The notes under the pieces are model-generated. The model saw only the letters and a list, made by a program, of their open reading frames with translations, made no database searches and was not told where the DNA came from. A stretch of 64,000 nucleotides of DNA from an uncultured Gammaproteobacteria bacterium (lineage in GTDB: Bacteria; Patescibacteriota; Microgenomatia; UBA8517), in the NCBI GenBank assembly GCA_964599625.1, contig CAZRGC010000001.1:51019-115018 (forward strand), in the 5' to 3' direction. Below are positions 1 to 64,000 of this stretch, one piece after another. Positions within the stretch are counted from its first letter, which is position 1. Every line of letters starts with the position of its first letter. The translations under genes and the position numbers were made by a program.

Positions 1-17
1 GGCCTGTTAAAGCCCAC

Positions 18-647
18 ATGCTAGTATCTGTTGACGGACAAAAACTTATTTCGGATAACCCGGGAATACTTAAGACTATTGATAGCAGCCTTTTGCAAAT
101 ATCACTTAGACTTGGTCCACTGGGTGACGACCAGAGAAAAGTTTCGGACGTAAGTGTAGTGTCGGGAGGATTAACTATTTCGCAACTTGGAAGCGGCAAT
201 CAGTCGGAGGCGATGCTCATGGAACTGAAGGGTAAAAAGTATGTAATAAAGACAAATAAATCTTTAAGCAGAAGATTTGACAGGTACTCTCAGCCGTATA
301 CGAACGAAATGCTCCAGATACAAGCCGTGCAAAAAGCTTTTGCTTCGGAATTCAAAACCGCTGGTGTATTTATCCCAAAGATTCTTTTTGCAACGGGACA
401 TATGAGCTGCTCAGAATATGTGCAGGGTAAAAGTTTGAAAACTACTGATGACAGAAAGATAAGAGAACTGGTGGTCAAAGTTTTTGAATACGTATATGAC
501 CACAACAAAGCAGGGGATGCGCTTTGGAAGGATGTGCATTTGGATTGGAACAACGATTTTGGAAACGGGCCTACAAGGGTTGATTTGATTGATTCAGGAA
601 GTGGCATAGCTTGGGTTGACCTCTTCTACCACAAGTGGGTTAATTAA
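18..647 (+). CDS. hypothetical protein; the ORF is open to the window edge, so it may be 5'-truncated
   Basis: 209-aa ORF with no stop upstream in frame before position 1. No motif I can assign confidently. Confidence 0.35.
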   Translation: MLVSVDGQKLISDNPGILKTIDSSLLQISLRLGPLGDDQRKVSDVSVVSGGLTISQLGSGNQSEAMLMELKGKKYVIKTNKSLSRRFDRYSQPYTNEMLQIQAVQKAFASEFKTAGVFIPKILFATGHMSCSEYVQGKSLKTTDDRKIRELVVKVFEYVYDHNKAGDALWKDVHLDWNNDFGNGPTRVDLIDSGSGIAWVDLFYHKWVN

Positions 648-1828
648 CGTTTGTAATATTTTCTTCCGCTTATCTTTTCCGGCAGCAAAGATTTGTCGGT
701 ATACATTTCGTAGTCATCTCCATACCCCGCATCACTCATTAGTTTGGTAACAGGATTTCTTATCTTTTTGGGAACGGGCAAATTGCCGTACCTTCTTACA
801 TCATCGAGCGCTTTGAAGTAAGCGTCGTAAGCCCCCCTGTCCTTTTTGGCTAAGGCCAGATACAAAGCTCCGTGTGCCAGGTTTTCCTGACATTCCGGGT
901 ATCCTATTGTTTCGCAGGCTCTAAATACTTCGTTTGCCACAACAAGAGCTGTGGGTTGGGCCATCCCCACATCTTCGGATGCGAATATCACCATGCGGCG
1001 GGCTATGTATAAGGGGTCTTGTCCCGCTTCAACCATTCTGGCCAGATAGTAAAGTGTGGCGTCGGGGTCGCTTGCTCTCATTGATTTGATAAAAGCAGAA
1101 ATGACATTGTAAAAATCTTCGCCTCGTTTATCAAAAGTATATTGTCTTCTTTGTAGTGCAGTCTCAATATGTTCGACTTTTATGGTTGGAGTCTCGGCAA
1201 ACTTGGCTGCAATTTCCAAAACATTAAGCATAACTCTTGCGTCACCATTGGAAGATTCCAGAAGAAATTTCTCTGCTCCTTTGTTTAATTTTCTTTTAAG
1301 ATGCTTTGCGGCACGCTCCAGAATTTTTTTGAGATTTTTTTCTGTTAATTGCTCTAAAATTAGAACTCTGCATCGGGAAAGAAGCGGACCTATTACTTCA
1401 AATGACGGGTTTTCGGTGGTGGCGCCAATGAGAACAATGTCTCCTCTTTCCACATGAGGCAGGAGTTTATCTTGCTGAGCCTTGTTGAATCTGTGAATTT
1501 CGTCCAAAAAAACAACTGGTTGAAGAGTAAGCTTGAGTTGTTTTTGGTCGGTTACAAGTTTTTCTATGTCAGAAACTTTGGTGTTTACAGCTGAAAATTC
1601 AAAAAATTCCCTTCCGAGAGATTTTGCCAGTATTCTGGCAAGTGTAGTTTTGCCGCTCCCTGGGGGGCCCCAAAAGATCAATGAGGGAAAACCTGCAGAA
1701 TTCCCCGACAGTTTATTTACTTTTAAAAGCTTTGTAATTATTCCTTCCCGGCCGACAATATTCTCTTGACCCACAAAGTCTTTGAGGGTTTTGGGCCGAA
1801 GTGTTTCCGGAAGCGGAGACCCATCCAT
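644..1828 (-). CDS. rarA: replication-associated recombination protein A (RarA/MgsA, AAA+ ATPase)
   Basis: Walker A motif GPPGSGKTTLA. Walker B motif VVFLDEIHRFNKAQQD. Also the RarA-typical LIGATTENPSF and LLSRCRV segments, and a C-terminal MgsA helical domain. Confidence 0.9.
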   Translation of the reverse strand: MDGSPLPETLRPKTLKDFVGQENIVGREGIITKLLKVNKLSGNSAGFPSLIFWGPPGSGKTTLARILAKSLGREFFEFSAVNTKVSDIEKLVTDQKQLKLTLQPVVFLDEIHRFNKAQQDKLLPHVERGDIVLIGATTENPSFEVIGPLLSRCRVLILEQLTEKNLKKILERAAKHLKRKLNKGAEKFLLESSNGDARVMLNVLEIAAKFAETPTIKVEHIETALQRRQYTFDKRGEDFYNVISAFIKSMRASDPDATLYYLARMVEAGQDPLYIARRMVIFASEDVGMAQPTALVVANEVFRACETIGYPECQENLAHGALYLALAKKDRGAYDAYFKALDDVRRYGNLPVPKKIRNPVTKLMSDAGYGDDYEMYTDKSLLPEKISGRKYYKR

Positions 1829-1922
1829 GTAGCCGCATTATACATAATCCCCAAAAAAACCCAAACACCAAACAAAATGTCTGGACAAACATTTTATTTT
1901 AATATGACTATATAATAAATAG

Positions 1923-2531
1923 ATGTTTGGAGTAAAAATACTCGAGGAAAAAAAATCTTCTAAAAACGGGCAGCTCAAAGTTGTTAAAACACTCTTTTCC
2001 AAACCTTACATTCAGGCCCAGGGGCTTACTCAATCGGGGGGGATTGTAGAAACAATATGGAAAGGCGCATTGGGAAAAGTGAAGCTGAAGAAAGTTAGAA
2101 CATGTTTGATTTTGGGTTATGGAGGTGGGACCGTGGCACGGCTTATTGGACGCAAATGGCCATATGCCAAGATAACGGGTGTAGACAACGACTCGGACAT
2201 TGTAAATCTGGGCCAAAAATATCTGGAATCTTTCAAAAAAGCAGATGTGTACATTAAAGATGCGGAAGAATTTTTGAAAGTGAATAGAGATAAATATGAC
2301 CTAATTATTGTTGATTTGTATAAGGGGGCAAACCTTCCCGCTAAATTTAAAACCGAAGCATTTTATAAACTGGTTGCCGGGAGGCTTTCGGCGGGTGGAA
2401 TTGCTGTATTTAATAGTTTGAGTCTAAGGAAGATGTCGGAGGAGAATATAGGGCCCGTTTTGGAAAAAGTGTTTGGTAAAATTCAAATTTTCAGGCCAAT
2501 TGTGAATCTTGTTTATATTTGCTCCAACTAG
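1923..2531 (+). CDS. spermidine-synthase-like SAM-dependent methyltransferase-fold protein
   Basis: GYGGGTVAR glycine-rich SAM motif, VTGVDNDSDIV, and YDLIIVDLY acidic motif typical of short PABS/spermine-synthase-like proteins. Confidence 0.5.
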   Translation: MFGVKILEEKKSSKNGQLKVVKTLFSKPYIQAQGLTQSGGIVETIWKGALGKVKLKKVRTCLILGYGGGTVARLIGRKWPYAKITGVDNDSDIVNLGQKYLESFKKADVYIKDAEEFLKVNRDKYDLIIVDLYKGANLPAKFKTEAFYKLVAGRLSAGGIAVFNSLSLRKMSEENIGPVLEKVFGKIQIFRPIVNLVYICSN

Positions 2532-2583
2532 TTGTTGACAAGTTTATTAGTTAGTGTTTATAATACAATTACTCTAATTAAAT

Positions 2584-3249
2584 ATGGAAATTAAAAGAAG
2601 TGAACTGAATTTTGCAGTTTTGGCAACGGACATTGCAGTGCTAACTTTGGACTCAGGGAAATTAAAAGTTTTAACGGTCGAAGCTGAATCCGTAAATTTT
2701 AAAGGGCAACCGGCGCTTCCCGGGGGTTTGGTTGATGTTTCGGAGTCTTCGTTGATTGCGGCAAAAAGAATACTTCAGAAATATTTGAGATCAACTGATT
2801 TTTACACAGAACAACTTTTTACGTTTGACGATCCAAAGCGAGATCCCGCAGGGCGGGTTGTCTCGGTAGCTTACCTTATGCTCGTGCCATGGAACCAGGC
2901 AAAGGAAATAACAACGGGTGCGGCCCGTTGGGTTACTTGCGACAACCTGCCCAAAATGGCCTATGATCACAATAAGGTTACTAAAGCTGCGGTGGCGCGG
3001 TTGAAAGGCAAACTTACCTACACAAATATTGTATTTGGACTAATGCCTCAAGAATTTACATTGACCGAACTTCAGGAAACGTATGAGAACATTCTCCAAA
3101 AAAGCATGGATAAAAGGAATTTTAGGAAGAAGATAACCTTGCTGGGTATTTTGAAAGAATTATCAAAGAACCGCAAGGGTAACGCTAATCGACCTGCTAA
3201 GTTGTTTGTTTTTGGTTCCAAGAAGCTTGAAGAGGTGGAAATCTTGTAA
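2584..3249 (+). CDS. NUDIX-family protein with NrtR-like C-terminal winged-helix region
   Basis: Degenerate Nudix box LPGGLVDVSESSLIAAKRILQKYL followed by a C-terminal domain resembling the NrtR DNA-binding module (LTELQETYENIL). The hydrolase motif is not canonical. Confidence 0.5.
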   Translation: MEIKRSELNFAVLATDIAVLTLDSGKLKVLTVEAESVNFKGQPALPGGLVDVSESSLIAAKRILQKYLRSTDFYTEQLFTFDDPKRDPAGRVVSVAYLMLVPWNQAKEITTGAARWVTCDNLPKMAYDHNKVTKAAVARLKGKLTYTNIVFGLMPQEFTLTELQETYENILQKSMDKRNFRKKITLLGILKELSKNRKGNANRPAKLFVFGSKKLEEVEIL

Positions 3250-3511
3250 TTTAAAAAAACTATAAGAATATTTTTTGATTACCAAAAATAACAATATCCA
3301 AAAATTGAACTTTTTACTGAACTCAATTTTTATCTAACTGCGATCAACAGATTGCAATAATCTAAAAACTATAGTATTATTCCAGACGTGAATTTGGGTA
3401 TAAATTTCTGAAGCCTCTTACTCTGATTTGAGGGCTGAAACAGAGCTTTGACTGTCAAAACTCTGGACAGCTTTTAATGCTCATTGACATTCAAAAATTT
3501 GGAAAGGGAAA

Positions 3512-4279
3512 GTGCCCATGTTTACAGACATTCAGATACGTACTGCACAGATCATCGGAAGGATGCACCTTACCGAGGGACTCAACATGCAGGACGTCCT
3601 GCACATGAGTTTTGCTGATGTGGGACCCAAAAGCGCTGTTCATGGCGTAATCTGTGACGGTTGTTCGCGAGACGCGAATCAACGACCGCTTCACAGCGAG
3701 GTTGGTGCTAGGCTTGGAGGGGACTTTCTGAGAGACGAAACCCAGAGGCTTTTGCTTCGCGGTGTGCCTATCAGGAATATTCCCCCGATTCTGCACAGAG
3801 GACTGATCAACTATGTTCGAAGACAGGCCGATACGATGCCGTTCAGGGATGCAAAATCCCAGATCCAGTTCATTGTGGACAAATTCTTGTTCACAACGGT
3901 TGGATTTATTCGGAATCAAACCGAAACCCTTGTTTACTACCAGGGAGACGGAGTTATCGTCATCAACGACGAACGGACCATAATCGACCAGAATGATCAC
4001 CCGACATACATCGGCTATCATGCAATCAGGCGCGAGTGGCTTCCCAAGGAAGTATCAAAACTTCCCGAAGGATTTACTACGCTTGTATTTCCCAACGACA
4101 CACTCGAAAAAATGGCGATCGCATCGGACTCGCTCGGCAAAGAACCTGATTTTTTTGATCAGCTCTGGGGATACAAAAACCCCATGGGTCTGCAAAGAAA
4201 GGTGAATGCCTGGTCTTTAAACGATCACAAGTTCGCTGACGATTTGTCAATAATAACCGTGGAGAAAGTGGCTCAATAA
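3512..4279 (+). CDS. PP2C-like (SpoIIE-type) protein phosphatase
   Basis: VHGVICDGCS corresponds to the metal-binding motif AVADGMGG. GDGVIVINDE corresponds to the LCSDGL motif. C-terminal ADDLSIITVEKV corresponds to the terminal DDiTvvvv motif. Divergent, so family membership needs an HMM. Confidence 0.5.
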   Translation: MPMFTDIQIRTAQIIGRMHLTEGLNMQDVLHMSFADVGPKSAVHGVICDGCSRDANQRPLHSEVGARLGGDFLRDETQRLLLRGVPIRNIPPILHRGLINYVRRQADTMPFRDAKSQIQFIVDKFLFTTVGFIRNQTETLVYYQGDGVIVINDERTIIDQNDHPTYIGYHAIRREWLPKEVSKLPEGFTTLVFPNDTLEKMAIASDSLGKEPDFFDQLWGYKNPMGLQRKVNAWSLNDHKFADDLSIITVEKVAQ

Positions 4280-4291
4280 TCGGAGGTTTAA

Positions 4292-6205
4292 ATGCGAGTT
4301 TTTATCGGCAACAATGCCGTCACTCTCGATAAACGGACCTTCAAGGGAGCCGGCGGCGAGGGTGCTGTTCACAAGATTTTACACAACGGACATGCGACAG
4401 GTCTGAAGGTTTATGAAACCCCAACACGGGAACGTGCGGAGAAGCTTATGGCTTTTTTCAAACGTGCCCCGAGGTTCACAAACCGGGTGATTGCGCCGCA
4501 GGAACTGGTGTTCAATAGTGCAGGGACTGCCGTTGGTTATACCTACGACCCCTCACACTACCCAATTGGCTTCACGATGCCTTTTGTGGATGGAAACTTT
4601 GCGGAACTGAAACAGCTTTCAAACAAAAAGTTCCGTAAAAGCTACCGCATTAGTACGCGTGATGTTGCGTTGGTTTTTCTTGATGGGATTCCAACACTTA
4701 GCAAAGTGGTTCACTCTCAGGGCTTTGTGGTCGGCGACCTGAGTGATGCGAACGAGATCACAATCAACAACCAGATGTTTTTTTGGGATGTTGACGCTTG
4801 GCAGTTTGACGGATTTCCGTGTCCTGTGGCAACACGAGACTTTGTTGATCCGGCGCTTTACGGCGTTGATTTTTCCAAGAAACCGTCTTTCAACACAGGT
4901 AACGACTGGTATTCGTATGCCGTTCTCCTTTTTAAGAGTCTGCTTCTGGTTCATCCATACGGAGGAACACACAACAGAGTAGATGATCAGCTGGAAAGAG
5001 CGGCTCGCAAAATATCTGTTTTTGACAAAAATGTCGTATATCCTGTAATCGGTATTCATCCCGACATTCTGACTGACGACCTTCATCACGTTTTTTATCA
5101 GTATTTTACCGAAGGTCAAAGAATGCCTTTTCCCGAAAAAACTTTGTCAGATTATCTTGATTCTCTGCGCGAGTGCACATCTTGCGGTACATATTTCCCG
5201 GGAGGCCGTGGAACATGTCCTGTGTGTAGTGCAAAAACGATGGTTGTTATTCAAAAACCGTCTACCTCCGCAAAAGATCTGGATATCTATGAGGTTATAA
5301 GGGTCAATGGCGATGTGCTTGCCAACGCAGTTATTGGCGATCAGGCACGTTTGCTGGTTAATGAAAACGGAAAGATCGTCTATTATGCGAAAGACCTTCG
5401 AAGTAAGACGTTCCCTGGAGTTCGTCGTGAACTTTTCCGTCACATACCCGGCTCAAAGTTCGAGATCGGTTCGGAGCATGTATATGTGAATCAGCCAAAA
5501 AGCGAAGAAATCCTTGTTTACGAGATTGCAACCGGAAAACTGGTGGGCAAGCTCACAACGGAGATTTTTGCTCCCGTAAGACGGGCTTCCTTCAGGGCAT
5601 CTGCATCTCATTTGTATCGCATTGACGGCAACGAACTCAAATTCGGCCGGCTTCGTGGAAATAGTTTTGAGGAGCAGAAGCTTAGGAATGTAGTTGATGA
5701 CCAAACCTGGTTTTGGGTGGAAGATAACTCCGACACCCCTTACGTTTTTGGTTTATTCCAGGTTCTCAAGCAACAAATGTTCTGGATGGTAAAAGATGGG
5801 AGACATTATGACGTACAAATTCCTGAACTCGAGATGGGAGAAGCAGTTCTCGATCTTGCGGTAAGGTTTTCAAGTCAGGGTGTATACCTTCTTAGGAAGA
5901 CTCAGCTTAACGGTATTAACTACGTAAGGCGCGAGATGGTGGACTCAAGCGGAAAGGTGATTTTCACCGACCGTATGGAGGAATCCAAATTGCCCAACCC
6001 CGATATCCATAACATAACCTATTCAACAGGTTTGGCTCTCCACGCTACGGATAAGGGTGTCTTAAACGAAAACGTTAAGACTGGGGCAACGAAGCTTTTC
6101 ACAAGCACCGAAGGCTTTGTTGATAGTGGAGATTCGCTTTTGCGATATGGTGCCTCGATCCTTGCAATCAAACAGGACCGAGTATTGATGATTTCACCCA
6201 AATAA
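4292..6205 (+). CDS. atypical protein-kinase-like protein with central CxxC zinc ribbon and about 300-aa beta-rich C-terminal region
   Basis: Glycine loop GAGGEGAV, putative beta3 Lys in TGLKVYE, catalytic-loop-like VVGDLSDANE (D-L-x-x-x-N), and DFG-like DVDAWQF. Zinc ribbon CTSCGTYF...CPVCS. Confidence 0.5.
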   Translation: MRVFIGNNAVTLDKRTFKGAGGEGAVHKILHNGHATGLKVYETPTRERAEKLMAFFKRAPRFTNRVIAPQELVFNSAGTAVGYTYDPSHYPIGFTMPFVDGNFAELKQLSNKKFRKSYRISTRDVALVFLDGIPTLSKVVHSQGFVVGDLSDANEITINNQMFFWDVDAWQFDGFPCPVATRDFVDPALYGVDFSKKPSFNTGNDWYSYAVLLFKSLLLVHPYGGTHNRVDDQLERAARKISVFDKNVVYPVIGIHPDILTDDLHHVFYQYFTEGQRMPFPEKTLSDYLDSLRECTSCGTYFPGGRGTCPVCSAKTMVVIQKPSTSAKDLDIYEVIRVNGDVLANAVIGDQARLLVNENGKIVYYAKDLRSKTFPGVRRELFRHIPGSKFEIGSEHVYVNQPKSEEILVYEIATGKLVGKLTTEIFAPVRRASFRASASHLYRIDGNELKFGRLRGNSFEEQKLRNVVDDQTWFWVEDNSDTPYVFGLFQVLKQQMFWMVKDGRHYDVQIPELEMGEAVLDLAVRFSSQGVYLLRKTQLNGINYVRREMVDSSGKVIFTDRMEESKLPNPDIHNITYSTGLALHATDKGVLNENVKTGATKLFTSTEGFVDSGDSLLRYGASILAIKQDRVLMISPK

Positions 6206-6222
6206 ACCCAAGGAGACTCGAA

Positions 6223-7149
6223 ATGAGTACACCGTTGTTCAATGCAAGTGGTCTGGGAACACTCCGCAAACCCGACCTTGCAAAATATGCCGCTCTCGGC
6301 AAAAATGCGGGACTGAAACCGGCTAGTGAAGACACATTCCGCCGCGTTTTGGTTTTGGTGGACATGCAGAACGACTTTATGGATCAACCATTGGCCGCTC
6401 TTCCTGTTCCCGGCGCTCTTGGCGACGTCAAGCGCGTGATCGAATACATCTACCGCAACCCGGAGAAGATCACAAAGATCGTCGCAAGTCTGGATACACA
6501 CGTCAAACGCATGATCTTCCACCCTGAATGGTGGATCAATGTGGAGACCAAGGAGCACCCGACTCCATACACCGAGATCACTTTGGCTGACATCAAGGCC
6601 GGTAAGTGGCAGGCGCTCGTTGACCCCATCTGGTCCGTTCGCTATGTCGCGTATCTCGAAACCCATGCACAGAAGCATCTCATGATCTGGCCATATCACT
6701 GCATCGTTGGCACTCAAGGTCAGGAACTTGTTCCCGAACTTGCAGAAGCCATCGCTTGGCACTCGGCCGCGCGCGGCACCACCGCTGATTTCATTGAGAA
6801 GGGGACCGACCCCAGGACCGAACACTACGGCATCTGGAAAGCGGAAATGGAAGATCCAAAAGATCCTTCAACTCTCATGAATGTCACCGCTCTTGATATG
6901 ATTTCTTCGTTCGATGAAATCAACATGGCGGGTGAAGCCTGGTCACATTGTGTGGATGCAACAATGCGGCAAGAAGTCGGCTATTTTTCCAATCAGCCCG
7001 ACGTCATCCGCAAGATCCGTTTTATGATCGACTGCACGAGCCCGGTGGCACATCCCACTATCGATTTCCGTGCCATGGCTCAGGCGTCGCTCGACAAAAT
7101 GGTCGCACAGGGTGTAGTTGTCATCAACTCAACTGACCCGGTCAAGTAA
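6223..7149 (+). CDS. isochorismatase-family (cysteine hydrolase / nicotinamidase-like) protein
   Basis: VLVLVDMQNDF (DxQxDF) N-terminal motif and AGEAWSHCV catalytic-Cys motif of the isochorismatase/PncA/YcaC family. Confidence 0.65.
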   Translation: MSTPLFNASGLGTLRKPDLAKYAALGKNAGLKPASEDTFRRVLVLVDMQNDFMDQPLAALPVPGALGDVKRVIEYIYRNPEKITKIVASLDTHVKRMIFHPEWWINVETKEHPTPYTEITLADIKAGKWQALVDPIWSVRYVAYLETHAQKHLMIWPYHCIVGTQGQELVPELAEAIAWHSAARGTTADFIEKGTDPRTEHYGIWKAEMEDPKDPSTLMNVTALDMISSFDEINMAGEAWSHCVDATMRQEVGYFSNQPDVIRKIRFMIDCTSPVAHPTIDFRAMAQASLDKMVAQGVVVINSTDPVK

Positions 7150-7189
7150 TACCAACCTTTTTCAAGATCAAATTTCAAGGAGATTTGCA

Positions 7190-7948
7190 ATGTCTCAATC
7201 AAAACAACCATCGGAAGCCATTGTTGGTGCAGGGCTTTCCGTAGAAGCAACCAACATTCTTGTCAAGAATGTGAACACGAAAACGATGGCCGGCGCAGGT
7301 GGTACTGATGTCGACGATCTGGTGACAGATGTCGTTACCCTCTCGCTTCTCATTGTGGACGAAAGCTATTCGATGTCTGACGACGAGACTCAAGTCAAGT
7401 CCGAAATCGATGCCAGTATCGAGGCGATCAAGGATAGCTCTCAGCGGGACGAGATCCTTCTGTCCATTTGGGCGTTTAATTCGCGCACCCGCCTGATTCA
7501 CAGCTACCTCAGCCTGGACCTGGTGGAACCGTTCACGGATTATCATCCGCAGAACAACACGGCGCTTTACGACTCGATCATCGACGGTCTGACCGGCCTG
7601 GTCAAGTATGAGGCAGAACTCAAAGCCCAAGGCTGGCGCGTCAAGCTCAACGTAGGCGTGGTCACCGATGGTGACGACAACGAGAGCCGCCATACCGCCG
7701 CGCAAGTCAAGACTGTGGTCGAGGAACTCCGCCGCAAGCGAGAGAACGCTACGTTCGCCCTTATTGCCCTCGGCAATGACGTGGACGAGACCGTACTCGC
7801 CGCGAGCATGGGTTTCCCCGATCCCAAACGATTCGATAAGACCCCTCAGGGCCGCCGCCGCGCGTTCGGTACCTGGAGTTCGAGTGTCATCAAGACCTCC
7901 CAAACCCAGATCGGCACCGCCAGTGGCAGTCTGTTCCAGGCACCCTAA
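7190..7948 (+). CDS. von Willebrand factor A domain protein (TerY-like)
   Basis: MIDAS motif LLIVDESYSMSD (DxSxS) plus downstream T and D residues (VVTDGDDNES). Start moved to the ATG at 7190 because AAGGAG sits 8 nt upstream; the ORF track begins at 7118. Confidence 0.75.
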   Translation: MSQSKQPSEAIVGAGLSVEATNILVKNVNTKTMAGAGGTDVDDLVTDVVTLSLLIVDESYSMSDDETQVKSEIDASIEAIKDSSQRDEILLSIWAFNSRTRLIHSYLSLDLVEPFTDYHPQNNTALYDSIIDGLTGLVKYEAELKAQGWRVKLNVGVVTDGDDNESRHTAAQVKTVVEELRRKRENATFALIALGNDVDETVLAASMGFPDPKRFDKTPQGRRRAFGTWSSSVIKTSQTQIGTASGSLFQAP

Positions 7949-7990
7949 TTTGCAGGGCAGTCCTGTGAGAAAAAAGTAAGTGTAAGTACA

Positions 7991-8042
7991 AAAGGAGAAC
8001 AATTCTTTCGCCGCAAGCGACTGAAGGGTTCTCCTTTTTTTG
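7991..8042 (+). terminator. rho-independent terminator ending the high-GC operon
   Basis: AAGGAGAAC pairs with GTTCTCCTT around a long loop, followed by a TTTTTTT run. Confidence 0.5.
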
Positions 8043-8059
8043 TGGTGTAAAATTCACTT

Positions 8060-8896
8060 ATGACCGAAAAAGCTTATGAACACGACTTGAATTTTGCCCA
8101 AGCTTGTGCAAACTATCTTCACGACATGTATCTAGAGGGCGTTTTAACCACAAACGATTTAGAAAGATTCGGTGATAAAGAGATCGACGAGCTGGTACTT
8201 AGAATCCACAAGGGAGGATTTCCTCCACACACAAACTACATGAGATGGGAACATGGGCAAAAACTTAAAGCGATTTTTCATTCGGAAACTCTTCCAAAAG
8301 TTGAAAGGCCTGATACTTTTGAGATAACAAAGTTTGTAGAAAATTTTTTGGATCATCAAAGACAACGCGGCTTTGATGAAATAACTGGTGCTATTGTTTA
8401 CGGAAGTCTTGTAGATGAAACCAGATTTGTTAGAGAAGGAAGTGATCTGGATATATTATTACTTGCAAATACACATTCAGGAAGTTTGTTTCTGGAAAAT
8501 GCATGGTTACAAGATCCCGATTCAGAAGTTAGTTCGGGGGATATTGAAATAAGGTCAAGATATGAGAATTGGAAACAAGATGCGTATAAATTTGCAAAAT
8601 ATGTGTTTCCTCAATTTCAAAACACACCACTCGAAATTGGACACATCTACAACCGCGACATGTTTGAGTATGCACTTTCTCCTGATTCCAAAATGGAAGT
8701 ACCTTGGTGGCTCTATTCACAAGGGATTTATACAATAGGTGGGTTTGAGGATATGTCGGAAGAAAAAGTTGATGCCGAAATTGAAGCAGCACTAAAATCT
8801 AAATGGGTTAAAGAATCAAAACTAAAAACAATCGAGGATATCAAAAAAAATCTGACCACTTTTTTTGGAAGAAACGACAGGTATAAGAAAAAATAA
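8060..8896 (+). CDS. nucleotidyltransferase-domain protein (Pol-beta superfamily)
   Basis: GAIVYGSLVDETRFVREGSDLDILLL matches the minimal NTase signature hG[GS]...DhDh. Confidence 0.5.
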   Translation: MTEKAYEHDLNFAQACANYLHDMYLEGVLTTNDLERFGDKEIDELVLRIHKGGFPPHTNYMRWEHGQKLKAIFHSETLPKVERPDTFEITKFVENFLDHQRQRGFDEITGAIVYGSLVDETRFVREGSDLDILLLANTHSGSLFLENAWLQDPDSEVSSGDIEIRSRYENWKQDAYKFAKYVFPQFQNTPLEIGHIYNRDMFEYALSPDSKMEVPWWLYSQGIYTIGGFEDMSEEKVDAEIEAALKSKWVKESKLKTIEDIKKNLTTFFGRNDRYKKK

Positions 8897-8939
8897 TCTC
8901 AATTTAGCATTGTGTCAACTTCTCTGCTAAAATAAACGC

Positions 8940-11705
8940 GTGCTAAATATATTCTCAAAACTTCTTGATCTTAATCAACGCGAAGTGGACCGTATTAAAA
9001 AGATTATTGTAAAAATAAACGATTTGGAGGGTAAAACAAAAAAACTCAAAGATGCGGACTTTGCCAAAAAAACTCAAGAATTTAAAAAACGTTTGGAGAA
9101 AGGCGAGACTTTGGAGGAAATTTTGCCGGAGGCGTATGCGTTGGTACGCGAGGCTTCTTATAGAGTCCTTGGTAAAAGACATTATGACGTTCAGTTGATT
9201 GCGGCAGTTGCACTTTTTGAAGGACGTGTTGCAGAACAAAAAACAGGTGAAGGTAAAACTTTGTCTGCAGTTCCCGCGCTTTACCTTAGGGCCTTAACAG
9301 GGCAGGGGGTGCATTTGGTAACAGTAAACGATTATTTGGCGAGACGTGACGCCGGTTGGAATGCCCCCATCTTCCACATGTTGGGAATGACAACTGGATC
9401 AATTATTCAAGAAACTAAATCGTTTGTTTACGATCCCAAGTTTTCTGATTCAAGTCACGGGGACGAAAGGCTTGCGCATTTGAGACCGGCCGAGAGATCT
9501 GAAGCATACAAGTGTGACATTTTGTACGGAACAAACAATGAATTTGGTTTTGACTACCTTCGCGACAACATGGTTAACTCGTTGGCCGAAATGGTGCAGC
9601 GTGGACACTATTTTGCAATTGTAGACGAGGTGGACTCGGTGCTTATCGACGAAGCAAGAACCCCTTTAATTATTTCCGCACCCGACACGGAGCCAACCAA
9701 AAAATATTATGATTTTGCGGCACTTGTAGAAAAGTTAAACCCAGATACCGATTTTAAGATAGACGAAAAAGCCAAAAGTGCGACTCTTACAGAGATGGGA
9801 ATAACCAGAGTAGAAAAACTTTTGGGTGTAGATAATCTTTACGAAAAAGATTTCGACAGCATTCACCATATAGAAAATGCACTTCGGGCAAAAGCAATTT
9901 ATCTAAGGGATCGGGACTACGTTGTCAAAGATAACCAAGTAACAATTGTTGATGAATTTACAGGACGTCTTATGGTTGGCAGGCGTTGGAGTGACGGACT
10001 CCATCAGGCAGTGGAAGCCAAAGAAAATGTAACAATTCAACAGGAAAGTAGAACCCTTGCAACAATCTCTTTCCAAAATTATTTCAGGCTTTATACACAC
10101 CTTGCGGGTATGACGGGTACCGCCTCCACAGAGTCGGAAGAATTCAGAAAAATTTACAAACTGGAAGTAGTGGTTATCCCCACACATAGAGAAATGGTAA
10201 GAAAAGACAAAGGAGATATGATCTATAAAACTCTAAGGGGAAAATACGGCGCAATTGTAGAAGAAATCGCAGAACGTCACGAAGTGGGTCAGCCTGTTCT
10301 TGTCGGTACTACCTCTATCGAGAAAAACGAGATAATTTCGGAATATCTCAAACGAAAGAAAATTCCACACAATGTTCTTAATGCCAAAAATCATGAGAAA
10401 GAAGCGGAAATAATTGCTGAAGCAGGCAAGCCTGGTGCGGTAACTGTTGCCACCAACATGGCGGGGCGTGGGGTGGACATTGTTTTAGGCGGCGCTATGC
10501 CGGATAGACGTGCGGGTGAAACCAACGAAAAGTATGAGTCCTCGAAAGATTATAAAAGTTGGAAAAAAGTTCACGACCAAGTCCTTGATGCAGGAGGCCT
10601 TTTTGTTATTGGAACAGAACGCCATGAAGCAAGACGTGTAGATAATCAGCTCAGGGGTAGATCGGGTCGCCAGGGGGACTCCGGGACTTCCCGATTTTAT
10701 CTTTCACTCGAGGATGATCTTATGAGAATTTTCGGAGGAGAACAAATAAGCGGGATTATGGACAGACTTAACCTGCCCGAAGATCAACCGATAGAAAACG
10801 CCCTCATCAGTAGAGCAATTGAACAGGCCCAAGTAAAAGTTGAAGGTTTCCATTTTGATATACGAAAAAGACTTGTTGAATTTGACGACGTTGCCAACCA
10901 GCAAAGAGATATTGTTTATAAACTCCGAAAAAGAATACTTGAGTCAACAGATGTAAAAGATGAAGTTGTAGAAAAGTTGAACCACCAACTGGAAAAAACA
11001 TTAATGATGGCAACAAGTGCAGAGACCGAAACAGTTGACGATGATCAGTTGGCTGTTGGACTTGCAGAGATGGTGCCTTTTGATGACGAATCTCTAAAAA
11101 GAATTAAGGGTGAAATAAAAATGCAAAAAAACAAATTGGAATTTTTGCAAAATGTTTTAAAAGATATTTATACAGCACGCGAGAAAGATTTGGGGGATAA
11201 AGTAATGAGAGAAGTGGAAAAGTATGCGTATTTGGGTGCGATAGATCATTTGTGGATGGATCACATAGACCACATAGATGACCTTAGGGAAGGGGTAACT
11301 CTTAGGGCCTACGGGCAACGCGACCCCTTGATCGAATTCAAAAACGAAGCCTACAGACTTTTTGAAAACCTCATAGATAAAATGGACGAAGAGCTTTCAC
11401 ACAGAATTTTCCGTATTGGGGTTGCCACACCGCAATCCGAAATACCACTTAATTTGGCAAGAGAAAATTTGGATAAATCTGACCTTACAGGTCTTTCCGG
11501 GAATGCCGATAAAACTGCAAAGTCAGGAGCTAAAGCTTTTGATAATAAAAAAATTTCAAGAAATGACCCTTGTTGGTGCGGAAGCGGAAAAAAGTGGAAG
11601 AAATGCCACATAAATAGGGAACCGCAAACGGCACAGGAACGTGAGGCCTATAACCTATTTTTCAATAATCCAGACGAATGGGATCGAAGGTTTGGGAAGA
11701 AGTAG
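8940..11705 (+). CDS. secA: protein translocase subunit SecA
   Basis: DEAD-motor motifs (GEGKTL, DEVDSVLIDEARTPLIIS, TNMAGRGVDIVLGG, RGRSGRQGD) and C-terminal zinc finger CWCGSGKKWKKCH. GTG start. Confidence 0.95.
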   Translation: MLNIFSKLLDLNQREVDRIKKIIVKINDLEGKTKKLKDADFAKKTQEFKKRLEKGETLEEILPEAYALVREASYRVLGKRHYDVQLIAAVALFEGRVAEQKTGEGKTLSAVPALYLRALTGQGVHLVTVNDYLARRDAGWNAPIFHMLGMTTGSIIQETKSFVYDPKFSDSSHGDERLAHLRPAERSEAYKCDILYGTNNEFGFDYLRDNMVNSLAEMVQRGHYFAIVDEVDSVLIDEARTPLIISAPDTEPTKKYYDFAALVEKLNPDTDFKIDEKAKSATLTEMGITRVEKLLGVDNLYEKDFDSIHHIENALRAKAIYLRDRDYVVKDNQVTIVDEFTGRLMVGRRWSDGLHQAVEAKENVTIQQESRTLATISFQNYFRLYTHLAGMTGTASTESEEFRKIYKLEVVVIPTHREMVRKDKGDMIYKTLRGKYGAIVEEIAERHEVGQPVLVGTTSIEKNEIISEYLKRKKIPHNVLNAKNHEKEAEIIAEAGKPGAVTVATNMAGRGVDIVLGGAMPDRRAGETNEKYESSKDYKSWKKVHDQVLDAGGLFVIGTERHEARRVDNQLRGRSGRQGDSGTSRFYLSLEDDLMRIFGGEQISGIMDRLNLPEDQPIENALISRAIEQAQVKVEGFHFDIRKRLVEFDDVANQQRDIVYKLRKRILESTDVKDEVVEKLNHQLEKTLMMATSAETETVDDDQLAVGLAEMVPFDDESLKRIKGEIKMQKNKLEFLQNVLKDIYTAREKDLGDKVMREVEKYAYLGAIDHLWMDHIDHIDDLREGVTLRAYGQRDPLIEFKNEAYRLFENLIDKMDEELSHRIFRIGVATPQSEIPLNLARENLDKSDLTGLSGNADKTAKSGAKAFDNKKISRNDPCWCGSGKKWKKCHINREPQTAQEREAYNLFFNNPDEWDRRFGKK

Positions 11706-11707
11706 GG

Positions 11708-13276
11708 TTAGAATCGCCAGTCTATCTCAATCTTGCCGTTACCCGCTCTTATCTCTTTAATGATTGCCCGAAGGAAGTGTTTTTTCTCTTCTAAGTTGGC
11801 ACTGTCCCATAAGATATCGAAGTCTTCCAATGATTTAGTAAATTTCTCCAATTCTTTGCGACGTTCGTTTACCAGTTGAAGCTTAGTTTTATATTCATCG
11901 GTAACCACATGGTATTTATTTTCTTCCTCGTCTAAACGCTTTATATTGGCTGCGTACACCTCAATTGAATCTATACCCGCCTCATAGGCTTCTTTTACCC
12001 GTTCACGGCGTCTATCGATGTCAGCTAGGTGTTTAGCCGCTAGGTTGGCGTCAGCTTCGAGGTTTTCGGTAATAGTGATGTTCTTATCCAATATCAGTCG
12101 TTCTCGGGCCGTAGGATTGTTTACAAGGTTCCTAATTTGGTTCAAAACGAACTCTTCTAGTCTAGTTGCACTCATTATCCGTCGTTGGCATATTCCTGTG
12201 TATTTATAGCCACCACACAAATATTCGTATGTTATGGTGTCGTTCCATTTAGGATTCTTTTTCTTTCGATTGTGATGACGGGTTAAATAGGTTACACCCG
12301 ATCCACAACGGATACATTTAGCTATGCCCGTTAATAGCCCACGGCTCATCCTTGCCCGTCCTTTTTGGGAATTTCCTCGTATCTTTTTCTCTTTTTGGGC
12401 TAATTTGAAGATTTCCTCAGTAATAATTGGGGCATGTTGTCCGTTTTCGACAATACCCTTATGATCCCTTAGTTTTCGTTGCTTGTTTTTGGCATAGTCG
12501 GCATGCCTCCATCCCCAAAGTACCTTTCCCGTATAGGTTTGGTTTTGTAGCATGTATTTGACTGCCTGCGCACGCCAATATGGGCCTCTAGGGGGTTTAA
12601 CCCCTTTTGTAGTTAGTTCAAACGCAATGCTTTGGGTACCTTTCCCTTTGATGTATTCGTCAAATATCCATCTGACGATTATTGCTTTTTCTTCATCAAT
12701 CTCAATTTTTCTCTGTACTTTGTTCTTTTCGTCGATCCAACGGACAATAACATAGCCGTAGGGGACGTTGTTTGGTATTTTTCCTGCCTTAGCCACTGCC
12801 AATTTACCCATTGTCATTCTGCGTCTGATCTTGTTGCGTTCGATTTCGGCCATCGTATCGCTAAAACCCTCTACCATAATGCCTAAATCGTCGTCTGTGG
12901 GATCGTAAAGTTTTGGATCTCGGGGTTCTACGGGAGTAGCTACGGAGTATGTTTGGATGAACATTTTTTTCAAGTCATCCCTAGCCTTGGTAGCATACGA
13001 TTTGTTACGGGCAAAACGATCAAAATCTTTGACGACTACTAGATCGAATTTGTAATCTGACGCGTCCTGCATCATTCTCTGGAAACCTAATCGTTCCTCG
13101 ATTAAATGTCCGCTTTCTACATCTTGATAGGGATCGGCCACTAATTCCCAGCCGTGATCGGCTATAGCCTTTTTACAAACTCGAATCTGATCTTGAATTG
13201 ATTCTTTCCCGTCGGCTTGTTCTTTTGTGCTAACACGGGCGTATATGACGGCCCGAATCTTAAATTTATTTTCCAT
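11708..13276 (-). CDS. large serine recombinase (integrase)
   Basis: N-terminal resolvase catalytic domain AVIYARVSTKEQ, then a recombinase domain and a Cys-rich zinc-ribbon region (CIRCGSG...C...C), then a C-terminal coiled coil. Confidence 0.85.
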   Translation of the reverse strand: MENKFKIRAVIYARVSTKEQADGKESIQDQIRVCKKAIADHGWELVADPYQDVESGHLIEERLGFQRMMQDASDYKFDLVVVKDFDRFARNKSYATKARDDLKKMFIQTYSVATPVEPRDPKLYDPTDDDLGIMVEGFSDTMAEIERNKIRRRMTMGKLAVAKAGKIPNNVPYGYVIVRWIDEKNKVQRKIEIDEEKAIIVRWIFDEYIKGKGTQSIAFELTTKGVKPPRGPYWRAQAVKYMLQNQTYTGKVLWGWRHADYAKNKQRKLRDHKGIVENGQHAPIITEEIFKLAQKEKKIRGNSQKGRARMSRGLLTGIAKCIRCGSGVTYLTRHHNRKKKNPKWNDTITYEYLCGGYKYTGICQRRIMSATRLEEFVLNQIRNLVNNPTARERLILDKNITITENLEADANLAAKHLADIDRRRERVKEAYEAGIDSIEVYAANIKRLDEEENKYHVVTDEYKTKLQLVNERRKELEKFTKSLEDFDILWDSANLEEKKHFLRAIIKEIRAGNGKIEIDWRF

Positions 13277-13284
13277 ATTTCTTC

Positions 13285-13512
13285 TTATTGTTTATCAAAT
13301 TTGATCCCAATTGATTCTAAGTATGCTAAAACATCTTGTTTCCTAAAACGTCTGTCGTTTCTTGAGCCAACACGAACAGCAACAAATTTTTTATCATCAT
13401 CCCATTTACGAAGTGTCCAGGGATTTACCCCTAGAATCCTAGCGGTTTGTTCTAGTGTTAGTAGTAATCCCCATGTGTCGGGGTTTGATGGTGAAAATGG
13501 TACTGTTGTCAT
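13285..13512 (-). CDS. excisionase/AlpA-family HTH DNA-binding protein (candidate recombination directionality factor)
   Basis: 75 aa. LTLEQTARILGVNPWTLRKW matches the excisionase-family HTH. Clear paralog of the gene at 27796-27993. Confidence 0.6.
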   Translation of the reverse strand: MTTVPFSPSNPDTWGLLLTLEQTARILGVNPWTLRKWDDDKKFVAVRVGSRNDRRFRKQDVLAYLESIGIKFDKQ

Positions 13513-13568
13513 ACAAGTAAAACTAATTTATACTAAGTTAACATAAAGAAATTTAAGAAACAAGCAGA

Positions 13569-14366
13569 ATGAAAAATGTAATAGACGACGCTAGGACATT
13601 GGTTTCTAAATTGGAGAAATCCATATCACCCAGTAATGAATGGAAAATTGTAAGTGTTGCAAAAACTTCAAAAAAGATAAAGTTGCCTAGATCACTGGCA
13701 AAACTGGATTGGTTTCAGTACTCTCACGAGGATACGTTGGATATATTAGTGAAACACGGTGTAATTAAGGGCGTAACGTATGATTGGTGGTTTTTGGGAT
13801 TTAAGAGTATAGATTCTCTGTGGGGTAGAAATAGGCCTGAGGAATTGGCTGTGGATGATGGGATAGTTCATATTGCTCAAAAAGTGAGACTCATTAGGAA
13901 AGATCAGATAATCGAATACTATTATGTAATTCCCTCTGATGATCGCGGCCCACAACCTCCTGGTTTGGCATCCATATTGGTAAATAGGGAACAACTGAAA
14001 AATTTCAAGAAAACACTAGATAGTTTGAAGGTTATGTTCAATGACAACGATAGTTGTTTGGAATTTTTGGGCGAAAGTCTTCAATTCAAAAAAATGGAGA
14101 AAGAGTGTGTAAAATTGTTGATTAAAAATTTGAATAAACCCGTTTCATATAAAGACTTTTATGAAGTCAGAGATGGAAGTTACACTACAAAGGCAATAGA
14201 GCAGGGAAAAAGTGATGCAGATGAACCGTCTCGGGCCATGTTCAAAAGAATTAGGGCAAAAATCTACAAAAATAAAAAATTGAAGCAAGTCTTGCTTCTA
14301 AGTGAATCAGTTGGTTTCAAAATGAAAGTAAATCGAGACGCCTTAGAAAAATTTCTTCTGATCTGA
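13569..14366 (+). CDS. hypothetical protein (island cargo)
   Basis: 265-aa ORF with no recognisable motif. Confidence 0.4.
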   Translation: MKNVIDDARTLVSKLEKSISPSNEWKIVSVAKTSKKIKLPRSLAKLDWFQYSHEDTLDILVKHGVIKGVTYDWWFLGFKSIDSLWGRNRPEELAVDDGIVHIAQKVRLIRKDQIIEYYYVIPSDDRGPQPPGLASILVNREQLKNFKKTLDSLKVMFNDNDSCLEFLGESLQFKKMEKECVKLLIKNLNKPVSYKDFYEVRDGSYTTKAIEQGKSDADEPSRAMFKRIRAKIYKNKKLKQVLLLSESVGFKMKVNRDALEKFLLI

Positions 14367-14456
14367 TAAAAGGATCCTCTTTTAAGTTTCGTCCCAATCC
14401 GTCCTAGTTGTGTATCTTTTTCCGTCCCCAAATCTGGGGATACCCTAGAGACTGAT

Positions 14457-14654
14457 ATGGAAAATCAGTCTAGTAATTCCACTAGCAAAGATAAGCGTGA
14501 TCGGTTAATTGGCAATGCCGTAGAGGCATACGCCACACTATTCCGTTCCGTGTTGGACAGAACGCAACGGGAGTACATGTCCAGGCAAATAAAAAAGGGT
14601 ATACAAGCAAAAAAATTAAAAGATGAATATGAAAAACACAGAGTACAAGTCTAA
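14457..14654 (+). CDS. small hypothetical protein (phage-like)
   Basis: 65-aa basic ORF that overlaps the next ORF. Confidence 0.25.
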   Translation: MENQSSNSTSKDKRDRLIGNAVEAYATLFRSVLDRTQREYMSRQIKKGIQAKKLKDEYEKHRVQV

Positions 14655-14871
14655 CGATCTATATCAAGCGGTAGCTCTCAAAACAGCAGGAATGCCGTTA
14701 CTTCGGCTGGAAAAGTCCTCGGGACACTTCTACATTTTCGTGTTCGATGATCCAAATAACAAAGCAGAAGAGATTTTGTCGCAATTTTGGGCCAAGACAT
14801 TACAAGTAGATGCAAAAACGTTTGTTGAAAATATAAATGAAGCTAAGGCACGCATTCATCAAGGCCTATGA
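14623..14871 (+). CDS. small hypothetical protein (phage-like)
   Basis: 82-aa ORF overlapping both neighbours in a compact phage-like arrangement. Confidence 0.25.
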   Translation: MNMKNTEYKSNDLYQAVALKTAGMPLLRLEKSSGHFYIFVFDDPNNKAEEILSQFWAKTLQVDAKTFVENINEAKARIHQGL

Positions 14872-15470
14872 AAAAACAAAAACCCTATCAGAACAAAAGA
14901 CAACTAAAACAAGCCTACGAGAAGTTTGGATCGACAAGAAGGGCAGCGAGGTTTTTTGGAGTTACAAACGGAACGATAATCCGTTGGATGAGACATTTTC
15001 ATCTTCCCAGAATTCCCAAACTATATTTATATGACAATCACTCTGGTTGGGGACGCCTAGCTGAAAAATATATTAGCAGACATCCATATTTTCGGAAGTA
15101 TTTCCGAGACGTTGGCGATTTCGATGACAAATCCAAATATGATGCGTTATGGTACTGGGATCGTGTCAACGTTAAATCTACACACAGCAAAGGAAAAAAG
15201 TGTTTCAGGATAAAGAAGAAAAAACACGACGTGGCGTATTACATTTGCTGTGTATACGATGACAAAATTGATCCGTTAATTCCCATCGAAGTTTTTATTA
15301 TTCCCGCTTCGGACGCCCCTAGAACGACTATTACAGTTTCACTAAAAACATCTTGTAAGTATGCAAAGTTTAGGTTGAGTCTACAACGGGGCAAGGCGTT
15401 TTCGATCAAGGACGAGATCAAATATAACGAGCAATTCAAGAATATATATAAGTACCCGAAGTTGAAATAA
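14868..15470 (+). CDS. hypothetical protein with N-terminal helix-turn-helix
   Basis: RRAARFFGVTNGTIIRWMRH is an HTH-like segment; the rest is unknown. Confidence 0.4.
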   Translation: MKKQKPYQNKRQLKQAYEKFGSTRRAARFFGVTNGTIIRWMRHFHLPRIPKLYLYDNHSGWGRLAEKYISRHPYFRKYFRDVGDFDDKSKYDALWYWDRVNVKSTHSKGKKCFRIKKKKHDVAYYICCVYDDKIDPLIPIEVFIIPASDAPRTTITVSLKTSCKYAKFRLSLQRGKAFSIKDEIKYNEQFKNIYKYPKLK

Positions 15471-15821
15471 CGTCAGAGAGAATTTGGAAAATTTTACCGA
15501 GGCATTTTAGCCTGAGGATACCTGGCGAGGGTAGCCCTGCAAGTCCGCAGTGATCGAGAAGCACTATAATAGCCGATTGCAGATAGCCCACCTGATTGAA
15601 GCGAGGGTATACGAAATATAACACAAGGGAAGACGTTGGGAAGAATGAAAAAATGTCTGAGACGATCTAGTGTTACGCACCATGCACTCGTCCCTTCTGC
15701 ATGTATCATCGGCAGTTTAGGTTAGATGGTTGGCTTAAACCTTCCGAGAGAAAACGGAGAAAAAGGTTGAAAATACCCTTTTTTCCTTCCTATCGCTCGG
15801 GTTCCGAAATATACATAATTT

Positions 15822-17111
15822 TCAATTACTGTAAAACCAATCCCATTCTGGGTTATCTACTTCTAAAATCTTACTCTTTAGCATTTTATACACTCCATCC
15901 TCTTTGATTGTTTGCCATGTGCCTTCGTAGTAATGGTAATCTACCTCGCCATCATTCCAATTTTTCGTTGAAAACTTAACAAATACTGTGTCGTCGGAGT
16001 TTTCAAATGGTTCGGTGTGAATGACATCAACATCTAGTATATCCGTGAACCTGTTTGTCCATTCCTCATAGTTGGTTTTCTTTAGATAATCGGTGCTTAG
16101 TAGATTGAATCCGTCCTGCATTCTTCTCGCCTTAAGATATGTGTAGAATGCCTCAACGGCTTTTTCTGGTGACTCTGAGGGATCTACTTGTATTTTGGTT
16201 ATATTTTGATCGGTAAAACTAGGAACAGCCGATCTTGCCCAGTCGCCGTCAATAAAAAGCGATAAACCCGCAAGACTAAGCGTGTTAATTCCTACGACTT
16301 GGCCACACTGATCTAATAGTGGCCCGCCACTCATGCCCTGAACCAAGCTAATATCCGTTTGAATGTAAGCCACAGGCATTTGTTTAGATTTTCTAAAATC
16401 CACAAATCTACCCTTAACAACAGTTGCATTGCCAACCAGATCAGTCCCCAAAGGATAGCCCGCAGCAATAAGCGGTTCATCAGCATGTAAGACTACACGT
16501 TCGGGTAAAGGCAAAACCATGTCTGGATATATATTGTCGGTAAATAGCACTGCCATATCCTCATCCTTGTTACCAATAATCTTATTAGGTGTGACAAAAT
16601 TCCCATCTGGGAAAATGATCTTGGGGCTTGGCTCGTCAGCTATAACATGGAAGTTAGTAATAACCTGATCGGGGGCAATAAAAAATCCTGTTCCTTCTGA
16701 ATACCCTCCAACTACTCGAACTACTGATTTTTGGATGGTATCTCTGGCTCCGATTGAACACAAAAATTTTCCATACCAGCCGTACTGCGTTCGCAGATAA
16801 TCGGCGATGACGAATAGGGAGGCTACCATGTAAGCAACAACACCAATGACAAACAATGATTTTAAGAAATTCTTTAGGCTTTTGAAGGGGTAAACGAAAG
16901 TTTCAAAAAAGATTTTGATCAGGGCAATAATAAATTTGATTGTGAATTTTACGATGTAGTAGGTGGTATAGGTTACAAGTTTGATGGGGAATTGATAAAT
17001 GGGGAATAGTAAGCGTTTGAAATAGGCCTTTAGCCGAGTTGTAGTATTTTTATAAGTATCCGAAATTTTTCGAGATAGCCTATCGAATTGTTTTTCAAAT
17101 ATGCTTATCAT
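15822..17111 (-). CDS. membrane-anchored trypsin-like (S1/DegP-type) serine protease
   Basis: N-terminal hydrophobic segments. Catalytic triad context: His in VITNFHVIA, Asp in EDMAVLF, Ser in GMSGGPL. About 130-aa C-terminal extra domain. Confidence 0.7.
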   Translation of the reverse strand: MISIFEKQFDRLSRKISDTYKNTTTRLKAYFKRLLFPIYQFPIKLVTYTTYYIVKFTIKFIIALIKIFFETFVYPFKSLKNFLKSLFVIGVVAYMVASLFVIADYLRTQYGWYGKFLCSIGARDTIQKSVVRVVGGYSEGTGFFIAPDQVITNFHVIADEPSPKIIFPDGNFVTPNKIIGNKDEDMAVLFTDNIYPDMVLPLPERVVLHADEPLIAAGYPLGTDLVGNATVVKGRFVDFRKSKQMPVAYIQTDISLVQGMSGGPLLDQCGQVVGINTLSLAGLSLFIDGDWARSAVPSFTDQNITKIQVDPSESPEKAVEAFYTYLKARRMQDGFNLLSTDYLKKTNYEEWTNRFTDILDVDVIHTEPFENSDDTVFVKFSTKNWNDGEVDYHYYEGTWQTIKEDGVYKMLKSKILEVDNPEWDWFYSN

Positions 17112-19591
17112 TTCGTTTTATTTGTAATGATCTGTTGCACGACTTGTAAGTCATTTTCATTAAACATCCTAAATCGTACAGAATTGTACTGATTATCACG
17201 GACTAAAATAGATTCTGGTTTTGATAACCCTTCATTTAGTATTTTTCTTTCCTCAGGTGTGGAGGAACCAAGTTCACCATATACCCAGTGATTTGCATAA
17301 TAATAAAATAACAACAATTCTCCATCTTCCCTTTTAATACTATGGTACGATCCTGCTCCACCTTTTGAGATGTATGCCTTACCATCGGGAAACGCTTTAT
17401 CAACCCACTCTGGAATAGTTTTTACTGCCTGTTTCACAAATTTACTCTGAACTCTTGCGAGTGTCTCTTCCTCCGTTTCGGGTGGTTTAGTAACTCTTAC
17501 CTTTACATCATCTACATCTTCTTCCTCACCCTTAACACCCCTCAAAACTTGGGAAAACCACTCAATTGCTGCCTCAGCTTCTCTTTGCAAAACAAAGTTG
17601 ATTTCCTTAATGTGTTTTACGGCATTACGGAAATCTTTAAGAGTAATGAATCGTTTTTCAGTTTCATACTTGGAACCAAAGAATTGCTCGAACTGATCCC
17701 AATTCTTTAGAATGAGGTTTGAGTAATCCATAATGTCGCATTGACACAGACGATCGTACGAATCCAATTTTTCTTCAGTGACAAAAGGATTCTTTCTCAA
17801 ATACTCGGCAATTTTTCCTTTAGCTTTTTCCTGTATATCCCCAGGAATTGCCTGATTCCAATAATCTTTTCCGAATTTGTTTGTAAGTTGGCTATTAATC
17901 AGAAGTCGCAATTTTAGTTCGATATCGTCCAACGCTTTGTTTGCATTAACTCCCAAAATTTGAATAATCTTGGAACCTGTTAGTCGCTCAAATTCCTTTT
18001 TGATTAATTCGGAACGTTCTTTGATAAACATTCGATAGTCGTCCTGTTGAATGGCATCTGAGTATTTAATGAGATGTGTTTCCAAAGTATCGCTAAACTC
18101 GGAATTTTCGCTTTGATAATGGGCAAAATAATCGCTTGGTTTCTGATCGAGAATATCTTTATTGAGTTCGGCAGGAATAAAACAGAAATTGGCTATTAAA
18201 TTTTCCCCACCAACTTTGTTACGTTGTAAGTAACGCTTCGGGAAAATGTGATGTTTCTCAGGGCTATTAAAACTTGAATAGTATTTATGATCCATTGGGA
18301 TAATGCCGTTTGCTTCAAAATGTCTAGGGTTTCTACTTGCCAACATACAGAAGATAGCGTTTCTAAGTGCGGATTTTGTACCAATAGTTGTAGTAGCTAT
18401 TTTGTCTTCATCCGCCGTAATTGTGAAATTGATTTTTACATCTTTGTTGTTCAACAATTTATCGAATATTTCTCTTCGATCCTCACCCATCTTGCTTTCC
18501 ATTGCCGCCGTATACCTTTCGCTTAGAGCTGCCTTCCAAAACCATTCATGTACTACGTCTGTCATATCCTTGGATAATGCTCGCCCATCTGTTTTGAAAT
18601 ACAAGTAAGCTAGCAAGGGGATGAAGGAAGGGTAAGGAGTAAATTCAAAGATTCGTACACCTAAGTTTGCAGATAGATGTTCAACAGATAATTCAATCGC
18701 ATTGGAAATTTCATCCCAATTGTCCTTTATCTCATCCCGTTTCAATTGCAATTGGTAAATTTTGCTGCAAAATCCTTTTAAGATCAGAGAAATGGCATGG
18801 GTGACAACCTCGGGAGTAATGTCTCCAAATCCTTTTGATGCAATTTTTTCTCGTAGTTCGTTGTATTTTTCTTTAAGATCGAAATCCTCACCCCAAGTAC
18901 TAGCAACTACCAAGTCGAATAGAGAAAGTTTTTTACCACCCTGATTGATACGTTCAAAGATAACACTCGCATTATTTAGTTCGACGTTGTATACAGTCAC
19001 AACGCTGAGAGGATAGGTGGTAAAAATCCGATGACATTCCATAAACACTTCCTGTCGTTCGGGAGACATTTTGCGAAACAATTGCATATGATCCTCTCCC
19101 AACACTTTGTATAGGGGGATATATCTGTCGCTTTCTCTCTTTACTTCAAATACTGATTGGTTACCATTGTCGTCGGGTTCTTTTTTGTAGTAATCCAAGT
19201 CTAGGCAGATTTGTGAACAGTCTACTAATTTTGTTTTATTGCCGTCCTTGAATTCAACTCTGATTCCATACCAAGCCGCATAAAGTGAGCAGATGCGTTG
19301 TTGCCCATCCAGGATGAATTTAATTTTTTCATCAACTCTTGGTTTGGGAGGTGTGATTCCAAGTTCAGGTAAGTCCCGATAAAAAAGGTTGTATTTGCCA
19401 GTAGTTTCCCAAAGGAAAAAACTACCGATTGGATATTCTTTGTAGATACTATCCAATAAAGCCACAATCTTGCTTCGTTCCCATACAAAATCCCTTTGAA
19501 ATCGAGGAACACGCAAGGTACCCTCTTTCAGGTATGTAAGTAGTGAAATGATTTGTTTATTCCCTTCGGATTCTATTTTTGGCAATTTCAT
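17108..19591 (-). CDS. GmrSD/BrxU-like type IV restriction-type enzyme (DUF262 + DUF1524)
   Basis: N-terminal DUF262/ParB-like motifs RFQRDFVW and LDGQQRICSL. C-terminal DUF1524 His-Me finger EKHHIFPKRYL...GENLIANFCFIPAELNKDI. Confidence 0.8.
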   Translation of the reverse strand: MKLPKIESEGNKQIISLLTYLKEGTLRVPRFQRDFVWERSKIVALLDSIYKEYPIGSFFLWETTGKYNLFYRDLPELGITPPKPRVDEKIKFILDGQQRICSLYAAWYGIRVEFKDGNKTKLVDCSQICLDLDYYKKEPDDNGNQSVFEVKRESDRYIPLYKVLGEDHMQLFRKMSPERQEVFMECHRIFTTYPLSVVTVYNVELNNASVIFERINQGGKKLSLFDLVVASTWGEDFDLKEKYNELREKIASKGFGDITPEVVTHAISLILKGFCSKIYQLQLKRDEIKDNWDEISNAIELSVEHLSANLGVRIFEFTPYPSFIPLLAYLYFKTDGRALSKDMTDVVHEWFWKAALSERYTAAMESKMGEDRREIFDKLLNNKDVKINFTITADEDKIATTTIGTKSALRNAIFCMLASRNPRHFEANGIIPMDHKYYSSFNSPEKHHIFPKRYLQRNKVGGENLIANFCFIPAELNKDILDQKPSDYFAHYQSENSEFSDTLETHLIKYSDAIQQDDYRMFIKERSELIKKEFERLTGSKIIQILGVNANKALDDIELKLRLLINSQLTNKFGKDYWNQAIPGDIQEKAKGKIAEYLRKNPFVTEEKLDSYDRLCQCDIMDYSNLILKNWDQFEQFFGSKYETEKRFITLKDFRNAVKHIKEINFVLQREAEAAIEWFSQVLRGVKGEEEDVDDVKVRVTKPPETEEETLARVQSKFVKQAVKTIPEWVDKAFPDGKAYISKGGAGSYHSIKREDGELLLFYYYANHWVYGELGSSTPEERKILNEGLSKPESILVRDNQYNSVRFRMFNENDLQVVQQIITNKTK

Positions 19592-19593
19592 AT

Positions 19594-20322
19594 TTATTTA
19601 ACCTTTTTGATAAAACCTAAATATTTATCTACATCCAAAGCAGGAACAGAGCCAAGTTGTCGAAGTTGTTCAATTAGTTTGAGTAAAAAGAACGCTAGTA
19701 TTGTGGCTCCTTTTTGTTCAAATATTTCTTTCTCGTTTACAATCTTTATTCCGTAGCTTAAGCAAACGACAAAAGATAATGCCGAACCTAATTTAACGTT
19801 CTCGTATGAGGGCTTACTTCCGTGTTCTTTGGTTAATATCCCTCCAAATATATTAAATGGTTCCTTTTTGTTTTTTCCGAGAATATGAGCGAAGCTGGCA
19901 GACGTTTTTTTCAATTCTTGAACACTTTTAAGTTTTTTGATTGCATATTCAAGGTTCGACTTGTTTAATTGTTGTTTGACTTCAAAAACGGCATAAACTC
20001 CCTCCGATGGTATATAAACAACATTTTCTCCCCGAAAAATAAATGGGGTGAAATGCCTATCATAAATAATGATGTCAATTTGTTCACTTATATTTCCTTT
20101 ATGATCTACCACAAAACCATTGTCCACGCTGTACCTTTCTGGTAAATAATTTCGTAGGAGTCCTATCCAATTCAGTTCCGTTTCGTTGCCCTTTGCCGAT
20201 GGATGATATATTTCATCAATCTTGCTCGACAATTTAAGTCTCATTTCTTCATCGAGAGCATTAAATAGTTTTTGCATGTTGATTTTTTTAGACATAGTTT
20301 TTACCAAACAATTTGATTCCAA
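19594..20322 (-). CDS. PD-(D/E)xK restriction-endonuclease-fold protein, NucC-like candidate effector
   Basis: EQIDIIIYD ... AVFEVKQ gives a D ... E-x-K arrangement. Size about 233-242 aa. The real start is probably the in-frame ATG at 20295 (MSKKINMQ), which removes the 22-nt overlap with the upstream NTase gene. The NucC resemblance is from memory of that family, not a search. Confidence 0.4.
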   Translation of the reverse strand: MESNCLVKTMSKKINMQKLFNALDEEMRLKLSSKIDEIYHPSAKGNETELNWIGLLRNYLPERYSVDNGFVVDHKGNISEQIDIIIYDRHFTPFIFRGENVVYIPSEGVYAVFEVKQQLNKSNLEYAIKKLKSVQELKKTSASFAHILGKNKKEPFNIFGGILTKEHGSKPSYENVKLGSALSFVVCLSYGIKIVNEKEIFEQKGATILAFFLLKLIEQLRQLGSVPALDVDKYLGFIKKVK

Positions 20323-21074
20323 TTTGAGTTTTTTATCGCTTCTCTTGCTTTATTTTTTACAGCACTTTTTTCTGTTTGTGTTAATAGATCAGAAAGGATA
20401 TTTCCCGAGTTGGCAGGATCGACTAAATAGGAATCTAAAGGATTATCGTTGTATTTAGCCAGTTCCGTTAAAACATGCCACGCATTGTTTCCTAGTTTGT
20501 CAATTCCAGTAGGGTAAAATTTCAGGATGTTAGTAACTATTAAGTATTCAAGATAGATTGATGGAAATTCAAGTTTGTTAAGTTCTCGCCACACCTTAAG
20601 GATTTTTATTTCATTCGTCCTACCCGAATTAGAAATGTCGTCTATATGTTTTTGAATATTAGTCTGTTTCCTCGTGTCTTGCTTAGAAACATATAGCCAA
20701 TGATCGTTAGTGTATCCAGGTTGTTTCCGTGCAGGTGTAACGTCTACCATTAAGCCGTTAAGGTTTAATCTTATGGAAACATTTTGTTTTCTAACACCAC
20801 TATAAATACTACTGATTTTTGAATATAGTGATTCATAAATCCCTTTTAATCCACCAGTATTTTCATTGCAATTGCTAGTTAATGAAACGAGATAATCTAC
20901 ATCTGACGCAATTGATATAGCTGTACCTTTAGCTCGTGATCCTGAGTCCAAAATATCTAAATAGCAAGTATTTGCCCATGTCTTTAGAATTGATTTCAGA
21001 GTGACAATTGAACTCGAATAGGGTGATAAGTTTCGTGCCTGGTATTTTAATAAAATTTGTTCAAGATATGTCAT
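20301..21074 (-). CDS. CD-NTase/SMODS-like nucleotidyltransferase
   Basis: SGSRAKGTAISIASDVDYLV matches GS...GT...SDhDh. Downstream LMVDVTPAR matches the third-Asp DVhPA motif of the OAS/cGAS/CD-NTase families. Confidence 0.5.
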   Translation of the reverse strand: MTYLEQILLKYQARNLSPYSSSIVTLKSILKTWANTCYLDILDSGSRAKGTAISIASDVDYLVSLTSNCNENTGGLKGIYESLYSKISSIYSGVRKQNVSIRLNLNGLMVDVTPARKQPGYTNDHWLYVSKQDTRKQTNIQKHIDDISNSGRTNEIKILKVWRELNKLEFPSIYLEYLIVTNILKFYPTGIDKLGNNAWHVLTELAKYNDNPLDSYLVDPANSGNILSDLLTQTEKSAVKNKAREAIKNSNWNQIVW

Positions 21075-21075
21075 A

Positions 21076-24000
21076 TTATTTTTCTTCTACAATCGCAATT
21101 TCCTCTGGAGTCAGATCGTAAAGTTCATAAATTTTTTGATCAATATATGTTTCTAATTTACGTATTTCTGTATTTTCAAGATTTATGTTCTTAGATAATT
21201 TCAATATTTCATCCACAAGTTCTATGATAATATTCTGTTTAGCTGGCGGCTTCGGAATGATAAGTGAACCCCTTACCGAGGAAGGATATGTGTGTGAAGT
21301 AGATCCCTGTAAACTTTCTGTAGCAAATCTTTTTCTGTAATAAAATTGCTGCAATTTTGACATCAGAAAAGCTAGCGCATATTTAAGATCTAATTTTTCT
21401 TCTAATAGCTTGTAACCTGAAAAATTAGTTTTTAACTCAGATCCATTAAGCGAAGCGTAGGGGACTACTAATACATTCCCATCATCTGTAAACATTTTTG
21501 AGTTATCATATGCAGCAGCAATTCTATGCCCTTTATCAGATACTTTTCGAATCGCTATTTTTTCATTTTCAAACAACTCTGGACTTCTCGATCCATACAT
21601 ATCTTCTTTTCGATAGTCTAGCCATAAACCTCGATAAGACACATGCCATCTATGGACATCCTTTCCCTCAAAAAACCTTTTTGCATTGCCAACAGGAACG
21701 TTGTTTACGACATCACTTTTACTAAATTTACCCTTTACTTTACTTGAGGGTTGAACACCATAGTTCACATAAAAATAGTTGCCAAATCTTGCAGATTTAT
21801 TTTCAAGTTTTTTGAGTAGATCTTCTTCAGTATTATTAATTGATAATACAAACTGGTGTGTTGGTTGTTGTAGCCATAATTTATTATTTACTGTATTTAA
21901 CAGAACTATTTCACCATTTGTTTCTTTGTTGCCAAAAATATTTATTGAATAGTTTTTTAGTACTCTCTTGGTGGCTACAAATACAGTTGTTCTTCTAGAA
22001 ACATTTTCAAAAACATTAATATCTGTAAACTCTAAAATATTGTCTAATGCCATGTTGTTTAATAAAAACTCTCTTACAGCTTTAGCGTATTTTTCTTTTA
22101 ATATTGGGTTAGGGACGATGAATGATATTGCCCCATTGAAGCCAAGTATTTTATGTCCAAGCGCAACAAATGCGACATATAAGTCCCAGTGTCCAGTTAA
22201 AAATGGATATTCCTTTAATCCAGCTTTAATAATTTTTCTCATTTCTGGATCGTCTTTTTCCATTTGCCACGCGCTCACATACGGTGGATTTGCTATAACC
22301 ACATCAAATCCACCTTTGTTTTCAAATACCTCGCTGTAATTTAATTTCCAAAGGAAAAAGGGACGGATGTTGGCTTTTTTATATTTTTCGACTTGCGTCA
22401 TCAATGATTCTTTTCCTTGTTCCCGAAGTGTGGCCTCGATAAGTTCCCAAGTTAGGGATTCTATTCTTTTTTTGATCTGATCTTTTTCTTTTTTATGTGA
22501 TGTATTGAAAAATTCTTTTTGTAACCGTTTCAAATCTTTAGCCTTTTCTTTAGCTTCACTTTCCTGATCGAATAGTCCCGTGTTCTCAATTGTCGGTTTT
22601 GGTTTGTCGGTTAATTTTTTTAACGCCTTATTATTCTTTTGTAACTCGGCCTCGATTTGTTGTTTTTTGATTCCTGTAAACTCTCCCTTTTGGTACAGTT
22701 GGACAAACTCCCGTGACAACTCACTTATTTTTGCCTTCAAACTTTCGATTTGGGCCGTATTGTCAAACACTGATTTCGTGAACAAATCCTCGTCAAATAG
22801 TTTTATTCCTTCAAACTCTTCCAATAGGCTATTGCCTTGCATGATTTTGTAATCTAGGTTTGGTAGTGGCTTGATTTTTTTAATATCTTGTTCGTCAACG
22901 ATGAGCGATAGCCATAAACGGAGTTTGGCTATTTCAGTAGCCCCAGGATCGATGTCTACCCCGTATAGGCTATGTTGGATCGCATGGTGTTTGAACGCAT
23001 ATATTGATCTGTCGCCATCTACAAAGTAGCTAGAAATGGTGTTTCGTACCCGTATAATCTCTGTCATCATCCCTACCAAAAATGCCCCCGAACCGACGGC
23101 GGGATCGCATACACGGATACTTGCCAATGCGTCATCTATTTGTTTGGCGTTATTTCTAATACTTTCTGGTAATTTATAGGAATAGGTATCGGTTTCCTCG
23201 CCGATCTCGGTAACCCTTGTGTCATGTTCTACTGCTGCCTCGCCAATTTGAACCAATGTCTCAATATCTTCCTTTTCAGCCTTTCCCTCTAGTTCCGTTG
23301 CCAAATAGTTCACCAAACTTTCTTGGCACATGTAGTGGACAATCTCACGGGGTGTATAGTACGTGCCTTTTGATTTTCTATCCCTAACCTCTAGTAGGTT
23401 CTCAAAAACCTTACCTAACATCTCGGGATCGACGGCTACCTCTCGCTCTAACGGCTCATCTTCTTTGACTGTAAAATTGTATCTGTCAAAAATATCTAAA
23501 ATCCCGTCTCCAGTATCACCTTCTTTTGTGGTGTTTTTATTTGAAAATAATTTATTAGGCAAATTTATTTGAGTGTCAGTCCATGAATAACCACTAATAG
23601 GATCAAATAATCCTCCGTTGAGGAAAGGTATTTTACATTTGAACAAAGGGTTAAAATGATCGACATCCGATCTATCCCTAGCTAGAGCGTCGTAAAAAAG
23701 TGGTTCAAGAACGTCGTTGAAAAAATTTTCGTAAGCAAGAACTTTTCCATCAAACAAGTCTCGCAAAAATGTTTTCGATCCAGTACCCCAATCTTTACCC
23801 ATTTCTACTCCGAACCAGCCCTTCTTCTGTAAAAAGTATAAGAAAACAATTTGTCCAAGCAATTTTTTAGTAAAATCTATAGTCTCAATATTTTTATCTT
23901 TGAAATCGTTTTCAATCTGAGGATCGGCCTTGACGATTTTATCCAATGCCTCTTTTGTTTCTAGGAATAACTGTTTGTATTTCTCGAAAAACTCTTTGGT

Positions 24001-24588
24001 AACAACCTCGACGCTAAACACTTTTTCCAAATCGGTTAGGGTAGGGGGAGCATCTTCTTTTATAAGTGTCGGTATTAATTGTTTTTGGGCCGTATGAGTG
24101 TTTTCGTTTTCGCCAACCAAGAAGGAAAATCGTTTGGCAGGGGTTAATTCGGTGATTGTTTTAAGTCGCCCTGCATCAGATTTGCCCAATCGGTATTCCA
24201 TTTTGACTAGCGATAACCGCCAGTCGGTAAGATTTGGTGGCACAAAAGCAACTATTGCCGCATCTTTTGCGTCTCTATTTTTAAGATAATCCGCTACAAA
24301 ATTTCTTTGCGTAGTTCTAGCTCTTTCGAGAGTTTCATTTTTTTCAAGGTAGACAGCAAGTATATCTATTTTGTTGTTATCAGAATCAGTGAAAGTTCCA
24401 AAGCGTTCATATGTTTTTATTGTAGGGTTAGTTTTTTTGAATTTATCTTTAACATATCCATGAGCATGGAATGCTTTTGTTTCGTCGAATTTCCTAAAAA
24501 GATTTTTTGTGAAGATCAAGAAGCGATCCCGATCGTAAGGGTTTTCAAATGTACTTTTGACTAGGTTGATTGCTGATTGTTTGTTCAT
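21076..24588 (-). CDS. large gamma-class N6-adenine DNA methyltransferase (PglX/Eco57I/DrmMI-like)
   Basis: Motif I VCDPAVGSGAFLVGMM. LYGVDIDPGATEIAKLRLWLSL. Motif IV VIANPPYVSAW. About 450-aa N-terminal and about 350-aa C-terminal (TRD-like) extensions. Confidence 0.85.
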   Translation of the reverse strand: MNKQSAINLVKSTFENPYDRDRFLIFTKNLFRKFDETKAFHAHGYVKDKFKKTNPTIKTYERFGTFTDSDNNKIDILAVYLEKNETLERARTTQRNFVADYLKNRDAKDAAIVAFVPPNLTDWRLSLVKMEYRLGKSDAGRLKTITELTPAKRFSFLVGENENTHTAQKQLIPTLIKEDAPPTLTDLEKVFSVEVVTKEFFEKYKQLFLETKEALDKIVKADPQIENDFKDKNIETIDFTKKLLGQIVFLYFLQKKGWFGVEMGKDWGTGSKTFLRDLFDGKVLAYENFFNDVLEPLFYDALARDRSDVDHFNPLFKCKIPFLNGGLFDPISGYSWTDTQINLPNKLFSNKNTTKEGDTGDGILDIFDRYNFTVKEDEPLEREVAVDPEMLGKVFENLLEVRDRKSKGTYYTPREIVHYMCQESLVNYLATELEGKAEKEDIETLVQIGEAAVEHDTRVTEIGEETDTYSYKLPESIRNNAKQIDDALASIRVCDPAVGSGAFLVGMMTEIIRVRNTISSYFVDGDRSIYAFKHHAIQHSLYGVDIDPGATEIAKLRLWLSLIVDEQDIKKIKPLPNLDYKIMQGNSLLEEFEGIKLFDEDLFTKSVFDNTAQIESLKAKISELSREFVQLYQKGEFTGIKKQQIEAELQKNNKALKKLTDKPKPTIENTGLFDQESEAKEKAKDLKRLQKEFFNTSHKKEKDQIKKRIESLTWELIEATLREQGKESLMTQVEKYKKANIRPFFLWKLNYSEVFENKGGFDVVIANPPYVSAWQMEKDDPEMRKIIKAGLKEYPFLTGHWDLYVAFVALGHKILGFNGAISFIVPNPILKEKYAKAVREFLLNNMALDNILEFTDINVFENVSRRTTVFVATKRVLKNYSINIFGNKETNGEIVLLNTVNNKLWLQQPTHQFVLSINNTEEDLLKKLENKSARFGNYFYVNYGVQPSSKVKGKFSKSDVVNNVPVGNAKRFFEGKDVHRWHVSYRGLWLDYRKEDMYGSRSPELFENEKIAIRKVSDKGHRIAAAYDNSKMFTDDGNVLVVPYASLNGSELKTNFSGYKLLEEKLDLKYALAFLMSKLQQFYYRKRFATESLQGSTSHTYPSSVRGSLIIPKPPAKQNIIIELVDEILKLSKNINLENTEIRKLETYIDQKIYELYDLTPEEIAIVEEK

Positions 24589-27500
24589 TCACTTATTAGA
24601 TATTCTGACAATATAACTTCCCTTGGCCCTGCTACCTGAGCCGAACTTTCAGCCAGAGTTTCTTTGAAAAACTCCGAGGGAATACTGACTTTGAGAATCG
24701 ACAATAGCTTTAATGGGTTGAATTTTTCACCTAATTCTTTATTTAGTAGTTTGAGTAAGTCCTTGGCAGTCCGTTTTGGCAATGCCCCTTCCTCTAAAAT
24801 CCTAATAACACTATTGATATATGCCTCGTCCTCGTCTGTAAAACCTTTGAAGTATTTAATCTCTTTAGATCGGAGTATTTTGACTATTTGAACCAAACTA
24901 TCTCGGCCTTTTTTGGATTGAACCTCCTGTGCCTCTTCTGTCGTTGTTTCGACAAACGCCTGTTTGTTCATAGCTAGTAGATCGTAGAAATCCTCGCCGA
25001 TATTTTCCCGTTTGGTATCTTTGTTAACCTCCAATAGTTTTGCTGCTGTAATGAAGTCTAGTTCGTTGGCTTCCTTGTCTGCCGAATAGAACTTTTGCAA
25101 TTTGCCCTTACGGAAAAATGTCAGCAGGCTATTATGTTTGCCGTCGCTATATTTTCTTGCGGTTCTGGCTTTTTTAGGTAGTCTTTTGATCGTTTCAAAC
25201 AGATCTGGATTGTTATCCCGAATATCACGAATGATATGTAGATATTTCAAATCGCTCTCTTCGCTCTCATCCTCGCCAGTAATCGTTTCCTTAGATGTAA
25301 GTTTTAACCAAAGATCGTGGGATTTAATTTCCTCACCTTCGGTTAGTAGTTTTGCATCTGCACCAAGTAGTTCAATAAATGCTTCAATTTTTGCTTCGGC
25401 TGCCTCGTTTAATTTGATCTGATCGTTTGATTGTTGTGTTGGGAAGAAATTGTAGGTGTAAATCTTTTCGTGTTTAGTATCGACTCGATTGATACGCCCT
25501 GTCCGTTGCATCAGCCTGGTTGGATTCCAGGGAATATCATAATTGATGACGCAATTGGATCGATGTAAATTGACACCCTCTGACAGAACTTCTGTTGCGA
25601 TCAGGATTCGGTAGTCATCGTGTGGAAATCTGGCTTGAGCGTCAAAATTCTCAATGACTTTTTCTCTAATGACTGCCGATGATCCTCCGTGATAGGCCAA
25701 TACCTGATCGGGGAATTTCTGGCCAAGGTTTTTTTCTAGATACTCGGCGGTTTCCTTTGATTCGGTAAAGATAATAAGTTTGTTGTCTTGTAATACCTTT
25801 TGGCTTGAAAGTGCATCAATAAATTTTGCTAGTTTAGGATCTCGATTGATCCGACGCCACATTTTTGCAATATCTCGCAAAATATTTAAGTCGTTTTCCA
25901 AATCTGTCTTGAATGTATCCTCAAATTCTGTCGATGAGTAGCGTTGCGCCTTATCTTCATCTATTAATTTTTGAATGGCTACTTCATCATCATTGTCTAG
26001 TAATTCAAATATCTTACTGATATGTTTTTTGCTGACATAAACATTTCCTTTATCAAATTCGGCAAGGAAACTCTCGTATGAGGATATAAACCGATCCAAT
26101 GTATTCCTAAATGCAAAGAAGCTACTTTCAAGCCGTTTAACTAAAAGGATTTTCATAAATCGGCCCATGTTCTTTTGTCCTTGTTCTTCACCTTGGGGAA
26201 TATCGCCTTTGTAGTACAGAAGTGGCATATAACGGGCGTATTTGAATTTTTGGGCGATCAACTCAATTGTCTTGGTGAAAATTTCATTCTCTTCATCATC
26301 TAATTCGTAAAACAATGGCTCGGGATCGGCCACATCGGGGAATCGTAGTTTTTGTTGTGCCAAATCTTTGCCAAAATACTTAACAATTTCCGATCTGGTT
26401 CGACGAACCATCAAATACTTAAGTACCTTTTCCCGAATATCGCTTGCGTTTTGACGTACTGTTTCCAAATACTCACTGCGGTTAGTTTTGCGATCCAAAT
26501 CTTTAAGTTTTTTCTCCAGTCCCGAGAAAAACATTTCAAGGTTGGGTAGGTTTGGAATAGTACTCTTTTTGGCCTTTTGGAATAGTTTAATCTGGCTCAA
26601 TATATCCTTGGGTGAATTGTTGTAGGGTGTGGCCGTAACCAAAATGACTCTTTTCCCTCGGCAAATCTGGGCTAGTTTTTCATAGGTAACATTATCTTCT
26701 GTTCTAAATCGGTGGGCTTCGTCAATAAACACATTTTTATATTTATCGGTGCCTCTCTCTGCTAATTTTTCTAATTTTCCTAATGATTCAAAATCTGCCG
26801 ATACCTTAAAATCTGAAAACACGTTTGGCCATGAACCTGGGTTATCACGATCGAGTAGCACAGGTGGGGCAATGACTAAATTTCGGCCATCAAGTTGATT
26901 GGCAAGCATGGCAGAAATGTATGTTTTACCCAAACCAACAACATCGGATAGGAAAACACCCCCATACTCTTCTAAAATCTTTTTAGCGTTCAATACGGCT
27001 TGTTCCTGATACTCTAGTTTTCTGAATTTCTCTGGTGTGTATTTATAGAATACGTCTTCGGTACGGCTAATCTGATCCTTGAAGTATTCGTATAGGAATT
27101 TTAAGTAGAGTTGGTAGGGAGTAATTGTATTGTTTAGCCATGTCTTGTCATTGACTGTTTCAATATATTTTTCGGACACATCAACGGAGTCTTTCCAAAG
27201 ATCGTTAAATTTATCCTGTGCGAATTTATGATCTGAAGCAGTCTTTAGTTCAACGTTGAATTCTAGATTGTCAGCTAGTCCTTTTTGGGAAAAATTGCTT
27301 GATCCCGTGATAACTCTCCCAACGTCCCGATCTCCCTCTTTGAATGTGAGAATGTATAGTTTGGCGTGGATGTTTGCCGTAGGATATGCCCGAATCTCTA
27401 ACTTGCCGCTTTTAATCCATTCAATGAATTTTTGAACACCTTTTTCGATTGTTGGGGTGTCTTCCGAATCTTCAAGCTCCGATGCTATTAAATTGGAAAA

Positions 27501-27773
27501 CTCTTCTTTAGCCTCTACATGGGAAAAACTCAAACTTAATTGCTCTTCGGCTGCTCTAATGTTTTCAAGAGTATCTCTTCCTGTGCCTATACCTATTAGA
27601 ATTCTGATTTTTTCGGTGTTTTCGAGTACAGGGTAGAGCTTATAAAACCCGCTAGAGTAGAAATAACCAACCAGTACATCAAAATATCGGGTGTCTTTTA
27701 TCAAAACACGGAACCGCTCCAAAAGACTTTGATTGTTCTCGTTGGTTATGAATGTTAAATCTGTATTATTCAT
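24585..27773 (-). CDS. PLD-family nuclease domain fused to SNF2-family helicase
   Basis: N-terminal HKD motif HAKLYILTF...GRVITGSSNFS. SNF2 motifs GLGKTYISAML, DEAHRFR and LVTATPYNN. Helicase-C motif QRTGRINRV. Confidence 0.85.
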   Translation of the reverse strand: MNNTDLTFITNENNQSLLERFRVLIKDTRYFDVLVGYFYSSGFYKLYPVLENTEKIRILIGIGTGRDTLENIRAAEEQLSLSFSHVEAKEEFSNLIASELEDSEDTPTIEKGVQKFIEWIKSGKLEIRAYPTANIHAKLYILTFKEGDRDVGRVITGSSNFSQKGLADNLEFNVELKTASDHKFAQDKFNDLWKDSVDVSEKYIETVNDKTWLNNTITPYQLYLKFLYEYFKDQISRTEDVFYKYTPEKFRKLEYQEQAVLNAKKILEEYGGVFLSDVVGLGKTYISAMLANQLDGRNLVIAPPVLLDRDNPGSWPNVFSDFKVSADFESLGKLEKLAERGTDKYKNVFIDEAHRFRTEDNVTYEKLAQICRGKRVILVTATPYNNSPKDILSQIKLFQKAKKSTIPNLPNLEMFFSGLEKKLKDLDRKTNRSEYLETVRQNASDIREKVLKYLMVRRTRSEIVKYFGKDLAQQKLRFPDVADPEPLFYELDDEENEIFTKTIELIAQKFKYARYMPLLYYKGDIPQGEEQGQKNMGRFMKILLVKRLESSFFAFRNTLDRFISSYESFLAEFDKGNVYVSKKHISKIFELLDNDDEVAIQKLIDEDKAQRYSSTEFEDTFKTDLENDLNILRDIAKMWRRINRDPKLAKFIDALSSQKVLQDNKLIIFTESKETAEYLEKNLGQKFPDQVLAYHGGSSAVIREKVIENFDAQARFPHDDYRILIATEVLSEGVNLHRSNCVINYDIPWNPTRLMQRTGRINRVDTKHEKIYTYNFFPTQQSNDQIKLNEAAEAKIEAFIELLGADAKLLTEGEEIKSHDLWLKLTSKETITGEDESEESDLKYLHIIRDIRDNNPDLFETIKRLPKKARTARKYSDGKHNSLLTFFRKGKLQKFYSADKEANELDFITAAKLLEVNKDTKRENIGEDFYDLLAMNKQAFVETTTEEAQEVQSKKGRDSLVQIVKILRSKEIKYFKGFTDEDEAYINSVIRILEEGALPKRTAKDLLKLLNKELGEKFNPLKLLSILKVSIPSEFFKETLAESSAQVAGPREVILSEYLISE

Positions 27774-27795
27774 TTTCTTAATTCTCTTTTTTAAT

Positions 27796-27993
27796 TTACA
27801 CCTTAGGGTGTCTAGATATATATGCCTCTATGTCCGCCTTTCTATATCGACGATCTCCAACACCTCTACGTGTACCAATTCTTACCGCTTTTAGGATTCC
27901 TTGTCTATCCCAACGCCTAAGTGTTTGCGGTTTAACATTCAGGATTTTTGCTGCCTGATTTAATGTTAGTAGTTCCTCTAGTTCTGAATTCAT
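27796..27993 (-). CDS. excisionase/AlpA-family HTH DNA-binding protein (paralog of 13285-13512)
   Basis: LTLNQAAKILNVKPQTLRRWDRQGILKAVRIGTRR aligns residue by residue with the other HTH protein. It is the first gene of the 12-kb minus-strand operon. Confidence 0.6.
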   Translation of the reverse strand: MNSELEELLTLNQAAKILNVKPQTLRRWDRQGILKAVRIGTRRGVGDRRYRKADIEAYISRHPKV

Positions 27994-28329
27994 ACTAATT
28001 GTCTTTAATTGTACTAAATTGCAGGGAAAAAAGGTAGATTATCGGGTAGGGAAAATGGGAAGGGGATATATAATCCTTATCGGCGTTTTTTGGTAGTGTG
28101 CAAATGTGTAGACTCACAACTACACATTTAGCCTTAAATCGGAAGACTACATAGACTATATATAGTAGTTGGCTAGTATCCCAACATATATTTATTAGCT
28201 ATAACTAGGGATATTAATTGGTATCAGCTATACTAGTAGAAGATTCCGTCCAATTTCGATTGAGTATTTTTAAGTAAAATCGAGGGGAGGGAGTAGTAAA
28301 ATTGAAAATGTGGGGTAAGTGGATCGAAA

Positions 28330-28376
28330 GCTAGCATCATGCCAGATAGGCATGTGTGGTACCCTATATGCTAGCA
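28330..28376. promoter_or_regulatory. nested palindrome: GCTAGCAT ... ATGCTAGC enclosing CATGCC-agata-GGCATG and GGTACC
   Basis: Perfect 8-bp inverted repeat with a 31-nt spacer that contains a 6-bp stem hairpin. It lies between the island end and the 3' end of the MoxR-like gene. Confidence 0.3.
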
Positions 28377-28413
28377 TTTCAAAAAGTGCCATTTTCCCAA
28401 GAAGGCCCCTTAA

Positions 28414-30102
28414 TTATTTGCGAGGAACTATCAAAGGTAATGCAACAACTTTTTGATGTGTTGCAGTCTCTTCAAACGATATTCCCCTATACGATCTATC
28501 ACTTTCTTTTCTTACAACCGAGCTTCTATTTTGCTCGCCCTCGTAAGTTGTGGATGTTCGGAAATGTAAGTTTCTTTCTGTCATAAGTGTTGACAGTGTG
28601 TTTTCCCCTGATTTATCTTCTTCTTCAAAGATGGCAATATAGTCTGCAGCTGACCCAAGCATGATTCTGAGACCTGATACGTCCAGATCGTTTGCCCATT
28701 CGTTTATAAGCTGCATCTGGTCATTTGTATTCATGTCTTTAGTATTCATTATGTTAAACGCTATTCTCTGGGGAATCGCCACATCACCCCTTATTCCTTT
28801 TTTATGCCGGGAGAAGTTTATCTCGCCAGTAATTTCAACTCCTTGGGCCTCCATCTCACTCAATGAATTCCCATCTAAGCTATATATTGTAAATCCCATT
28901 CTTTCCAACTCTTCTCTTTGTTCAGTGCTAAATCTTGGAGTTTTGTCTTTTTTTTCTCTGCTCTCGGCAAGGCCTTGCCTTTGTGAAAAGGATGGTCTTG
29001 GCGGCTTGTATACTACTTGCTCAATTGCTTCATTAAGCTTGTTGCGGTCGCTTACACTTTCGAGTTTGTTGGCATAATAATAGCGCAATGCCTGCTGCAT
29101 GGTTTCGGTTATATCGCCGTCATAAAACCTGGCTATGTAATCCCTGACTCTGGTTCTTTCCATTTGATCATCAAAGCTGAATCTCTGGGGCTGGTCAGCC
29201 CCGACTTTTCTTTTTTCTGCTTGCAATTTGGCGTTGCTATGAAACTCCTTATATAGTGCCAAGATTTCCTTTATTCCCGGTATTTCGGCAATTTCTTCTC
29301 TTGTGAGCGCTTTATCTCTTGATTCATATCTTTCAATATTCTTAGCTGCTCCCGGTTTTTCCATAGGTGCAAGGCCAAAGGCTGCATCAACAGCATATGC
29401 AAACGTATCTTTGGGAAGTCCAGCCGGGGCTTTCATGTAAACCCATCTTCTTAATTGAGCTGGGTCAAGGGGTTCCTTGCCAAAAAATCCCTGCCCAGGA
29501 GTGTTGCCAAGAGCAATCAGTTTTGTAATTCCTCTGTCTGTTCTTATTATTTCTGTACCTTCTTTTTCTTTAATCACAACTCGACCGTTGGACTGAAGGG
29601 CGTCATGGACCTCGTGAAGTCTTACAAGTATATTTGCTTGAGCGGCGTTAAACTCATCAAGAATAATAATTTTAACTTTTCCCGGCTCTGGCCTCAATCC
29701 GCTTGTTATTTTTCCATCTACAAATATATGTTCAGGGTCGTTATTTGTCTTTCTGTTTGGGTTTGGTACCCAACGGCCCATCAACTCCTCTGTGTCGGAC
29801 TGGCCGTTTAGGTTGTTGTAGTGAACTTCCCAATTAAGTTCCGCTGCCATTTTTTTAATAGTTGTAGTTTTTCCTATACTAGTGCCCCCCTCGATATACA
29901 TAGGGTCTCCTAAAAGCAAAGAGACAGCTACTTCTCTTTGAAACTGGAGAAAAAATTCATCAGCATAATATTCTTTTGGGGGATCGGGGACAAATACTTC
30001 TGATGCCACTTTTGCTCTGGGGAGTCTTACTCCCATGTAGTCCACATGATTTTCGGCGACAAATACGCCTACATCAGTCCTTCGTTCAGTGTAGCTGTCC
30101 AT
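28414..30102 (-). CDS. MoxR/AAA_5-type AAA+ ATPase with about 250-aa C-terminal extension
   Basis: Walker A GGTSIGKTTT. Walker B KIIILDEFNAAQANILVRLHEV. Last gene of the minus-strand operon. Confidence 0.65.
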   Translation of the reverse strand: MDSYTERRTDVGVFVAENHVDYMGVRLPRAKVASEVFVPDPPKEYYADEFFLQFQREVAVSLLLGDPMYIEGGTSIGKTTTIKKMAAELNWEVHYNNLNGQSDTEELMGRWVPNPNRKTNNDPEHIFVDGKITSGLRPEPGKVKIIILDEFNAAQANILVRLHEVHDALQSNGRVVIKEKEGTEIIRTDRGITKLIALGNTPGQGFFGKEPLDPAQLRRWVYMKAPAGLPKDTFAYAVDAAFGLAPMEKPGAAKNIERYESRDKALTREEIAEIPGIKEILALYKEFHSNAKLQAEKRKVGADQPQRFSFDDQMERTRVRDYIARFYDGDITETMQQALRYYYANKLESVSDRNKLNEAIEQVVYKPPRPSFSQRQGLAESREKKDKTPRFSTEQREELERMGFTIYSLDGNSLSEMEAQGVEITGEINFSRHKKGIRGDVAIPQRIAFNIMNTKDMNTNDQMQLINEWANDLDVSGLRIMLGSAADYIAIFEEEDKSGENTLSTLMTERNLHFRTSTTYEGEQNRSSVVRKESDRSYRGISFEETATHQKVVALPLIVPRK

Positions 30103-30104
30103 GG

Positions 30105-30518
30105 TTATTTTCTAAAAGTAAGACCAACCTTGTCCATGATTAGAAATCCGTCGTTTTCTGATTGTTCTAAAGCGCTCTTTGTAAATATCAGAAGTACGCC
30201 AAATTTTCCTCGGTTAGGTTTTATTACTTCAGGGCGCATCTCGTCTTCGTTGAATGTCTCAATTTGTCCTGTGGGGAATTGAACTAAGATATCATAAACT
30301 TTCTTGGACAATTTTTCGTTTACAACGAAAAAGGTACTCTTTTCCGCTGCAATATTTTCAAAGAAACTGGTATCGGTTTGGGATTCAGCAAAACCATAAC
30401 CTGTCAGAGCACCGCCGATTTGCTCTATTTCATCGGTTCCATCTACAACTGCCAGACTCACTTCATTCTGGCCACTTGTACAGCTCAAGAATTGTTCAAA
30501 ATTTTTTATCTCTTTCAT
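30105..30518 (-). CDS. hypothetical protein sandwiched between the vWA and MoxR genes
   Basis: 137-aa ORF, 2 nt before the MoxR gene and 13 nt after the vWA gene. Confidence 0.4.
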   Translation of the reverse strand: MKEIKNFEQFLSCTSGQNEVSLAVVDGTDEIEQIGGALTGYGFAESQTDTSFFENIAAEKSTFFVVNEKLSKKVYDILVQFPTGQIETFNEDEMRPEVIKPNRGKFGVLLIFTKSALEQSENDGFLIMDKVGLTFRK

Positions 30519-30531
30519 AATACTTATTACA

Positions 30532-32640
30532 TCATACGTAACTCCCGACTATTTTGCGAATTGCATTTGCCAACTCGTCTGGAATCTGTTGGACGTTTGA
30601 AGCTATAAAATAATTTTCAAAATATTCTTTCATAAATCCGGTTCCCGGACCTATGCCGCCACCTATGACTTTTTGATTCCTGCCGGCTTTGGCTTTTTCT
30701 ATTTCTGTCTTTAAATCAAAAGCACGCCTTGGACTGTCGCTTGGCAGATCTGGTCTGCCGTCGCTCAGAACTATCATTACTTTTTCTTTTTGGACTTGCC
30801 TTGCCAGCCTATCAGAACTTTGGTTAACTGCCCAGCCTGTGGCGGTGCCCCATTTCCTGTTACGTTGTGAACGGATTGGTATTTCCAGCATATCCTCCAT
30901 TTTTACACGGATATCATCTGACATCTTTTGGCCGAATTCCTGAAAAACAAACATGTCTGTATTGTATGCAACAACCTCCAAATTTATTGAAAGCCTGTTG
31001 AGAACTTCGGTCAATACAACAACCCCTTTAAATGTTTCCAGAATTTTGTCATCCTCAAGCATTGAAGTTGTTACATCTACAAGCAAAGTAAATGCGTAAT
31101 CTTTTTCCAGGGGTAGCTTTCTTCTTTGCCATGCCTTACTTTCCATAACAGAAACGCCGCGGACTTTCTCTTGGATTCTCTTGGGAATGTCTACCCGCCT
31201 TCCGGTTTTGTAGCCGGTTTGCAGATGACTTTCTCGTCTTTTGGAGAACAGTTCTCTTAGGTCGTTTTCTAATTTGTCTATTATGGGCATAAGGTCCGTA
31301 CGGATCCTTTCGTACTTTGTTTCGTCTGTGCCGAATATTTCCAGAATTTTTTGTTTGAATCTTTTGGTTTCTTTATCTATCTCTTCCTGAGATTTTTTGC
31401 CTGTATTTTCATCGTTTTGTTTTGCGTTCCCCTCGGTTCCATTGCCGCCTTTGGCTTGTGACTCCGAATCGTCTTTTGGTGCATTTCGCATCTCGTCTGG
31501 ATTTTCGTCCATCATTCCTTTGATTTCTCTGTTTATATCTGACTCCAAAATCTTCATTTTTTCTCCTGCCCTTTGCCTCAATTCTTCCTGTTTGTGTGCA
31601 GGAAGTGATTTCAGATGTTCTCTTAATTTCTGCTTCAATTCTTCGGAAAGCGATTCAAGATCTATGGGTGTTGTGGTATTTTCTTCTTCACTTGTCTCCT
31701 GTCTTTCGTTTTCAGACATTGCTTTCTCCATTGCCTCGACGAGTTGTTGAAGCTGTTCTTCTGTTAACTTTTCTGCAACATCTTGGGGAATCGGTTGCTC
31801 AGATCCTTGCTGTGACTTCGAATCTTCCATCATGTCATTTAACATTTCGGATACACCTGCATCTTCTAGATCTTTTTTGATTAGTTCTTCAAATTCCGGC
31901 CAGACCTGACTATCTATCGTCTCTCTTGCACCCCGTGCATATTTTTTAATGACATCCCCACTTTGGTCGGCTTCTTTTTTGGTGGGATATTTCCACCAGG
32001 TGTCATGTGCGCCTTTTTCAATTTTTGTCATAGCACGGGAAACATCCTCACTCAAAGTTTCGGGTGGTTGTCCAGGAGTTTCTCTTATCTCACTGTACCA
32101 CTTGCGTGTCAGCTCATTACCTGCTTGTATAAAACGAGGGATGAATCCAAGTTGTTCGTGGGCTGTTGCTGTTGTTTTTGATTCAACAATTTTTCCTGCC
32201 CTTTCTGCTTCTTCAAGATGTTCGCTGATTTTGGGATAGCCCTCTGCTACAAAATTAGTTGATCTTGCACCTTCCAAGACATTGGTAAGATACTGATAGC
32301 CTGGTTTCTCCCATTGGTCTTTTGGTATATCTCCTAGTCTGGAAATCCTAAGTCTGCCGCTTTGAGTGGCAACTTTGTAGCGTAATGAATCGAGGCTTTC
32401 GTTAACAAGGTCGTTGGGGTCTGCAATTATTTTTGTTCCTTGGACGTCACCTTCCCATCCGGATCCTGGGTCTCCGATTTCCACAGGAACACTAAAATTC
32501 TTGCCTACAAAGTGAGCCAAGGAGGAGAGCATGTGTCTTCTTTCACCAATAGTCGCACGTTCTTGCGAGGTAAAGTTTTCAAGAGGGTCTTTGCGTAAGT
32601 TTTCGGATTCTTGTTCGGGTCTTTCGGCTTTTTCAGGCAT
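30532..32640 (-). CDS. vWA-domain protein with long acidic coiled-coil linker
   Basis: C-terminal vWA: TLLVDVTTSMLED (DxSxS), then VMIVLSDGRPD. Central region rich in E and K (EELKQKLREHLK...). Confidence 0.7.
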   Translation of the reverse strand: MPEKAERPEQESENLRKDPLENFTSQERATIGERRHMLSSLAHFVGKNFSVPVEIGDPGSGWEGDVQGTKIIADPNDLVNESLDSLRYKVATQSGRLRISRLGDIPKDQWEKPGYQYLTNVLEGARSTNFVAEGYPKISEHLEEAERAGKIVESKTTATAHEQLGFIPRFIQAGNELTRKWYSEIRETPGQPPETLSEDVSRAMTKIEKGAHDTWWKYPTKKEADQSGDVIKKYARGARETIDSQVWPEFEELIKKDLEDAGVSEMLNDMMEDSKSQQGSEQPIPQDVAEKLTEEQLQQLVEAMEKAMSENERQETSEEENTTTPIDLESLSEELKQKLREHLKSLPAHKQEELRQRAGEKMKILESDINREIKGMMDENPDEMRNAPKDDSESQAKGGNGTEGNAKQNDENTGKKSQEEIDKETKRFKQKILEIFGTDETKYERIRTDLMPIIDKLENDLRELFSKRRESHLQTGYKTGRRVDIPKRIQEKVRGVSVMESKAWQRRKLPLEKDYAFTLLVDVTTSMLEDDKILETFKGVVVLTEVLNRLSINLEVVAYNTDMFVFQEFGQKMSDDIRVKMEDMLEIPIRSQRNRKWGTATGWAVNQSSDRLARQVQKEKVMIVLSDGRPDLPSDSPRRAFDLKTEIEKAKAGRNQKVIGGGIGPGTGFMKEYFENYFIASNVQQIPDELANAIRKIVGSYV

Positions 32641-32682
32641 TCACATTAGTTTACACCGTTAACCAATTAAACTGTGTGAGAA

Positions 32683-32934
32683 TTATGGTAGCTCTTTCGC
32701 ATTAAAGTAACCTGAGTTGAAGTTAAATTTAAGGTTTTGCAAAAATTTTATTCCGTCAGTTGGAAACAATTTGGTGCCACTTTTAGCGGAATAATCTAAA
32801 ATGCCGTTTTCTTTTATATATTTTACGAACTGGGCATCGCCTGCTGCGCTTACTTGTCCGTCAAGCAAAACAAAACTGGCGAATTCTGTTTGCTCGCCAT
32901 TGTTTTCAAGTTTGTAAATAATTACCTCGTTCAT
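32683..32934 (-). CDS. small hypothetical protein
   Basis: 83-aa ORF, 6 nt downstream of the PI-kinase-like gene. Confidence 0.3.
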   Translation of the reverse strand: MNEVIIYKLENNGEQTEFASFVLLDGQVSAAGDAQFVKYIKENGILDYSAKSGTKLFPTDGIKFLQNLKFNFNSGYFNAKELP

Positions 32935-32940
32935 ACTGGC

Positions 32941-33711
32941 TTAATAGGGGTGATACCTAAAACTTTCCAGGTCAGACTCTCTAATCTTACCGCTTCTTAG
33001 TTTTTGGTTAACAGTTGATACTCTGGCAAACATAGCATCAATTGCTTGCTGGGGGATGAGTGAAGACATTACATTTCTTAGTTTGTTTTGCCTTTGGGTA
33101 TTTGACATAAAACTTGCATATCGTTCTGAAACCTCGGGAGGTACAAGTTTTCCGATAACGTGTTCTTCCAAGTTGCTTGTAATGTTATATTGCCGCCAAT
33201 TATCAAAAGAAAGTCCGTTGTCTATAGCTATTATTTTCTTTTCTTTGACAAAATAGTTTGCTGTTTTCCTATCTTTGTTCCAAATTGAGTAGTCAAAAAG
33301 TGCTAACTCAAAAAGTTGCCTTCTCATCATGGGATCTGCTATGTCTGCATCCCAAATCGAAGTTTTAGGATCTTGAACGAAATCTTGAATACTGCCTTCG
33401 CGTCCGCCGACTTTTTTGATTGTAGTTATGGGCACCAAGTCTGGGTGTAATGCCTGCGAGACTTCAAAAGCAGCGACCTCGCGGAGATAAAGTTTGTATT
33501 GGCTTTCCTCTATTTCCAAAGGATCTTCGCCGTCCCCGGGTTTAAAGACTCCGTTTCCGTCACCCCTGAGATATATAAGCATTACAGTGTTGCTTCCTCC
33601 GGAAAGTCGTCTTGTTTTTTCGTGATCAACTTCTAGGTCCCTTAACTGTATATACCTTTCTGAAGTTATTTCCGGTTGGAACGGGGTGTCTCTTCCTTGT
33701 AATACATCCAT
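32941..33711 (-). CDS. PI3/PI4-kinase-family (type II PI4K-like) atypical kinase
   Basis: SGGSNTV glycine loop. GVFKPGDGEDP corresponds to the FKPxDEEP lysine motif. DRKTAN catalytic loop is of the DRHxxN type. IAIDNGLSF is DFG-like. Confidence 0.5.
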   Translation of the reverse strand: MDVLQGRDTPFQPEITSERYIQLRDLEVDHEKTRRLSGGSNTVMLIYLRGDGNGVFKPGDGEDPLEIEESQYKLYLREVAAFEVSQALHPDLVPITTIKKVGGREGSIQDFVQDPKTSIWDADIADPMMRRQLFELALFDYSIWNKDRKTANYFVKEKKIIAIDNGLSFDNWRQYNITSNLEEHVIGKLVPPEVSERYASFMSNTQRQNKLRNVMSSLIPQQAIDAMFARVSTVNQKLRSGKIRESDLESFRYHPY

Positions 33712-33718
33712 CTGAAGT

Positions 33719-34276
33719 TTATTGACCCTTCTTTTGAGCCTCTTCTACCAAATCTCTGATCCCTCTTTTTTGGAGGGCAAGAAGTTTGATGTTTCCCCAT
33801 TCACTTAACTCAACGTTTTCAAACTTTCTTACAAAGGTTTGATCATCTTGACAACGGATAAGATCATCAACATCATCCGGTAAATCCGAGTGGCACCATG
33901 AGTCGCGAAGTGAGTCAAACACGTTTGGTGTCATAATGCTACTACCCTTCATTGCTCTCAGAAGGACAGAGAAGACTGGGTCTAATCTGTAAAGCTCGTC
34001 ACCGTTCTGAAAAACAGACTCGGGGTCTATGATGTCAATATTTTCGCGAATTGTATCTATGTATTTATTTACTGTTTCAAGCGCTTTTCCTTCCCATTGT
34101 TTTGGTTCGGATTCCCATCCAAGTCCACGTTTAAAGTCCGTGAACTCTCTATCTATAGTAGAAAGTTTTCTTATCATTTGTTCTACAGAGCGCTCACCCT
34201 TTTCACTTTCATTTCTTCTATCGAATTGGTCCATAAGAAAAATATATATACACGGTACAAATAAATCAAGTAGCAT
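33719..34276 (-). CDS. hypothetical protein (first gene of the minus-strand operon; start may be 34234)
   Basis: 185-aa ORF with no motif recognised. Confidence 0.4.
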   Translation of the reverse strand: MLLDLFVPCIYIFLMDQFDRRNESEKGERSVEQMIRKLSTIDREFTDFKRGLGWESEPKQWEGKALETVNKYIDTIRENIDIIDPESVFQNGDELYRLDPVFSVLLRAMKGSSIMTPNVFDSLRDSWCHSDLPDDVDDLIRCQDDQTFVRKFENVELSEWGNIKLLALQKRGIRDLVEEAQKKGQ

Positions 34277-34307
34277 GAAGCTTAGTGCTATTTATTAGTG
34301 TTAATAT

Positions 34308-36512
34308 ATGAATATGGAGTTGACACATAGTACAAGCATCAAAGACTCGGTCCCTGTTAGGACTGCACAAGTACTAATGGACCCATTGAGAAGTTTGGGC
34401 TCGTACAGTCTGTACAAGCTTTCACAAGGGCGACTTAGGCCCGAACTTGGTCAGTTTTTTGGCCCCAAAGAAGAAGTCGAAGATGCAATTGACAATGTGC
34501 AAGTCACTCTTGATGGGATAGACGCGCGACTTTCGGGCGGTGAGAATTTTGTCAACAATTTATACATACATTGGAGTGTTGCACGAGATCAAATGGAGGA
34601 AGTAGTGGGAAAGAAAATTACTGAATATGTGCTTTTCGACAAAAAAAGCGGCAGGCATATGTTGTTTGCAGAAGATGGTGATCAGATGTTTCCCATACTG
34701 CTTCCGGGTAAAAACGATGTTGGGGCAGTGGAAAAAGGCCTTTTTGGACTGGGGGAACCGATTACAAAAAAGGACTTTCAGTCTGAATCTGTTTCCAGAG
34801 AAGTGGCAATAATGGAACTTGCCTCGCAGGAATATTTTGAAGGGGAAGAAGTTAGCCTTAGGAGAATAAATTCGGTTTGTAACGAATTTGAACTCAGACG
34901 CCACGCGGTTTTTGAAAGGGATGGTGAGATGTTTGAAAATCTGAGATCGATGGGTGCTATGAGTATAGGTGAACTGCAAACTGTTACCAGATATATGATC
35001 TCTTCAGGTTTGAGTTTTGAAGATGGAGCGGTAAGAGTCGACCCTTCATACGAGGCTCTTTGGATAAGTGCGCGGGTGATATCTTTGGGAGAGGGTGACG
35101 CGGCTGCCTACGAAGCCCAGGCCGAAAGAGAACTTAACGAATTTGTACAGCAGGTAGTTTATTTTAGAGCGGTTGATGCATATCTTTCTGAAAACCCCGG
35201 GATTGTCAGAGATTTTTACAAGTCAGATGTCTATCTTAAGCACAGGAAGGATTTTATAAATTCACATCTGAGTGCAAAAGGGAGAACCGAAGAAGACACA
35301 GCGAGAGCAATGCTTGCTAATTACTGTCTAAATAAGTTTGAAGGCAAAAGTACTACGGATTCACCATCGCTCAAATATATGAAACAGGGTGGCGAATTTG
35401 TCTCCGATATTGAACATTTTTTGGCTGGCTCAAATCTCAAAATTCCATCTGACCTGGCGGACTTGATGGCGTCGCTTCAGGTAAATCTGTTTGACAAAAA
35501 AGTAAGCAGTTCCGAAAAAGCAAGAGTACTGAAAGAGGGTGGCGAATCTTTGAGTAAGATACTTACAGAAATGTGGAGACACAAAGAAACCAGAAAGATA
35601 TATGAATCTTTGGCCAAACTGTCTCCTTTTGATTTGATAGACGACGATCAAAAATCATCCAAAGTTTTCAGAGTTATTATTGGAAATTTGGGTTTGTCGA
35701 GAGTTCCGGGTGAGGGTAGGTTTACAATGGCCAGTTATTTGAACAAGGCACCATATTACCCGGAAGGTTCCGAGGTTTTACCGTTCGACGAAGGGGACGC
35801 TTTATACGATGATGTTAAAGACTCTATTAAACATATATTTAACGGCAATGTTTTCCAGGGAGATCCCGGTGTAGAAAGTGCCTATGAATCTCAGGTTGCA
35901 AGAATTTTTACTGAAGGTTCCACAATTCTTAAATATTTATCCGAAGATCCGAGAGTGCCCCAGAAAGTTAGAAATTTTATCAGAACAATCCAAAACGGCG
36001 ACGAGCTTTCGTCCAGAATCATGGAGAGATATGGTTCTATTTCCGACCAAGACCCGCAGATAATAAACAGATTTTTTTCTGACGGATTTGAAAGGTTTCA
36101 GGTCATGACTGTTCATCGTTATGTCACAGACTTTGTCAGGGGTGTGGAGACAAATTTGATTATGGCAACAAACAAGAGTTGGCTTGAAAGAACAAAAAGA
36201 AAGACGGTAGGGAACTGGAAAAACTACGATTTCTCCCAGCTACCCGATGAAGTTATAAACGAAGCTATCGATAAAACACTGGCTGACGCCGAACATAGAC
36301 TTGATGTTTTGAATCACCAAACAACCCAAAGAACAACCCTGAAGGATAAACAGGAAATGTTGGAAAAAGTGTTTGGGTGGAACACTTATGATATGTGGTT
36401 TCTTAGGTGGGAAAAATTTTGGAATGTCTGGAACACTTTGGGTGGGGCTTGGGACTGTGCATGTTTTATGAGAAAGCCAATATTTAACCCGGGCACCTTC
36501 AAGCAGTATTAA
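34308..36512 (+). CDS. hypothetical protein (734 aa)
   Basis: Long uninterrupted ORF divergent from the MoxR-vWA operon; no motif recognised. Confidence 0.5.
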   Translation: MNMELTHSTSIKDSVPVRTAQVLMDPLRSLGSYSLYKLSQGRLRPELGQFFGPKEEVEDAIDNVQVTLDGIDARLSGGENFVNNLYIHWSVARDQMEEVVGKKITEYVLFDKKSGRHMLFAEDGDQMFPILLPGKNDVGAVEKGLFGLGEPITKKDFQSESVSREVAIMELASQEYFEGEEVSLRRINSVCNEFELRRHAVFERDGEMFENLRSMGAMSIGELQTVTRYMISSGLSFEDGAVRVDPSYEALWISARVISLGEGDAAAYEAQAERELNEFVQQVVYFRAVDAYLSENPGIVRDFYKSDVYLKHRKDFINSHLSAKGRTEEDTARAMLANYCLNKFEGKSTTDSPSLKYMKQGGEFVSDIEHFLAGSNLKIPSDLADLMASLQVNLFDKKVSSSEKARVLKEGGESLSKILTEMWRHKETRKIYESLAKLSPFDLIDDDQKSSKVFRVIIGNLGLSRVPGEGRFTMASYLNKAPYYPEGSEVLPFDEGDALYDDVKDSIKHIFNGNVFQGDPGVESAYESQVARIFTEGSTILKYLSEDPRVPQKVRNFIRTIQNGDELSSRIMERYGSISDQDPQIINRFFSDGFERFQVMTVHRYVTDFVRGVETNLIMATNKSWLERTKRKTVGNWKNYDFSQLPDEVINEAIDKTLADAEHRLDVLNHQTTQRTTLKDKQEMLEKVFGWNTYDMWFLRWEKFWNVWNTLGGAWDCACFMRKPIFNPGTFKQY

Positions 36513-36553
36513 CATAAAACTCAACCAGCGGGTAAATTTGATAAAATTACCGA

Positions 36554-37492
36554 ATGCAAACACCTGACGCCACTGATGGTAAATCTTCTGTCGAAGCCGA
36601 GAAACTTCGGGGAAATGATCACTATTTAAATGACGAATTGTTACGTCAGGCTATTAAAGAAAATTGGCCTGAGATAAATATGTCCGACCTAGACAGGATC
36701 ACGAAGCCGGGAATTTCTGATAAAAGTGATGACCTGGAAAGATGGGAGTTTGGCATGAGGGAGGCGAGAGTGAAAGAAATTATGGCACTTGATAGAACCC
36801 CTTTGGAAAAACTTCAGATATTGCTTTACGAGGAATGTTTTGGTGTTAATGCTTCACCCGGAAGAGATATTCAATTCAAAGACTCCCTTGCTCCGTCCCC
36901 AGGAGGCCTAATATCACATGGCTACCCACATGCAATTATTAACGGTTACGATTTAGAGTCAGTTAGTAAACTAGAGTTCACGGGGGGAAACGCGATGGAT
37001 GCGGTGAACTCGCTTTCTGGCATTCAAAAACGTGGAATGATTAGCGTATTGGCAGAAATTGCCTATCCTGTGATCTCGCGTTTTGGGGCCAGTTCTATTA
37101 CCGAAATGAACAAAAGAAATTTGGAAAAAAAACTGGGAACCGCATCGGGAGCGGTTGGTGACGAGGTTGAAAACTGGGCGTTTAGATTAATCAACATGAT
37201 TCACAACTCACCAGGTATGACCCAAAAAATTGAAGACCTTGGTCTGAAAAAAATAATTGGTGTTAAAGATTATGTTAACCATCCATTGATTTTGGTTTGG
37301 ACAATGCTTTGGGGAAAAATGAGCGGAAAGTTTTTACAAAGCCTAGACGATGGAACTGCAATTTATAAAAAAATTGGGCCAGACGAGAAGCAAGCAATTG
37401 GAGACCTTCTTTATGCCAGATTGCATCCAGACGCTCAGATACTGTTTAAGTATCAATCACCATCGGGGTACATTAATGAACAAACAAAATGA
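36554..37492 (+). CDS. hypothetical protein (312 aa)
   Basis: ORF overlapping the queA start by 4 nt. Confidence 0.45.
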   Translation: MQTPDATDGKSSVEAEKLRGNDHYLNDELLRQAIKENWPEINMSDLDRITKPGISDKSDDLERWEFGMREARVKEIMALDRTPLEKLQILLYEECFGVNASPGRDIQFKDSLAPSPGGLISHGYPHAIINGYDLESVSKLEFTGGNAMDAVNSLSGIQKRGMISVLAEIAYPVISRFGASSITEMNKRNLEKKLGTASGAVGDEVENWAFRLINMIHNSPGMTQKIEDLGLKKIIGVKDYVNHPLILVWTMLWGKMSGKFLQSLDDGTAIYKKIGPDEKQAIGDLLYARLHPDAQILFKYQSPSGYINEQTK

Positions 37493-38547
37493 AAACAACG
37501 GATTTTGATTACAATCTTCCGGAAAACTTAATCGCCCAGACACAGGCAGTTCCCAGAGACCACTCCAGACTTATGGTGATTCATAGGGAAACTGGCGAGA
37601 TTGAGCATAAAAAGTTCTATCAAATTTTGGAGTACTTCTCGGGTAACGATGTGTTGGTTCTTAATAATACCAAAGTTTTTCCTGCAAGATTTTTTGGCAA
37701 AAAAGATACAGGTGGAAAGATAGAAACACTTCTTATTGAAGAAACGGACAGAAATATTTGGAAAGCTCTAACAACCCCAGGGGTAAAAAAGGGACAAAAA
37801 ATATTCTTTGAAGATATTGTTTTTACGGCGATGGGGCATCATGAGCAAACTGTGATCTTGGAGTCGTCTGTTGATAAAATACATTTATTGTCGGTTCTTA
37901 ATTCTTTTGGAATTACACCACTTCCTCCTTATATTCATCCAAGTGAATCCGAGTCGAAAATAAGAGAAGAATATCAGACTGTTTATGCCAAGATATCAGG
38001 GTCTGTTGCAGCTCCCACTGCGGGGTTTCATTTTACCCCAGAACTTTTGCAGAAATTAAAAAACAAGGGTGTGCAAATTGAGTATGTGACACTGCATGTT
38101 GGTTTGGGAACTTTTGCTCCTGTAAAAACAGAAAATCTGGAGGAACATCCGATGCATTTTGAATATTTTGAAGTTAATAAAGAAACAATAGAAAGACTAA
38201 ATAAAGCAAAATCCGACGGAAAAAGAATTGTATCAGTGGGAACTACCACAACAAGAGTGTTGGAAACATTGTCGAACGATAGTGGTTGTCTGGGCAATGC
38301 CCTTAACGGATCAACTAATTTATTTATTTACCCGCCGTATAAATTTAAATTTGTTGATGCGCTAATTACAAACTTTCACCTTCCCAAATCCACCCTCTTG
38401 TCACTCGTATCTGCTTTTGTGTCAACGCCAAACACGCAGCAAAATTTTGTCAGTTTCCCCAACTCACTGATGGGTAAAGCCTATTCGGAAGCTGTCAGAG
38501 AAAATTATAGATTTTATTCTTTTGGTGATTCCAGTTTTATAATTTAA
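37489..38547 (+). CDS. queA: S-adenosylmethionine:tRNA ribosyltransferase-isomerase
   Basis: TKVFPARFFGKK..GGKIETLLIEE and C-terminal TNFHLPKSTLL motifs typical of QueA. Confidence 0.9.
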   Translation: MKTTDFDYNLPENLIAQTQAVPRDHSRLMVIHRETGEIEHKKFYQILEYFSGNDVLVLNNTKVFPARFFGKKDTGGKIETLLIEETDRNIWKALTTPGVKKGQKIFFEDIVFTAMGHHEQTVILESSVDKIHLLSVLNSFGITPLPPYIHPSESESKIREEYQTVYAKISGSVAAPTAGFHFTPELLQKLKNKGVQIEYVTLHVGLGTFAPVKTENLEEHPMHFEYFEVNKETIERLNKAKSDGKRIVSVGTTTTRVLETLSNDSGCLGNALNGSTNLFIYPPYKFKFVDALITNFHLPKSTLLSLVSAFVSTPNTQQNFVSFPNSLMGKAYSEAVRENYRFYSFGDSSFII

Positions 38548-39140
38548 TGTCACCACACTACATATTTTTTGATTGGCATAAAACTTTATCCGAAGATATT
38601 TTTTGGCCCGAGGATAACGACATTGCAGACGTTTTGTTTAAAAGCAAAGGGGATTTGGTAAATAGGTGGATGAAGGGTGAGAAAAAATCTGAAGATATAT
38701 CGAAAATTGTTCAGGACAAAATCGGAAAAGATCAAAAATATGTTTTAGAAAAACTTGAAAAAGGCTGCAGAGAAATGTCGTTTGCAATACCGGATATAGC
38801 AGTCCACATATCAAAAATCAGACAACTTGGGATAGGTGTGGGTATTGCGACAGATAATATGGATACTTTTTTGAGATTTACAGCCCCTGAGTTGAAACTT
38901 AATGGTGTTTTTGACGAGATATTGGTTTCTTCCGAAACAGGTTTTTTGAAAAGTGAAGTTGAGGGGGGAAATATTAAGTTTTTTGAGAAATTTATATCGG
39001 ACAAGAAAATAAAATACCAGGACATTGTTTTAATAGACGACTCGCAAAAAATCTCGGAAATATACAAACCTTTTGGTTTAGAGGTAATAACTGTGAATAA
39101 CACAAAAGATATTCCGAAGATAATCTCGGATTTTATATAA
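38547..39140 (+). CDS. hypothetical protein, possibly a degenerate HAD-like hydrolase
   Basis: N-terminal IFFDWHKTL resembles HAD motif I, but the second Asp is replaced. VLIDDSQ resembles motif IV. Weak. Confidence 0.3.
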   Translation: MSPHYIFFDWHKTLSEDIFWPEDNDIADVLFKSKGDLVNRWMKGEKKSEDISKIVQDKIGKDQKYVLEKLEKGCREMSFAIPDIAVHISKIRQLGIGVGIATDNMDTFLRFTAPELKLNGVFDEILVSSETGFLKSEVEGGNIKFFEKFISDKKIKYQDIVLIDDSQKISEIYKPFGLEVITVNNTKDIPKIISDFI

Positions 39141-39150
39141 TTACGAATAA

Positions 39151-40602
39151 ATGCTAAGAAAAATTAAGAAAGAATGGATAATTGTTTTGTTGATTGTCTT
39201 TTTTTCGTTTGCACTTCGGATATACAAAATAAACACAGATCTTTTGTTCCATAGGGACCAGGGTATGGTGGCAATGGATATTTACAAGATTTGGCATGAC
39301 AAAAAGATATCGTTAATTGGTGCCCCCACTGATGTTGACGGTTTGTATCATTCACCTGTTTATTACTGGATACTCACACCTTTGTACTGGCTTGGAAACG
39401 GAAATATTATCTACCCGGCTGTTTTTCAGATATTTTTGGAAGTCATTTCCTTGCCATTTTTGTATCTTGCAGTTAAAAAACTTTTTGACAAAAAGACGGC
39501 CCTGTTAACGCTTATCATTTATTCTGTTTCGTACGGACTTATTTCTTATAGCAGATGGTTCATTACAGTACCCTTCATCTTGCCGTTGGCAAATCTACTT
39601 TTGTACTTTTTGGCCAGTGGAACTAATATTTTTGCAGTTTCGCTTTTGGTTGGAATGATTACTCAGACGAATGCTGCAGTAGGAGTCTTTTATTTGCCTT
39701 TCGTTTTTTATCACTTCCGTAAGTACTTAACTTTCCAAAATCTGTTTATTATTTTCACTGGTTTTATCATACCGGCAATACCGTTGATTATTTTCCAGTT
39801 CCGGCACGACTTCATAATACTCAAAACTGTAGCCAGTTATTCATCTGGGTCGGCAGGTTTGGGTGTGTCCCTGCAGGTCTTTTTTGGAAATTTAATTAAA
39901 TTTTTACAGGAGGCCAATCACTTGATACTTTTTCCCTTTATAGTTCCTTCGACTTTGCTTCTTTGGTATGGCCTTTGGAAGGCGGGCAAGAGCAAAAAAT
40001 TATTATTATCATATTTGGCGATACCCTTCATTTTTTTGGCGTTTTACAAAAGGGGGTCAATCAGCTTTTTTTACATGGCCGCACTTCCTGCAATTCTTGC
40101 CGTTTTAGCCAACGGGATTTTGAAACTTCCAAAAACTTTAAGTTATTTTTTGGTTGGCTTTGTTGTTGTTTACAACATTGTTCTACTCAAAAACGTATAC
40201 GAACCGAATAACGCGCTTATTCCCATTGGAGACCGCAACATAATTACAATTTCCGACAGAAAGAAAATTCTGGATTGGATGTACACCAAAGCGGATGGAA
40301 AAAAGTTTTCAACCTGGATTTACACAATCCCGTATTTTCAGGACTACCCCTGGGATTATCTGTTAACGACTTATGCACTGCCAAAATACGGTTATCTACC
40401 CGAAAAAACCGGGTCATTTTCTCCGGGAGATCTAAAAAATTCGGAAATATTTTTTGATGTCTACGAAGTAGACCATGACAATCCATCAAGGCAAAGTGTT
40501 TGGTTTTACGATATCAACAAAAGTTTTGGAAACACTTTGGATTATTTTGGATCTCACGATATCCATGTGGAATTGAGATCTTGGGATCCTAAAAAACAGT
40601 GA
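39151..40602 (+). CDS. polytopic membrane protein, GT-C (ArnT/PMT-like) glycosyltransferase candidate
   Basis: Many TM helices. N-terminal RIYKINTDLLFHRDQG loop, typical of GT39/GT83-type enzymes. Confidence 0.45.
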   Translation: MLRKIKKEWIIVLLIVFFSFALRIYKINTDLLFHRDQGMVAMDIYKIWHDKKISLIGAPTDVDGLYHSPVYYWILTPLYWLGNGNIIYPAVFQIFLEVISLPFLYLAVKKLFDKKTALLTLIIYSVSYGLISYSRWFITVPFILPLANLLLYFLASGTNIFAVSLLVGMITQTNAAVGVFYLPFVFYHFRKYLTFQNLFIIFTGFIIPAIPLIIFQFRHDFIILKTVASYSSGSAGLGVSLQVFFGNLIKFLQEANHLILFPFIVPSTLLLWYGLWKAGKSKKLLLSYLAIPFIFLAFYKRGSISFFYMAALPAILAVLANGILKLPKTLSYFLVGFVVVYNIVLLKNVYEPNNALIPIGDRNIITISDRKKILDWMYTKADGKKFSTWIYTIPYFQDYPWDYLLTTYALPKYGYLPEKTGSFSPGDLKNSEIFFDVYEVDHDNPSRQSVWFYDINKSFGNTLDYFGSHDIHVELRSWDPKKQ

Positions 40603-41452
40603 ACAATATACCGATAATTACAATTACCACCCCAATTATTTTTTTGTCTATCTTTTCTTTCTCTTTCAAAATAAAAATTCCATAAAACACGGAAAAAACA
40701 GTCATTGCCTGATAAAGCCCGACAACTTTGCTGGCGTCGGCAACCGCAAGCGCCCTAACCAAAAGATAAGAAGAGACGATGTTGAACATTCCTGCCAAAA
40801 GCATGTGGGGAAGTCTTTTTGCTGCGACCAATGTAATTTGTTTTGCCGGATTTTTCATCAAAAAGGGTAAGCCAAGAAGGGGAATAATTCCTTGCGACAT
40901 AACTACAAATTCACTGGATGCAAGCCCGCTTACTTTTTTGAGAACAGTGCTCAGAAGCGCACTTGAAAAAGAAAAAAGCAATGCAGTTTTTATGCCGCTA
41001 TCTCTTTTGATTTCTTTGGGCGAAGACACAACCGAAATTCCTGCAAATATGGCGACAATTCCCGCGTACTCCGTAATGGTTAAACGTTCGCCAACCAACA
41101 GAAACGCCAATAGCGGGGACCAAACAACCCTTAGACGGGAAATTATTGATGAAATGGAAAGATCTGTCAGTGCATGCATTTTCATGAATACATAAACAGA
41201 AAAGAGTTCGGTTAAGCCAACCAGTGAAAAAGTTATTATGTTTGGAAAACTAAGATGCGGAAACGGTTTGGATAAAACTACAAAAAAGAAGAAACCGGAT
41301 CTTATAAATTCAAACCACCAAGCATACGCTGTATAGTCGCCTTTGTCTTTGAGTGCTGTGCGGTTTGTAATGTTGAAACCGTTTGAAGCAAGTCCTGCAA
41401 CTACCGCCAAAATAAGCCAATTCATATTAGTCGGACCCCATGTTGGCGGCAT
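40589..41452 (-). CDS. EamA/DMT-family membrane transporter
   Basis: About 10 TM segments with duplicated EamA-like halves. Confidence 0.55.
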   Translation of the reverse strand: MPPTWGPTNMNWLILAVVAGLASNGFNITNRTALKDKGDYTAYAWWFEFIRSGFFFFVVLSKPFPHLSFPNIITFSLVGLTELFSVYVFMKMHALTDLSISSIISRLRVVWSPLLAFLLVGERLTITEYAGIVAIFAGISVVSSPKEIKRDSGIKTALLFSFSSALLSTVLKKVSGLASSEFVVMSQGIIPLLGLPFLMKNPAKQITLVAAKRLPHMLLAGMFNIVSSYLLVRALAVADASKVVGLYQAMTVFSVFYGIFILKEKEKIDKKIIGVVIVIIGILFTVF

Positions 41453-43643
41453 CGTATCTTTTCTCGTTCAACTTAACTTTTCTTACCTGAATCATGTCTG
41501 GGTCGTATATTTTGGTTTCGTGAACACTGTCGGGGCTTGAATAAACGGCTCTTTTTACAAGCCACTCAACTGACACGTGACCATCCGCATCCAAGTCCGC
41601 TTCGGGTGTTGGTTCTATCCCAAGTTCCACAAGCATTGAATAAGCGGCTTTGGCAATCCACCTGGCAGTTCTGTATTTGGGGTCAACGATCTGTGGAAGT
41701 TGGTTGTCTACCTCGTCGTAAAAACCGTCTTGGAGTTTACTTCTAACATACGCCAAAGTGCTTATTCCGGTATCCATTTCGTCGACGACTTCCATTCCCC
41801 AACCGACTTTTTTGGTGCGGGGCATTTCAAAGGGAACTGACTTGCCTTCGACTTGTTGTATATATTCACCGATAACATCTTTTAGAAAAACTCTTGCATC
41901 TTCGTGGACTATTTCAAAAAGAATAATTTTTTTAAGTTTTTTCATCTCCCTTTCTTCCTCGGTGTCAGATTTTAGAATTTTGATTTTTTCCAAATATTCA
42001 GAAATAAACTTGTTGGACTCAGTAATCAATTCTTCCCTTGTCATGCCGCGCTTGTCCATTTCGGCAACATCTTCCACCATCATTCTGTACGAGTGATTCC
42101 AGTCGTGGGCATAAAATTCTCTGGGTGTTTGAAGAAATTCGTCTACATAAATATCTTTAGGAGAAAGACCGACAAATCTGATTGGAACACCTCTGGTTTT
42201 AAGAAGGTCTGTGGCTGATAGCGGTTCAAAAGTCGGGATGACAATCTCTTCGGGCAGACGTCCGGTAGCAATTATTTCGTCGATCCTGTATTTGTAGCGG
42301 AAAGAGTGATAATAAGCATTTTCTACCTCCCTAGGGTCGTGACTTATTGGTTTGTCTGGTGATAATTTTTCGAAATAACCTCTTTGTTTTCTGGAGACCA
42401 TGTCAAAAAAATCCATGGATCTTCCCAATGCCAGAATTGTCGGCAAGTATGGGCAAGTGGCGCGGTTTCCAAGGGTTACAGCTCTCAAATCCATAACTAT
42501 CAAATCCCTTAGTCCTGTCAAAAGTGGTTCTTCGGCACACATCTTGTTCATTTCTTCGCTGAACATCTCGTCCATTACTCTGTTTACGGAGGGATAAAGT
42601 TCTTCTATCTCTGTATAAAGTGAGTTTCCGTTTGCCTCGAACTTTGCCCGTATCCTTTGGTAGCCCTCTACCGGATTTTTGATGATATCCCTTATCAGTT
42701 CGTGTTCTACAAGTTTGTTTTTTCTTTCGTCCGAAGTTTGGCTAGTTATAAAGGCTACAATCTCTCTGTGGTGTCCAAAAGCAAAACCACCAGTTGTAGA
42801 ATCCGGAGACATAATGTCTTCTTTTGTCCGCCACGAAAATCCGCTTGGTGGGGTGCCCACTATTTCGCACCTGAATCCTGTGGTGTCCACTATATGGCGC
42901 GGGTCTGAAGGTCTTAGGACTCTGTTTAGGTTTTCCCTGTAGTGAAATCCTCCGGAATCTGCGGGATAAATTCTTATAACAGCCGCATTGTTCTTTGAGG
43001 TGACGGTGTAACATTCTTCGTTGTTGTCATCTCTGCTTTTTCCATAGACTGGGTCTTTGGTTTGCAGTATTTTTTCTCCTGCTATTCTAAGCGCTGCAAA
43101 CACTTTTGGTTCCAGTCCCAACGGATTATCTTCGTCGGTGTCTTTTATAAAACCACCGGGGAGGGCAGAACCAAGCGGATAATAATTTCTTTCCATGCAC
43201 AAGACTTCCCTTGTTTTGCCTTCCAGGGACCCGGGTTTCATAATCACCAGGTCGACTGTTCTTGCAGGTTTGAGCAAATTATCCACGTATTCTGTAGCTG
43301 CCTCAACCAAGCCTTCGTTTTGGATTAGATTTTCTGCCAGTGCTATTGAATCGGGAACTGTGCTTCCTATGTACTCGGAAAGATGTTCTTCTATTCTTCC
43401 TCTTTCTGTTTTGTTGTCTTTGAGTCTGTCGGCCCAATAGACCATATACAAAATTGTTTGAGGTCTTATTTCACCTGAGTCAATTTTTTCCTGAGGAACA
43501 GTTTCTCTGATAAGTTTGTCTGTAATAAGTTTGTGGATTTTGTCGATCTCACTTTCGGGGTTAACTTGTGACTCCACATATCCTTGGCGTTCCATGTTTG
43601 TAATATATAATACGACTAAACATATGTCAGATGCTATCGTCAA
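41427..43643 (-). CDS. hypothetical protein (738 aa), possible Nudix-like segment
   Basis: GSALPGGFIKDTDE...AALRIAGEKI resembles a Nudix box. Otherwise unassigned. Confidence 0.4.
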   Translation of the reverse strand: MTIASDICLVVLYITNMERQGYVESQVNPESEIDKIHKLITDKLIRETVPQEKIDSGEIRPQTILYMVYWADRLKDNKTERGRIEEHLSEYIGSTVPDSIALAENLIQNEGLVEAATEYVDNLLKPARTVDLVIMKPGSLEGKTREVLCMERNYYPLGSALPGGFIKDTDEDNPLGLEPKVFAALRIAGEKILQTKDPVYGKSRDDNNEECYTVTSKNNAAVIRIYPADSGGFHYRENLNRVLRPSDPRHIVDTTGFRCEIVGTPPSGFSWRTKEDIMSPDSTTGGFAFGHHREIVAFITSQTSDERKNKLVEHELIRDIIKNPVEGYQRIRAKFEANGNSLYTEIEELYPSVNRVMDEMFSEEMNKMCAEEPLLTGLRDLIVMDLRAVTLGNRATCPYLPTILALGRSMDFFDMVSRKQRGYFEKLSPDKPISHDPREVENAYYHSFRYKYRIDEIIATGRLPEEIVIPTFEPLSATDLLKTRGVPIRFVGLSPKDIYVDEFLQTPREFYAHDWNHSYRMMVEDVAEMDKRGMTREELITESNKFISEYLEKIKILKSDTEEEREMKKLKKIILFEIVHEDARVFLKDVIGEYIQQVEGKSVPFEMPRTKKVGWGMEVVDEMDTGISTLAYVRSKLQDGFYDEVDNQLPQIVDPKYRTARWIAKAAYSMLVELGIEPTPEADLDADGHVSVEWLVKRAVYSSPDSVHETKIYDPDMIQVRKVKLNEKRYDAANMGSD

Positions 43644-44403
43644 GGACTCTGCATCAAGAAGAGTGGATCGGGATGTGGTAAGTCACCACAAAGTTTACGA
43701 GGTTTACAAAAGTCTGATCGAAAAACCCGGCAGGGGGAGATTGCCTTCTAAGGGGAAAACTTACTATCACGAAGGGCAAGTGGATACATATTCCAATACA
43801 AGTAATACTTTTACCATCGGCGAAAATAATTATCGCAAAACCTCTTTTACAGAAGAACAGGAGAAATACAACGACCTTGTGAGAGTTGCGCTAAGGGATG
43901 CGATTATCGACGAAGAAAACGGGTTTGTCGCAAAGTTTAAATTACGTTGGGACAAAGACGGGTCGCAGGCAAATTTTGAAGATATCCTCACAGAAACTTA
44001 TTTGGAGAGTATATTTAAAGCTTTTGACAACAAACCCAATTTAACCCCTGCTTTTTATGGATTTTTGGTTGCCAGTAACGCCGGAGCCGACGGACTGCAG
44101 GTGGCCTTAAACGAGTCATTGTATCCAAGAGATATAATTGGTGACAGTCTACCAGATAACTACAAAACTTTTGTTGGAGTTCATTCTGCAAAAAATGATA
44201 ACGTTATGAATTGGGAAGTGCAGTGTGGGGCCCCGGCACTGGCTATGAAAATAATAGCGGAGGGGCAAAAATGCACAAGGTATGCAGGCCTTAAAATTGA
44301 CGACCTGGACAATACAAGATTTGGTGGTCCCAGTTCTGATGTAGCCAGTAAGATTCGGACCGAACTTTCTTCAAGAATGAGAAACCTGGGTTATAAGACT
44401 TAG
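43624..44403 (+). CDS. hypothetical protein
   Basis: The ORF track gives 43516, but the ATG at 43624 avoids a 128-nt antisense overlap with the preceding gene. Confidence 0.4.
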   Translation: MSDAIVKDSASRRVDRDVVSHHKVYEVYKSLIEKPGRGRLPSKGKTYYHEGQVDTYSNTSNTFTIGENNYRKTSFTEEQEKYNDLVRVALRDAIIDEENGFVAKFKLRWDKDGSQANFEDILTETYLESIFKAFDNKPNLTPAFYGFLVASNAGADGLQVALNESLYPRDIIGDSLPDNYKTFVGVHSAKNDNVMNWEVQCGAPALAMKIIAEGQKCTRYAGLKIDDLDNTRFGGPSSDVASKIRTELSSRMRNLGYKT

Positions 44404-44471
44404 CGAAGTTGCAACACCAGCTTTTGGGGGAAAAATCACTCGCAAGTGCGGAGGGGATGTAATAATATTTA

Positions 44472-45944
44472 TTGAATATGGAAAAAGCTTCTGTTGGGCC
44501 GAAGTTTGAAAAACCCTATGTTTTGGATGGAACTTCTTATTCTGTTTCTGTTGATGGAACTTCGTTTGTAAGAGAAGTTGATGGAATAAAAACGCTGGAG
44601 GTTGTCAAAGGGCCTCATTTGGTTGGAATCGAATCAGCAGAAGCAATAAAACGCGGGGCAAACATAGTTGTAATCGAAACTCCAGGTGCCGAAATGTGGG
44701 CCAAGAAAAACTGTGAAAGATTGGAAGATGTTTTGTTTGAGGAACTGAATGGGTCGCCGCGCTACAGAATAAATTCAAATTATTTGGCCCAAGGTGGCCA
44801 TGTTCCTGAACCTGTTTACAGGAATTCATCACTCACTATGCAGCCGATACCATTCCAAAGGGAAGGGGCATATGGCATGTTTTCGGGAATAAGCGAATAT
44901 GAGATCTTTGTCGCAAAAGACAATCCGTCGCTGACCGTGTTCTTCACGGAGCATTTGCCATTGTATTCGGGAAAAGATACCAAAGCGAAACATTTGGTGT
45001 TTATTGTTCCTCCTGGTGGTGGCGGCACGATTAACGATGCAATGAGAAAGTCGGGCCTAGGGAAAACCATGAAATCCGAAGTAGTTGGTAGCCACAGGAA
45101 AGATGTTACGGGTGTGTCGGCTAAAACCTTGCAGACAACTGTTGACGGAATATCAAAAAACCTAAAGGCAGGGGAGGATGAAGTAAAACGGAAAATAGAA
45201 ACGGCCTGGCTAAAAAAGAAAGAGGAAGCTATGTTTGAGATTCCCCACCCAGATAAAAGAAAAGTTGATTTGGGATGGAAAGAAAGTTCGATAAAAGAAA
45301 AAGCCAGAATTGCAAAAAAAGTTGCGGACGAGCTGACCAAATATCCCAGTGAAAGAGTGCAGATTTTGGAGAAGGCCAAAGTTCTAGCATCCGCCGGTGA
45401 TAGGATGAGAAAATGTCCTTTTACTCCTTCTGGAGTGGGTGTCCAGACAGAAGATTTGTTGCCGGATCAAGGTATGACCACTTCTGATTTGAAAATCAAA
45501 AATGCAGCAATGGATATTTTGACAGAAGTCTGGGACAAATCCCCAGACGTTGTAAGGGGATACATAATTGCAGCCTCGGACCTTACTGCGCTTCCGCATT
45601 TGAGAAATCACTCTGAGTTAATTTGGAAAAGAGTTCGTGAGGCAAGAACTAACATGCAAGAGTATAGAAATTATCTTTTGGGTAAAGGTAAATCTATGCC
45701 GGAACATTTTGAACCGGAATTCATTGCCCAGATGGTTTATTATGCATTCCCTGAAATCACACAAAACAACTCATTCAGGTATTCAGTTTCCCAAAATGAA
45801 TTAAGAAAGGATGTTGGAGAAGAACCTGTTTTTGATAGAGATAAATTTGATTTGACACTTCTGGAACGCGCGGCAAAGCTTTACCCACGTGATGCTGCAA
45901 TTTCTGATGGCTTGGCGCAACACAAAGCCAGAATGAAAAAATGA
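44472..45944 (+). CDS. hypothetical protein (490 aa)
   Basis: Long ORF, no motif recognised. Confidence 0.45.
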   Translation: MNMEKASVGPKFEKPYVLDGTSYSVSVDGTSFVREVDGIKTLEVVKGPHLVGIESAEAIKRGANIVVIETPGAEMWAKKNCERLEDVLFEELNGSPRYRINSNYLAQGGHVPEPVYRNSSLTMQPIPFQREGAYGMFSGISEYEIFVAKDNPSLTVFFTEHLPLYSGKDTKAKHLVFIVPPGGGGTINDAMRKSGLGKTMKSEVVGSHRKDVTGVSAKTLQTTVDGISKNLKAGEDEVKRKIETAWLKKKEEAMFEIPHPDKRKVDLGWKESSIKEKARIAKKVADELTKYPSERVQILEKAKVLASAGDRMRKCPFTPSGVGVQTEDLLPDQGMTTSDLKIKNAAMDILTEVWDKSPDVVRGYIIAASDLTALPHLRNHSELIWKRVREARTNMQEYRNYLLGKGKSMPEHFEPEFIAQMVYYAFPEITQNNSFRYSVSQNELRKDVGEEPVFDRDKFDLTLLERAAKLYPRDAAISDGLAQHKARMKK

Positions 45945-45945
45945 T

Positions 45946-46518
45946 ATGACAGCCCGAACTCACAACGCTTTTGCTGTGGCATCCCTGATTACTGTTGCTG
46001 CATTTTTTCCGCCTGAGAATATTAATGTTTTGACATTAATACTGTGTCTTGTGGGTACAACTGTCGGCGCCTTGATTCCAGATATGGATACTTCAGGAAA
46101 CTATCTTTGGGGGCTTTTGCCACAAGGACAAAGATTGGGGGGTGTGTTAAGAAGGATTTTTTATAAACACAGGACAATTACACATTCTGTTATCGGATTT
46201 TTTCTTATTCATAAATTTTTAAGTTGGGTTCTTCCTATGATTTTCAATTCGGGATTCGTCCAAACCGACATCTTGTTGGCATCGATTTTGATAGGTTATG
46301 CTTCACACCTTTTGTCTGACAGTCTTACTGAGGAAGGCATACCTTTGCTGTTTCCTATAGATGTTTCGTTCGGAATTCCGCCAATAAAAAGTTGGAGAAT
46401 AAAAACAGGAAAATGGTTTGAAAACCTGGTTATTTTTCCTGCTGTGTGGGTGTATGTTGTTTGGTTTGTGAATTTAAATAAGGAAACGTATTTGAATATT
46501 TTTAGGTCTTTGGTATAA
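45946..46518 (+). CDS. membrane-bound metal-dependent-hydrolase-like protein (DUF457/YdjM-like)
   Basis: Four or five TM helices with conserved His and Asp (IPDMDT, HSVIG, HLLSD). Confidence 0.4.
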   Translation: MTARTHNAFAVASLITVAAFFPPENINVLTLILCLVGTTVGALIPDMDTSGNYLWGLLPQGQRLGGVLRRIFYKHRTITHSVIGFFLIHKFLSWVLPMIFNSGFVQTDILLASILIGYASHLLSDSLTEEGIPLLFPIDVSFGIPPIKSWRIKTGKWFENLVIFPAVWVYVVWFVNLNKETYLNIFRSLV

Positions 46519-46530
46519 AAGTCGAAGAAT

Positions 46531-47379
46531 ATGGAAAAACCGGGTTACGATTTTCAGGTTTATCACGGAACAGTCTCCCCAAAAGAACACCTTATGGACG
46601 GATTAAGCGGACACCGTGCGTACGACAATGTGGCGATAGATCCCTTTTCTTCGGTTGCCTGGTCAAGTAGAAGTGACCGTATGGCAAGACTGACTGTTTG
46701 GGATGTTGCAAAAGACGACGTCAAAATATCCAAAAGACTAAAAACTGGTGGAATAAACCGAAGATTTACAGAAGAAGAAAAAGAACGCCACTTTGAGTCG
46801 TTCAGAAGAAATATTGGACAAAACCCATCGCTCAGGAAGGACTTGCTTAGGCCAACAAAGACAGTTGACGAGACATTGGAAGATGAAAAACGCACAGAAA
46901 ACGGTTTGCCCGGAGAAAGATTGACTTATGTTGTCGATTTTACTGAAAAACAAGCTAAATATTTGAGAACCAGACCCTGGAAGATGCAAATGGATATTAT
47001 TGATTGGGCGGACAGCGAGGTTGATGGGGATACTTTCACCGATATGGAAAATGATTTTTTGGTCAACTTTCCCGAACCTGAAAAAATGGAAGTAGTTTAC
47101 GACAAAGGCAATGCTGCTGCAGACAAAAGGCAAATTTTAAAAAAACTTTTTGCTCAATCACTTTACGCAAACTGCTTGGAGTTGGTGATTGGGGATAACC
47201 TAAATTTTAGTCAGGAGATAATAGCAAACCTTGCACTGAACAAGGTTTTACGAAAACCCGAAGAGTATTACCGTGGAAGAGAGTTTTTTTACAAACTACA
47301 ACCCAGACTAATTAGAATAACCGACAGGGTTAAAGCAGAAGTTTCTGCATTTTACCCGGAATTCAAAAATCTTGACTGA
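46531..47379 (+). CDS. hypothetical protein
   Basis: 282-aa ORF. Confidence 0.45.
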   Translation: MEKPGYDFQVYHGTVSPKEHLMDGLSGHRAYDNVAIDPFSSVAWSSRSDRMARLTVWDVAKDDVKISKRLKTGGINRRFTEEEKERHFESFRRNIGQNPSLRKDLLRPTKTVDETLEDEKRTENGLPGERLTYVVDFTEKQAKYLRTRPWKMQMDIIDWADSEVDGDTFTDMENDFLVNFPEPEKMEVVYDKGNAAADKRQILKKLFAQSLYANCLELVIGDNLNFSQEIIANLALNKVLRKPEEYYRGREFFYKLQPRLIRITDRVKAEVSAFYPEFKNLD

Positions 47380-47401
47380 TCCTGATTGCATAAACAAAAA
47401 A

Positions 47402-47430
47402 GCCCCCTGATGGAAGAATTCCTAGGGGGC
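47402..47430 (-). terminator. GC-rich hairpin plus U-run terminator for the minus-strand nucleosidase gene
   Basis: GCCCCCT ... AGGGGGC stem with a 15-nt loop. The A6 run at 47395-47400 gives a U6 run on the minus-strand transcript. Overlaps the stop codon at 47422. Confidence 0.45.
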
Positions 47431-48180
47431 CTGACTGGCAAAATATAAAAGAATGAATCTCAATGCGACATTGGCGCTTGCGTCTGCGGCTTCTTGATAA
47501 TGTGATTTATCTTTTTGGCCGTCGGCGTAGTCGCTGACTGATCTAACGGCAATAAACGGCGTGTTGAACGACTTGGAAATGTTTGCTATCCAAAATGTTT
47601 CCATATCAACAACGCTTGAACCGTGATCTGAACGGATTTTGGTGACGAGTTCCTCGTCTGAAACAAATTCGGGGGATGTAATTCCGTTGTCAGGGAAACT
47701 GACAGAGCTCGGAAAACCAGTATTGGTTAACCCCTTTGCAATGTTCAAAAGCGTTTCGTCTATTTGTATCCGCTGATCTGTGCCAAGATCGTACCAAGCC
47801 GTAGGAACAACTGTATTGCCAATTTCCAGATTGGGATCAATTCCACCCGCGATACCCGAAAACACCAACAGTTCCACATTAAAATTTTCTAATGTGTAGT
47901 TTGTGGATTGGGTTGCGTTTGTGGGACCGACACCTGTTTGGAAAATGACAATTTGGTATTTGTCCAAATTGGCCAAGGTGTAGACAATGCCGTTTGATGT
48001 GCACTGAGAAATCACGTCTACTCTGCTTTCGACCGCCAATGTTTCCATCCCAAATGCAGTGGCAACAAAAACATGTTTTGTGCCCTGAAACTCCGGGTAG
48101 CAGGTGTTGCCTGTTGTGGCGGGTGAGCATGCGCTTATCAAAAGCGCCAAACTGACTATGAAAAACGTGATCTTTTTCAA
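47422..48180 (-). CDS. secreted lipoprotein of the purine nucleoside phosphorylase / MTA-SAH nucleosidase family
   Basis: Signal peptide plus lipobox LISACS. GIAGGID and SVVDMETFWIA motifs of the PNP_UDP_1 family. Confidence 0.65.
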   Translation of the reverse strand: MKKITFFIVSLALLISACSPATTGNTCYPEFQGTKHVFVATAFGMETLAVESRVDVISQCTSNGIVYTLANLDKYQIVIFQTGVGPTNATQSTNYTLENFNVELLVFSGIAGGIDPNLEIGNTVVPTAWYDLGTDQRIQIDETLLNIAKGLTNTGFPSSVSFPDNGITSPEFVSDEELVTKIRSDHGSSVVDMETFWIANISKSFNTPFIAVRSVSDYADGQKDKSHYQEAADASANVALRFILLYFASQAP

Positions 48181-48244
48181 ATCAACCTCAATGTGCTAGC
48201 TGTCGAAGTATAATGATAACACTTTTAGCCTCGAAAGTCAAGTA

Positions 48245-48334
48245 CTATAGGTTTTAACCTGAAGTTCATGAGATACATTTACTACACAAACTCGTATCTC
48301 GCAAGCTACGCTTATAGGTTTTCACTTGGAATTC
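48245..48334. repeat. two copies of a 24-bp imperfect direct repeat (19 of 24 identical) in a divergent promoter region
   Basis: ctataggttttaacctgaagttca at 48245-48268 and ttataggttttcacttggaattca at 48311-48334. Confidence 0.4.
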
Positions 48335-48399
48335 AATAAATATATTTTTAGCAAACTAAGTTTGCTTGAATCGGCCTGTAGTAGTGTTAAAATACAGCC

Positions 48400-48927
48400 A
48401 TGACAGAAAAAAACGACAAGGGGACTGGTGGTGCCAATGCAGTCGAATATAGAAGGTTTTTGGATGAAGGAAAACTTCCTGCTTCGATACTTTTTTACTT
48501 TGCAGACGACAGGGAAAAAGCGGCGATGGAGCTTGTGGAGATGGCCAAAGCACAAAAAATAAATGTTGTTACGTCCAGAGAGTTGGACTTTAGGGTTATT
48601 GCCGATGAATCTGATAGAAATTTGATTAGGGAGAAAATCGGTGAGATTTTAATTTTTCCATCTAAAGGACTTTTGGAACACGGAGACGCTGCCAAGTTCT
48701 TGTATGGAAAAAACGGCTTTTACGGAAGAGATGGTATTGCTCGGGCAATGTTTGTTTTTGCAACAAGAGAAGATGCAGAGTCTGTTGGAATATTTGCAGG
48801 AGATCCGCTAGGCTTCCAACTTTCAGGTAAGCCTATTCAAGCAGGTGAAATGGATCTTCCGGGAATAGAGGTGTTTCCAAGGTGGCTGAAAATGGTCAAA
48901 GAAAGAAACCTTAAGGTAGTTTCTTAA
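48400..48927 (+). CDS. hypothetical protein
   Basis: 175-aa ORF. Confidence 0.4.
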   Translation: MTEKNDKGTGGANAVEYRRFLDEGKLPASILFYFADDREKAAMELVEMAKAQKINVVTSRELDFRVIADESDRNLIREKIGEILIFPSKGLLEHGDAAKFLYGKNGFYGRDGIARAMFVFATREDAESVGIFAGDPLGFQLSGKPIQAGEMDLPGIEVFPRWLKMVKERNLKVVS

Positions 48928-49439
48928 GAGAGAAATCTTTCTAGTTTATTTAATGCCTCAAAAAAGTCTTCTTTGTTGTCCAAATCTAGCCTAGCTTCTG
49001 TGATGTCATTTTTTTTGAGTGTTATTCTGTCCGAACTGGGTGAAACTATAAGATAGTTCATGTGAACCTCGCGCGGTTTATCCATTCCCGCCAAAAATTT
49101 GCCAAATTGTTCTTCCTCTTGGCCGTATTTTTGCAGGTTGAAGTCGGGTAATATTACGATTGTTATACCTTTAGTTTCTGACAAGGTGAACCCTTCCCCC
49201 GAAGCCTCTTGTCCGGGCAAAAGAAAATCAAACAGGCCGTTTGCTTCTGCCACACTCAGGCCATCTTCGTGGCTGTTTAGGGCATTTGCCAATTCCTGCC
49301 CCTTTCCCATATCTTTTTCTAGACTTAGGATCAAAACTTTCTGTTTGTAAGCCTTTATTTTTTCGGCAATGACTGGGCTTTTTCGCATTGCATCTGCAAA
49401 CGCTGTCACTACCAAAGACTCTCTGGTTTCTTTTTCCAT
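48924..49439 (-). CDS. hypothetical protein
   Basis: 171-aa ORF convergent with the previous one and overlapping it by 4 nt. Confidence 0.4.
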   Translation of the reverse strand: MEKETRESLVVTAFADAMRKSPVIAEKIKAYKQKVLILSLEKDMGKGQELANALNSHEDGLSVAEANGLFDFLLPGQEASGEGFTLSETKGITIVILPDFNLQKYGQEEEQFGKFLAGMDKPREVHMNYLIVSPSSDRITLKKNDITEARLDLDNKEDFFEALNKLERFLS

Positions 49440-49499
49440 TGAGCGATTTTACACCCTACCCTGTAAATGGTGCAAAAAAGATGTTAGTATCTTTTTTGT

Positions 49500-50066
49500 A
49501 TGGAAGGGGAACAACCGTCTCAGACACCTCAGACTAACGATTTTTCGGAAAACAAAATGAACTTGGTTGCTGTTGCCGCTGCAGTGCTTTTGGTTGCGGT
49601 TGGTTTCTTCTTTTTTACACGAATGAGTGGAAAAACTTCCCAAAGTATGTCCTATACAAATCCCACACCTGAGTCTACAATAGAACCTTCGGCCGGGGTA
49701 AGCCCGACCAATGTTCCGCTAACAGCAAAAACAACAATGGACAATAAACTTGCTATCGAAGACCAAAAGGTTGGGACGGGTGACGAAGCCACTGCCGGCA
49801 AAAAGATTACTGTTAACTATAAAGGTACTCTTACAGATGGCACCAAATTTGACAGCTCATACGATCACGGAACTCCTTTTTCGTTTGTTTTGGGATCGGG
49901 ACAGGTTATCCAGGGTTGGGATCAGGGGTTTAGCGGAATGAAAGTCGGAGGAAAAAGAAAACTCACAATTCCGCCTTCAATGGGGTATGGTGACAGGGGT
50001 GTTCCCGGAGCAATACCCGGCGGAGCAACTCTTATCTTCGAAGTAGAGCTTCTTAAAGTCGAGTAA
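49500..50066 (+). CDS. FKBP-type peptidyl-prolyl cis-trans isomerase with N-terminal membrane anchor
   Basis: [39 protein letters not shown]...[22 protein letters not shown] is a canonical FKBP domain. Confidence 0.85.
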
Positions 50067-50133
50067 TCCTGTAGTTTGCAAACACTGCTTTGTTTTTGTA
50101 CAATCTCAACGATGAGTTTAGAATGGAGTCAAG

Positions 50134-50649
50134 ATGAGTTCCTTAAAGTACAAAAATGTGTTGGGACTACTGTTCGCGGTTGTCGTGTCCGGTTCAATTC
50201 TTTTGTTCCGTGATCAGATTGCACAGCTTTCGGGATTGGGTTATATCGGACTCTTTCTCATTAACGTATTTGGCAGTGCAACACTTTTTTTGCCCACTCC
50301 GCTTTTTCTCACAACTGTAGCCGCAGCGGCTGTTTTGAACCCGTTCTGGGTAACAGTAATAGCTGCCGGTGGTTCGACAATTGGAGAACTCACAGGATAT
50401 GTTGCAGGCAAAAGCGGTTCGGGTTATGTTTCGGGACACGCAGAAAAAGTAACCGGATGGATGGAAAAGTACGGCGCTTTTGCACTGATTCTACTGGCTG
50501 CAATACCAAATCCGCTCTTTGATGTTGCCGGTATTGTTGCGGGTGCAACCAACGTTCCTGTGTGGAAGTATCTTGTTGCACTTTTTATCGGCAAACTTAT
50601 AAAGTTCGGAGTGCTTGCTTTCTTTGGTTTTCAGACAATTAGACTTTAG
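50134..50649 (+). CDS. DedA/VTT-family membrane protein
   Basis: Small polytopic protein whose layout (LFLPTP, GxxxG-rich helices) resembles DedA/TVP38. Confidence 0.5.
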   Translation: MSSLKYKNVLGLLFAVVVSGSILLFRDQIAQLSGLGYIGLFLINVFGSATLFLPTPLFLTTVAAAAVLNPFWVTVIAAGGSTIGELTGYVAGKSGSGYVSGHAEKVTGWMEKYGAFALILLAAIPNPLFDVAGIVAGATNVPVWKYLVALFIGKLIKFGVLAFFGFQTIRL

Positions 50650-50656
50650 GCAACTG

Positions 50657-50690
50657 GCCTGCATCAAAATATGGATGCAGGCCTTTTTTG
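50657..50690 (+). terminator. rho-independent terminator
   Basis: GGCCTGCATC-aaaatatg-GATGCAGGCC followed by TTTTTT. Confidence 0.8.
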
Positions 50691-50740
50691 TGATTAATGT
50701 TGCAAAGATTATTTTCTAAGATAATAATGTCTGAAAGGAG

Positions 50741-51166
50741 GTGAATTTTTTTATGATTAATTTATCAACAAATTGGCCGGCGGTATTGGCAGCTGCGGGT
50801 GCGTCTATTATTTTGGGATTCTTGTGGTACTCGAAAGCGTTGTTTGGGCAGGAATGGGCCGAACTTACCAAGATTTCTCTTAGTGAAATGAGACCCAAAA
50901 AGGGAGCGATTCAAATGTACCTAGTTGGTACTTTGAGCGCACTGATTACCGCCTTTGTGCTTAAGCAATTTATAGATCTTTTCTATATTGTTAACATTAT
51001 GGACGGGTTGCAGTTGGCTTTTTGGATCTGGTTTGGGTTTGTAACAACTGTTTTGGTAACGGGTGTTTTATACATGAAACAGTCCTGGAAACTTTTTATC
51101 ATTAATGCCGGATACCAGTTAGCCAGCCTTATGGTAATGGCTGCAATTTTTGCCTACTGGCAATAA
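50741..51166 (+). CDS. small membrane protein (DUF1761-like)
   Basis: 141 aa with four predicted TM helices. Confidence 0.35.
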   Translation: MNFFMINLSTNWPAVLAAAGASIILGFLWYSKALFGQEWAELTKISLSEMRPKKGAIQMYLVGTLSALITAFVLKQFIDLFYIVNIMDGLQLAFWIWFGFVTTVLVTGVLYMKQSWKLFIINAGYQLASLMVMAAIFAYWQ

Positions 51167-51175
51167 GTTATAACA

Positions 51176-51754
51176 ATGGGGAAATTTCTGCTCGGTACTG
51201 TCGCACTCTTGCTTTTTGCGGGGGCTATATGGCTGTTTGCTTCTAACAAAAACGGATTAGAATTCTCTTCTGGTGGCATAAGCATTGGGCGAGCCACCAT
51301 GTCTTTTGGCAGCCAGGATTTTAAAAACGGCGGTGAAATTCCAATTAAGTTTACTTGCGATGGTGAGAATGCAATTCCACCAATGAATATAGATAGAACC
51401 CCTGGGGATGCAAAAAGCTTGGCTGTGATAATTGAAGATTTGGACACAAACCCTAAAGGGTTTACACATTGGATTTTATACAATATTGATCCTTCAAGGC
51501 AAAATATTGAATATGCCAAAACTCCCGAAGAAGCAGATAGCGGCCGAAACGATTTTGGCAACATTGGATACGGCGGTCCATGCCCTCCACAAAGCGAACC
51601 TCACACATATCATTTCAAGATTTATGCCCTGGACACAAAACTGGAGATTGCAGGAAACGCAACCAGGGCAGAGTTGGAAAACGCCCTAGAGGGACATGTT
51701 GTCGCGCAGGGTCAATTCAAGGGAACATATACAAACCGCTACGCCAGTAGGTGA
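51176..51754 (+). CDS. YbhB/YbcL-family phosphatidylethanolamine-binding (Raf-kinase-inhibitor-like) protein
   Basis: GYGGPCPP ... HTYHFKIYALD is the PEBP signature. N-terminal signal/TM segment. Confidence 0.8.
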   Translation: MGKFLLGTVALLLFAGAIWLFASNKNGLEFSSGGISIGRATMSFGSQDFKNGGEIPIKFTCDGENAIPPMNIDRTPGDAKSLAVIIEDLDTNPKGFTHWILYNIDPSRQNIEYAKTPEEADSGRNDFGNIGYGGPCPPQSEPHTYHFKIYALDTKLEIAGNATRAELENALEGHVVAQGQFKGTYTNRYASR

Positions 51755-51802
51755 TGTAATACGCCAGCAGGTGATGTAATACGCCAGTAGGTGAGGTGGT
51801 GA
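51740..51802. repeat. three tandem copies of a 20-bp unit (acgccagtaggtgatgtaat)
   Basis: Copy 1 contains the PEBP gene stop codon. Copies 2 and 3 carry 1 and about 5 changes. Located 13 nt upstream of tgt. Confidence 0.6.
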
Positions 51803-51814
51803 TACAATTCTTCC

Positions 51815-52918
51815 GTGAGAAAAAAGTTTTTTAGATACAAAAAGGGGAATCTTCCATTGCCGGTATTTTTTCCGGACGCTACTCGAGCGGTTCTAAAATG
51901 TCTTGATTCAAACGATATTCAAAGTACAAAAACCAAAGGCATTCTTGTGAATACTTATCATTTGTGGCAAGGCCTTCCACAAAAAGTTCTTGCGGAGTTT
52001 GGTGGGGTCCGGGAGTTTATGAACTTTGACGGGGCTGTAATATCCGACTCGGGAGGGTTTCAGGTGATGTCTGTAATTAAAAAAGGCGTGGTTAAGGGCA
52101 AAGTCAAAGATGAAGGTGTAGTGCTTTACCCGGGTAAAAATAGAAAATTGGTGTTTAGTCCCGAAGACTCAATTGAATATCAGATGCGATTGAACACTGA
52201 CATGGTAGTGGTACTGGATGATTTTACGGAACCTGCCTCAAGTGAAAAAAATGCAAAAGAAACAGTAGAAAGGACAATCTTGTGGGCCAAAAGATCCAAA
52301 GAAAGATTCGAAAAACTTTGTAGGTCCAAAGGCTTAACTGAGGCTGGTCGACCATACCTATTGGGAGTGGTACAGGGTGGAGAGTTCCCTGATCTTCGAA
52401 CTCATTGTGCCAAAGAGCTTGCGAAAATAGGCTTCGACGGCTTTGGGTGGGGCGGCTGGCCTATTGATAAAGACGGAAACCTGGATGTGGCAAGTGCAAA
52501 AATAATCGCCGAAAACGCCCCGGAAGATTATCTGCTTTATGGACTTGGAGTTGGAAAGCCGGATGACATAGTTCGGAGTGTGGACTTGGGTTTTGGGATT
52601 TTTGATTGTGTTTTGCCTACACGCGATGGCAGACATGGAAGGCTGTATGTTTACAATGCTCAAACTCTGAAAGACATAAATGTTGAAGTTTCTGACTTCT
52701 ATAGTTTTTATGATGCCAAAAAAGAAAAGCACCTTACAGACAAATCCCCAATAAGCACCGCGTGTGATTGTTTGCTTTGTAAAAATTATTCGAGAGGTTA
52801 CCTTTCTCATTTGTTTAAAATTGGAGACACTTCTGCGATGAGATTGGCCTCAATTCACAACCTTCGTTTTTATTCTATTCTGGTAGAAAAATTGCAGGCA
52901 CGCTTTGAGAGGGGTTGA
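51815..52918 (+). CDS. tgt: queuine tRNA-ribosyltransferase
   Basis: DSGGFQ, LGVGKPDDIV, FDCVLPTRDGRHG and zinc site CDCLLCKNYSRGYLSHL. Confidence 0.9.
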   Translation: MRKKFFRYKKGNLPLPVFFPDATRAVLKCLDSNDIQSTKTKGILVNTYHLWQGLPQKVLAEFGGVREFMNFDGAVISDSGGFQVMSVIKKGVVKGKVKDEGVVLYPGKNRKLVFSPEDSIEYQMRLNTDMVVVLDDFTEPASSEKNAKETVERTILWAKRSKERFEKLCRSKGLTEAGRPYLLGVVQGGEFPDLRTHCAKELAKIGFDGFGWGGWPIDKDGNLDVASAKIIAENAPEDYLLYGLGVGKPDDIVRSVDLGFGIFDCVLPTRDGRHGRLYVYNAQTLKDINVEVSDFYSFYDAKKEKHLTDKSPISTACDCLLCKNYSRGYLSHLFKIGDTSAMRLASIHNLRFYSILVEKLQARFERG

Positions 52919-52972
52919 CAATTATAATTCCTTACATATATACTGACGCACTTGTAAGCCTGGACAGAAAAA

Positions 52973-53638
52973 ATGGAAGAAAATCAAAATACCGAAACTC
53001 AAGAAACCTTGAATCCTCAGCAAGGAAGCGGTGTGTCTTTCCCTTCACTTAACCCCGAACCCAAAAAATCCAGTGGTCCCAAGACTTTTCTTATAATTGG
53101 AATTTTGATTCTTGTTGCCATTCTTGGCTTTGTGATTTACAAAAGTGCGACAGGAAAATCGGGAGACGAGACACCCGATCCGACACCTTTTGACAACCTA
53201 ACAACAAGCGATGTTCCCTCCAGTTTGCCCACATCAACACCCACACCAACACCGGTTGGAACACCAAAGGCCACTATTGATAAATCCAAGATAACAATTG
53301 AAATTCAAAACGGAACCGGAGTTCCTGGAGATGCAGGTTATTTGCAAACCCAGCTTAAAAATTTGGGTTATACAAACGCCAAAGCCGGAAACGCATCTGA
53401 ACAAGATGCCACTTCTACAACCGTAACTTTTTCTACAAAACTTGATTCCACAATAGTTGCAGAGATAACACAAAAACTGAATTCACTTTACGTGACTGTA
53501 AATACAAAAACATCTTCTTCGCAGACATCCGATGTCTTGGTTGTTACAGGGCCCAGAAAAGGTGCGGCTACTGCTACTCCTAGAGCAACATCTACACCAA
53601 CTCCTACCGGCACACCAAAGCCAACCGCAACTCCTTGA
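52973..53638 (+). CDS. LytR_C-domain membrane protein with Pro/Thr-rich linkers
   Basis: TM anchor. KITIEIQNGTGVPGDAGYLQTQLKNLGY resembles the LytR C-terminal domain. TPTPTP linkers. Confidence 0.45.
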   Translation: MEENQNTETQETLNPQQGSGVSFPSLNPEPKKSSGPKTFLIIGILILVAILGFVIYKSATGKSGDETPDPTPFDNLTTSDVPSSLPTSTPTPTPVGTPKATIDKSKITIEIQNGTGVPGDAGYLQTQLKNLGYTNAKAGNASEQDATSTTVTFSTKLDSTIVAEITQKLNSLYVTVNTKTSSSQTSDVLVVTGPRKGAATATPRATSTPTPTGTPKPTATP

Positions 53639-53662
53639 GTTTCCCCTGTGCTAGAATAATTT

Positions 53663-54121
53663 TTGATGGAGCTTTTGTATGAACTTCTGGCTAAAACAGT
53701 CGATGTGAATTTTTGGGGAAAAGTAATCCCTGTTCCTTATATTGAAGTCAGTGTTATTCTGGTTCTACTTTTCCTTCTGGTTTTGACAATGGCACAGTAT
53801 CGCCATCACACAGTTCACTATTCATTTAAAGGTGCCGGTTTTGGGATACTTTTTGGTTTTATGTTGGCACTCACATTGGAAGGGTTTTTGTTGGTAAAGG
53901 GTTCCACTGCGATAACAGCACTTTTAGGCTGGAAGAATGCCCCCAAACCCTTGAGCGTGGCATTGGATTCAGGAAGAAACAAGCTAACAGAAGTTTTGGG
54001 AATACAGGATGCGGCAAACTCAATTGTCAAAGCAAGTGTTCCACAGGAGGCGATAAAAGTTTTTCAGAGCTTGACCCCCCAAGACAGGGAAAAAATAAAG
54101 AGCTTGATTTGTGCTCCATAG
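53663..54121 (+). CDS. small membrane protein
   Basis: 152 aa with three TM helices. Confidence 0.4.
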   Translation: MMELLYELLAKTVDVNFWGKVIPVPYIEVSVILVLLFLLVLTMAQYRHHTVHYSFKGAGFGILFGFMLALTLEGFLLVKGSTAITALLGWKNAPKPLSVALDSGRNKLTEVLGIQDAANSIVKASVPQEAIKVFQSLTPQDREKIKSLICAP

Positions 54122-54380
54122 TTCATAAAATGTAAACCTTAGGTTGTAGACCTATAATCTTGACTTTTGTACAAAAGTAGTGTACCATTGCCCCTGAGTT
54201 AGGTCTTTGTCCTTTTTTGGGAAATTAAGCCCTAACTTTCTTTTTGTTTGTACATTAACAAACCAAGAATATACAAAATTATTGATTTATCTCCGGTTGG
54301 TGCCGATGAAAGAGACATTCTGCCAAGTTGGTAGACAGTTTCTTTAAGTCGGTATCAACTATTTTGAAAGGAGACCGCTT

Positions 54381-56345
54381 ATGATTCAAAAAAGGCGGTT
54401 TGCGTTTGGAATCCTCCTGGTGGTTCTTGCTTTGAGTACGCTGGCATGCGGATTATTCTCCCCGCCGGCACCTCAGGTTCCACCCCCAGTGGCAGGCGCC
54501 AACACCGCAAACCAACAGCACTACAGTGTGCAGGAGCTCTATACTGAGGCTCAGCAAATCGCTGAGACAAATGTGGAGAGTCGAATGCACTCCCGTGCCT
54601 GGCTTTGGTTTTTCGCACTGGCAATTTTCGTGTTCGCGGGCGGAGTTTTTCTGGGTCTCGATTCTGCCGGGTTGTGGTCTGTCGCATTAATTGTGGCAAT
54701 CCTCCTCGGTTCTTTCGGAGCCTTTGTTAATAACGCCCAAATCCCCGGCAAAGTCGATGAAGTCGGCCATCAGTTGGCAGACCAAGCGATCACCCAGGGT
54801 GTGGATTTGGCTCAGCGAGCTCAAGCCACAAATTACCAGTACATACATGCCGTTGTTTCGCAAATCGGCATGGAGATTCAAAACTGCGAACGCACCGTCA
54901 ACCATCGTGACTTCTGCTCGAGTGAAACGCCGTACTACACCAACCGCGACATCAATTCGCATCAAGTGTGTACAACCTCCACTGACGCTGACGGGAAAAC
55001 AACCGAAAGCTGTCATGAAGAGCATGATGAGGAATACACTCCATGGTTCACCCATGTTGTGCGCTACTACATTATTCCTGACACGCGCGCAAAATACTTG
55101 AGCGAACAGATATATCACCAGCTCTGTCTGGCGGATTCTGGCGCTTTCGAACCCTGCGCGAAGGACGAGTACGGTGTGATCAGCGATAAGCGTAAACCTG
55201 TTGTCTATGCAAACACGGACTGGCGCGCGCCGCAAGATGCCATGAACCATCTCTATTGTGAGACTGGTATCTTCGGCACATCCTGCGAACGCCCCGGCTC
55301 GTACAACGAGCACGTCCCAGATGCTTATACAATGGTGAAAAATGCCAAGGAAAATGGCGGCCCTGTTGTTGACGCGACCTTCATCGGTCCGTACTTTAAC
55401 TGGGGCTTCGCGGCCGACAGTCCTTTGTACGATGTGTACGATGGGGATTACAACACCCTCAGATCACTCGTCAACCTGCCTGGCCCAAGTGGTGTAGCCT
55501 ACACCATTACAGACTCCTACGGCAAACCCGCGACACTTCCCACCTCACTGGTGGCAACCGATGGCGACCTCGCGATTGGGTTCAACCCCATCACTGTCAT
55601 TGGTTCGTGTGTCAGCCCTGATCAAATTCAGGGATATGCGGAATACGCGATGCAAGTTCAAGGCGACTTCGGCCCCACAAAACAGGGATCACTTCGGTGG
55701 TTCTTGGTGTGTGATTCAGTCGTTCAGCAACTCGGCGGAATGCCATATACCGTTTCGGCGGTGAAGGCTTACCTTCGTGATGCTGGTGTATGGTCGTTGT
55801 TCTCAATGCCCAAAAACCTGGTCTTTGCAATCGCTTCCATCAGCGACGATGGCACGCGCATTACCGGCCGCGGTCTGGAAACAGGCATGCCCGCCGGCAA
55901 TACTCTGGTTATCCAGCGCGTGAATGCTTCGATCCCTGCAGGTGAAAGTCTGCCGTTGACCAAGGAAAACCTCTTTGGAACATTCACGGCAAACTATAAT
56001 CCCTCACAGGGCGACAAGTTCACTTACCAGTTTTCGGACCTGACTCAGGCTGGCTCGGTTATCGGACTTCTCTACGAGAAGGACCCCAACTACACCCCGC
56101 CCGATCCCAGCGATCCGTCTTGTACTGGTGCCAAAGCCGACCATGTCGGATTCGTGCGTTACAGCACATGTAATACCGATTACCTCAAAACCACCATCGA
56201 GGTGAACGAGGACGGCCGGTTCTTGATCATGAATACGGTGACCCAGGGCGCAATCGCTTCCACACCAGTCTTTGGTGCTTGGATGGTTTTGCTTTTGGCC
56301 ATCGGCGCGTTGTTTTTCGCTGCTTACGCGCGCAGCAATATGTAA
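54381..56345 (+). CDS. Cys-rich envelope protein with N- and C-terminal TM segments (higher-GC patch)
   Basis: 654 aa. Hydrophobic segments at both ends. Cys-rich central part. GC clearly above backbone. Confidence 0.5.
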   Translation: MIQKRRFAFGILLVVLALSTLACGLFSPPAPQVPPPVAGANTANQQHYSVQELYTEAQQIAETNVESRMHSRAWLWFFALAIFVFAGGVFLGLDSAGLWSVALIVAILLGSFGAFVNNAQIPGKVDEVGHQLADQAITQGVDLAQRAQATNYQYIHAVVSQIGMEIQNCERTVNHRDFCSSETPYYTNRDINSHQVCTTSTDADGKTTESCHEEHDEEYTPWFTHVVRYYIIPDTRAKYLSEQIYHQLCLADSGAFEPCAKDEYGVISDKRKPVVYANTDWRAPQDAMNHLYCETGIFGTSCERPGSYNEHVPDAYTMVKNAKENGGPVVDATFIGPYFNWGFAADSPLYDVYDGDYNTLRSLVNLPGPSGVAYTITDSYGKPATLPTSLVATDGDLAIGFNPITVIGSCVSPDQIQGYAEYAMQVQGDFGPTKQGSLRWFLVCDSVVQQLGGMPYTVSAVKAYLRDAGVWSLFSMPKNLVFAIASISDDGTRITGRGLETGMPAGNTLVIQRVNASIPAGESLPLTKENLFGTFTANYNPSQGDKFTYQFSDLTQAGSVIGLLYEKDPNYTPPDPSDPSCTGAKADHVGFVRYSTCNTDYLKTTIEVNEDGRFLIMNTVTQGAIASTPVFGAWMVLLLAIGALFFAAYARSNM

Positions 56346-56369
56346 GCATTACTCTCAAGGAGAAAATCA

Positions 56370-57290
56370 ATGAACCTCTTGAAGAAGGTGATCCCAATCA
56401 TTTTGGCTCTCACGTTCGTCCTTACCGCGTGTGGAAACCCTGCTCCTCAGGACACGGCCCCGGCTCTGCCGAAGCTTGATCCTGTTGCAATTTTGGCTCA
56501 GGCCCGCACGTACTATAAAGGCGGCGTGGATCGCGAAAGCAACATCACCGTTCTCTGGCGCAAGTACGAACTCGCCCTCAACAACCTCCGCCTCGGCGCG
56601 AAGGACCTGATGGGTGTGGCAAATGCTTGTTCCGCCAGTGTCGCCCAGACTGAGTCGACGATCGCCCAGGCCGCAACCGGCAACATGGACGGAGACGCGA
56701 TCTTCAGTGCGTTGGTGACAAACTCGATCAGTGGTGAACAGGCCACAACCGAGTGCGTTCAGGTGTTCCGTCAGTTGGCCGATTACATCGTTGCCAACCG
56801 CGCGGCCGTGCAAAATGCCAATCTCATGGCTTTCGAAGCGGCTGTGGAATATCAGAACTATACCTCCAGCTTTCCCGAGGTCGATTTCATGAACGACCTC
56901 ATGCAAACCTATGGGAACACCCAGAAGGTCTACGAAAAGTTGGCGGAAAATGGTATCGGCGTCTCTGATTGGTCCTGGCTTCCCACTGCGAACCTTTGGG
57001 TCAGCCACACTGATAAGAATTTGTGCCAATACTACATCAGCGGCGAATTCATGAACAACATTGCGTATTCTGCGAAGCTCAAGTTCACCGGCCACGAGTC
57101 GGCGCTCGCGCTTCTGTACGAATCCACATGGAACCCTGCGGCCAATGGCGGTACCGGCGAATGCCGAATGACACGCTACGCGGCTTTGGAGTACATGACC
57201 CGCTCGATCGTGAGCGCGGACACGCAATCAATCATCGAGTCCGGCCAGGACACCGAATTGTTCCCGGCTACGGCTACACCCGTTCCTTAA
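56370..57290 (+). CDS. lipoprotein of unknown function (higher-GC patch)
   Basis: Signal peptide with lipobox LTACG. 306 aa. Confidence 0.5.
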   Translation: MNLLKKVIPIILALTFVLTACGNPAPQDTAPALPKLDPVAILAQARTYYKGGVDRESNITVLWRKYELALNNLRLGAKDLMGVANACSASVAQTESTIAQAATGNMDGDAIFSALVTNSISGEQATTECVQVFRQLADYIVANRAAVQNANLMAFEAAVEYQNYTSSFPEVDFMNDLMQTYGNTQKVYEKLAENGIGVSDWSWLPTANLWVSHTDKNLCQYYISGEFMNNIAYSAKLKFTGHESALALLYESTWNPAANGGTGECRMTRYAALEYMTRSIVSADTQSIIESGQDTELFPATATPVP

Positions 57291-57303
57291 GGAGAAGAGA
57301 ACA

Positions 57304-57990
57304 ATGGATCCTATCACCATTTTGTTTGTTGCGACCGGCCTTCTGGCCGCGTTCAGCTTCGCCGGCAAGAATATCCGGGACACATTCCTGGCTTCTGACA
57401 GCGACGGCTTTCAACCTCTCCTGCTCGGCATCGTGCTCGCGCTTTTGGGCCTCGGGGTTGGTCTCTTCGATGTGACCGGTGGTTTGTTGCTCAAGGGTTT
57501 GGGAGTCCTCTTTGTGGGTTATGGAGCATTCGTGCTTCTCCCCGAAGGGATCACAGACTTCCTGGTCAACCCTGTGGCTGGCATTGTCTATACAGTCGTT
57601 TCGCTCTGGGCGTTCTTTTCAGTCCCGGCCACGATGGCTGTCACGACTGCCTATGTCATGCGTCTCGTTGCCCCAACCTTCATTGCGGCGATGTTTGCCA
57701 CCCTCGGCGCCCTGGCGTTCACAAGTGACTCCTTCAAGGATCACCTGAGCCAGCAAGTTGGCGGCGGCATCTTTGCTGTGGTTGGTCTTGCCTTCGGTGC
57801 ACTGGCTTTAACGGCCGGTACGTTCGAATTGGCGATCATTGCATCTGGTCTCGGCGGCTTACTCTTCATCCTCGGGGTGTTGGTACTAGTCGGTTCAGAC
57901 ACAGTGGAAGGTTTTCTGACCACCAAGGCGGCATTCGTCTGGTTGCCCCTCATGGCAGTCGCAGGCGCTTTCGCCCGTTTCCTGTTCTAG
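57304..57990 (+). CDS. Gly-rich polytopic membrane protein (higher-GC patch)
   Basis: 228 aa, 6-7 TM helices rich in GxxxG. Confidence 0.5.
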   Translation: MDPITILFVATGLLAAFSFAGKNIRDTFLASDSDGFQPLLLGIVLALLGLGVGLFDVTGGLLLKGLGVLFVGYGAFVLLPEGITDFLVNPVAGIVYTVVSLWAFFSVPATMAVTTAYVMRLVAPTFIAAMFATLGALAFTSDSFKDHLSQQVGGGIFAVVGLAFGALALTAGTFELAIIASGLGGLLFILGVLVLVGSDTVEGFLTTKAAFVWLPLMAVAGAFARFLF

Positions 57991-58024
57991 TAACAGGCGC
58001 TTAGCAGTATATTCTTGGTTTAAT

Positions 58025-58065
58025 CGGGGAACCGGGTCATTCACAAAAATGATTCCGGTTCCCCG
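58025..58065. terminator. perfect 11-bp-stem hairpin (CGGGGAACCGG ... CCGGTTCCCCG) between convergent genes
   Basis: Strong stem, but the T-run is 10 nt downstream, so terminator function is uncertain. Confidence 0.4.
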
Positions 58066-58193
58066 AAACTCACACTTTTTACTTCAATATTTCAACCTAC
58101 TTTTTATATCTCTCAACTATTTTTGTAATAATTTTTCCCACAAAAAAATCCCCGCCCATGGAAACTCCACGAACGGGGACAAGCCCGACAACT

Positions 58194-58676
58194 TTAGTTG
58201 AACATAGCGTCATTAGCATCAAGGCCAAATATGGCCGCGATTCCGACAATGACCGCAGGTGTCAGGTAGGTGGCAATCACGAATAACAGCAAAGCCTCAA
58301 TGATTTGCCCAACTATCCAGAGCACTGCTCCAATTGCTCCCAGGACCCAGATCGAACTGAAGATGTTGGCAAAGAAAGCCATGATTCCTGCCCAAAGCAC
58401 CAGGTTAATCACATCCACCGGCTCGGCCGGTAAAAGTGCACAAAGGGCGATGATGATCACGACAATCTTCACCAGGGGTGAGAGGTTTTTGAATACTGCA
58501 ATTGGCCAGTCGTTCAAGTTATCGAACAGATCTGTCAATATTGACATGGTTGTTCTCCTTAAGGTACAAACGGTTTGAGCCCGAATTTTATCACATTTGG
58601 CCAATTTAAGGCTGTTTGGGTTATACTTGTCATAACATGCAGGAAATAAAACAAAAAATTGCCGAACTTTTGACAC
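58194..58676 (-). CDS. small polytopic membrane protein
   Basis: 160 aa with four TM helices. Confidence 0.45.
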   Translation of the reverse strand: MSKVRQFFVLFPACYDKYNPNSLKLAKCDKIRAQTVCTLRRTTMSILTDLFDNLNDWPIAVFKNLSPLVKIVVIIIALCALLPAEPVDVINLVLWAGIMAFFANIFSSIWVLGAIGAVLWIVGQIIEALLLFVIATYLTPAVIVGIAAIFGLDANDAMFN

Positions 58677-59719
58677 GTTTGACAGATTTGACGAATGCTT
58701 TAAATATTCCTGATAAGCAGAAAAAAATTGAGGAACTGACTGTCAAATCCGCCGACCCAAATCTCTGGGATAATCAGGAAGAAGCAAGAAGTGTTACCCA
58801 AGAACTTTCCGACCTCAAAAAAGAATTAGAAGAAGTTGAAGAATTAACTCAAAATTTGGAAATAATCAAAGTACTCTCGGACGATTCTTCCCAGGAGGAA
58901 AACTTACAAACAGAGGTTGCCAAAGCCGAAAAGTTTATGGAAAAGCTGGAACTCAAATCATTTTTGTCAGGCGAATACGATGGTAAGAATGCAATTCTTT
59001 CCATACATGCAGGTCAGGGTGGAACCGAGGCAATGGATTGGTCCAATATGATTTACAGAATGTATACACGTTTTTGTGAGATAAGAGGTTGGAAGTCACA
59101 AATTCTAGAATATTCGGCAGGGGAAGAGGCTGGTATCAAAAGTGTAACAATAAAAGTTTTGGGACATTATGCCTACGGTTATCTCAAAGGAGAAGCAGGA
59201 ACCCATAGACTTGTCAGACAATCACCATTCAATGCAGACAAACTAAGACAAACTTCATTTGCTCTTGTCGAAGTTATGCCCGAACTTTCCGATGTTGACT
59301 TGCGTGATATAGAAATCAAGGAAGACGATTTAGATTGGCAGTTCATTCACGCAGGTGGGCACGGCGGCCAAAATGTGAATAAAGTTGCCACGGCAGTACG
59401 GCTTACACACATCCCTTCCGGAATAGTCATCACCGCATCCACCGAAAGGTTTCAGGAGCAAAACCGAAAGATTGCAATGGATCTTTTGAGAGGAAAGCTT
59501 TGGCTCATGCAGCAAGAAATTGCCAAAGGTCTCAAAAAGGAATTAAAAGGCGACTACAGACCTGCATCTTGGGGAACGCAAATCAGAAGTTATGTGCTTC
59601 ATCCATACAAAATGGTTAAAGACTTAAGAACAGATGTCGAAACAGGAAATACTGATGCCGTTTTAGACGGGGAAATAGATCTTTTTATCGATGCCGAACT
59701 CAAGTCAGTGGGTAGATAA
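58637..59719 (+). CDS. prfB: peptide chain release factor 2
   Basis: SPF tripeptide (RQSPFN) and GGQ motif (HAGGHGGQNVNKV). Start placed at the ATG at 58637; the track start at 58616 is a TTG. The reading frame is uninterrupted. Confidence 0.9.
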   Translation: MQEIKQKIAELLTRLTDLTNALNIPDKQKKIEELTVKSADPNLWDNQEEARSVTQELSDLKKELEEVEELTQNLEIIKVLSDDSSQEENLQTEVAKAEKFMEKLELKSFLSGEYDGKNAILSIHAGQGGTEAMDWSNMIYRMYTRFCEIRGWKSQILEYSAGEEAGIKSVTIKVLGHYAYGYLKGEAGTHRLVRQSPFNADKLRQTSFALVEVMPELSDVDLRDIEIKEDDLDWQFIHAGGHGGQNVNKVATAVRLTHIPSGIVITASTERFQEQNRKIAMDLLRGKLWLMQQEIAKGLKKELKGDYRPASWGTQIRSYVLHPYKMVKDLRTDVETGNTDAVLDGEIDLFIDAELKSVGR

Positions 59720-59765
59720 TATTTTGAATTTGCGTTTTGACAACCCACTTTGATATATTGAATCC

Positions 59766-60236
59766 ATGCAGCAAATCAACCCAGGTCTTGGTGGGGTTCA
59801 AAAACAAGTAACAAAAGCTTTTGGAAGTTTTGATATCAAAAAACATTGGGGGTATATTCTTGGCGCACTTTTGGTGGTCCTGGCAGGAGTCGGAAGTGGC
59901 GGGTTTATCTCTCAAAAACTACTGGGGACATCTCCCCAAACAATTTCTTCAGGAGCAGCTCCCGGCGCAAAAGTAACGGATAACGAAGCTGGGATGTTGG
60001 ACTCCAACACAAAGTACGACGAGGCAACGGGTGATCTCAAAGAAGAAGGCATAGGCAACGAAGGCACACACCATCTAGAACGCGACGGTGGACCCAGCAG
60101 ATATGTTTATCTCACCTCAAGTGTTATTGATCTTCAAAGTTTTGTCGGCAAAAAGGTCCAAGTTTGGGGCCAAACGCTTGCTTCCAAAAAGGCTGGCTGG
60201 CTAATGGATGTCTCCAAAATCAAAGTAGTTGAATAA
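59766..60236 (+). CDS. hypothetical membrane-anchored protein
   Basis: 156 aa with one N-terminal TM helix. Confidence 0.4.
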   Translation: MQQINPGLGGVQKQVTKAFGSFDIKKHWGYILGALLVVLAGVGSGGFISQKLLGTSPQTISSGAAPGAKVTDNEAGMLDSNTKYDEATGDLKEEGIGNEGTHHLERDGGPSRYVYLTSSVIDLQSFVGKKVQVWGQTLASKKAGWLMDVSKIKVVE

Positions 60237-60304
60237 AACAGTTCAGGGAAATGTTGTTTTGGGCTGGTAATTATACTTTTCACTTGATAATGTAAATTCT
60301 GCGT

Positions 60305-61015
60305 ATGGCCGAAGAAAAAAAAGAAATGGTTCATCTTAAGAACGTTACCAAACGTTTTGGTTCGGTTTCTGCAGTTTCAGAGATAAGCTTTGATGTTTCC
60401 AAGGGTGAATTTGTTTTTTTGACAGGACCTTCTGGTGCGGGCAAGACCACTATTTTAAAAATGATTCTTGGTGAGTTTTCTCCAGACAGCGGACAGATCG
60501 TTGTTGGTGGTAGAAATGTGCATTCACTAAAGCCGTCTGAAGTGCCCGAATACAGACAAAAAATTGGCACAGTTTTCCAAGATTTCAAAATTCTTCCTGA
60601 GCGTACTGTTGGTGAAAATGTAGAAGTTGCACTTGCCGTAATTGGACTTTCGGAGTCCGGTTGGAGCGAACGAGTCATGCATGTTCTTAAACTTGTTGGC
60701 CTTTCCAAAAATGTGAATATGTTTCCATCACAACTTTCAGGTGGGGAATTACAGCGTGTTTCTTTGGCTCGCGCGTTGGCTGTGAACCCATCGCTACTTT
60801 TGGCAGATGAGCCCACCGGAAATCTTGACTGGGACACATCAGATACAATAATGGAACTCTTTGAAAAAATCGCATCAGAAGGTAAAACAATTATCATGGC
60901 TACCCATAATATGGAGATTATAAAAAAGTACAAAAAAAGAGTTATACATATAGTTGACGGAAAAGTGACAGACAAGTCGGGCGGGAGTAAGATGGACTCT
61001 AAGAATAATGGCTAA
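60305..61015 (+). CDS. ftsE: cell-division ATP-binding protein FtsE
   Basis: Walker A GPSGAGKTT. ABC signature LSGGELQRVSLARAL. Walker B LLLADEPTGNLD. Confidence 0.9.
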   Translation: MAEEKKEMVHLKNVTKRFGSVSAVSEISFDVSKGEFVFLTGPSGAGKTTILKMILGEFSPDSGQIVVGGRNVHSLKPSEVPEYRQKIGTVFQDFKILPERTVGENVEVALAVIGLSESGWSERVMHVLKLVGLSKNVNMFPSQLSGGELQRVSLARALAVNPSLLLADEPTGNLDWDTSDTIMELFEKIASEGKTIIMATHNMEIIKKYKKRVIHIVDGKVTDKSGGSKMDSKNNG

Positions 61016-61925
61016 TATTCATATCAAGACTGCGTTAGGGTATGTAAGGCGTTCGCCGTTTCAAGCATTGGCAGCCATATCGGTTTTGTTGCTAACTTTT
61101 TTTGTTGCCACGTTAGTTTCTGTTTTGGTTTATTCTTCATCAAAACTAATAGGATATTTCGAGACTAGGCCCCAGGTTATCGCATTTCTCAAAAGTGATG
61201 CAAAAGAAGATGAAATTTCTACCCTTCAACACAAGCTGGAAAAAGATGATCGCATAAAAGAAGTTAAATATGTTAGCAAAGAGGAAGCATTATCTATTTA
61301 CAAAACAGCCACCAGCGACAATCCATTATTGGGGCAACTTGTGAGCCCTTCTATATTTCCTTCGTCATTGGAATTTTCGGTTAACGATCTCAATTTTGCA
61401 CAAAAAGTAATAGAAGATGTTAAAGGTGAGTCAATTGTTGACTCCGTTGGTTTCACAGCTGCGTTGGGTGGTGAGTCCAGTCTCAACGAGGTGGTGTCCC
61501 GACTCAGAACAATCACGTCTTATGTCAAAGTTGGAGGTGTGTCTTTTGTGGGAATACTTGCACTTACTTCATTTGTTGTTCTTTTGATAATCATAAGTTT
61601 AAGAATGAGCACAAGGCGTGATGAGGTGGAAATTCTCAATTTGATAGGTGCAACAAAAGGTTTCATAAGGAGTCCAATAATAATAGAAGCGGTTATATAT
61701 GCAGTTTTGGGTGTATTTCTGGGGTGGGCCATCACCTTTATAGCTGTCCTTTATTTTGCACCTTCGGCTGTGACATACTTCGGCGACATCCCGGTTCTCC
61801 CCAAAGACGCAATAGGAATATTTGAACTTTTTGGAATAATTCTCGGAGTGGAACTTTTGGCCGGTTTCGTTCTTGCCTTTTCGGGAAGCCTTCTTGCCGT
61901 ATCACGTGCCAGGAAAGCAAAATGA
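61008..61925 (+). CDS. ftsX: cell-division permease FtsX
   Basis: Overlaps ftsE by 8 nt. One N-terminal TM helix, a periplasmic domain, and three C-terminal TM helices. Confidence 0.75.
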   Translation: MANIHIKTALGYVRRSPFQALAAISVLLLTFFVATLVSVLVYSSSKLIGYFETRPQVIAFLKSDAKEDEISTLQHKLEKDDRIKEVKYVSKEEALSIYKTATSDNPLLGQLVSPSIFPSSLEFSVNDLNFAQKVIEDVKGESIVDSVGFTAALGGESSLNEVVSRLRTITSYVKVGGVSFVGILALTSFVVLLIIISLRMSTRRDEVEILNLIGATKGFIRSPIIIEAVIYAVLGVFLGWAITFIAVLYFAPSAVTYFGDIPVLPKDAIGIFELFGIILGVELLAGFVLAFSGSLLAVSRARKAK

Positions 61926-63106
61926 CACTAAAAATAAATGGAACAAAGATATTTCTATTTGCGCTAGGCCTTTTAGCATTTTTGGCCCTCACTCCGCGTT
62001 TGGTTTCTGGCGATGATTGTGACAATATTCCATCGGACAAAGACCATATTTCACAAAAAATACAGTGCCTCACAGGCAAGATTTCTCAGTTAAACACACA
62101 AGCCTCAACTCTCAAAAATCAAATTTCGCAATTTGATGCACAAATCAAACTGACAACTCTTAAAATCACAGATACCCAAAACAAGATCAGTCTTTTGGGC
62201 GGACGCATAGATCAATTGGAAGTTTCCATGAACGATCTCACCAAGGCTTTTTCCGGGCGGGCAGTCGAGACATACAAAATGTCCAGGTTCTCCGACGCTG
62301 TTGTCTTTGTTATGGCTGCGGAGGATTTAACCAATGCCGTATCCAGATATCATTATCTGCAAAAAATTCAGGAAGCAGACAGAAGTCTTTTAACCCGCCT
62401 TCAGGAGACCCAAACAATGTACCAGGGACAAAAGGTTGATCAGGAAACACTGCAAAAACAACTAACCGCTCAACAGCAAAACTTGAATTCCCAAAAGACA
62501 GCCAAAGCTAGACTTTTGAAAGATACTCAAAATAGTGAAGTCAGGTATCAACAACTACTGGCAGAAGCAAAAGCAGAGTACGAAGCCATTCAGGGAATTT
62601 TGGCCGGCAAAGGAAAAGAAACCGAAGTTGGCAAGGTTAATGCAGGTGATAAAATCGCAAGTGTTATTCAGGGTTCTTCCTGTAATTCCGGCGGGACCCA
62701 TTTACATTTTACTGTAAGTAGCGGTGGGGTAACACAAAACCCATTTAACTATCTCAAAGGCGGTGTTGATTATGTTAACTGTTCAGGGTCAGGTTGTGGA
62801 TCAAGTGACGGTGACAGCTTTAACCCTTCCGGGTCTTGGGATTGGCCAATTAGTCCAAAAATAAAATTTAACCAGGGATACGGAGCAACCTGGGCCGTTA
62901 GAAACACGTATGTTGGAAAAATTTATAACGCCCACAACGGAATAGATATAACAAGTGATTCACCGGATGTGCGCGCGGTCAAAGCAGGAACCTTATATAG
63001 AGGAAGCTATGTAGGTGGTGGTGGTTGTTCTTTGCGGTATGTCAGAGTTCACAACGACGATGGAGGGTTGGATGTTTTCTATCTTCATGTAAACTACGTG
63101 TTGTAG
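61922..63106 (+). CDS. coiled-coil M23/LytM-domain peptidase (EnvC-like FtsEX partner)
   Basis: Overlaps ftsX by 4 nt. Signal/TM segment, long Q-rich coiled coil, and M23 motifs GGTHLHF, AHNGIDI and FYLHV. Confidence 0.7.
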   Translation: MTLKINGTKIFLFALGLLAFLALTPRLVSGDDCDNIPSDKDHISQKIQCLTGKISQLNTQASTLKNQISQFDAQIKLTTLKITDTQNKISLLGGRIDQLEVSMNDLTKAFSGRAVETYKMSRFSDAVVFVMAAEDLTNAVSRYHYLQKIQEADRSLLTRLQETQTMYQGQKVDQETLQKQLTAQQQNLNSQKTAKARLLKDTQNSEVRYQQLLAEAKAEYEAIQGILAGKGKETEVGKVNAGDKIASVIQGSSCNSGGTHLHFTVSSGGVTQNPFNYLKGGVDYVNCSGSGCGSSDGDSFNPSGSWDWPISPKIKFNQGYGATWAVRNTYVGKIYNAHNGIDITSDSPDVRAVKAGTLYRGSYVGGGGCSLRYVRVHNDDGGLDVFYLHVNYVL

Positions 63107-63141
63107 ACTTTTGGAATAATTAAAAAGTTAGAGTTGTAATA

Positions 63142-63927
63142 ATGCAAATAACACGTAGAACAAAAATAGTTGCGGCAGTTTCTGTTTTTGTAGTAACTTT
63201 TGGTTTACTTGCCAAAAATATATTTGCAGCAAGTGTAACGATTACAAACCTTCCGGCAAACATAACCGCAGAGACAGACTTTCAGGTGGCATTTGTTGTT
63301 AATGGGGCAGTCCCAGGGTCCCATTACTATTCAAAAGGTCTTGGTGGTCCAAGTTTCACCAATATTGATACCTGGAATGGGGGTTGGTTGCAGCAAAACG
63401 ATGCATGGACTTCCATGCCCGATTTCAACCCGACAGAAAGTACATATTCCGGAACTATAAAATTGCGTTTTGATGGTTCAGTATCTGCAGGTTCACACCA
63501 GGTAAAAATAAGGATTAAAGAATCCGGCAACGATAATTATATAGATTCGGATATTCAAAATACCAATGTAGCACCTGCTCCCACCCCTACACCAACCCCA
63601 TCTGCAACTCCTGTTCCCACTCCCACATCAACACCTGTTTCTACAAAATCACCAACCCCCACCCCCATAAAAACCAAGTCACCAACTCCCGTTTCCACAC
63701 CAACACCTCAAGTATTGGCAGTTCAAACAGACAACCCTTCACCCGAATCATTGGAAACACTGTTACCTGAACAGACTTCACAGCCTGAATCCAAATCTCC
63801 AATAGATCCCAAAAAGAAAGTAATGATAATTTCGATAATAATTATTTCAGTTGGAATTTTAATTACGGGAGTTGCTGGTTTTTTAGCATACAAAAAAGCC
63901 AAGATGCCAGGTGAACCTCTGGTATAA
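63142..63927 (+). CDS. secreted protein with Pro/Thr-rich linker and C-terminal membrane anchor
   Basis: Signal peptide. PTPTPTP linker of about 60 aa. Terminal hydrophobic helix plus KKAK. Confidence 0.45.
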   Translation: MQITRRTKIVAAVSVFVVTFGLLAKNIFAASVTITNLPANITAETDFQVAFVVNGAVPGSHYYSKGLGGPSFTNIDTWNGGWLQQNDAWTSMPDFNPTESTYSGTIKLRFDGSVSAGSHQVKIRIKESGNDNYIDSDIQNTNVAPAPTPTPTPSATPVPTPTSTPVSTKSPTPTPIKTKSPTPVSTPTPQVLAVQTDNPSPESLETLLPEQTSQPESKSPIDPKKKVMIISIIIISVGILITGVAGFLAYKKAKMPGEPLV

Positions 63928-64000
63928 TATTTTAGTGAAAGAGAAAAACAATTATCAATCCAGGCTTATTAAAAAAATCTTGTTATGGTCCCCCCCGATA

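Follow-up and report, generated by a model that had tools for sequence, protein, structure and literature searches.

The window analysed here is a 64-kb stretch of DNA, and the features given with coordinates below lie on its minus strand. A 1062-aa ORF (24585..27773) encodes an HKD-SNF2 helicase-nuclease, the proposed restriction/translocase subunit. It is followed by a 1170-aa ORF (21076..24588) for a gamma-class N6-adenine DNA methyltransferase, the proposed modification and target-recognition subunit. The two ORFs share an ATGA stop/start overlap (24585..24588; junction sequence ...AGT GAA TGA / ATG AAC...). Both ORFs, the 4-nt overlap and every motif quoted in an earlier sequence-only reading (DPAVGSGAFL, NPPY, HKD and DEAH among them) were present, both ORFs exactly as given, and Pfam agreed on the domains.

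That reading had named the methylase as the only partner, which is wrong at this locus. The pair lies near the head of a tightly packed seven-gene operon, with spacings of -4, +1, about +2 to +5, and -4 nt. A 65-aa HTH_17/MerR-type DNA-binding gene (27796..27993; Pfam HTH_17, 4.4e-14) lies 22 nt upstream of the helicase. It is annotated in an identical contig, L085, and stands directly upstream of the helicase in L082; its shortened 50-aa translation matches PADLOC mad1 at 3.4e-10. This gene is a candidate operon controller, or a candidate excision factor of the low-GC, serine recombinase-bearing island on which the operon sits. On the other side, an SMODS cyclase begins 1 nt past the methylase stop, and the same-strand array continues with a NucC-like effector, a GmrSD_N-HEPN protein and a TM-trypsin protease. 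The only ORFs of more than 830 aa in the window are the helicase, the methylase and SecA. PADLOC and Pfam found no DrmA/DrmB, PglZ/BrxC or DUF499 genes in the 64 kb, which upholds the claimed absence of DrmA/DrmB and BREX core genes; the remaining large ORFs gave no PADLOC or relevant Pfam match.

In the helicase protein, an HKD/PLD nuclease domain (aa 95 to 193; 27195..27491; PLDc_2, 7.8e-9; RE_NgoFVII, 1.8e-5) precedes the motor, confirming the N-terminal fusion that had been read from the motifs. It carries HAKLYILTF...GSSNFS at aa 136 to 162, with HxK at 136 to 138 and GSSN at 157 to 160. ATPase lobe 1 (aa 253 to 470; 26364..27017) matches both ResIII (1.5e-8) and SNF2-rel_dom (2.5e-8; 33.8 bits, cutoff 24.9), and contains Walker A GLGKT at 280, DEAH at 351 and TATP at 380. 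Lobe 2 (aa 650 to 764; 25482..25826; Helicase_C, 7.1e-23) contains motif VI, QRTGRINR, at 756. Residues H136, K138, G157-S158-S159-N160, G280-T284, D351-H354 and Q756/R757/G759/R760/R763 do not vary among 17 homologues drawn from many phyla. The conserved C-terminal region (aa 790 to 1062; 24588..25406) resembles a plain helical bundle and is a candidate contact surface for the methylase. There is a single HKD motif in the protein, so an active nuclease site would need two copies of it, paired as in the dimeric structure of MtsD (MANTIS preprint).

The methylase matches Pfam Eco57I (2e-31), N6_Mtase, MmeI_Mtase and TaqI_C (aa 972 to 1091), and its profile matches in the PDB include CamA (2.3e-42), M.BseCI, PglX and TaqI. 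It begins with a family-specific region of alpha/beta and helical domains (aa 1 to 480; 23149..24588). AdoMet-binding motif I (DPAVGSGAF, aa 495 to 503; 23080..23106) and catalytic motif IV (NPPY, aa 767 to 770; 22279..22290) are each at least 95% conserved among 45 homologues. Between motifs I-III and IV lies a variable, charged helical insert (aa ~600 to 750; 22339..22791), with a gap fraction of 0.36 to 0.71 and conservation of 0.14 to 0.37 in the same alignment. The C-terminal part is a hypervariable target-recognition domain (aa ~850 to 1100; 21289..22041) that includes TaqI_C. The N-terminal region has no intact PD-(D/E)xK motif, and Pfam found no MmeI_N match in the protein. Therefore, the nuclease would have to be supplied by the partner.

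We found the methylase directly downstream of the helicase, on the same strand, in 73 of 80 loci collected through the helicase from more than 20 phyla. The other seven comprise four with less than 600 bp of downstream flank, two with less than 1.8 kb and one with a remnant only; the methylase is clearly absent in just one of the seven. In the reverse direction, searching with the methylase N-domain gave 31 loci, and each of them has an HKD-SNF2 homologue. The homologue is complete in 29, whereas L086 and L100 retain just a C-terminal piece of it, and this pairing persists down to 25 to 33% identity. Co-occurrence in related loci, set beforehand as the test of the sequence-only reading, was thus clear from both sides. 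In L038 the helicase is intact beside a truncated methylase, a state to be expected were the nuclease inert without its targeting subunit. No third gene recurs: when all flanking ORFs within 10 kb were clustered, no gene besides the pair was found in more than 11 of the 80 loci. The pair is spread patchily across phyla at 62 to 69% identity. Plasmids of Lactococcus, Bacteroidales and Thermus carry it too, and it travels as a unit on small ones, for example pJM1F (15 kb); for plasmids of cyanobacteria and haloarchaea, match coordinates put both genes near each other. The helicase-nuclease and the methylase are a very widespread, always-paired unit, with linkage beyond chance. This two-gene core is recognisable only through comparison with relatives, not from the window locus alone.

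The 4-nt overlap had been taken as a sign of translational coupling. It is common to four close relatives (L081, L082, L083 and L085), but the junction varies across the family, with 11 overlaps, 32 spacers of 0 to 30 nt and 26 loci with inserted genes. The inserts, counted in 26 to 27 loci, include NYN, RhuM, AbiEii, Fic, Schlafen and Bro-N; in more distant relatives Fic, KilA-N or a sigma-70-like gene separates the two. Inserts of such kinds mirror Type I restriction-modification operons. Distances between helicases track those between methylase residues 1 to 600 (Mantel r = 0.68, p = 0.001), whereas the specificity domain does not track the helicase (r = 0.16). Mean pairwise identity is 21% in the target-recognition domain versus 62% in methylase residues 1 to 600. 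The specificity domain has been exchanged even in relatives with helicases 97% and 89% identical to that of the window; in L083, the helicase is 97.4% identical and the target-recognition domain only 23 to 38%. The co-variation suggests that helicase and methylase touch, although common ancestry could give the same signal. The methylase of Lactococcus cremoris pJM1F has an invertase beside it, together with an inverted TaqI_C half-gene. Programmed inversions at such loci have been described (PMC9881135). The window has no invertible target-recognition cassettes like those of some pJM1F/pLd8-type relatives.

The two genes are probably a restriction-modification module that is self-contained, ATP-dependent and horizontally mobile, with Type III/ISP-like logic, and the earlier suggestion of a minimal restriction-like module is supported. 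In the two-subunit Type III enzymes (EcoP15I) and the fused Type ISP enzymes (LlaGI/LlaBIII), a methylase with its target-recognition domain sets the specificity of modification and also of the ATP-dependent restriction that a helicase-nuclease carries out. The window pair follows the same logic, and its helicase N lobe matches Pfam ResIII. However, its nuclease is an N-terminal HKD/PLD domain instead of PD-(D/E)xK or Mrr, and its motor is SNF2-type. Its methylase belongs to the gamma class and carries TaqI_C at the C-terminus, unlike the beta-class Mod of Type III, and in contrast to Type ISP the unit is divided over two genes.

The PLD-SNF2 fusion is not unusual: it has at least 7956 homologues, and PMC9881135 cites a CDD model, cd09178, that covers the PLD domain found in these proteins. 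Both fusion and pairing have already been published. In 2018, the PLD-SNF2 protein of orf33/orf34 on Lactococcus lactis pLd8 was proposed as a missing R subunit with DISARM-like domains (PMC6098607). In 2023, the pairing, as a "Cj0031-like Type II RM CDS with adjacent PLD-SNF CDS", was noted again, with the same proposal that the PLD-SNF2 protein provides the restriction domain that is missing (PMC9881135). We found no experiments on any family member in the searchable literature. These pairs and that of pJM1F, whose helicase has PLDc_2, SNF2 and Helicase_C domains, share the two-gene architecture of the window. The pLd8/pJM1F type is only distantly related, with a helicase identity of about 28%, and matches a different PADLOC IIG model (PDLC03601). 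The window module is built from known parts.

The methylase could instead be a complete single-chain Type IIG enzyme, with the HKD-SNF2 protein an accessory or independent neighbour. Profile searches against DISARM, BREX and restriction-modification models gave Type IIG as the best match of the methylase; the REBASE-derived PADLOC model REase_MTase_IIG (PDLC03596) matches at 2.1e-243 and 808.9 bits. We consider this unlikely. Type IIG/IIL enzymes such as MmeI, Eco57I and DrdV differ from the window protein, which has no intact nuclease motif and an obligate HKD-SNF2 partner.

The two-gene module should also be weighed against an incomplete DISARM class 1, BREX or MANTIS system whose further components (DrmA/B, BrxC/PglZ or a DUF499 AAA+ loader) are encoded elsewhere, or against a non-functional remnant. 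The parts are homologous at the superfamily level. DISARM class 1 (DrmA, DrmB, DrmC, DrmD, DrmMI) likewise combines an SNF2 ATPase, a PLD nuclease and an Eco57I-family N6-adenine methylase, and PADLOC matched DrmD (8.8e-42), DrmMI (2e-31) and PLD_Helicase (2.9e-27). However, the DrmA helicase and the DrmB (DUF1998) core are missing here, PLD and SNF2 form a single polypeptide, and we rejected the helicase as DrmD (equivalog score 145.7 bits, cutoff 610). The label PglX/DrmMI-like holds for the methylase at the superfamily level and fails beyond it. DrmMI reached 106.8 bits, far below the Type IIG model, and BREX-1 PglX was rejected at 76.9 bits against an NCBIfam cutoff of 500; unlike BREX, the pair has no PglZ/BrxC partners.

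MANTIS, formerly Gao_RL or Gao_29 and BREX-related as "BR type 2", likewise joins a specificity-giving N6-adenine methylase to an N-terminal HKD/PLD domain fused to an SF2 helicase-like ATPase. Its MtsD, a dimeric PLD-SF2 effector required for restriction of unmethylated DNA, is the closest characterised helicase-nuclease. The best NCBIfam match of the helicase, NF042964 "phospholipase D-like anti-phage protein" (1.2e-46; 159.5 against a cutoff of 1100), probably represents MtsD. However, MANTIS requires four genes, including MtsA, a DUF499 AAA+ loader, and a small protein, MtsB (DUF3780 in PMC12839542, DUF3870 in the MANTIS preprint), and the window methylase differs by its large family-specific N-terminal region. 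The MANTIS methylase depends on MtsA and MtsB and does not bind DNA without the loader, and MtsD did not cleave in vitro; by this precedent, two proteins alone may be insufficient. Yet MtsA and MtsB are absent from the window and from about 100 related loci, and neither DrmA/B, PglZ/BrxC nor DUF499/DUF3780 recurs within 10 kb of the pair in the 80 loci. Scores far under curated cutoffs, strong purifying selection on both proteins and mobility as a unit also make an incomplete system or remnant quite improbable. The window pair is not DISARM, BREX or MANTIS, and its parts are related to that group.

Beyond the two-gene module, the whole operon might be one integrated multi-layer system, with the pair wired to the CBASS-like cyclase/NucC, GmrSD-HEPN and protease genes. 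Its spacings are tight, no terminators are detectable within it, and the seven-gene order is kept in L083 and L085. This is very improbable. L081, with 89% helicase identity, has two unrelated genes in place of cyclase and NucC, and the cargo genes recur in none of the 80 distant loci, a pattern that suits an island of independent cassettes.

It is more improbable still that the HKD-SNF2 protein acts alone against modified foreign DNA, as a Type IV enzyme of the SauUSI kind, beside an orphan, regulatory or anti-restriction methylase. SauUSI and MtsD share its architecture of a single-HKD, N-terminal PLD nuclease plus SF2 ATPase, and the methylase persists with a mere helicase stub in L086. SauUSI is dimeric and, driven by ATP, translocates before it cleaves (MANTIS preprint). 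However, SauUSI attacks methylated DNA through its own C-terminal modified-cytosine reader and without a methylase. In the window pair the methylase is obligatory, and Pfam detected no DUF3427/SRA-like reader in the helicase. For a methyl-directed nuclease, obligate linkage to a methylase and co-variation with it would make no sense or would damage its own host. Finally, it is barely credible that the SNF2 ATPase is of a housekeeping kind, RapA-like or chromatin-type, and works with an epigenetic methylase outside defence: the helicase C lobe is weakly similar to RapA, but the recombinase island, patchy spread, plasmid occurrence, hypervariable specificity domain, and nearby defence genes and restriction-modification hitchhikers argue against it.

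In the restriction-modification module that we favour, the methylase, with one catalytic and one specificity domain, would recognise a short asymmetric sequence and set one N6-adenine mark per site on host DNA, as its architecture and its CamA/PglX/MmeI-type relatives suggest. It would also be the targeting subunit for restriction, with the conserved 480- to 600-aa N-terminal region holding the HKD-SNF2 partner, as the co-variation suggests. At an unmethylated site, the SNF2 motor would hydrolyse ATP and travel along double-stranded DNA. Two helicase copies would then pair to build one nuclease site and cut, either as a pre-formed dimer (solved for MtsD, reported for SauUSI) or when converging complexes meet. 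The earlier term methylation-dependent can be read in two ways; the evidence speaks for restriction of unmethylated DNA and not of methylated DNA.

Two long reverse-strand genes make up the module. The HKD-SNF2 helicase-nuclease (1062 aa) lies at 24585-27773(-), and the gamma-class N6-adenine methylase (1170 aa) lies at 21076-24588(-), where the sequence-only reading had placed them. The 4-nt ATGA overlap described there is also real, as the methylase start, ATG AAC, begins inside the GAA TGA that ends the helicase gene. We recovered all the quoted motifs: HKD, GLGKT, DEAH, TATP, and QRTGRINR in the helicase, and DPAVGSGAF and NPPY in the methylase. Pfam assigned the helicase a PLDc_2 domain (aa 95 to 193; 35.9 bits versus a cutoff of 27), a ResIII/SNF2-rel_dom region (aa 253 to 470; ResIII, 1.5e-8; SNF2-rel_dom, 33.8 bits versus a cutoff of 24.9), and a Helicase_C domain (aa 650 to 764). 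The methylase matched Eco57I, N6_Mtase, and MmeI_Mtase, and it has a TaqI_C specificity domain (TRD) at aa 972 to 1091. ORFs of this length with such matches cannot have arisen by chance.

The helicase has a single HKD motif (H136-x-K138 ... G157-S-S-N160). It carries the HxK...GSxN signature of the HKD/PLD superfamily, and H136, K138, G157, S158, S159, and N160 are invariant among the homologues aligned. Motifs I, II (DEAH), III, and VI, together with the SNF2-rel_dom match, mark the motor as an SNF2 ATPase. In the methylase, motif I (DPAVGSGAF) comes ahead of NPPY, and the TRD lies at the C terminus, which is the gamma-class order. The predicted model of the helicase C terminus resembles helical bundles only. 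When the helicase was searched against PDB sequences, both singly and as a profile, the only matches were to SF2/SNF2 C lobes in general, and none was to a PLD-helicase structure.

The two genes are kept together in related loci, which was the co-occurrence check proposed by the sequence-only reading. The helicase family has at least 7956 proteins, and full-length homologues of 62 to 69% identity occur in more than 20 phyla. A methylase homologue lies downstream on the same strand in 73 of the 80 helicase-side loci. Among the other seven, the downstream flank is shorter than 600 bp in four and shorter than 1.8 kb in two, and one (L038) retains only a C-terminal methylase remnant. We then looked from the methylase side, scanning IMG/VR with the methylase N-terminal domain. 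All 31 loci found in this way carry an HKD-SNF2 homologue, which is full length in 29 and a C-terminal fragment in two (L086 and L100). The pairing holds down to 25 to 33% identity, and the distant helicases keep PLDc_2, SNF2, and Helicase_C. The N-terminal domain matched 5539 representative clusters, 1381 of them at an E value of 1e-30 or better. It had no match among the isolated phage genomes of INPHARED; therefore, the "viral" IMG/VR loci are probably prophage-borne or other mobile-element DNA. The pair is present on Lactococcus, Parabacteroides, and Thermus plasmids, and match coordinates put both genes near each other on Prevotella, cyanobacterial, and haloarchaeal plasmids. The nearest named homologues come from Patescibacteria (candidate-phyla-radiation bacteria).

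Clustering of every flanking ORF in the 80 related loci revealed no recurrent third gene. The next commonest flanking family was a Schlafen/AlbA_2 protein, in 11 loci. Across the family, the gene junction is an overlap in 11 loci and a spacer of 0 to 30 nt in 32, and 26 loci (27 in a separate count) have genes inserted between helicase and methylase. The inserted genes encode NYN, RhuM, AbiEii plus DUF6922, Fic/DOC, Schlafen-AlbA_2, and Bro-N proteins; in distant relatives they include Fic, KilA-N, and a sigma-70-like gene. Such genes are the hitchhiker set of Type I R-M operons.

The best PADLOC model for the methylase was "Type IIG restriction enzyme-methyltransferase" (PDLC03596; 2.1e-243, full length), and the protein does combine a methylase (Eco57I/N6_Mtase) with a specificity domain (TaqI_C) on one polypeptide, as Type IIG enzymes do. 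A Type IIG enzyme would also need an active endonuclease domain, such as the PD-(D/E)xK domain of the MmeI/Eco57I type. We found none in the methylase and rejected this assignment. Pfam detected no nuclease domain. The N-terminal alpha/beta domain offers candidate positions D68-x7-D76-x-L, with no catalytic lysine, and none of D76, E83, and K84 reaches 95% conservation. A Foldseek search of the PDB with an AF2 model of residues 1 to 480 (pLDDT 79.8) gave nothing below 1e-3. The catalytic and specificity half of the protein matches CamA (2.3e-42), M.BseCI, PglX, and TaqI. Because no nuclease was found in the methylase, the HKD domain of the helicase, with its invariant catalytic residues, is on sequence grounds the only credible nuclease of the pair. 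The paper on the lactococcal homologues likewise concluded that the partner supplies the nuclease (PMC6098607).

Among characterized systems, the nearest relative of the pair is MANTIS (BR type 2, Gao_RL). The helicase has the same architecture as the MtsD (PLD-SF2 effector) family. It scored 159.5 bits against NF042964, whose cutoff is 1100, and 2.9e-27 against the PADLOC PLD_Helicase model; we infer that both models represent MtsD. However, MANTIS also depends on an AAA+ loader and on a small cofactor, two proteins more than the pair has. The loader, the DUF499 protein MtsA, and the small MtsB are absent from the window and from the related loci, so the pair is not a MANTIS system. MtsB is DUF3780 in one paper (PMC12839542) and DUF3870 in the MANTIS preprint.

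In its mode of action, the pair would by analogy come closest to Type III and Type ISP enzymes, but its nuclease and motor families, the class of its methylase, and the layout of its genes are different. Type III systems share the two-gene Mod-plus-Res plan, in which Res is an SF2 ATPase with a nuclease, and the helicase does match ResIII. However, their Mod is a beta-class methylase with a central TRD and their Res ends in a PD-(D/E)xK domain, whereas here the methylase is gamma class and the HKD domain is N terminal. Type ISP enzymes carry an Mrr nuclease, helicase, methylase, and TRD on a single polypeptide, whereas here there are two ORFs and an HKD nuclease.

Nor is the pair a BREX or DISARM system. 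The sequence-only reading had likened the proteins to PglX, DrmMI, and the DISARM SNF2 helicase. Profile searches against DISARM, BREX, and R-M models upheld that likeness only at the superfamily level, and the DrmD, PglX, and NF042964 scores fell far below their cutoffs. The methylase reached 76.9 of 500 bits for BREX-1 PglX, 54.1 of 900 for BREX-6, and 43.8 of 400 for BREX-2. The helicase missed the DrmD equivalog scores (NF038317, 145.7 bits versus 610; NF038318, 80.6 versus 950). Among the window ORFs we confirmed the noted absence of DrmA (helicase) and DrmB (DUF1998), which excludes DISARM class 1, and of the PglZ phosphatase and BrxC/PglY ATPase, which excludes BREX types 1 to 6; DUF499 is absent too. 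Only the pair and SecA exceed 830 aa in the window, and no other large ORF gave a relevant match. A SauUSI-like Type IV enzyme would share the PLD and ATPase domains, but Pfam found no C-terminal modified-base reader (DUF3427/SRA-like).

The methylase is conserved unevenly. Residues 1 to 600 have column conservation of 0.58 to 0.82 and a mean pairwise identity of 62%. In the specificity region (aa ~850 to 1100), conservation is about 0.28 to 0.31 and mean pairwise identity is 21%. Between these parts, at aa ~600 to 750 (22339-22791, -), lies a long lysine/glutamate-rich helical insert that separates motifs I to III from NPPY. This charged insert varies in length, with column conservation of 0.14 to 0.37 and a gap fraction of up to 0.71 among homologues, and it could be a dimerization or partner-binding arm. 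Helicase distances follow those of methylase residues 1 to 600 (Mantel r = 0.68, p = 0.001), a correlation that shared descent could also yield, and they do not track the specificity domain (r = 0.16). The helicases of the window and of the closely related locus L083 are 97.4% identical, whereas the last 400 residues of their methylases are 23 to 38% identical. Judged by these identities, the specificity domain is swapped between the two loci. On the Lactococcus cremoris plasmid pJM1F (5425-10230), an inverted half-gene for a "TaqI-like C-terminal specificity domain" and an Mpi-family invertase directly follow the methylase, an arrangement suggestive of phase-variable specificity. A survey published in 2023 counts such loci among programmed-inversion sites (PMC9881135). 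Unlike pJM1F, the window has no shufflon: when 11 to 29 kb was searched for repeats that could mark att sites or invertible specificity cassettes, only short, chance-level matches appeared.

We suggest the following mechanism. Because the methylase has one catalytic and one specificity domain, it would recognize an asymmetric site and methylate one strand, by analogy with CamA, MmeI, PglX, and MtsC. It would also direct restriction to its target. The SNF2 motor would travel along DNA from unmethylated sites, and two single-HKD domains would pair for cutting, either in a standing dimer or when two complexes collide, as Type ISP complexes do. A standing dimer has been solved for MtsD and is reported for SauUSI (MANTIS preprint).

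Two decayed loci, one case of each kind, fit this mechanism. L038 (10001-14800) has an intact, motif-complete helicase, then a Bro-N gene, and then only the last ~250 methylase residues. A cell could tolerate a helicase beside a truncated methylase if the nuclease has no activity in the absence of its targeting subunit. In L086 (7000-11486), an intact 1161-aa methylase is preceded by only the last ~66 helicase residues; by eye, this stub adjoins an ORF resembling a cytosine-methylase fragment.

The sequence-only reading had taken the methylase as the helicase's only partner, a claim that does not hold at this locus, where further genes of defense type lie on the same strand. A 65-aa HTH_17/MerR gene (27796-27993, -) ends 22 nt ahead of the helicase start. 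It matches PADLOC mad1 (3.4e-10), the first gene of the methylation-associated MADS system. This gene is directly upstream of the helicase in two related loci (L082 and L085) and displaced in a third (L081), and it could encode a controller protein of the R-M-like pair or an island excision factor. Only 1 nt separates the methylase stop from a minimal CBASS-like pair (19594-21074, -), made up of a 257-aa SMODS cyclase (PADLOC Cyclase PDLC00803, 1.6e-82) followed by a DUF6602/NucC-like nuclease effector (PDLC00745, 6e-75), with no HORMA/TRIP13 or Cap2/3 genes at the locus. Next is an 827-aa fusion of GmrSD_N (DUF262) and a Swt1-like HEPN domain (17108-19591, -; PADLOC PDC-M55C, 2.1e-45; HEC-05, 2.3e-41; PDC-M34B for the HEPN part), in which the DUF1524 nuclease half was not detected. 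A 4-nt overlap joins it to the gene for a membrane-anchored 429-aa Trypsin_2 protein with a hydrophobic N-terminal region (15822-17111, -). This protease shows weak PADLOC likeness to protease modules of retron, Lamassu, and Hachiman-associated proteins.

The gene for a large serine recombinase (11708-13276) lies 3 nt from the SecA end and adjoins small HTH/DUF5659 genes (span, 11708-15470). At the opposite island end (27796-28400), the HTH_17 gene is accompanied by about 400 bp of noncoding DNA. GC content is 0.33 to 0.39 across 15 to 28 kb of the window versus about 0.41 elsewhere. Given the same-strand defense genes, the serine recombinase, and the low GC, the pair heads a mobile defense island of roughly 16 kb. 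The repeat search of 11 to 29 kb found no flanking repeats, and a promoter/terminator scan of 15 to 28.6 kb gave counts at or below shuffled expectation.

The modular build of the island is confirmed by close relatives. The gene order of the window recurs in L083, whose helicase is 97% identical, and the CBASS-like pair also occurs in L085. In L081 (helicase 89% identical), the pair and the GmrSD-like gene are kept, and the cyclase and NucC-like genes are replaced by two unrelated genes (285 and 763 aa) with no Pfam or PADLOC match. The GmrSD-like gene, kept in both L081 and L083, is thus a more faithful companion of the pair than the CBASS-like genes. Serine recombinases adjoin the module in L081 and L083 too.

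Upstream, outside the island, 28414-33711(-) holds a MoxR-VWA type set with no PADLOC assignment. It consists of an ATPase of the AAA_5 (MoxR/dynein) type, an ORF of 137 aa, a VWA-domain protein of 702 aa, and a kinase with weak HipA/PI3K likeness. Two stretches, 6000-8000 and 54000-58000, have a GC content of 0.50 to 0.56 versus 0.41. Their ORFs (e.g., 54381-56345, 56370-57290, and 6223-7149) have no Pfam match, as is true of many other window ORFs. An Rfam scan of the whole 64 kb found no family and no tRNA.

The HKD-SNF2 fusion is common, and the 2023 paper cites CDD model cd09178 for the PLD domain of such proteins (PMC9881135). The pairing, and the proposal of the PLD-SNF2 protein as the missing R subunit, were published in passing in 2018 and 2023 (PMC6098607, PMC9881135). 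Our literature searches for a named or tested HKD-SNF2-plus-methylase two-gene system found only such passing mentions and no name, census, or experiment. We consider it possible, though somewhat short of an even chance, that the pair forms an unnamed class of its own among ATP-dependent R-M systems, in effect a "split Type ISP" whose nuclease is of the PLD type and whose motor is SNF2, with the methylase N-terminal region in the loader role, in thousands of lineages. In such a class, the family-specific 480-aa methylase N terminus would do the job of the loaders MtsA and BrxC, loading the enzyme on DNA and recruiting the nuclease directly.

The REBASE-built PADLOC "Type IIG" model fits the methylase over its full length despite the lack of an intact nuclease motif. 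Defense-system censuses therefore probably miscount thousands of such loci as single-gene Type IIG systems, with the partner overlooked. We see the value of the pair in correcting this widespread misannotation and as a minimal model for hemimethylating helicase-nuclease defenses, rather than as a surprising new principle. If two proteins suffice, the pair would be the minimal form of the methylase-plus-helicase-nuclease defenses (DISARM, BREX, and MANTIS), whose self/nonself logic is still unclear. As a two-protein system that dispenses with an AAA+ loader, it would offer a much simpler model than MANTIS, whose cleavage has not so far been reconstituted in vitro. The swappable specificity domain is a possible source of new methylation specificities. 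If the "split Type ISP" class is real, its members, now misfiled as stand-alone Type IIG enzymes and "helicase-related proteins," would span bacteria, including the candidate phyla radiation, and archaea, and the pair would be the simplest experimental model of self/nonself choice in hemimethylating, BREX-like systems.

Follow-up and report, generated by a model that had tools for sequence, protein, structure and literature searches.

The question raised by this locus is whether six closely packed genes on the minus strand, g1 to g6, constitute a single system. The window, i.e., the whole stretch of DNA analysed here (64 kb), had been described in a sequence-only reading as containing a six-gene operon led by a kinase-like gene. 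The domain calls of that reading hold, although they are weak for two of the genes. The physical part of this description holds as well: the six ORFs are co-oriented (Table 1), the successive gaps from g1 to g6 are of 7, 6, 42, 13, and 2 nt, and no terminator-like site was found on the minus strand within the run. All six ORFs are genuine genes, since each has conserved homologues elsewhere and the dN/dS values relative to a sister strain range from 0.017 (g6) to 0.068 (g4) and 0.070 (g5), the last three genes being under strong purifying selection. The status of operon fared less well: what the data show is shared orientation and close spacing, and the genes split into two modules that are independent in other genomes. 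Judging from sequence comparisons, g1-g6 are two unrelated conserved modules that stand juxtaposed: a kinase trio (g1-g3, module A) and a triad (g4-g6, module B). We regard it as probable that the two modules are independent and that module B is a copy of a triad of ultra-small (CPR) bacteria and DPANN archaea that has lost its diversity-generating retroelement (DGR).

Table 1. Features of the locus and its surroundings, with positions in the window.
Feature	Positions	Strand	Size	Description
Island flank, left	11598-11608			TGGCATTTCTT
Defence island	11609-28380		~16.8 kb	Integrated serine-recombinase element (Pfam, PADLOC, empty site in L081)
Large serine recombinase	11708-13276			Within the island
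Island flank, right	28381-28391			TGGCACTTTTT
Region downstream of g6	27994-28413			No g6 3'-end repeat, no Avd or reverse-transcriptase remnant; island from 28380 leftwards
g6	28414-30102	minus	562 aa	CobS/NorQ-like AAA+ ATPase
g6 C-terminal domain	28417-28947	minus	residues ~386-562	Separate alpha/beta domain; no variable repeat
g6 AAA+ module and conserved helical region	29008-30060	minus	residues ~15-365
g5	30105-30518	minus	137 aa	Small middle protein of the triad
g4	30532-32640	minus	702 aa	vWA partner of the triad
g4 vWA domain	30652-31086	minus	residues 519-663	Pfam VWA, E 1.8e-5
g4 degenerate HExxH site	32353-32367	minus	residues 92-96	T-Q-S-G-R
Seam between modules A and B	32641-32682		42 nt	Between g3 and g4
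g3	32683-32934	minus	83 aa	Kinase module, third gene; no family
g2	32941-33711	minus	256 aa	Putative kinase, PI3/PI4-kinase-like / SCO1664-family (HipA-like fold)
g1	33719-34276	minus	185 aa	Kinase module (module A), first gene; no Pfam family

Homologues of g6 are numerous (more than 400, with 50-58% identity over the N-terminal ~370 aa) and belong to Patescibacteria and one DPANN archaeon. Orthology of this N-terminal part to the family is supported by 42-58% identity and E values of 1e-120 to 1e-130. We found 68 genome loci, spread across many CPR classes and one Micrarchaeota MAG. The vWA, small-protein, and AAA genes were all present in about 70 of 74 loci, and they followed each other in this order in 55 of 58, as they do in the window. 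This layout, on which the earlier reading had remarked, is a conserved signature. The triad is an accessory element with a patchy distribution: its flanks vary between loci, and the upstream neighbours are mostly housekeeping or heterogeneous. None of the canonical triad proteins was matched in PADLOC. As a separate observation, HEPN genes and recombinases recur beside some triads.

Module A has a different distribution. Homologues of g1, g2, and g3 were found in none of the 74 other ATPase-bearing loci, and the three genes form a self-contained trio, devoid of vWA or AAA gene, in Woesebacteria-type genomes (L078-L080). There, homologues of g1 lie directly upstream of the kinase gene (E values of 6e-50 in L078, 1.5e-46 in L079, and 1e-17 in L080) and homologues of g3 lie downstream of it (6e-23 in L078 and 1.8e-15 in L079). 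The proposal that the kinase-like gene leads the system is contradicted on both counts, since the trio occurs without the triad and the triad without the trio. The 42-nt gap between g3 and g4 is the join of modules that stand apart in other genomes: the g3 homologue of L078 and L079 is followed by an opposite-strand FKBP or NUDIX gene, and in L005 an opposite-strand fn3-like gene lies upstream of the vWA gene. The sister strain L083 alone preserves the junction, and with it the six-gene order. These co-occurrence data refute the six genes as a conserved system. The six genes may nevertheless be co-transcribed in the window species, and a local functional link between the modules may exist, because the run has no internal terminator and L083 keeps the order.

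The assignment of g2 to the PI3/PI4-kinase family stands in part. A match to Pfam PI3_PI4_kinase (PF00454) is present, but it is weak (E 1.9e-5, 25.1 bits, below the gathering score of 27.1) and covers profile positions 136-211 only. The protein also matched Pfam HipA_2 (E 4.5e-4) and, under the family cutoff, NCBIfam TIGR03843 (SCO1664 family, 4.5e-19). Inspection of the translation by eye revealed K57 in VFKPGD, a catalytic-loop-like D147-R-K-T-A-N152, and D164-N-G. A word-indexed search returned only 9 homologues of g2. From these matches and neighbourhoods, module A appears to be a lineage-restricted trio around a small putative PI3/PI4-kinase-like (SCO1664-family) kinase. It is part of the local core synteny in Woesebacteria-like CPR genomes, alongside a divergent 734-aa protein.

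Within module B, g4 comprises an N-terminal domain of ~250 aa, an acidic/coiled middle, and a C-terminal CobT-type vWA domain with MIDAS-like residues (D522-V-T-T-S526 and D627). CobT_C was matched by 34 of 35 members of the vWA-partner family, whose PDB matches were CobT (3.6e-18), the midasin MIDAS domain (3.4e-10), and NorD (8.9e-6). An H-E-x-x-H motif, followed by a conserved 'AIEDPRxNNF' stretch, is found in 61 of 65 family partners. The domain that carries it had no match in Pfam or the PDB; the motif suggests that it is zincin-like, with a putative peptidase activity in the relatives. This site is degenerate in g4. L005, which shares the DGR-less clade with the window, lost the motif as well, as did L048 and the outlier L074.

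The sequence-only reading had likened the middle protein to VMAPs, the accessory proteins of vWA-MoxR conflict systems. VMAPs combine three parts (PMC7159879): an enzymatic or EAD domain at the N-terminus, a VMAP-M region, and the VMAP-C domain, which has ~7 strands and 6-7 helices. In 55 of 58 loci, a member of the g5 family (~136 aa, with the shared motif Q-[YF]-P-[TS]-G-Q) separates the vWA gene from the AAA gene. Neither g5 nor a 44-member g5 profile had a match in PADLOC, NCBIfam, Pfam, or the PDB. The first three gave no match for g1 and g3 either, and thus no VMAP homology. We therefore rejected g5 as a VMAP-like protein, since it matches no model of these databases and its 137 aa are too few for a tripartite architecture.

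The ATPase g6 belongs to the MoxR class of AAA+ proteins (CobS/NorQ/CbbQ-like). It matched AAA_5 at residues 74-219 (E 8e-12), both of its Walker motifs are intact (A, G72-GTSIGKT-T80; B, D149-E150), and the Walker A/B and arginine columns are invariant in the family. The best Foldseek matches of its AF2 model were NorQ (E 8e-14, TM 0.79) and CbbQ, and its sequence matched CobS and midasin in the PDB. The 250-aa C-terminal extension described earlier as unusual must be divided: the helical region up to residue ~365 is conserved family-wide, and residues ~386-562 are the separate folded domain (AF2 pLDDT 79, pTM 0.79). The last ~90 residues of the latter are modelled as strand-helix-helix-strand (x4). 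This domain sits where most relatives hold a DGR-diversified domain, reported to be C-type-lectin-like. Its model had no significant fold match in the PDB or BFVD, C-type lectin CRDs appearing only at E ~1, and its alignment by hhalign to DGR-type C-termini had a probability of 0.2, i.e., no detectable homology. Given a W-x-N...S-G...G-S-A stretch aligned by MAFFT and the strand-helix succession of the model, the domain might nevertheless share its origin with the diversified one and have diverged very far. This type of C-terminus was found only in P0001-P0004, P0006, and P0095, to which 1.84 billion representatives add just the fragment P0258.

Among 51 assessable loci, 36 (71%) had a DGR sign of some kind, the ATPase gene ending in the variable repeat. 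Adenine-biased template/variable repeats were found in 34 loci; all 19 mismatches of L001 and 17 of the 18 of L003 fell at template adenines. DGR-bearing loci have the template repeat, Avd, and reverse transcriptase right after the ATPase gene. According to Dore 2024 (PMC10907252, citing Paul 2017), AAA-ATPase-CLec is the most common architecture of CPR DGR targets. In Wu 2018 (PMC5758913), the UVR4 targets match the midasin AAA domain and are left unclassified. AAA-ATPase DGR targets of CPR are thus already known, and the window copy is probably a DGR-less variant of that ATPase family. The profile of the relatives' VR domain, a putative C-type lectin, had no match in the PDB.

In the window, the last 330 nt of g6 are not repeated anywhere in the 64 kb, a comparison that did detect repeats in 34 relatives. 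With more than 70 RT and Avd sequences of the relatives as queries, jackhmmer and tblastn gave no match in the window better than an E value of 0.01. A trans-acting DGR may lie elsewhere in the genome of 335 kb or more, of which 64 kb were searched, although the 3' end of g6 has no VR-like repeat. DGR-bearing loci occur across the entire NJ tree. The rare clade of the window (the window, L081/L083, L006/L082, and L005), all of whose members are DGR-less, is nested among them on a long branch. On this evidence, the window copy is a rare derived variant that lost the DGR, carries a different and non-variable C-terminal domain, and lost the HExxH motif in its vWA partner.

The defence island had been noted as lying directly beside the six genes. 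The physical adjacency is confirmed. Besides its recombinase, the island encodes two HTH_17 proteins, a trypsin-like protease, GmrSD/HEC-05, a CBASS-type cyclase with a NucC-like effector, a type IIG restriction-modification gene, and an HKD-Snf2 helicase. But the sister strain L081, whose ATPase is 99% identical to g6, has an empty site and no island. The island is a later strain-specific mobile insertion, outside the system, and its adjacency to g6 is hence incidental.

These data can be set against three other explanations. The first is one operon of six genes acting against phages, organised like the vWA-MoxR-VMAP ternary systems, with the PI4-kinase-like signalling protein at its head and a functional tie to the island. 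It would fit the close co-directional spacing without internal terminator, the order preserved in L083, the HEPN genes and recombinases recurrent near some triads, and the proposed role of DGR-coupled vWA-MoxR ternary systems in conflicts. It is nonetheless quite improbable, given that g1-g3 are missing from all 74 other triad loci and stand alone in L078-L080, that g5 is too small for the VMAP architecture and showed neither VMAP homology nor any other match in PADLOC or NCBIfam, that canonical triad proteins fall outside PADLOC, that the island is absent from the sister strain, and that upstream neighbours are mostly housekeeping or heterogeneous. Even less credible is a decaying remnant, i.e., a DGR-less triad turning into functionless pseudogenes. 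The long tree branch, the missing reverse transcriptase, Avd, template repeat, and HExxH, and the replaced or shrunken C-terminus all point that way, but the ORFs are intact and of constant length in at least four diverged relatives (49-99% identity), the dN/dS is low (0.017-0.070), the residues of the Walker A/B, sensor, and MIDAS sites are still in place, and the C-terminal domain is confidently folded in the predicted model.

A housekeeping chaperone pair of the MoxR/CobS-CobT type, inserting metals or cofactors or remodelling an enzyme as CobST, NorQD, and CbbQO do, with no role in conflict, deserves more attention. The nearest relatives in sequence and structure are indeed CobS/CobT, NorQ/NorD, and CbbQ, selection is strongly purifying, the C-terminal domain is fixed in the DGR-less window clade, and many housekeeping genes lie in the flanks. 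Yet we consider this reading unlikely. In 71% of the assessable relatives a DGR hypermutates the ATPase C-terminus, which fits the recognition of variable ligands and not of a fixed client. The scores are far from those of the known families (21.5 bits for g6 against a TIGR01650 cutoff of 558, and 38-50 bits for the relatives' vWA proteins against 759 for TIGR01651). In none of the inspected loci does a CobN, NorB/C, or Rubisco gene adjoin the triad, and neither CobN nor other cobalamin pathway genes were found in the window or among the neighbours of 50-plus loci. CobST, NorQD, and CbbQO lack equivalents of the conserved small protein and of the HExxH domain, and the distribution is patchy and accessory, with flanks that differ by locus. 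The sequence-only reading was right to set the locus apart from the classical housekeeping pairs in which MoxR precedes vWA.

Under the preferred explanation, two independent modules with a DGR-less triad, a mechanism can be proposed for the triad. In most members, the DGR rewrites ~120 nt at the end of the ATPase gene, so that the ATPase ring would display hypervariable binding domains. By analogy with the solved NorQ-NorD and CobS-CobT assemblies, the ATPase would form a hexamer and engage the vWA protein. The C-terminal domains would capture ligands, and ATP-driven remodelling would couple this capture to the vWA protein with its zincin-like domain, whereas the small protein could be an adaptor, a regulator, or a substrate. 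Such a sensor-switch-effector logic would resemble that of DGR-coupled vWA-MoxR ternary systems. The data show the gene content, its conservation, the DGR linkage of the relatives, the losses in the window, the selection, and the insertion of the island; the contact between hexamer and vWA protein, the sensing of ligands, a peptidase function of the relatives, and a biological role of any kind are inferred. The window copy is most likely a hard-wired AAA+/vWA remodelling complex of fixed specificity and without peptidase activity. In its full form, the model describes a programmable intracellular machine, an AAA+ ring with six DGR-diversified receptors, a small adaptor, and a vWA-tethered zincin protease, of which the window clade would have fixed the specificity, discarded the retroelement, and turned the protease into a non-catalytic scaffold. 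It is speculative and rather unlikely as a whole. If true, it would provide matched natural variants to dissect signalling by DGR-diversified ATPases in episymbiotic bacteria.

How does the locus compare with known systems? The putative kinase g2 resembles SCO1664-family (TIGR03843) and PI3_PI4_kinase-like small kinases by its weak but consistent profile matches and its catalytic-loop-like DRxxxN and DxG, but it scores under the curated cutoffs, and its companions in the CPR-specific trio are two small proteins devoid of annotation. The triad shares with VMAP-ternary vWA-MoxR systems (Kaur, Burroughs, Iyer & Aravind 2020, PMC7159879; DGR-coupled cyanobacterial and Thiohalocapsa versions in Dore et al. 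2024, PMC10907252) the three-gene logic of a MoxR-class AAA+, a vWA protein, and a third protein, and its relatives share the frequent DGR coupling and a peptidase-type domain, putative in the triad. The resemblance to conflict systems noted earlier thus extends to the ATPase/vWA pair and the DGR coupling but not to a VMAP: the triad has no VMAP-C homologue and its third protein has ~136 aa. Furthermore, its diversified domain is on the ATPase and not on the vWA protein, its vWA protein is CobT-type with an N-terminal zincin-like domain instead of C-terminal effector arrays, and it occurs in CPR and not in multicellular bacteria.

The CobS-CobT, NorQ-NorD, and CbbQ-CbbO pairs provide the best matches in sequence (CobS, CobT) and structure (NorQ, CbbQ). 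As the Walker and MIDAS residues are intact in the window, their mechanism of an ATPase ring with a vWA adaptor is the natural template. The triad differs by its inverted order (vWA first), its extra middle gene, a C-terminal domain of ~180-250 aa on the ATPase, putatively for recognition, the family's HExxH domain on the vWA protein, the lack of a linked client enzyme gene, and scores far under the cutoffs. Finally, the AAA-ATPase DGR targets of CPR and DPANN (Paul et al. 2017 via PMC10907252; UVR4, PMC5758913) differ from the window copy, which has no DGR or variable repeat, a C-terminal domain that is not detectably homologous, and no HExxH. They probably belong to the same ATPase family, the window copy having 50-58% identity over ~370 aa to proteins with demonstrable variable repeats at their 3' ends, and the conserved upstream vWA and small-protein partners and the phyla are common to both.

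The minus-strand run of six genes (g1 to g6, see the table) is borne out by the predicted ORFs, with intergenic gaps of 7, 6, 42, 13 and 2 nt. The sequence-only reading had taken this run for a kinase-led, six-gene system of the VMAP type, linked to the neighboring defense island. We reject this reading of g1-g6. Instead, the last three genes, encoding a vWA protein (g4), a small protein (g5) and an AAA+ ATPase (g6), are a derived variant of a triad found across the Patescibacteria (CPR), which lacks a diversity-generating retroelement (DGR) and whose ATPase is of a known class of DGR targets.

Features of the six-gene run and of the adjacent island, in window coordinates
Feature	Coordinates	Strand	Product, match or remark
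g1	33719-34276	-	185 aa; no Pfam match
g2	32941-33711	-	256 aa; sub-threshold Pfam PI3_PI4_kinase match; Pfam HipA_2 match
g3	32683-32934	-	83 aa; no Pfam match
g4	30532-32640	-	702 aa; Pfam VWA, C-terminal, residues 519-663
g5	30105-30518	-	137 aa; no Pfam match
g6	28414-30102	-	562 aa; Pfam AAA_5, residues 74-219
734-aa protein gene	34308-36512	+	no Pfam, PHROG, PADLOC or NCBIfam match
Island, ~16.8 kb	11609-28380		missing from sister strain L081
Large serine recombinase, at one island end	11708-13276		Resolvase + Recombinase + Zn_ribbon_recom
Two HTH_17 genes	within island
Trypsin-like protease	within island
GmrSD/HEC-05	within island
CBASS-type cyclase and NucC-like effector	within island		1.6e-82, 6e-75
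Type IIG restriction-modification enzyme	within island		2e-243
HKD-Snf2 helicase	within island
Island flank	11598-11608		TGGCATTTCTT, imperfect 11-bp direct repeat
Island flank	28381-28391		TGGCACTTTTT, imperfect 11-bp direct repeat

The search for homologues of g6 returned more than 400 proteins, mostly of 640-770 aa and with 50-58% identity across the first ~370 residues, from Patescibacteria and one DPANN archaeon. When 1.84 billion representatives were searched exhaustively with phmmer, about 100 clusters came out at E <= 1e-30. A scan limited to a single genome for each species gave 68 loci, from Paceibacteria, Saccharibacteria, Zambryski-, Berkel-, Gottesman-, Levy-, Doudna-, Falkow-, Dojka-, Peregrini-, Magasanik-, Moranii- and Howlettbacteria, and from one Micrarchaeota MAG. 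ORFs were then called in 74 loci and searched with the window proteins. Around 70 of the 74 have the vWA, small-protein and AAA genes, and the order vWA, small, AAA is found in 55 of the 58 unique loci with all three (directly adjacent in 49 of the 55). Gene order is thus conserved for the triad, but the full g1-g6 order is kept only in a sister-strain locus (L083), whose proteins are 89-99% identical to those of the window. Three loci (L063, L067 and L071, the latter basal on the tree described below) have the order small protein, AAA, (DGR), vWA, with the vWA gene downstream, so the vWA-first order is not absolute. There was no fourth conserved partner among the 103 upstream neighbors surveyed, which are heterogeneous: six HEPN_LA2681, three or four serine recombinases and otherwise housekeeping genes.

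Two unrelated loci of homologues (L001 and L003) revealed the link with DGRs. Both encode a CobT_C-vWA protein (699-755 aa), a small protein (136-151 aa) and an AAA_5 protein, in that order. Directly after these come a bAvd gene on the opposite strand and a reverse transcriptase. A second copy of the final ~120 nt of the ATPase gene lies 400-600 nt further downstream, and the mismatches between the copies fall on adenines of the downstream one (19/19 and 17/18). As this is the signature of DGR template and variable repeats, the C-terminal end of the ATPase of these relatives is a DGR-diversified domain. Across the 74 loci, around 38 have Avd and reverse transcriptase. An adenine-biased repeat pair was found in 34 of the 51 unique assessable ATPase genes, and any sign of a DGR in 36 (71%). 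We built a neighbor-joining tree from the conserved N-terminal region of the ATPase. DGR-bearing loci are on all its major branches, including basal ones, and DGR-less loci are scattered, a distribution that fits an ancestral association with repeated loss. Among the DGR targets of CPR bacteria, AAA-ATPase fusions are reported to be the commonest architecture (Dore et al. 2024, PMC10907252, citing Paul 2017). The CPR 'UVR4' targets match the AAA domain of midasin, the fold of their variable region having been left unassigned (Wu et al. 2018, PMC5758913). The ATPase family hence belongs to an already known class of DGR targets.

Some loci have additional features. In L032 (4748-13928), the small-protein and ATPase genes are duplicated in tandem, so that the vWA gene is followed by small, AAA, small and AAA genes and then by Avd and the reverse transcriptase. 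Both ATPase 3' ends match a single template repeat with adenine-only mismatches, and hence one DGR serves two targets. In ten loci, an extra region of ~270-330 nt shares 63-95% identity with the 3' end of the ATPase gene, with mismatches lacking adenine bias; it lies downstream of the ATPase gene in L010, L024, L028, L029, L038 and L054, and between the vWA and small-protein genes in L049, L061, L069 and L070. This is probably an additional stand-alone paralogue of the ATPase C-terminal domain. In one sub-clade (L001, L012, L014, L015, L025 and relatives), an LA2681-like HEPN gene (E down to 8.5e-36) is directly upstream of the vWA gene, and serine recombinases are near the triad in several loci, which hints at a context of mobility or conflict in some lineages only. 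Finally, some loci with typical CPR triads and DGRs (L012, L018, L023, L031, L042, L057, L066, L073 and L074) belong to MAGs titled uncultured Gammaproteobacteria, Pseudomonadales or Bdellovibrionales. These MAGs are probably mislabeled bins.

To characterize the three proteins we used family profiles and structural models. CobT_C matches 34 of 35 members of the vWA partner family, whose profile matches in the PDB CobT (3.6e-18 and 3.3e-16), the MIDAS domain of midasin (3.4e-10) and NorD (8.9e-6). The family alignment shows conserved MIDAS-like residues (D522-x-[ST]-x-S526 and D627). Judging from these matches, the vWA domain of g4 is CobT-type. The N-terminal ~250 aa of the partner have no Pfam or PDB match. 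This domain contains a near-invariant 'ISHEGGHRRISR' (HExxH, in 61 of 65 partners), then 'AIEDPRxNNF', together a zincin-like signature. The g5 family has a conserved motif, Q-[YF]-P-[TS]-G-Q; a word-indexed homology search gave only two matches to g5, and a 44-sequence profile none in PDB or Pfam. The predicted model of the N-terminal ~330 residues of g6 superposes best on NorQ of NorQ-NorD complexes (E 8e-14, TM 0.79) and CbbQ, followed by Rea1/midasin, dynein and McrB. The Walker A, Walker B and arginine columns are invariant across the ATPase family, including in the window.

The window copy differs from the canonical members of the family, i.e., triads with a DGR-diversified ATPase C-terminus. 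In the 64-kb window, a repeat search found no second copy of the g6 3' end, and jackhmmer and tblastn found no reverse transcriptase, Avd or remnant of either. The g6 protein is short, its residues ~386-562 are common only to six homologues (P0001-P0004, P0006 and P0095), and the C-terminal domain has one other full-length cluster representative among the 1.84 billion. Modeled alone, this domain has a confident fold (pLDDT 79, pTM 0.79) with no significant neighbor in PDB or BFVD, C-type-lectin CRDs appearing only at E ~1. No relationship between the window-type and DGR-type C-termini was detected by hhalign (probability 0.2), and the profile of the DGR-type variable-repeat domain has no match in the PDB, so the label 'C-type lectin' for the diversified domain comes from the literature only. 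In a MAFFT alignment, a W-x-N...S-G...G-S-A stretch of the g6 C-terminus lines up with the variable-repeat domains, so the two may be very distant homologues. As for the partner, the H-E-x-x-H of the family is replaced by T-Q-S-G-R in g4 and by S-Q-A-G-R in L005, the closest relative of g4 with that region available. The window clade (the window, the sister-strain loci L081 and L083, L006/L082 and L005) is nested inside DGR-bearing clades, and its losses are therefore derived.

These changes did not lead to decay of the triad genes, since dN/dS values relative to sister strain L081 are 0.068 for g4, 0.070 for g5 and 0.017 for g6. The machine thus persists under strong selection despite the loss of the DGR, the replacement of the recognition domain and the loss of HExxH, which argues that the core of ATPase, vWA and small protein has a function independent of hypermutation. 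The divergence between the window and L081 is mosaic (1631-11608 and 28381-32676): dS is 0.006-0.056 in flanking genes, 0.82 in secA, 0.66 in g4, 1.78 in g5 and 0.33 in g6, and g5 is the most diverged protein (80% amino acid identity) when g6 is 99% identical. This suggests recombination around the triad.

The sequence-only reading had the operon led by a protein of the PI3/PI4-kinase family. The match of g2 to PI3_PI4_kinase is below the Pfam cutoff (E 1.9e-5, 25.1 bits for a cutoff of 27.1), and its NCBIfam match to the SCO1664 family (4.5e-19) is sub-threshold as well. Homologues of g1, g2 and g3 are absent from all 74 other triad loci, and an indexed search found only nine homologues of g2. 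The g2 homologue directly follows that of g1 in L078, which is a complete Candidatus Woesebacteria genome, and in the metagenomic contigs L079 and L080; in L078 and L079 the g3 homologue comes next (E 6e-50, 2e-79 and 6e-23 for g1, g2 and g3 in L078; 166-167, 260-269 and 82-85 aa in the two loci). None of these three loci has a gene for a vWA or AAA protein; in L078 and L079 the trio is followed by unrelated opposite-strand genes (FKBP, NUDIX). In L005, an opposite-strand fn3-like gene precedes the vWA gene. The 42-nt gap between g3 and g4 (32641-32682) is thus the seam of two modules; co-transcription of trio and triad in the window species is possible, if unconserved. Close same-strand spacing may conceal such seams between unrelated modules, which is a warning for annotation. 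The 734-aa protein gene adjoining the trio is divergent to it in both the window and L078; its homologues are beside the trio in L078 (E 2.5e-273) and a few genes away in L079 (E 2.5e-267).

The tie to the defense island did not survive comparison with L081, where the ATPase gene abuts a convergent secA: positions 1-4295 of this locus match 32676-28381 of the window, and 4285-14262 match 11608-1631. Since the island is missing from L081, its adjacency to the triad is incidental. Hence, a 'defense-island neighbor' may be a mere accident of mobile-element integration, a second caution for annotation. The insertion point is within the final ~10 codons of secA (window 8940-11705, L081 4263-6953). 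SecA has 921 aa in the window vs 896 in the sister strain, which means that the island encodes the C-terminal tail of the window protein beyond its SEC-C motif.

Ternary conflict systems of vWA, MoxR and VMAP have been described (Kaur et al. 2020, PMC7159879). HMM scans of g1-g6 and of canonical triad members with PADLOC, NCBIfam, Pfam and PHROGs gave no defense-system or VMAP assignment, only weak CobS/CobT, AAA_5 and VWA matches, and there was no meaningful PADLOC match among g1-g6. The match of g6 in NCBIfam is a weak one to CobS, and the PHROGs families are phage 'CobT' for g4 and phage 'CobS/porphyrin' for g6. Scans for Rfam families and for tRNAs found none in the window, and a promoter and terminator scan was uninformative. 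Elsewhere in the window, GC content reaches 0.50-0.56 at 6001-8000 and 54001-58000, for a background of ~0.40. These stretches have ORFs of 308, 654 and 306 aa without Pfam match, overlapping ORFs on both strands, and no rRNA or other Rfam match; the one at 6001-8000 is conserved in the sister strain.

To our knowledge, nothing is known about the role of the AAA-ATPase targets of CPR DGRs. The presence of genes encoding an HExxH-bearing CobT-type vWA protein and a ~136-aa protein before the ATPase turns this into a concrete question about a three-protein complex. Its best matches among solved structures, the AAA+/vWA pairs NorQ-NorD and CobS-CobT, provide the template for a mechanism. By analogy, the ATPase most likely forms a ring and engages the vWA protein in this form. 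With a hypervariable binding domain on every protomer of canonical members, and a putative zincin on the vWA protein, the simplest reading would be ligand-gated, ATP-driven control of the latter. The small protein could be an adaptor, a regulator or a substrate. For the window clade, we propose a non-proteolytic remodeling complex of fixed specificity. By itself, the window locus is of moderate interest, and the architecture of the family, with its HExxH-vWA partner, small protein and DGR-diversified AAA+ protein, is the more interesting lead. Ligand-gated control in the triad would parallel the sensor-transducer idea put forward for the ATPase targets of CPR (Dore et al. 2024, PMC10907252).
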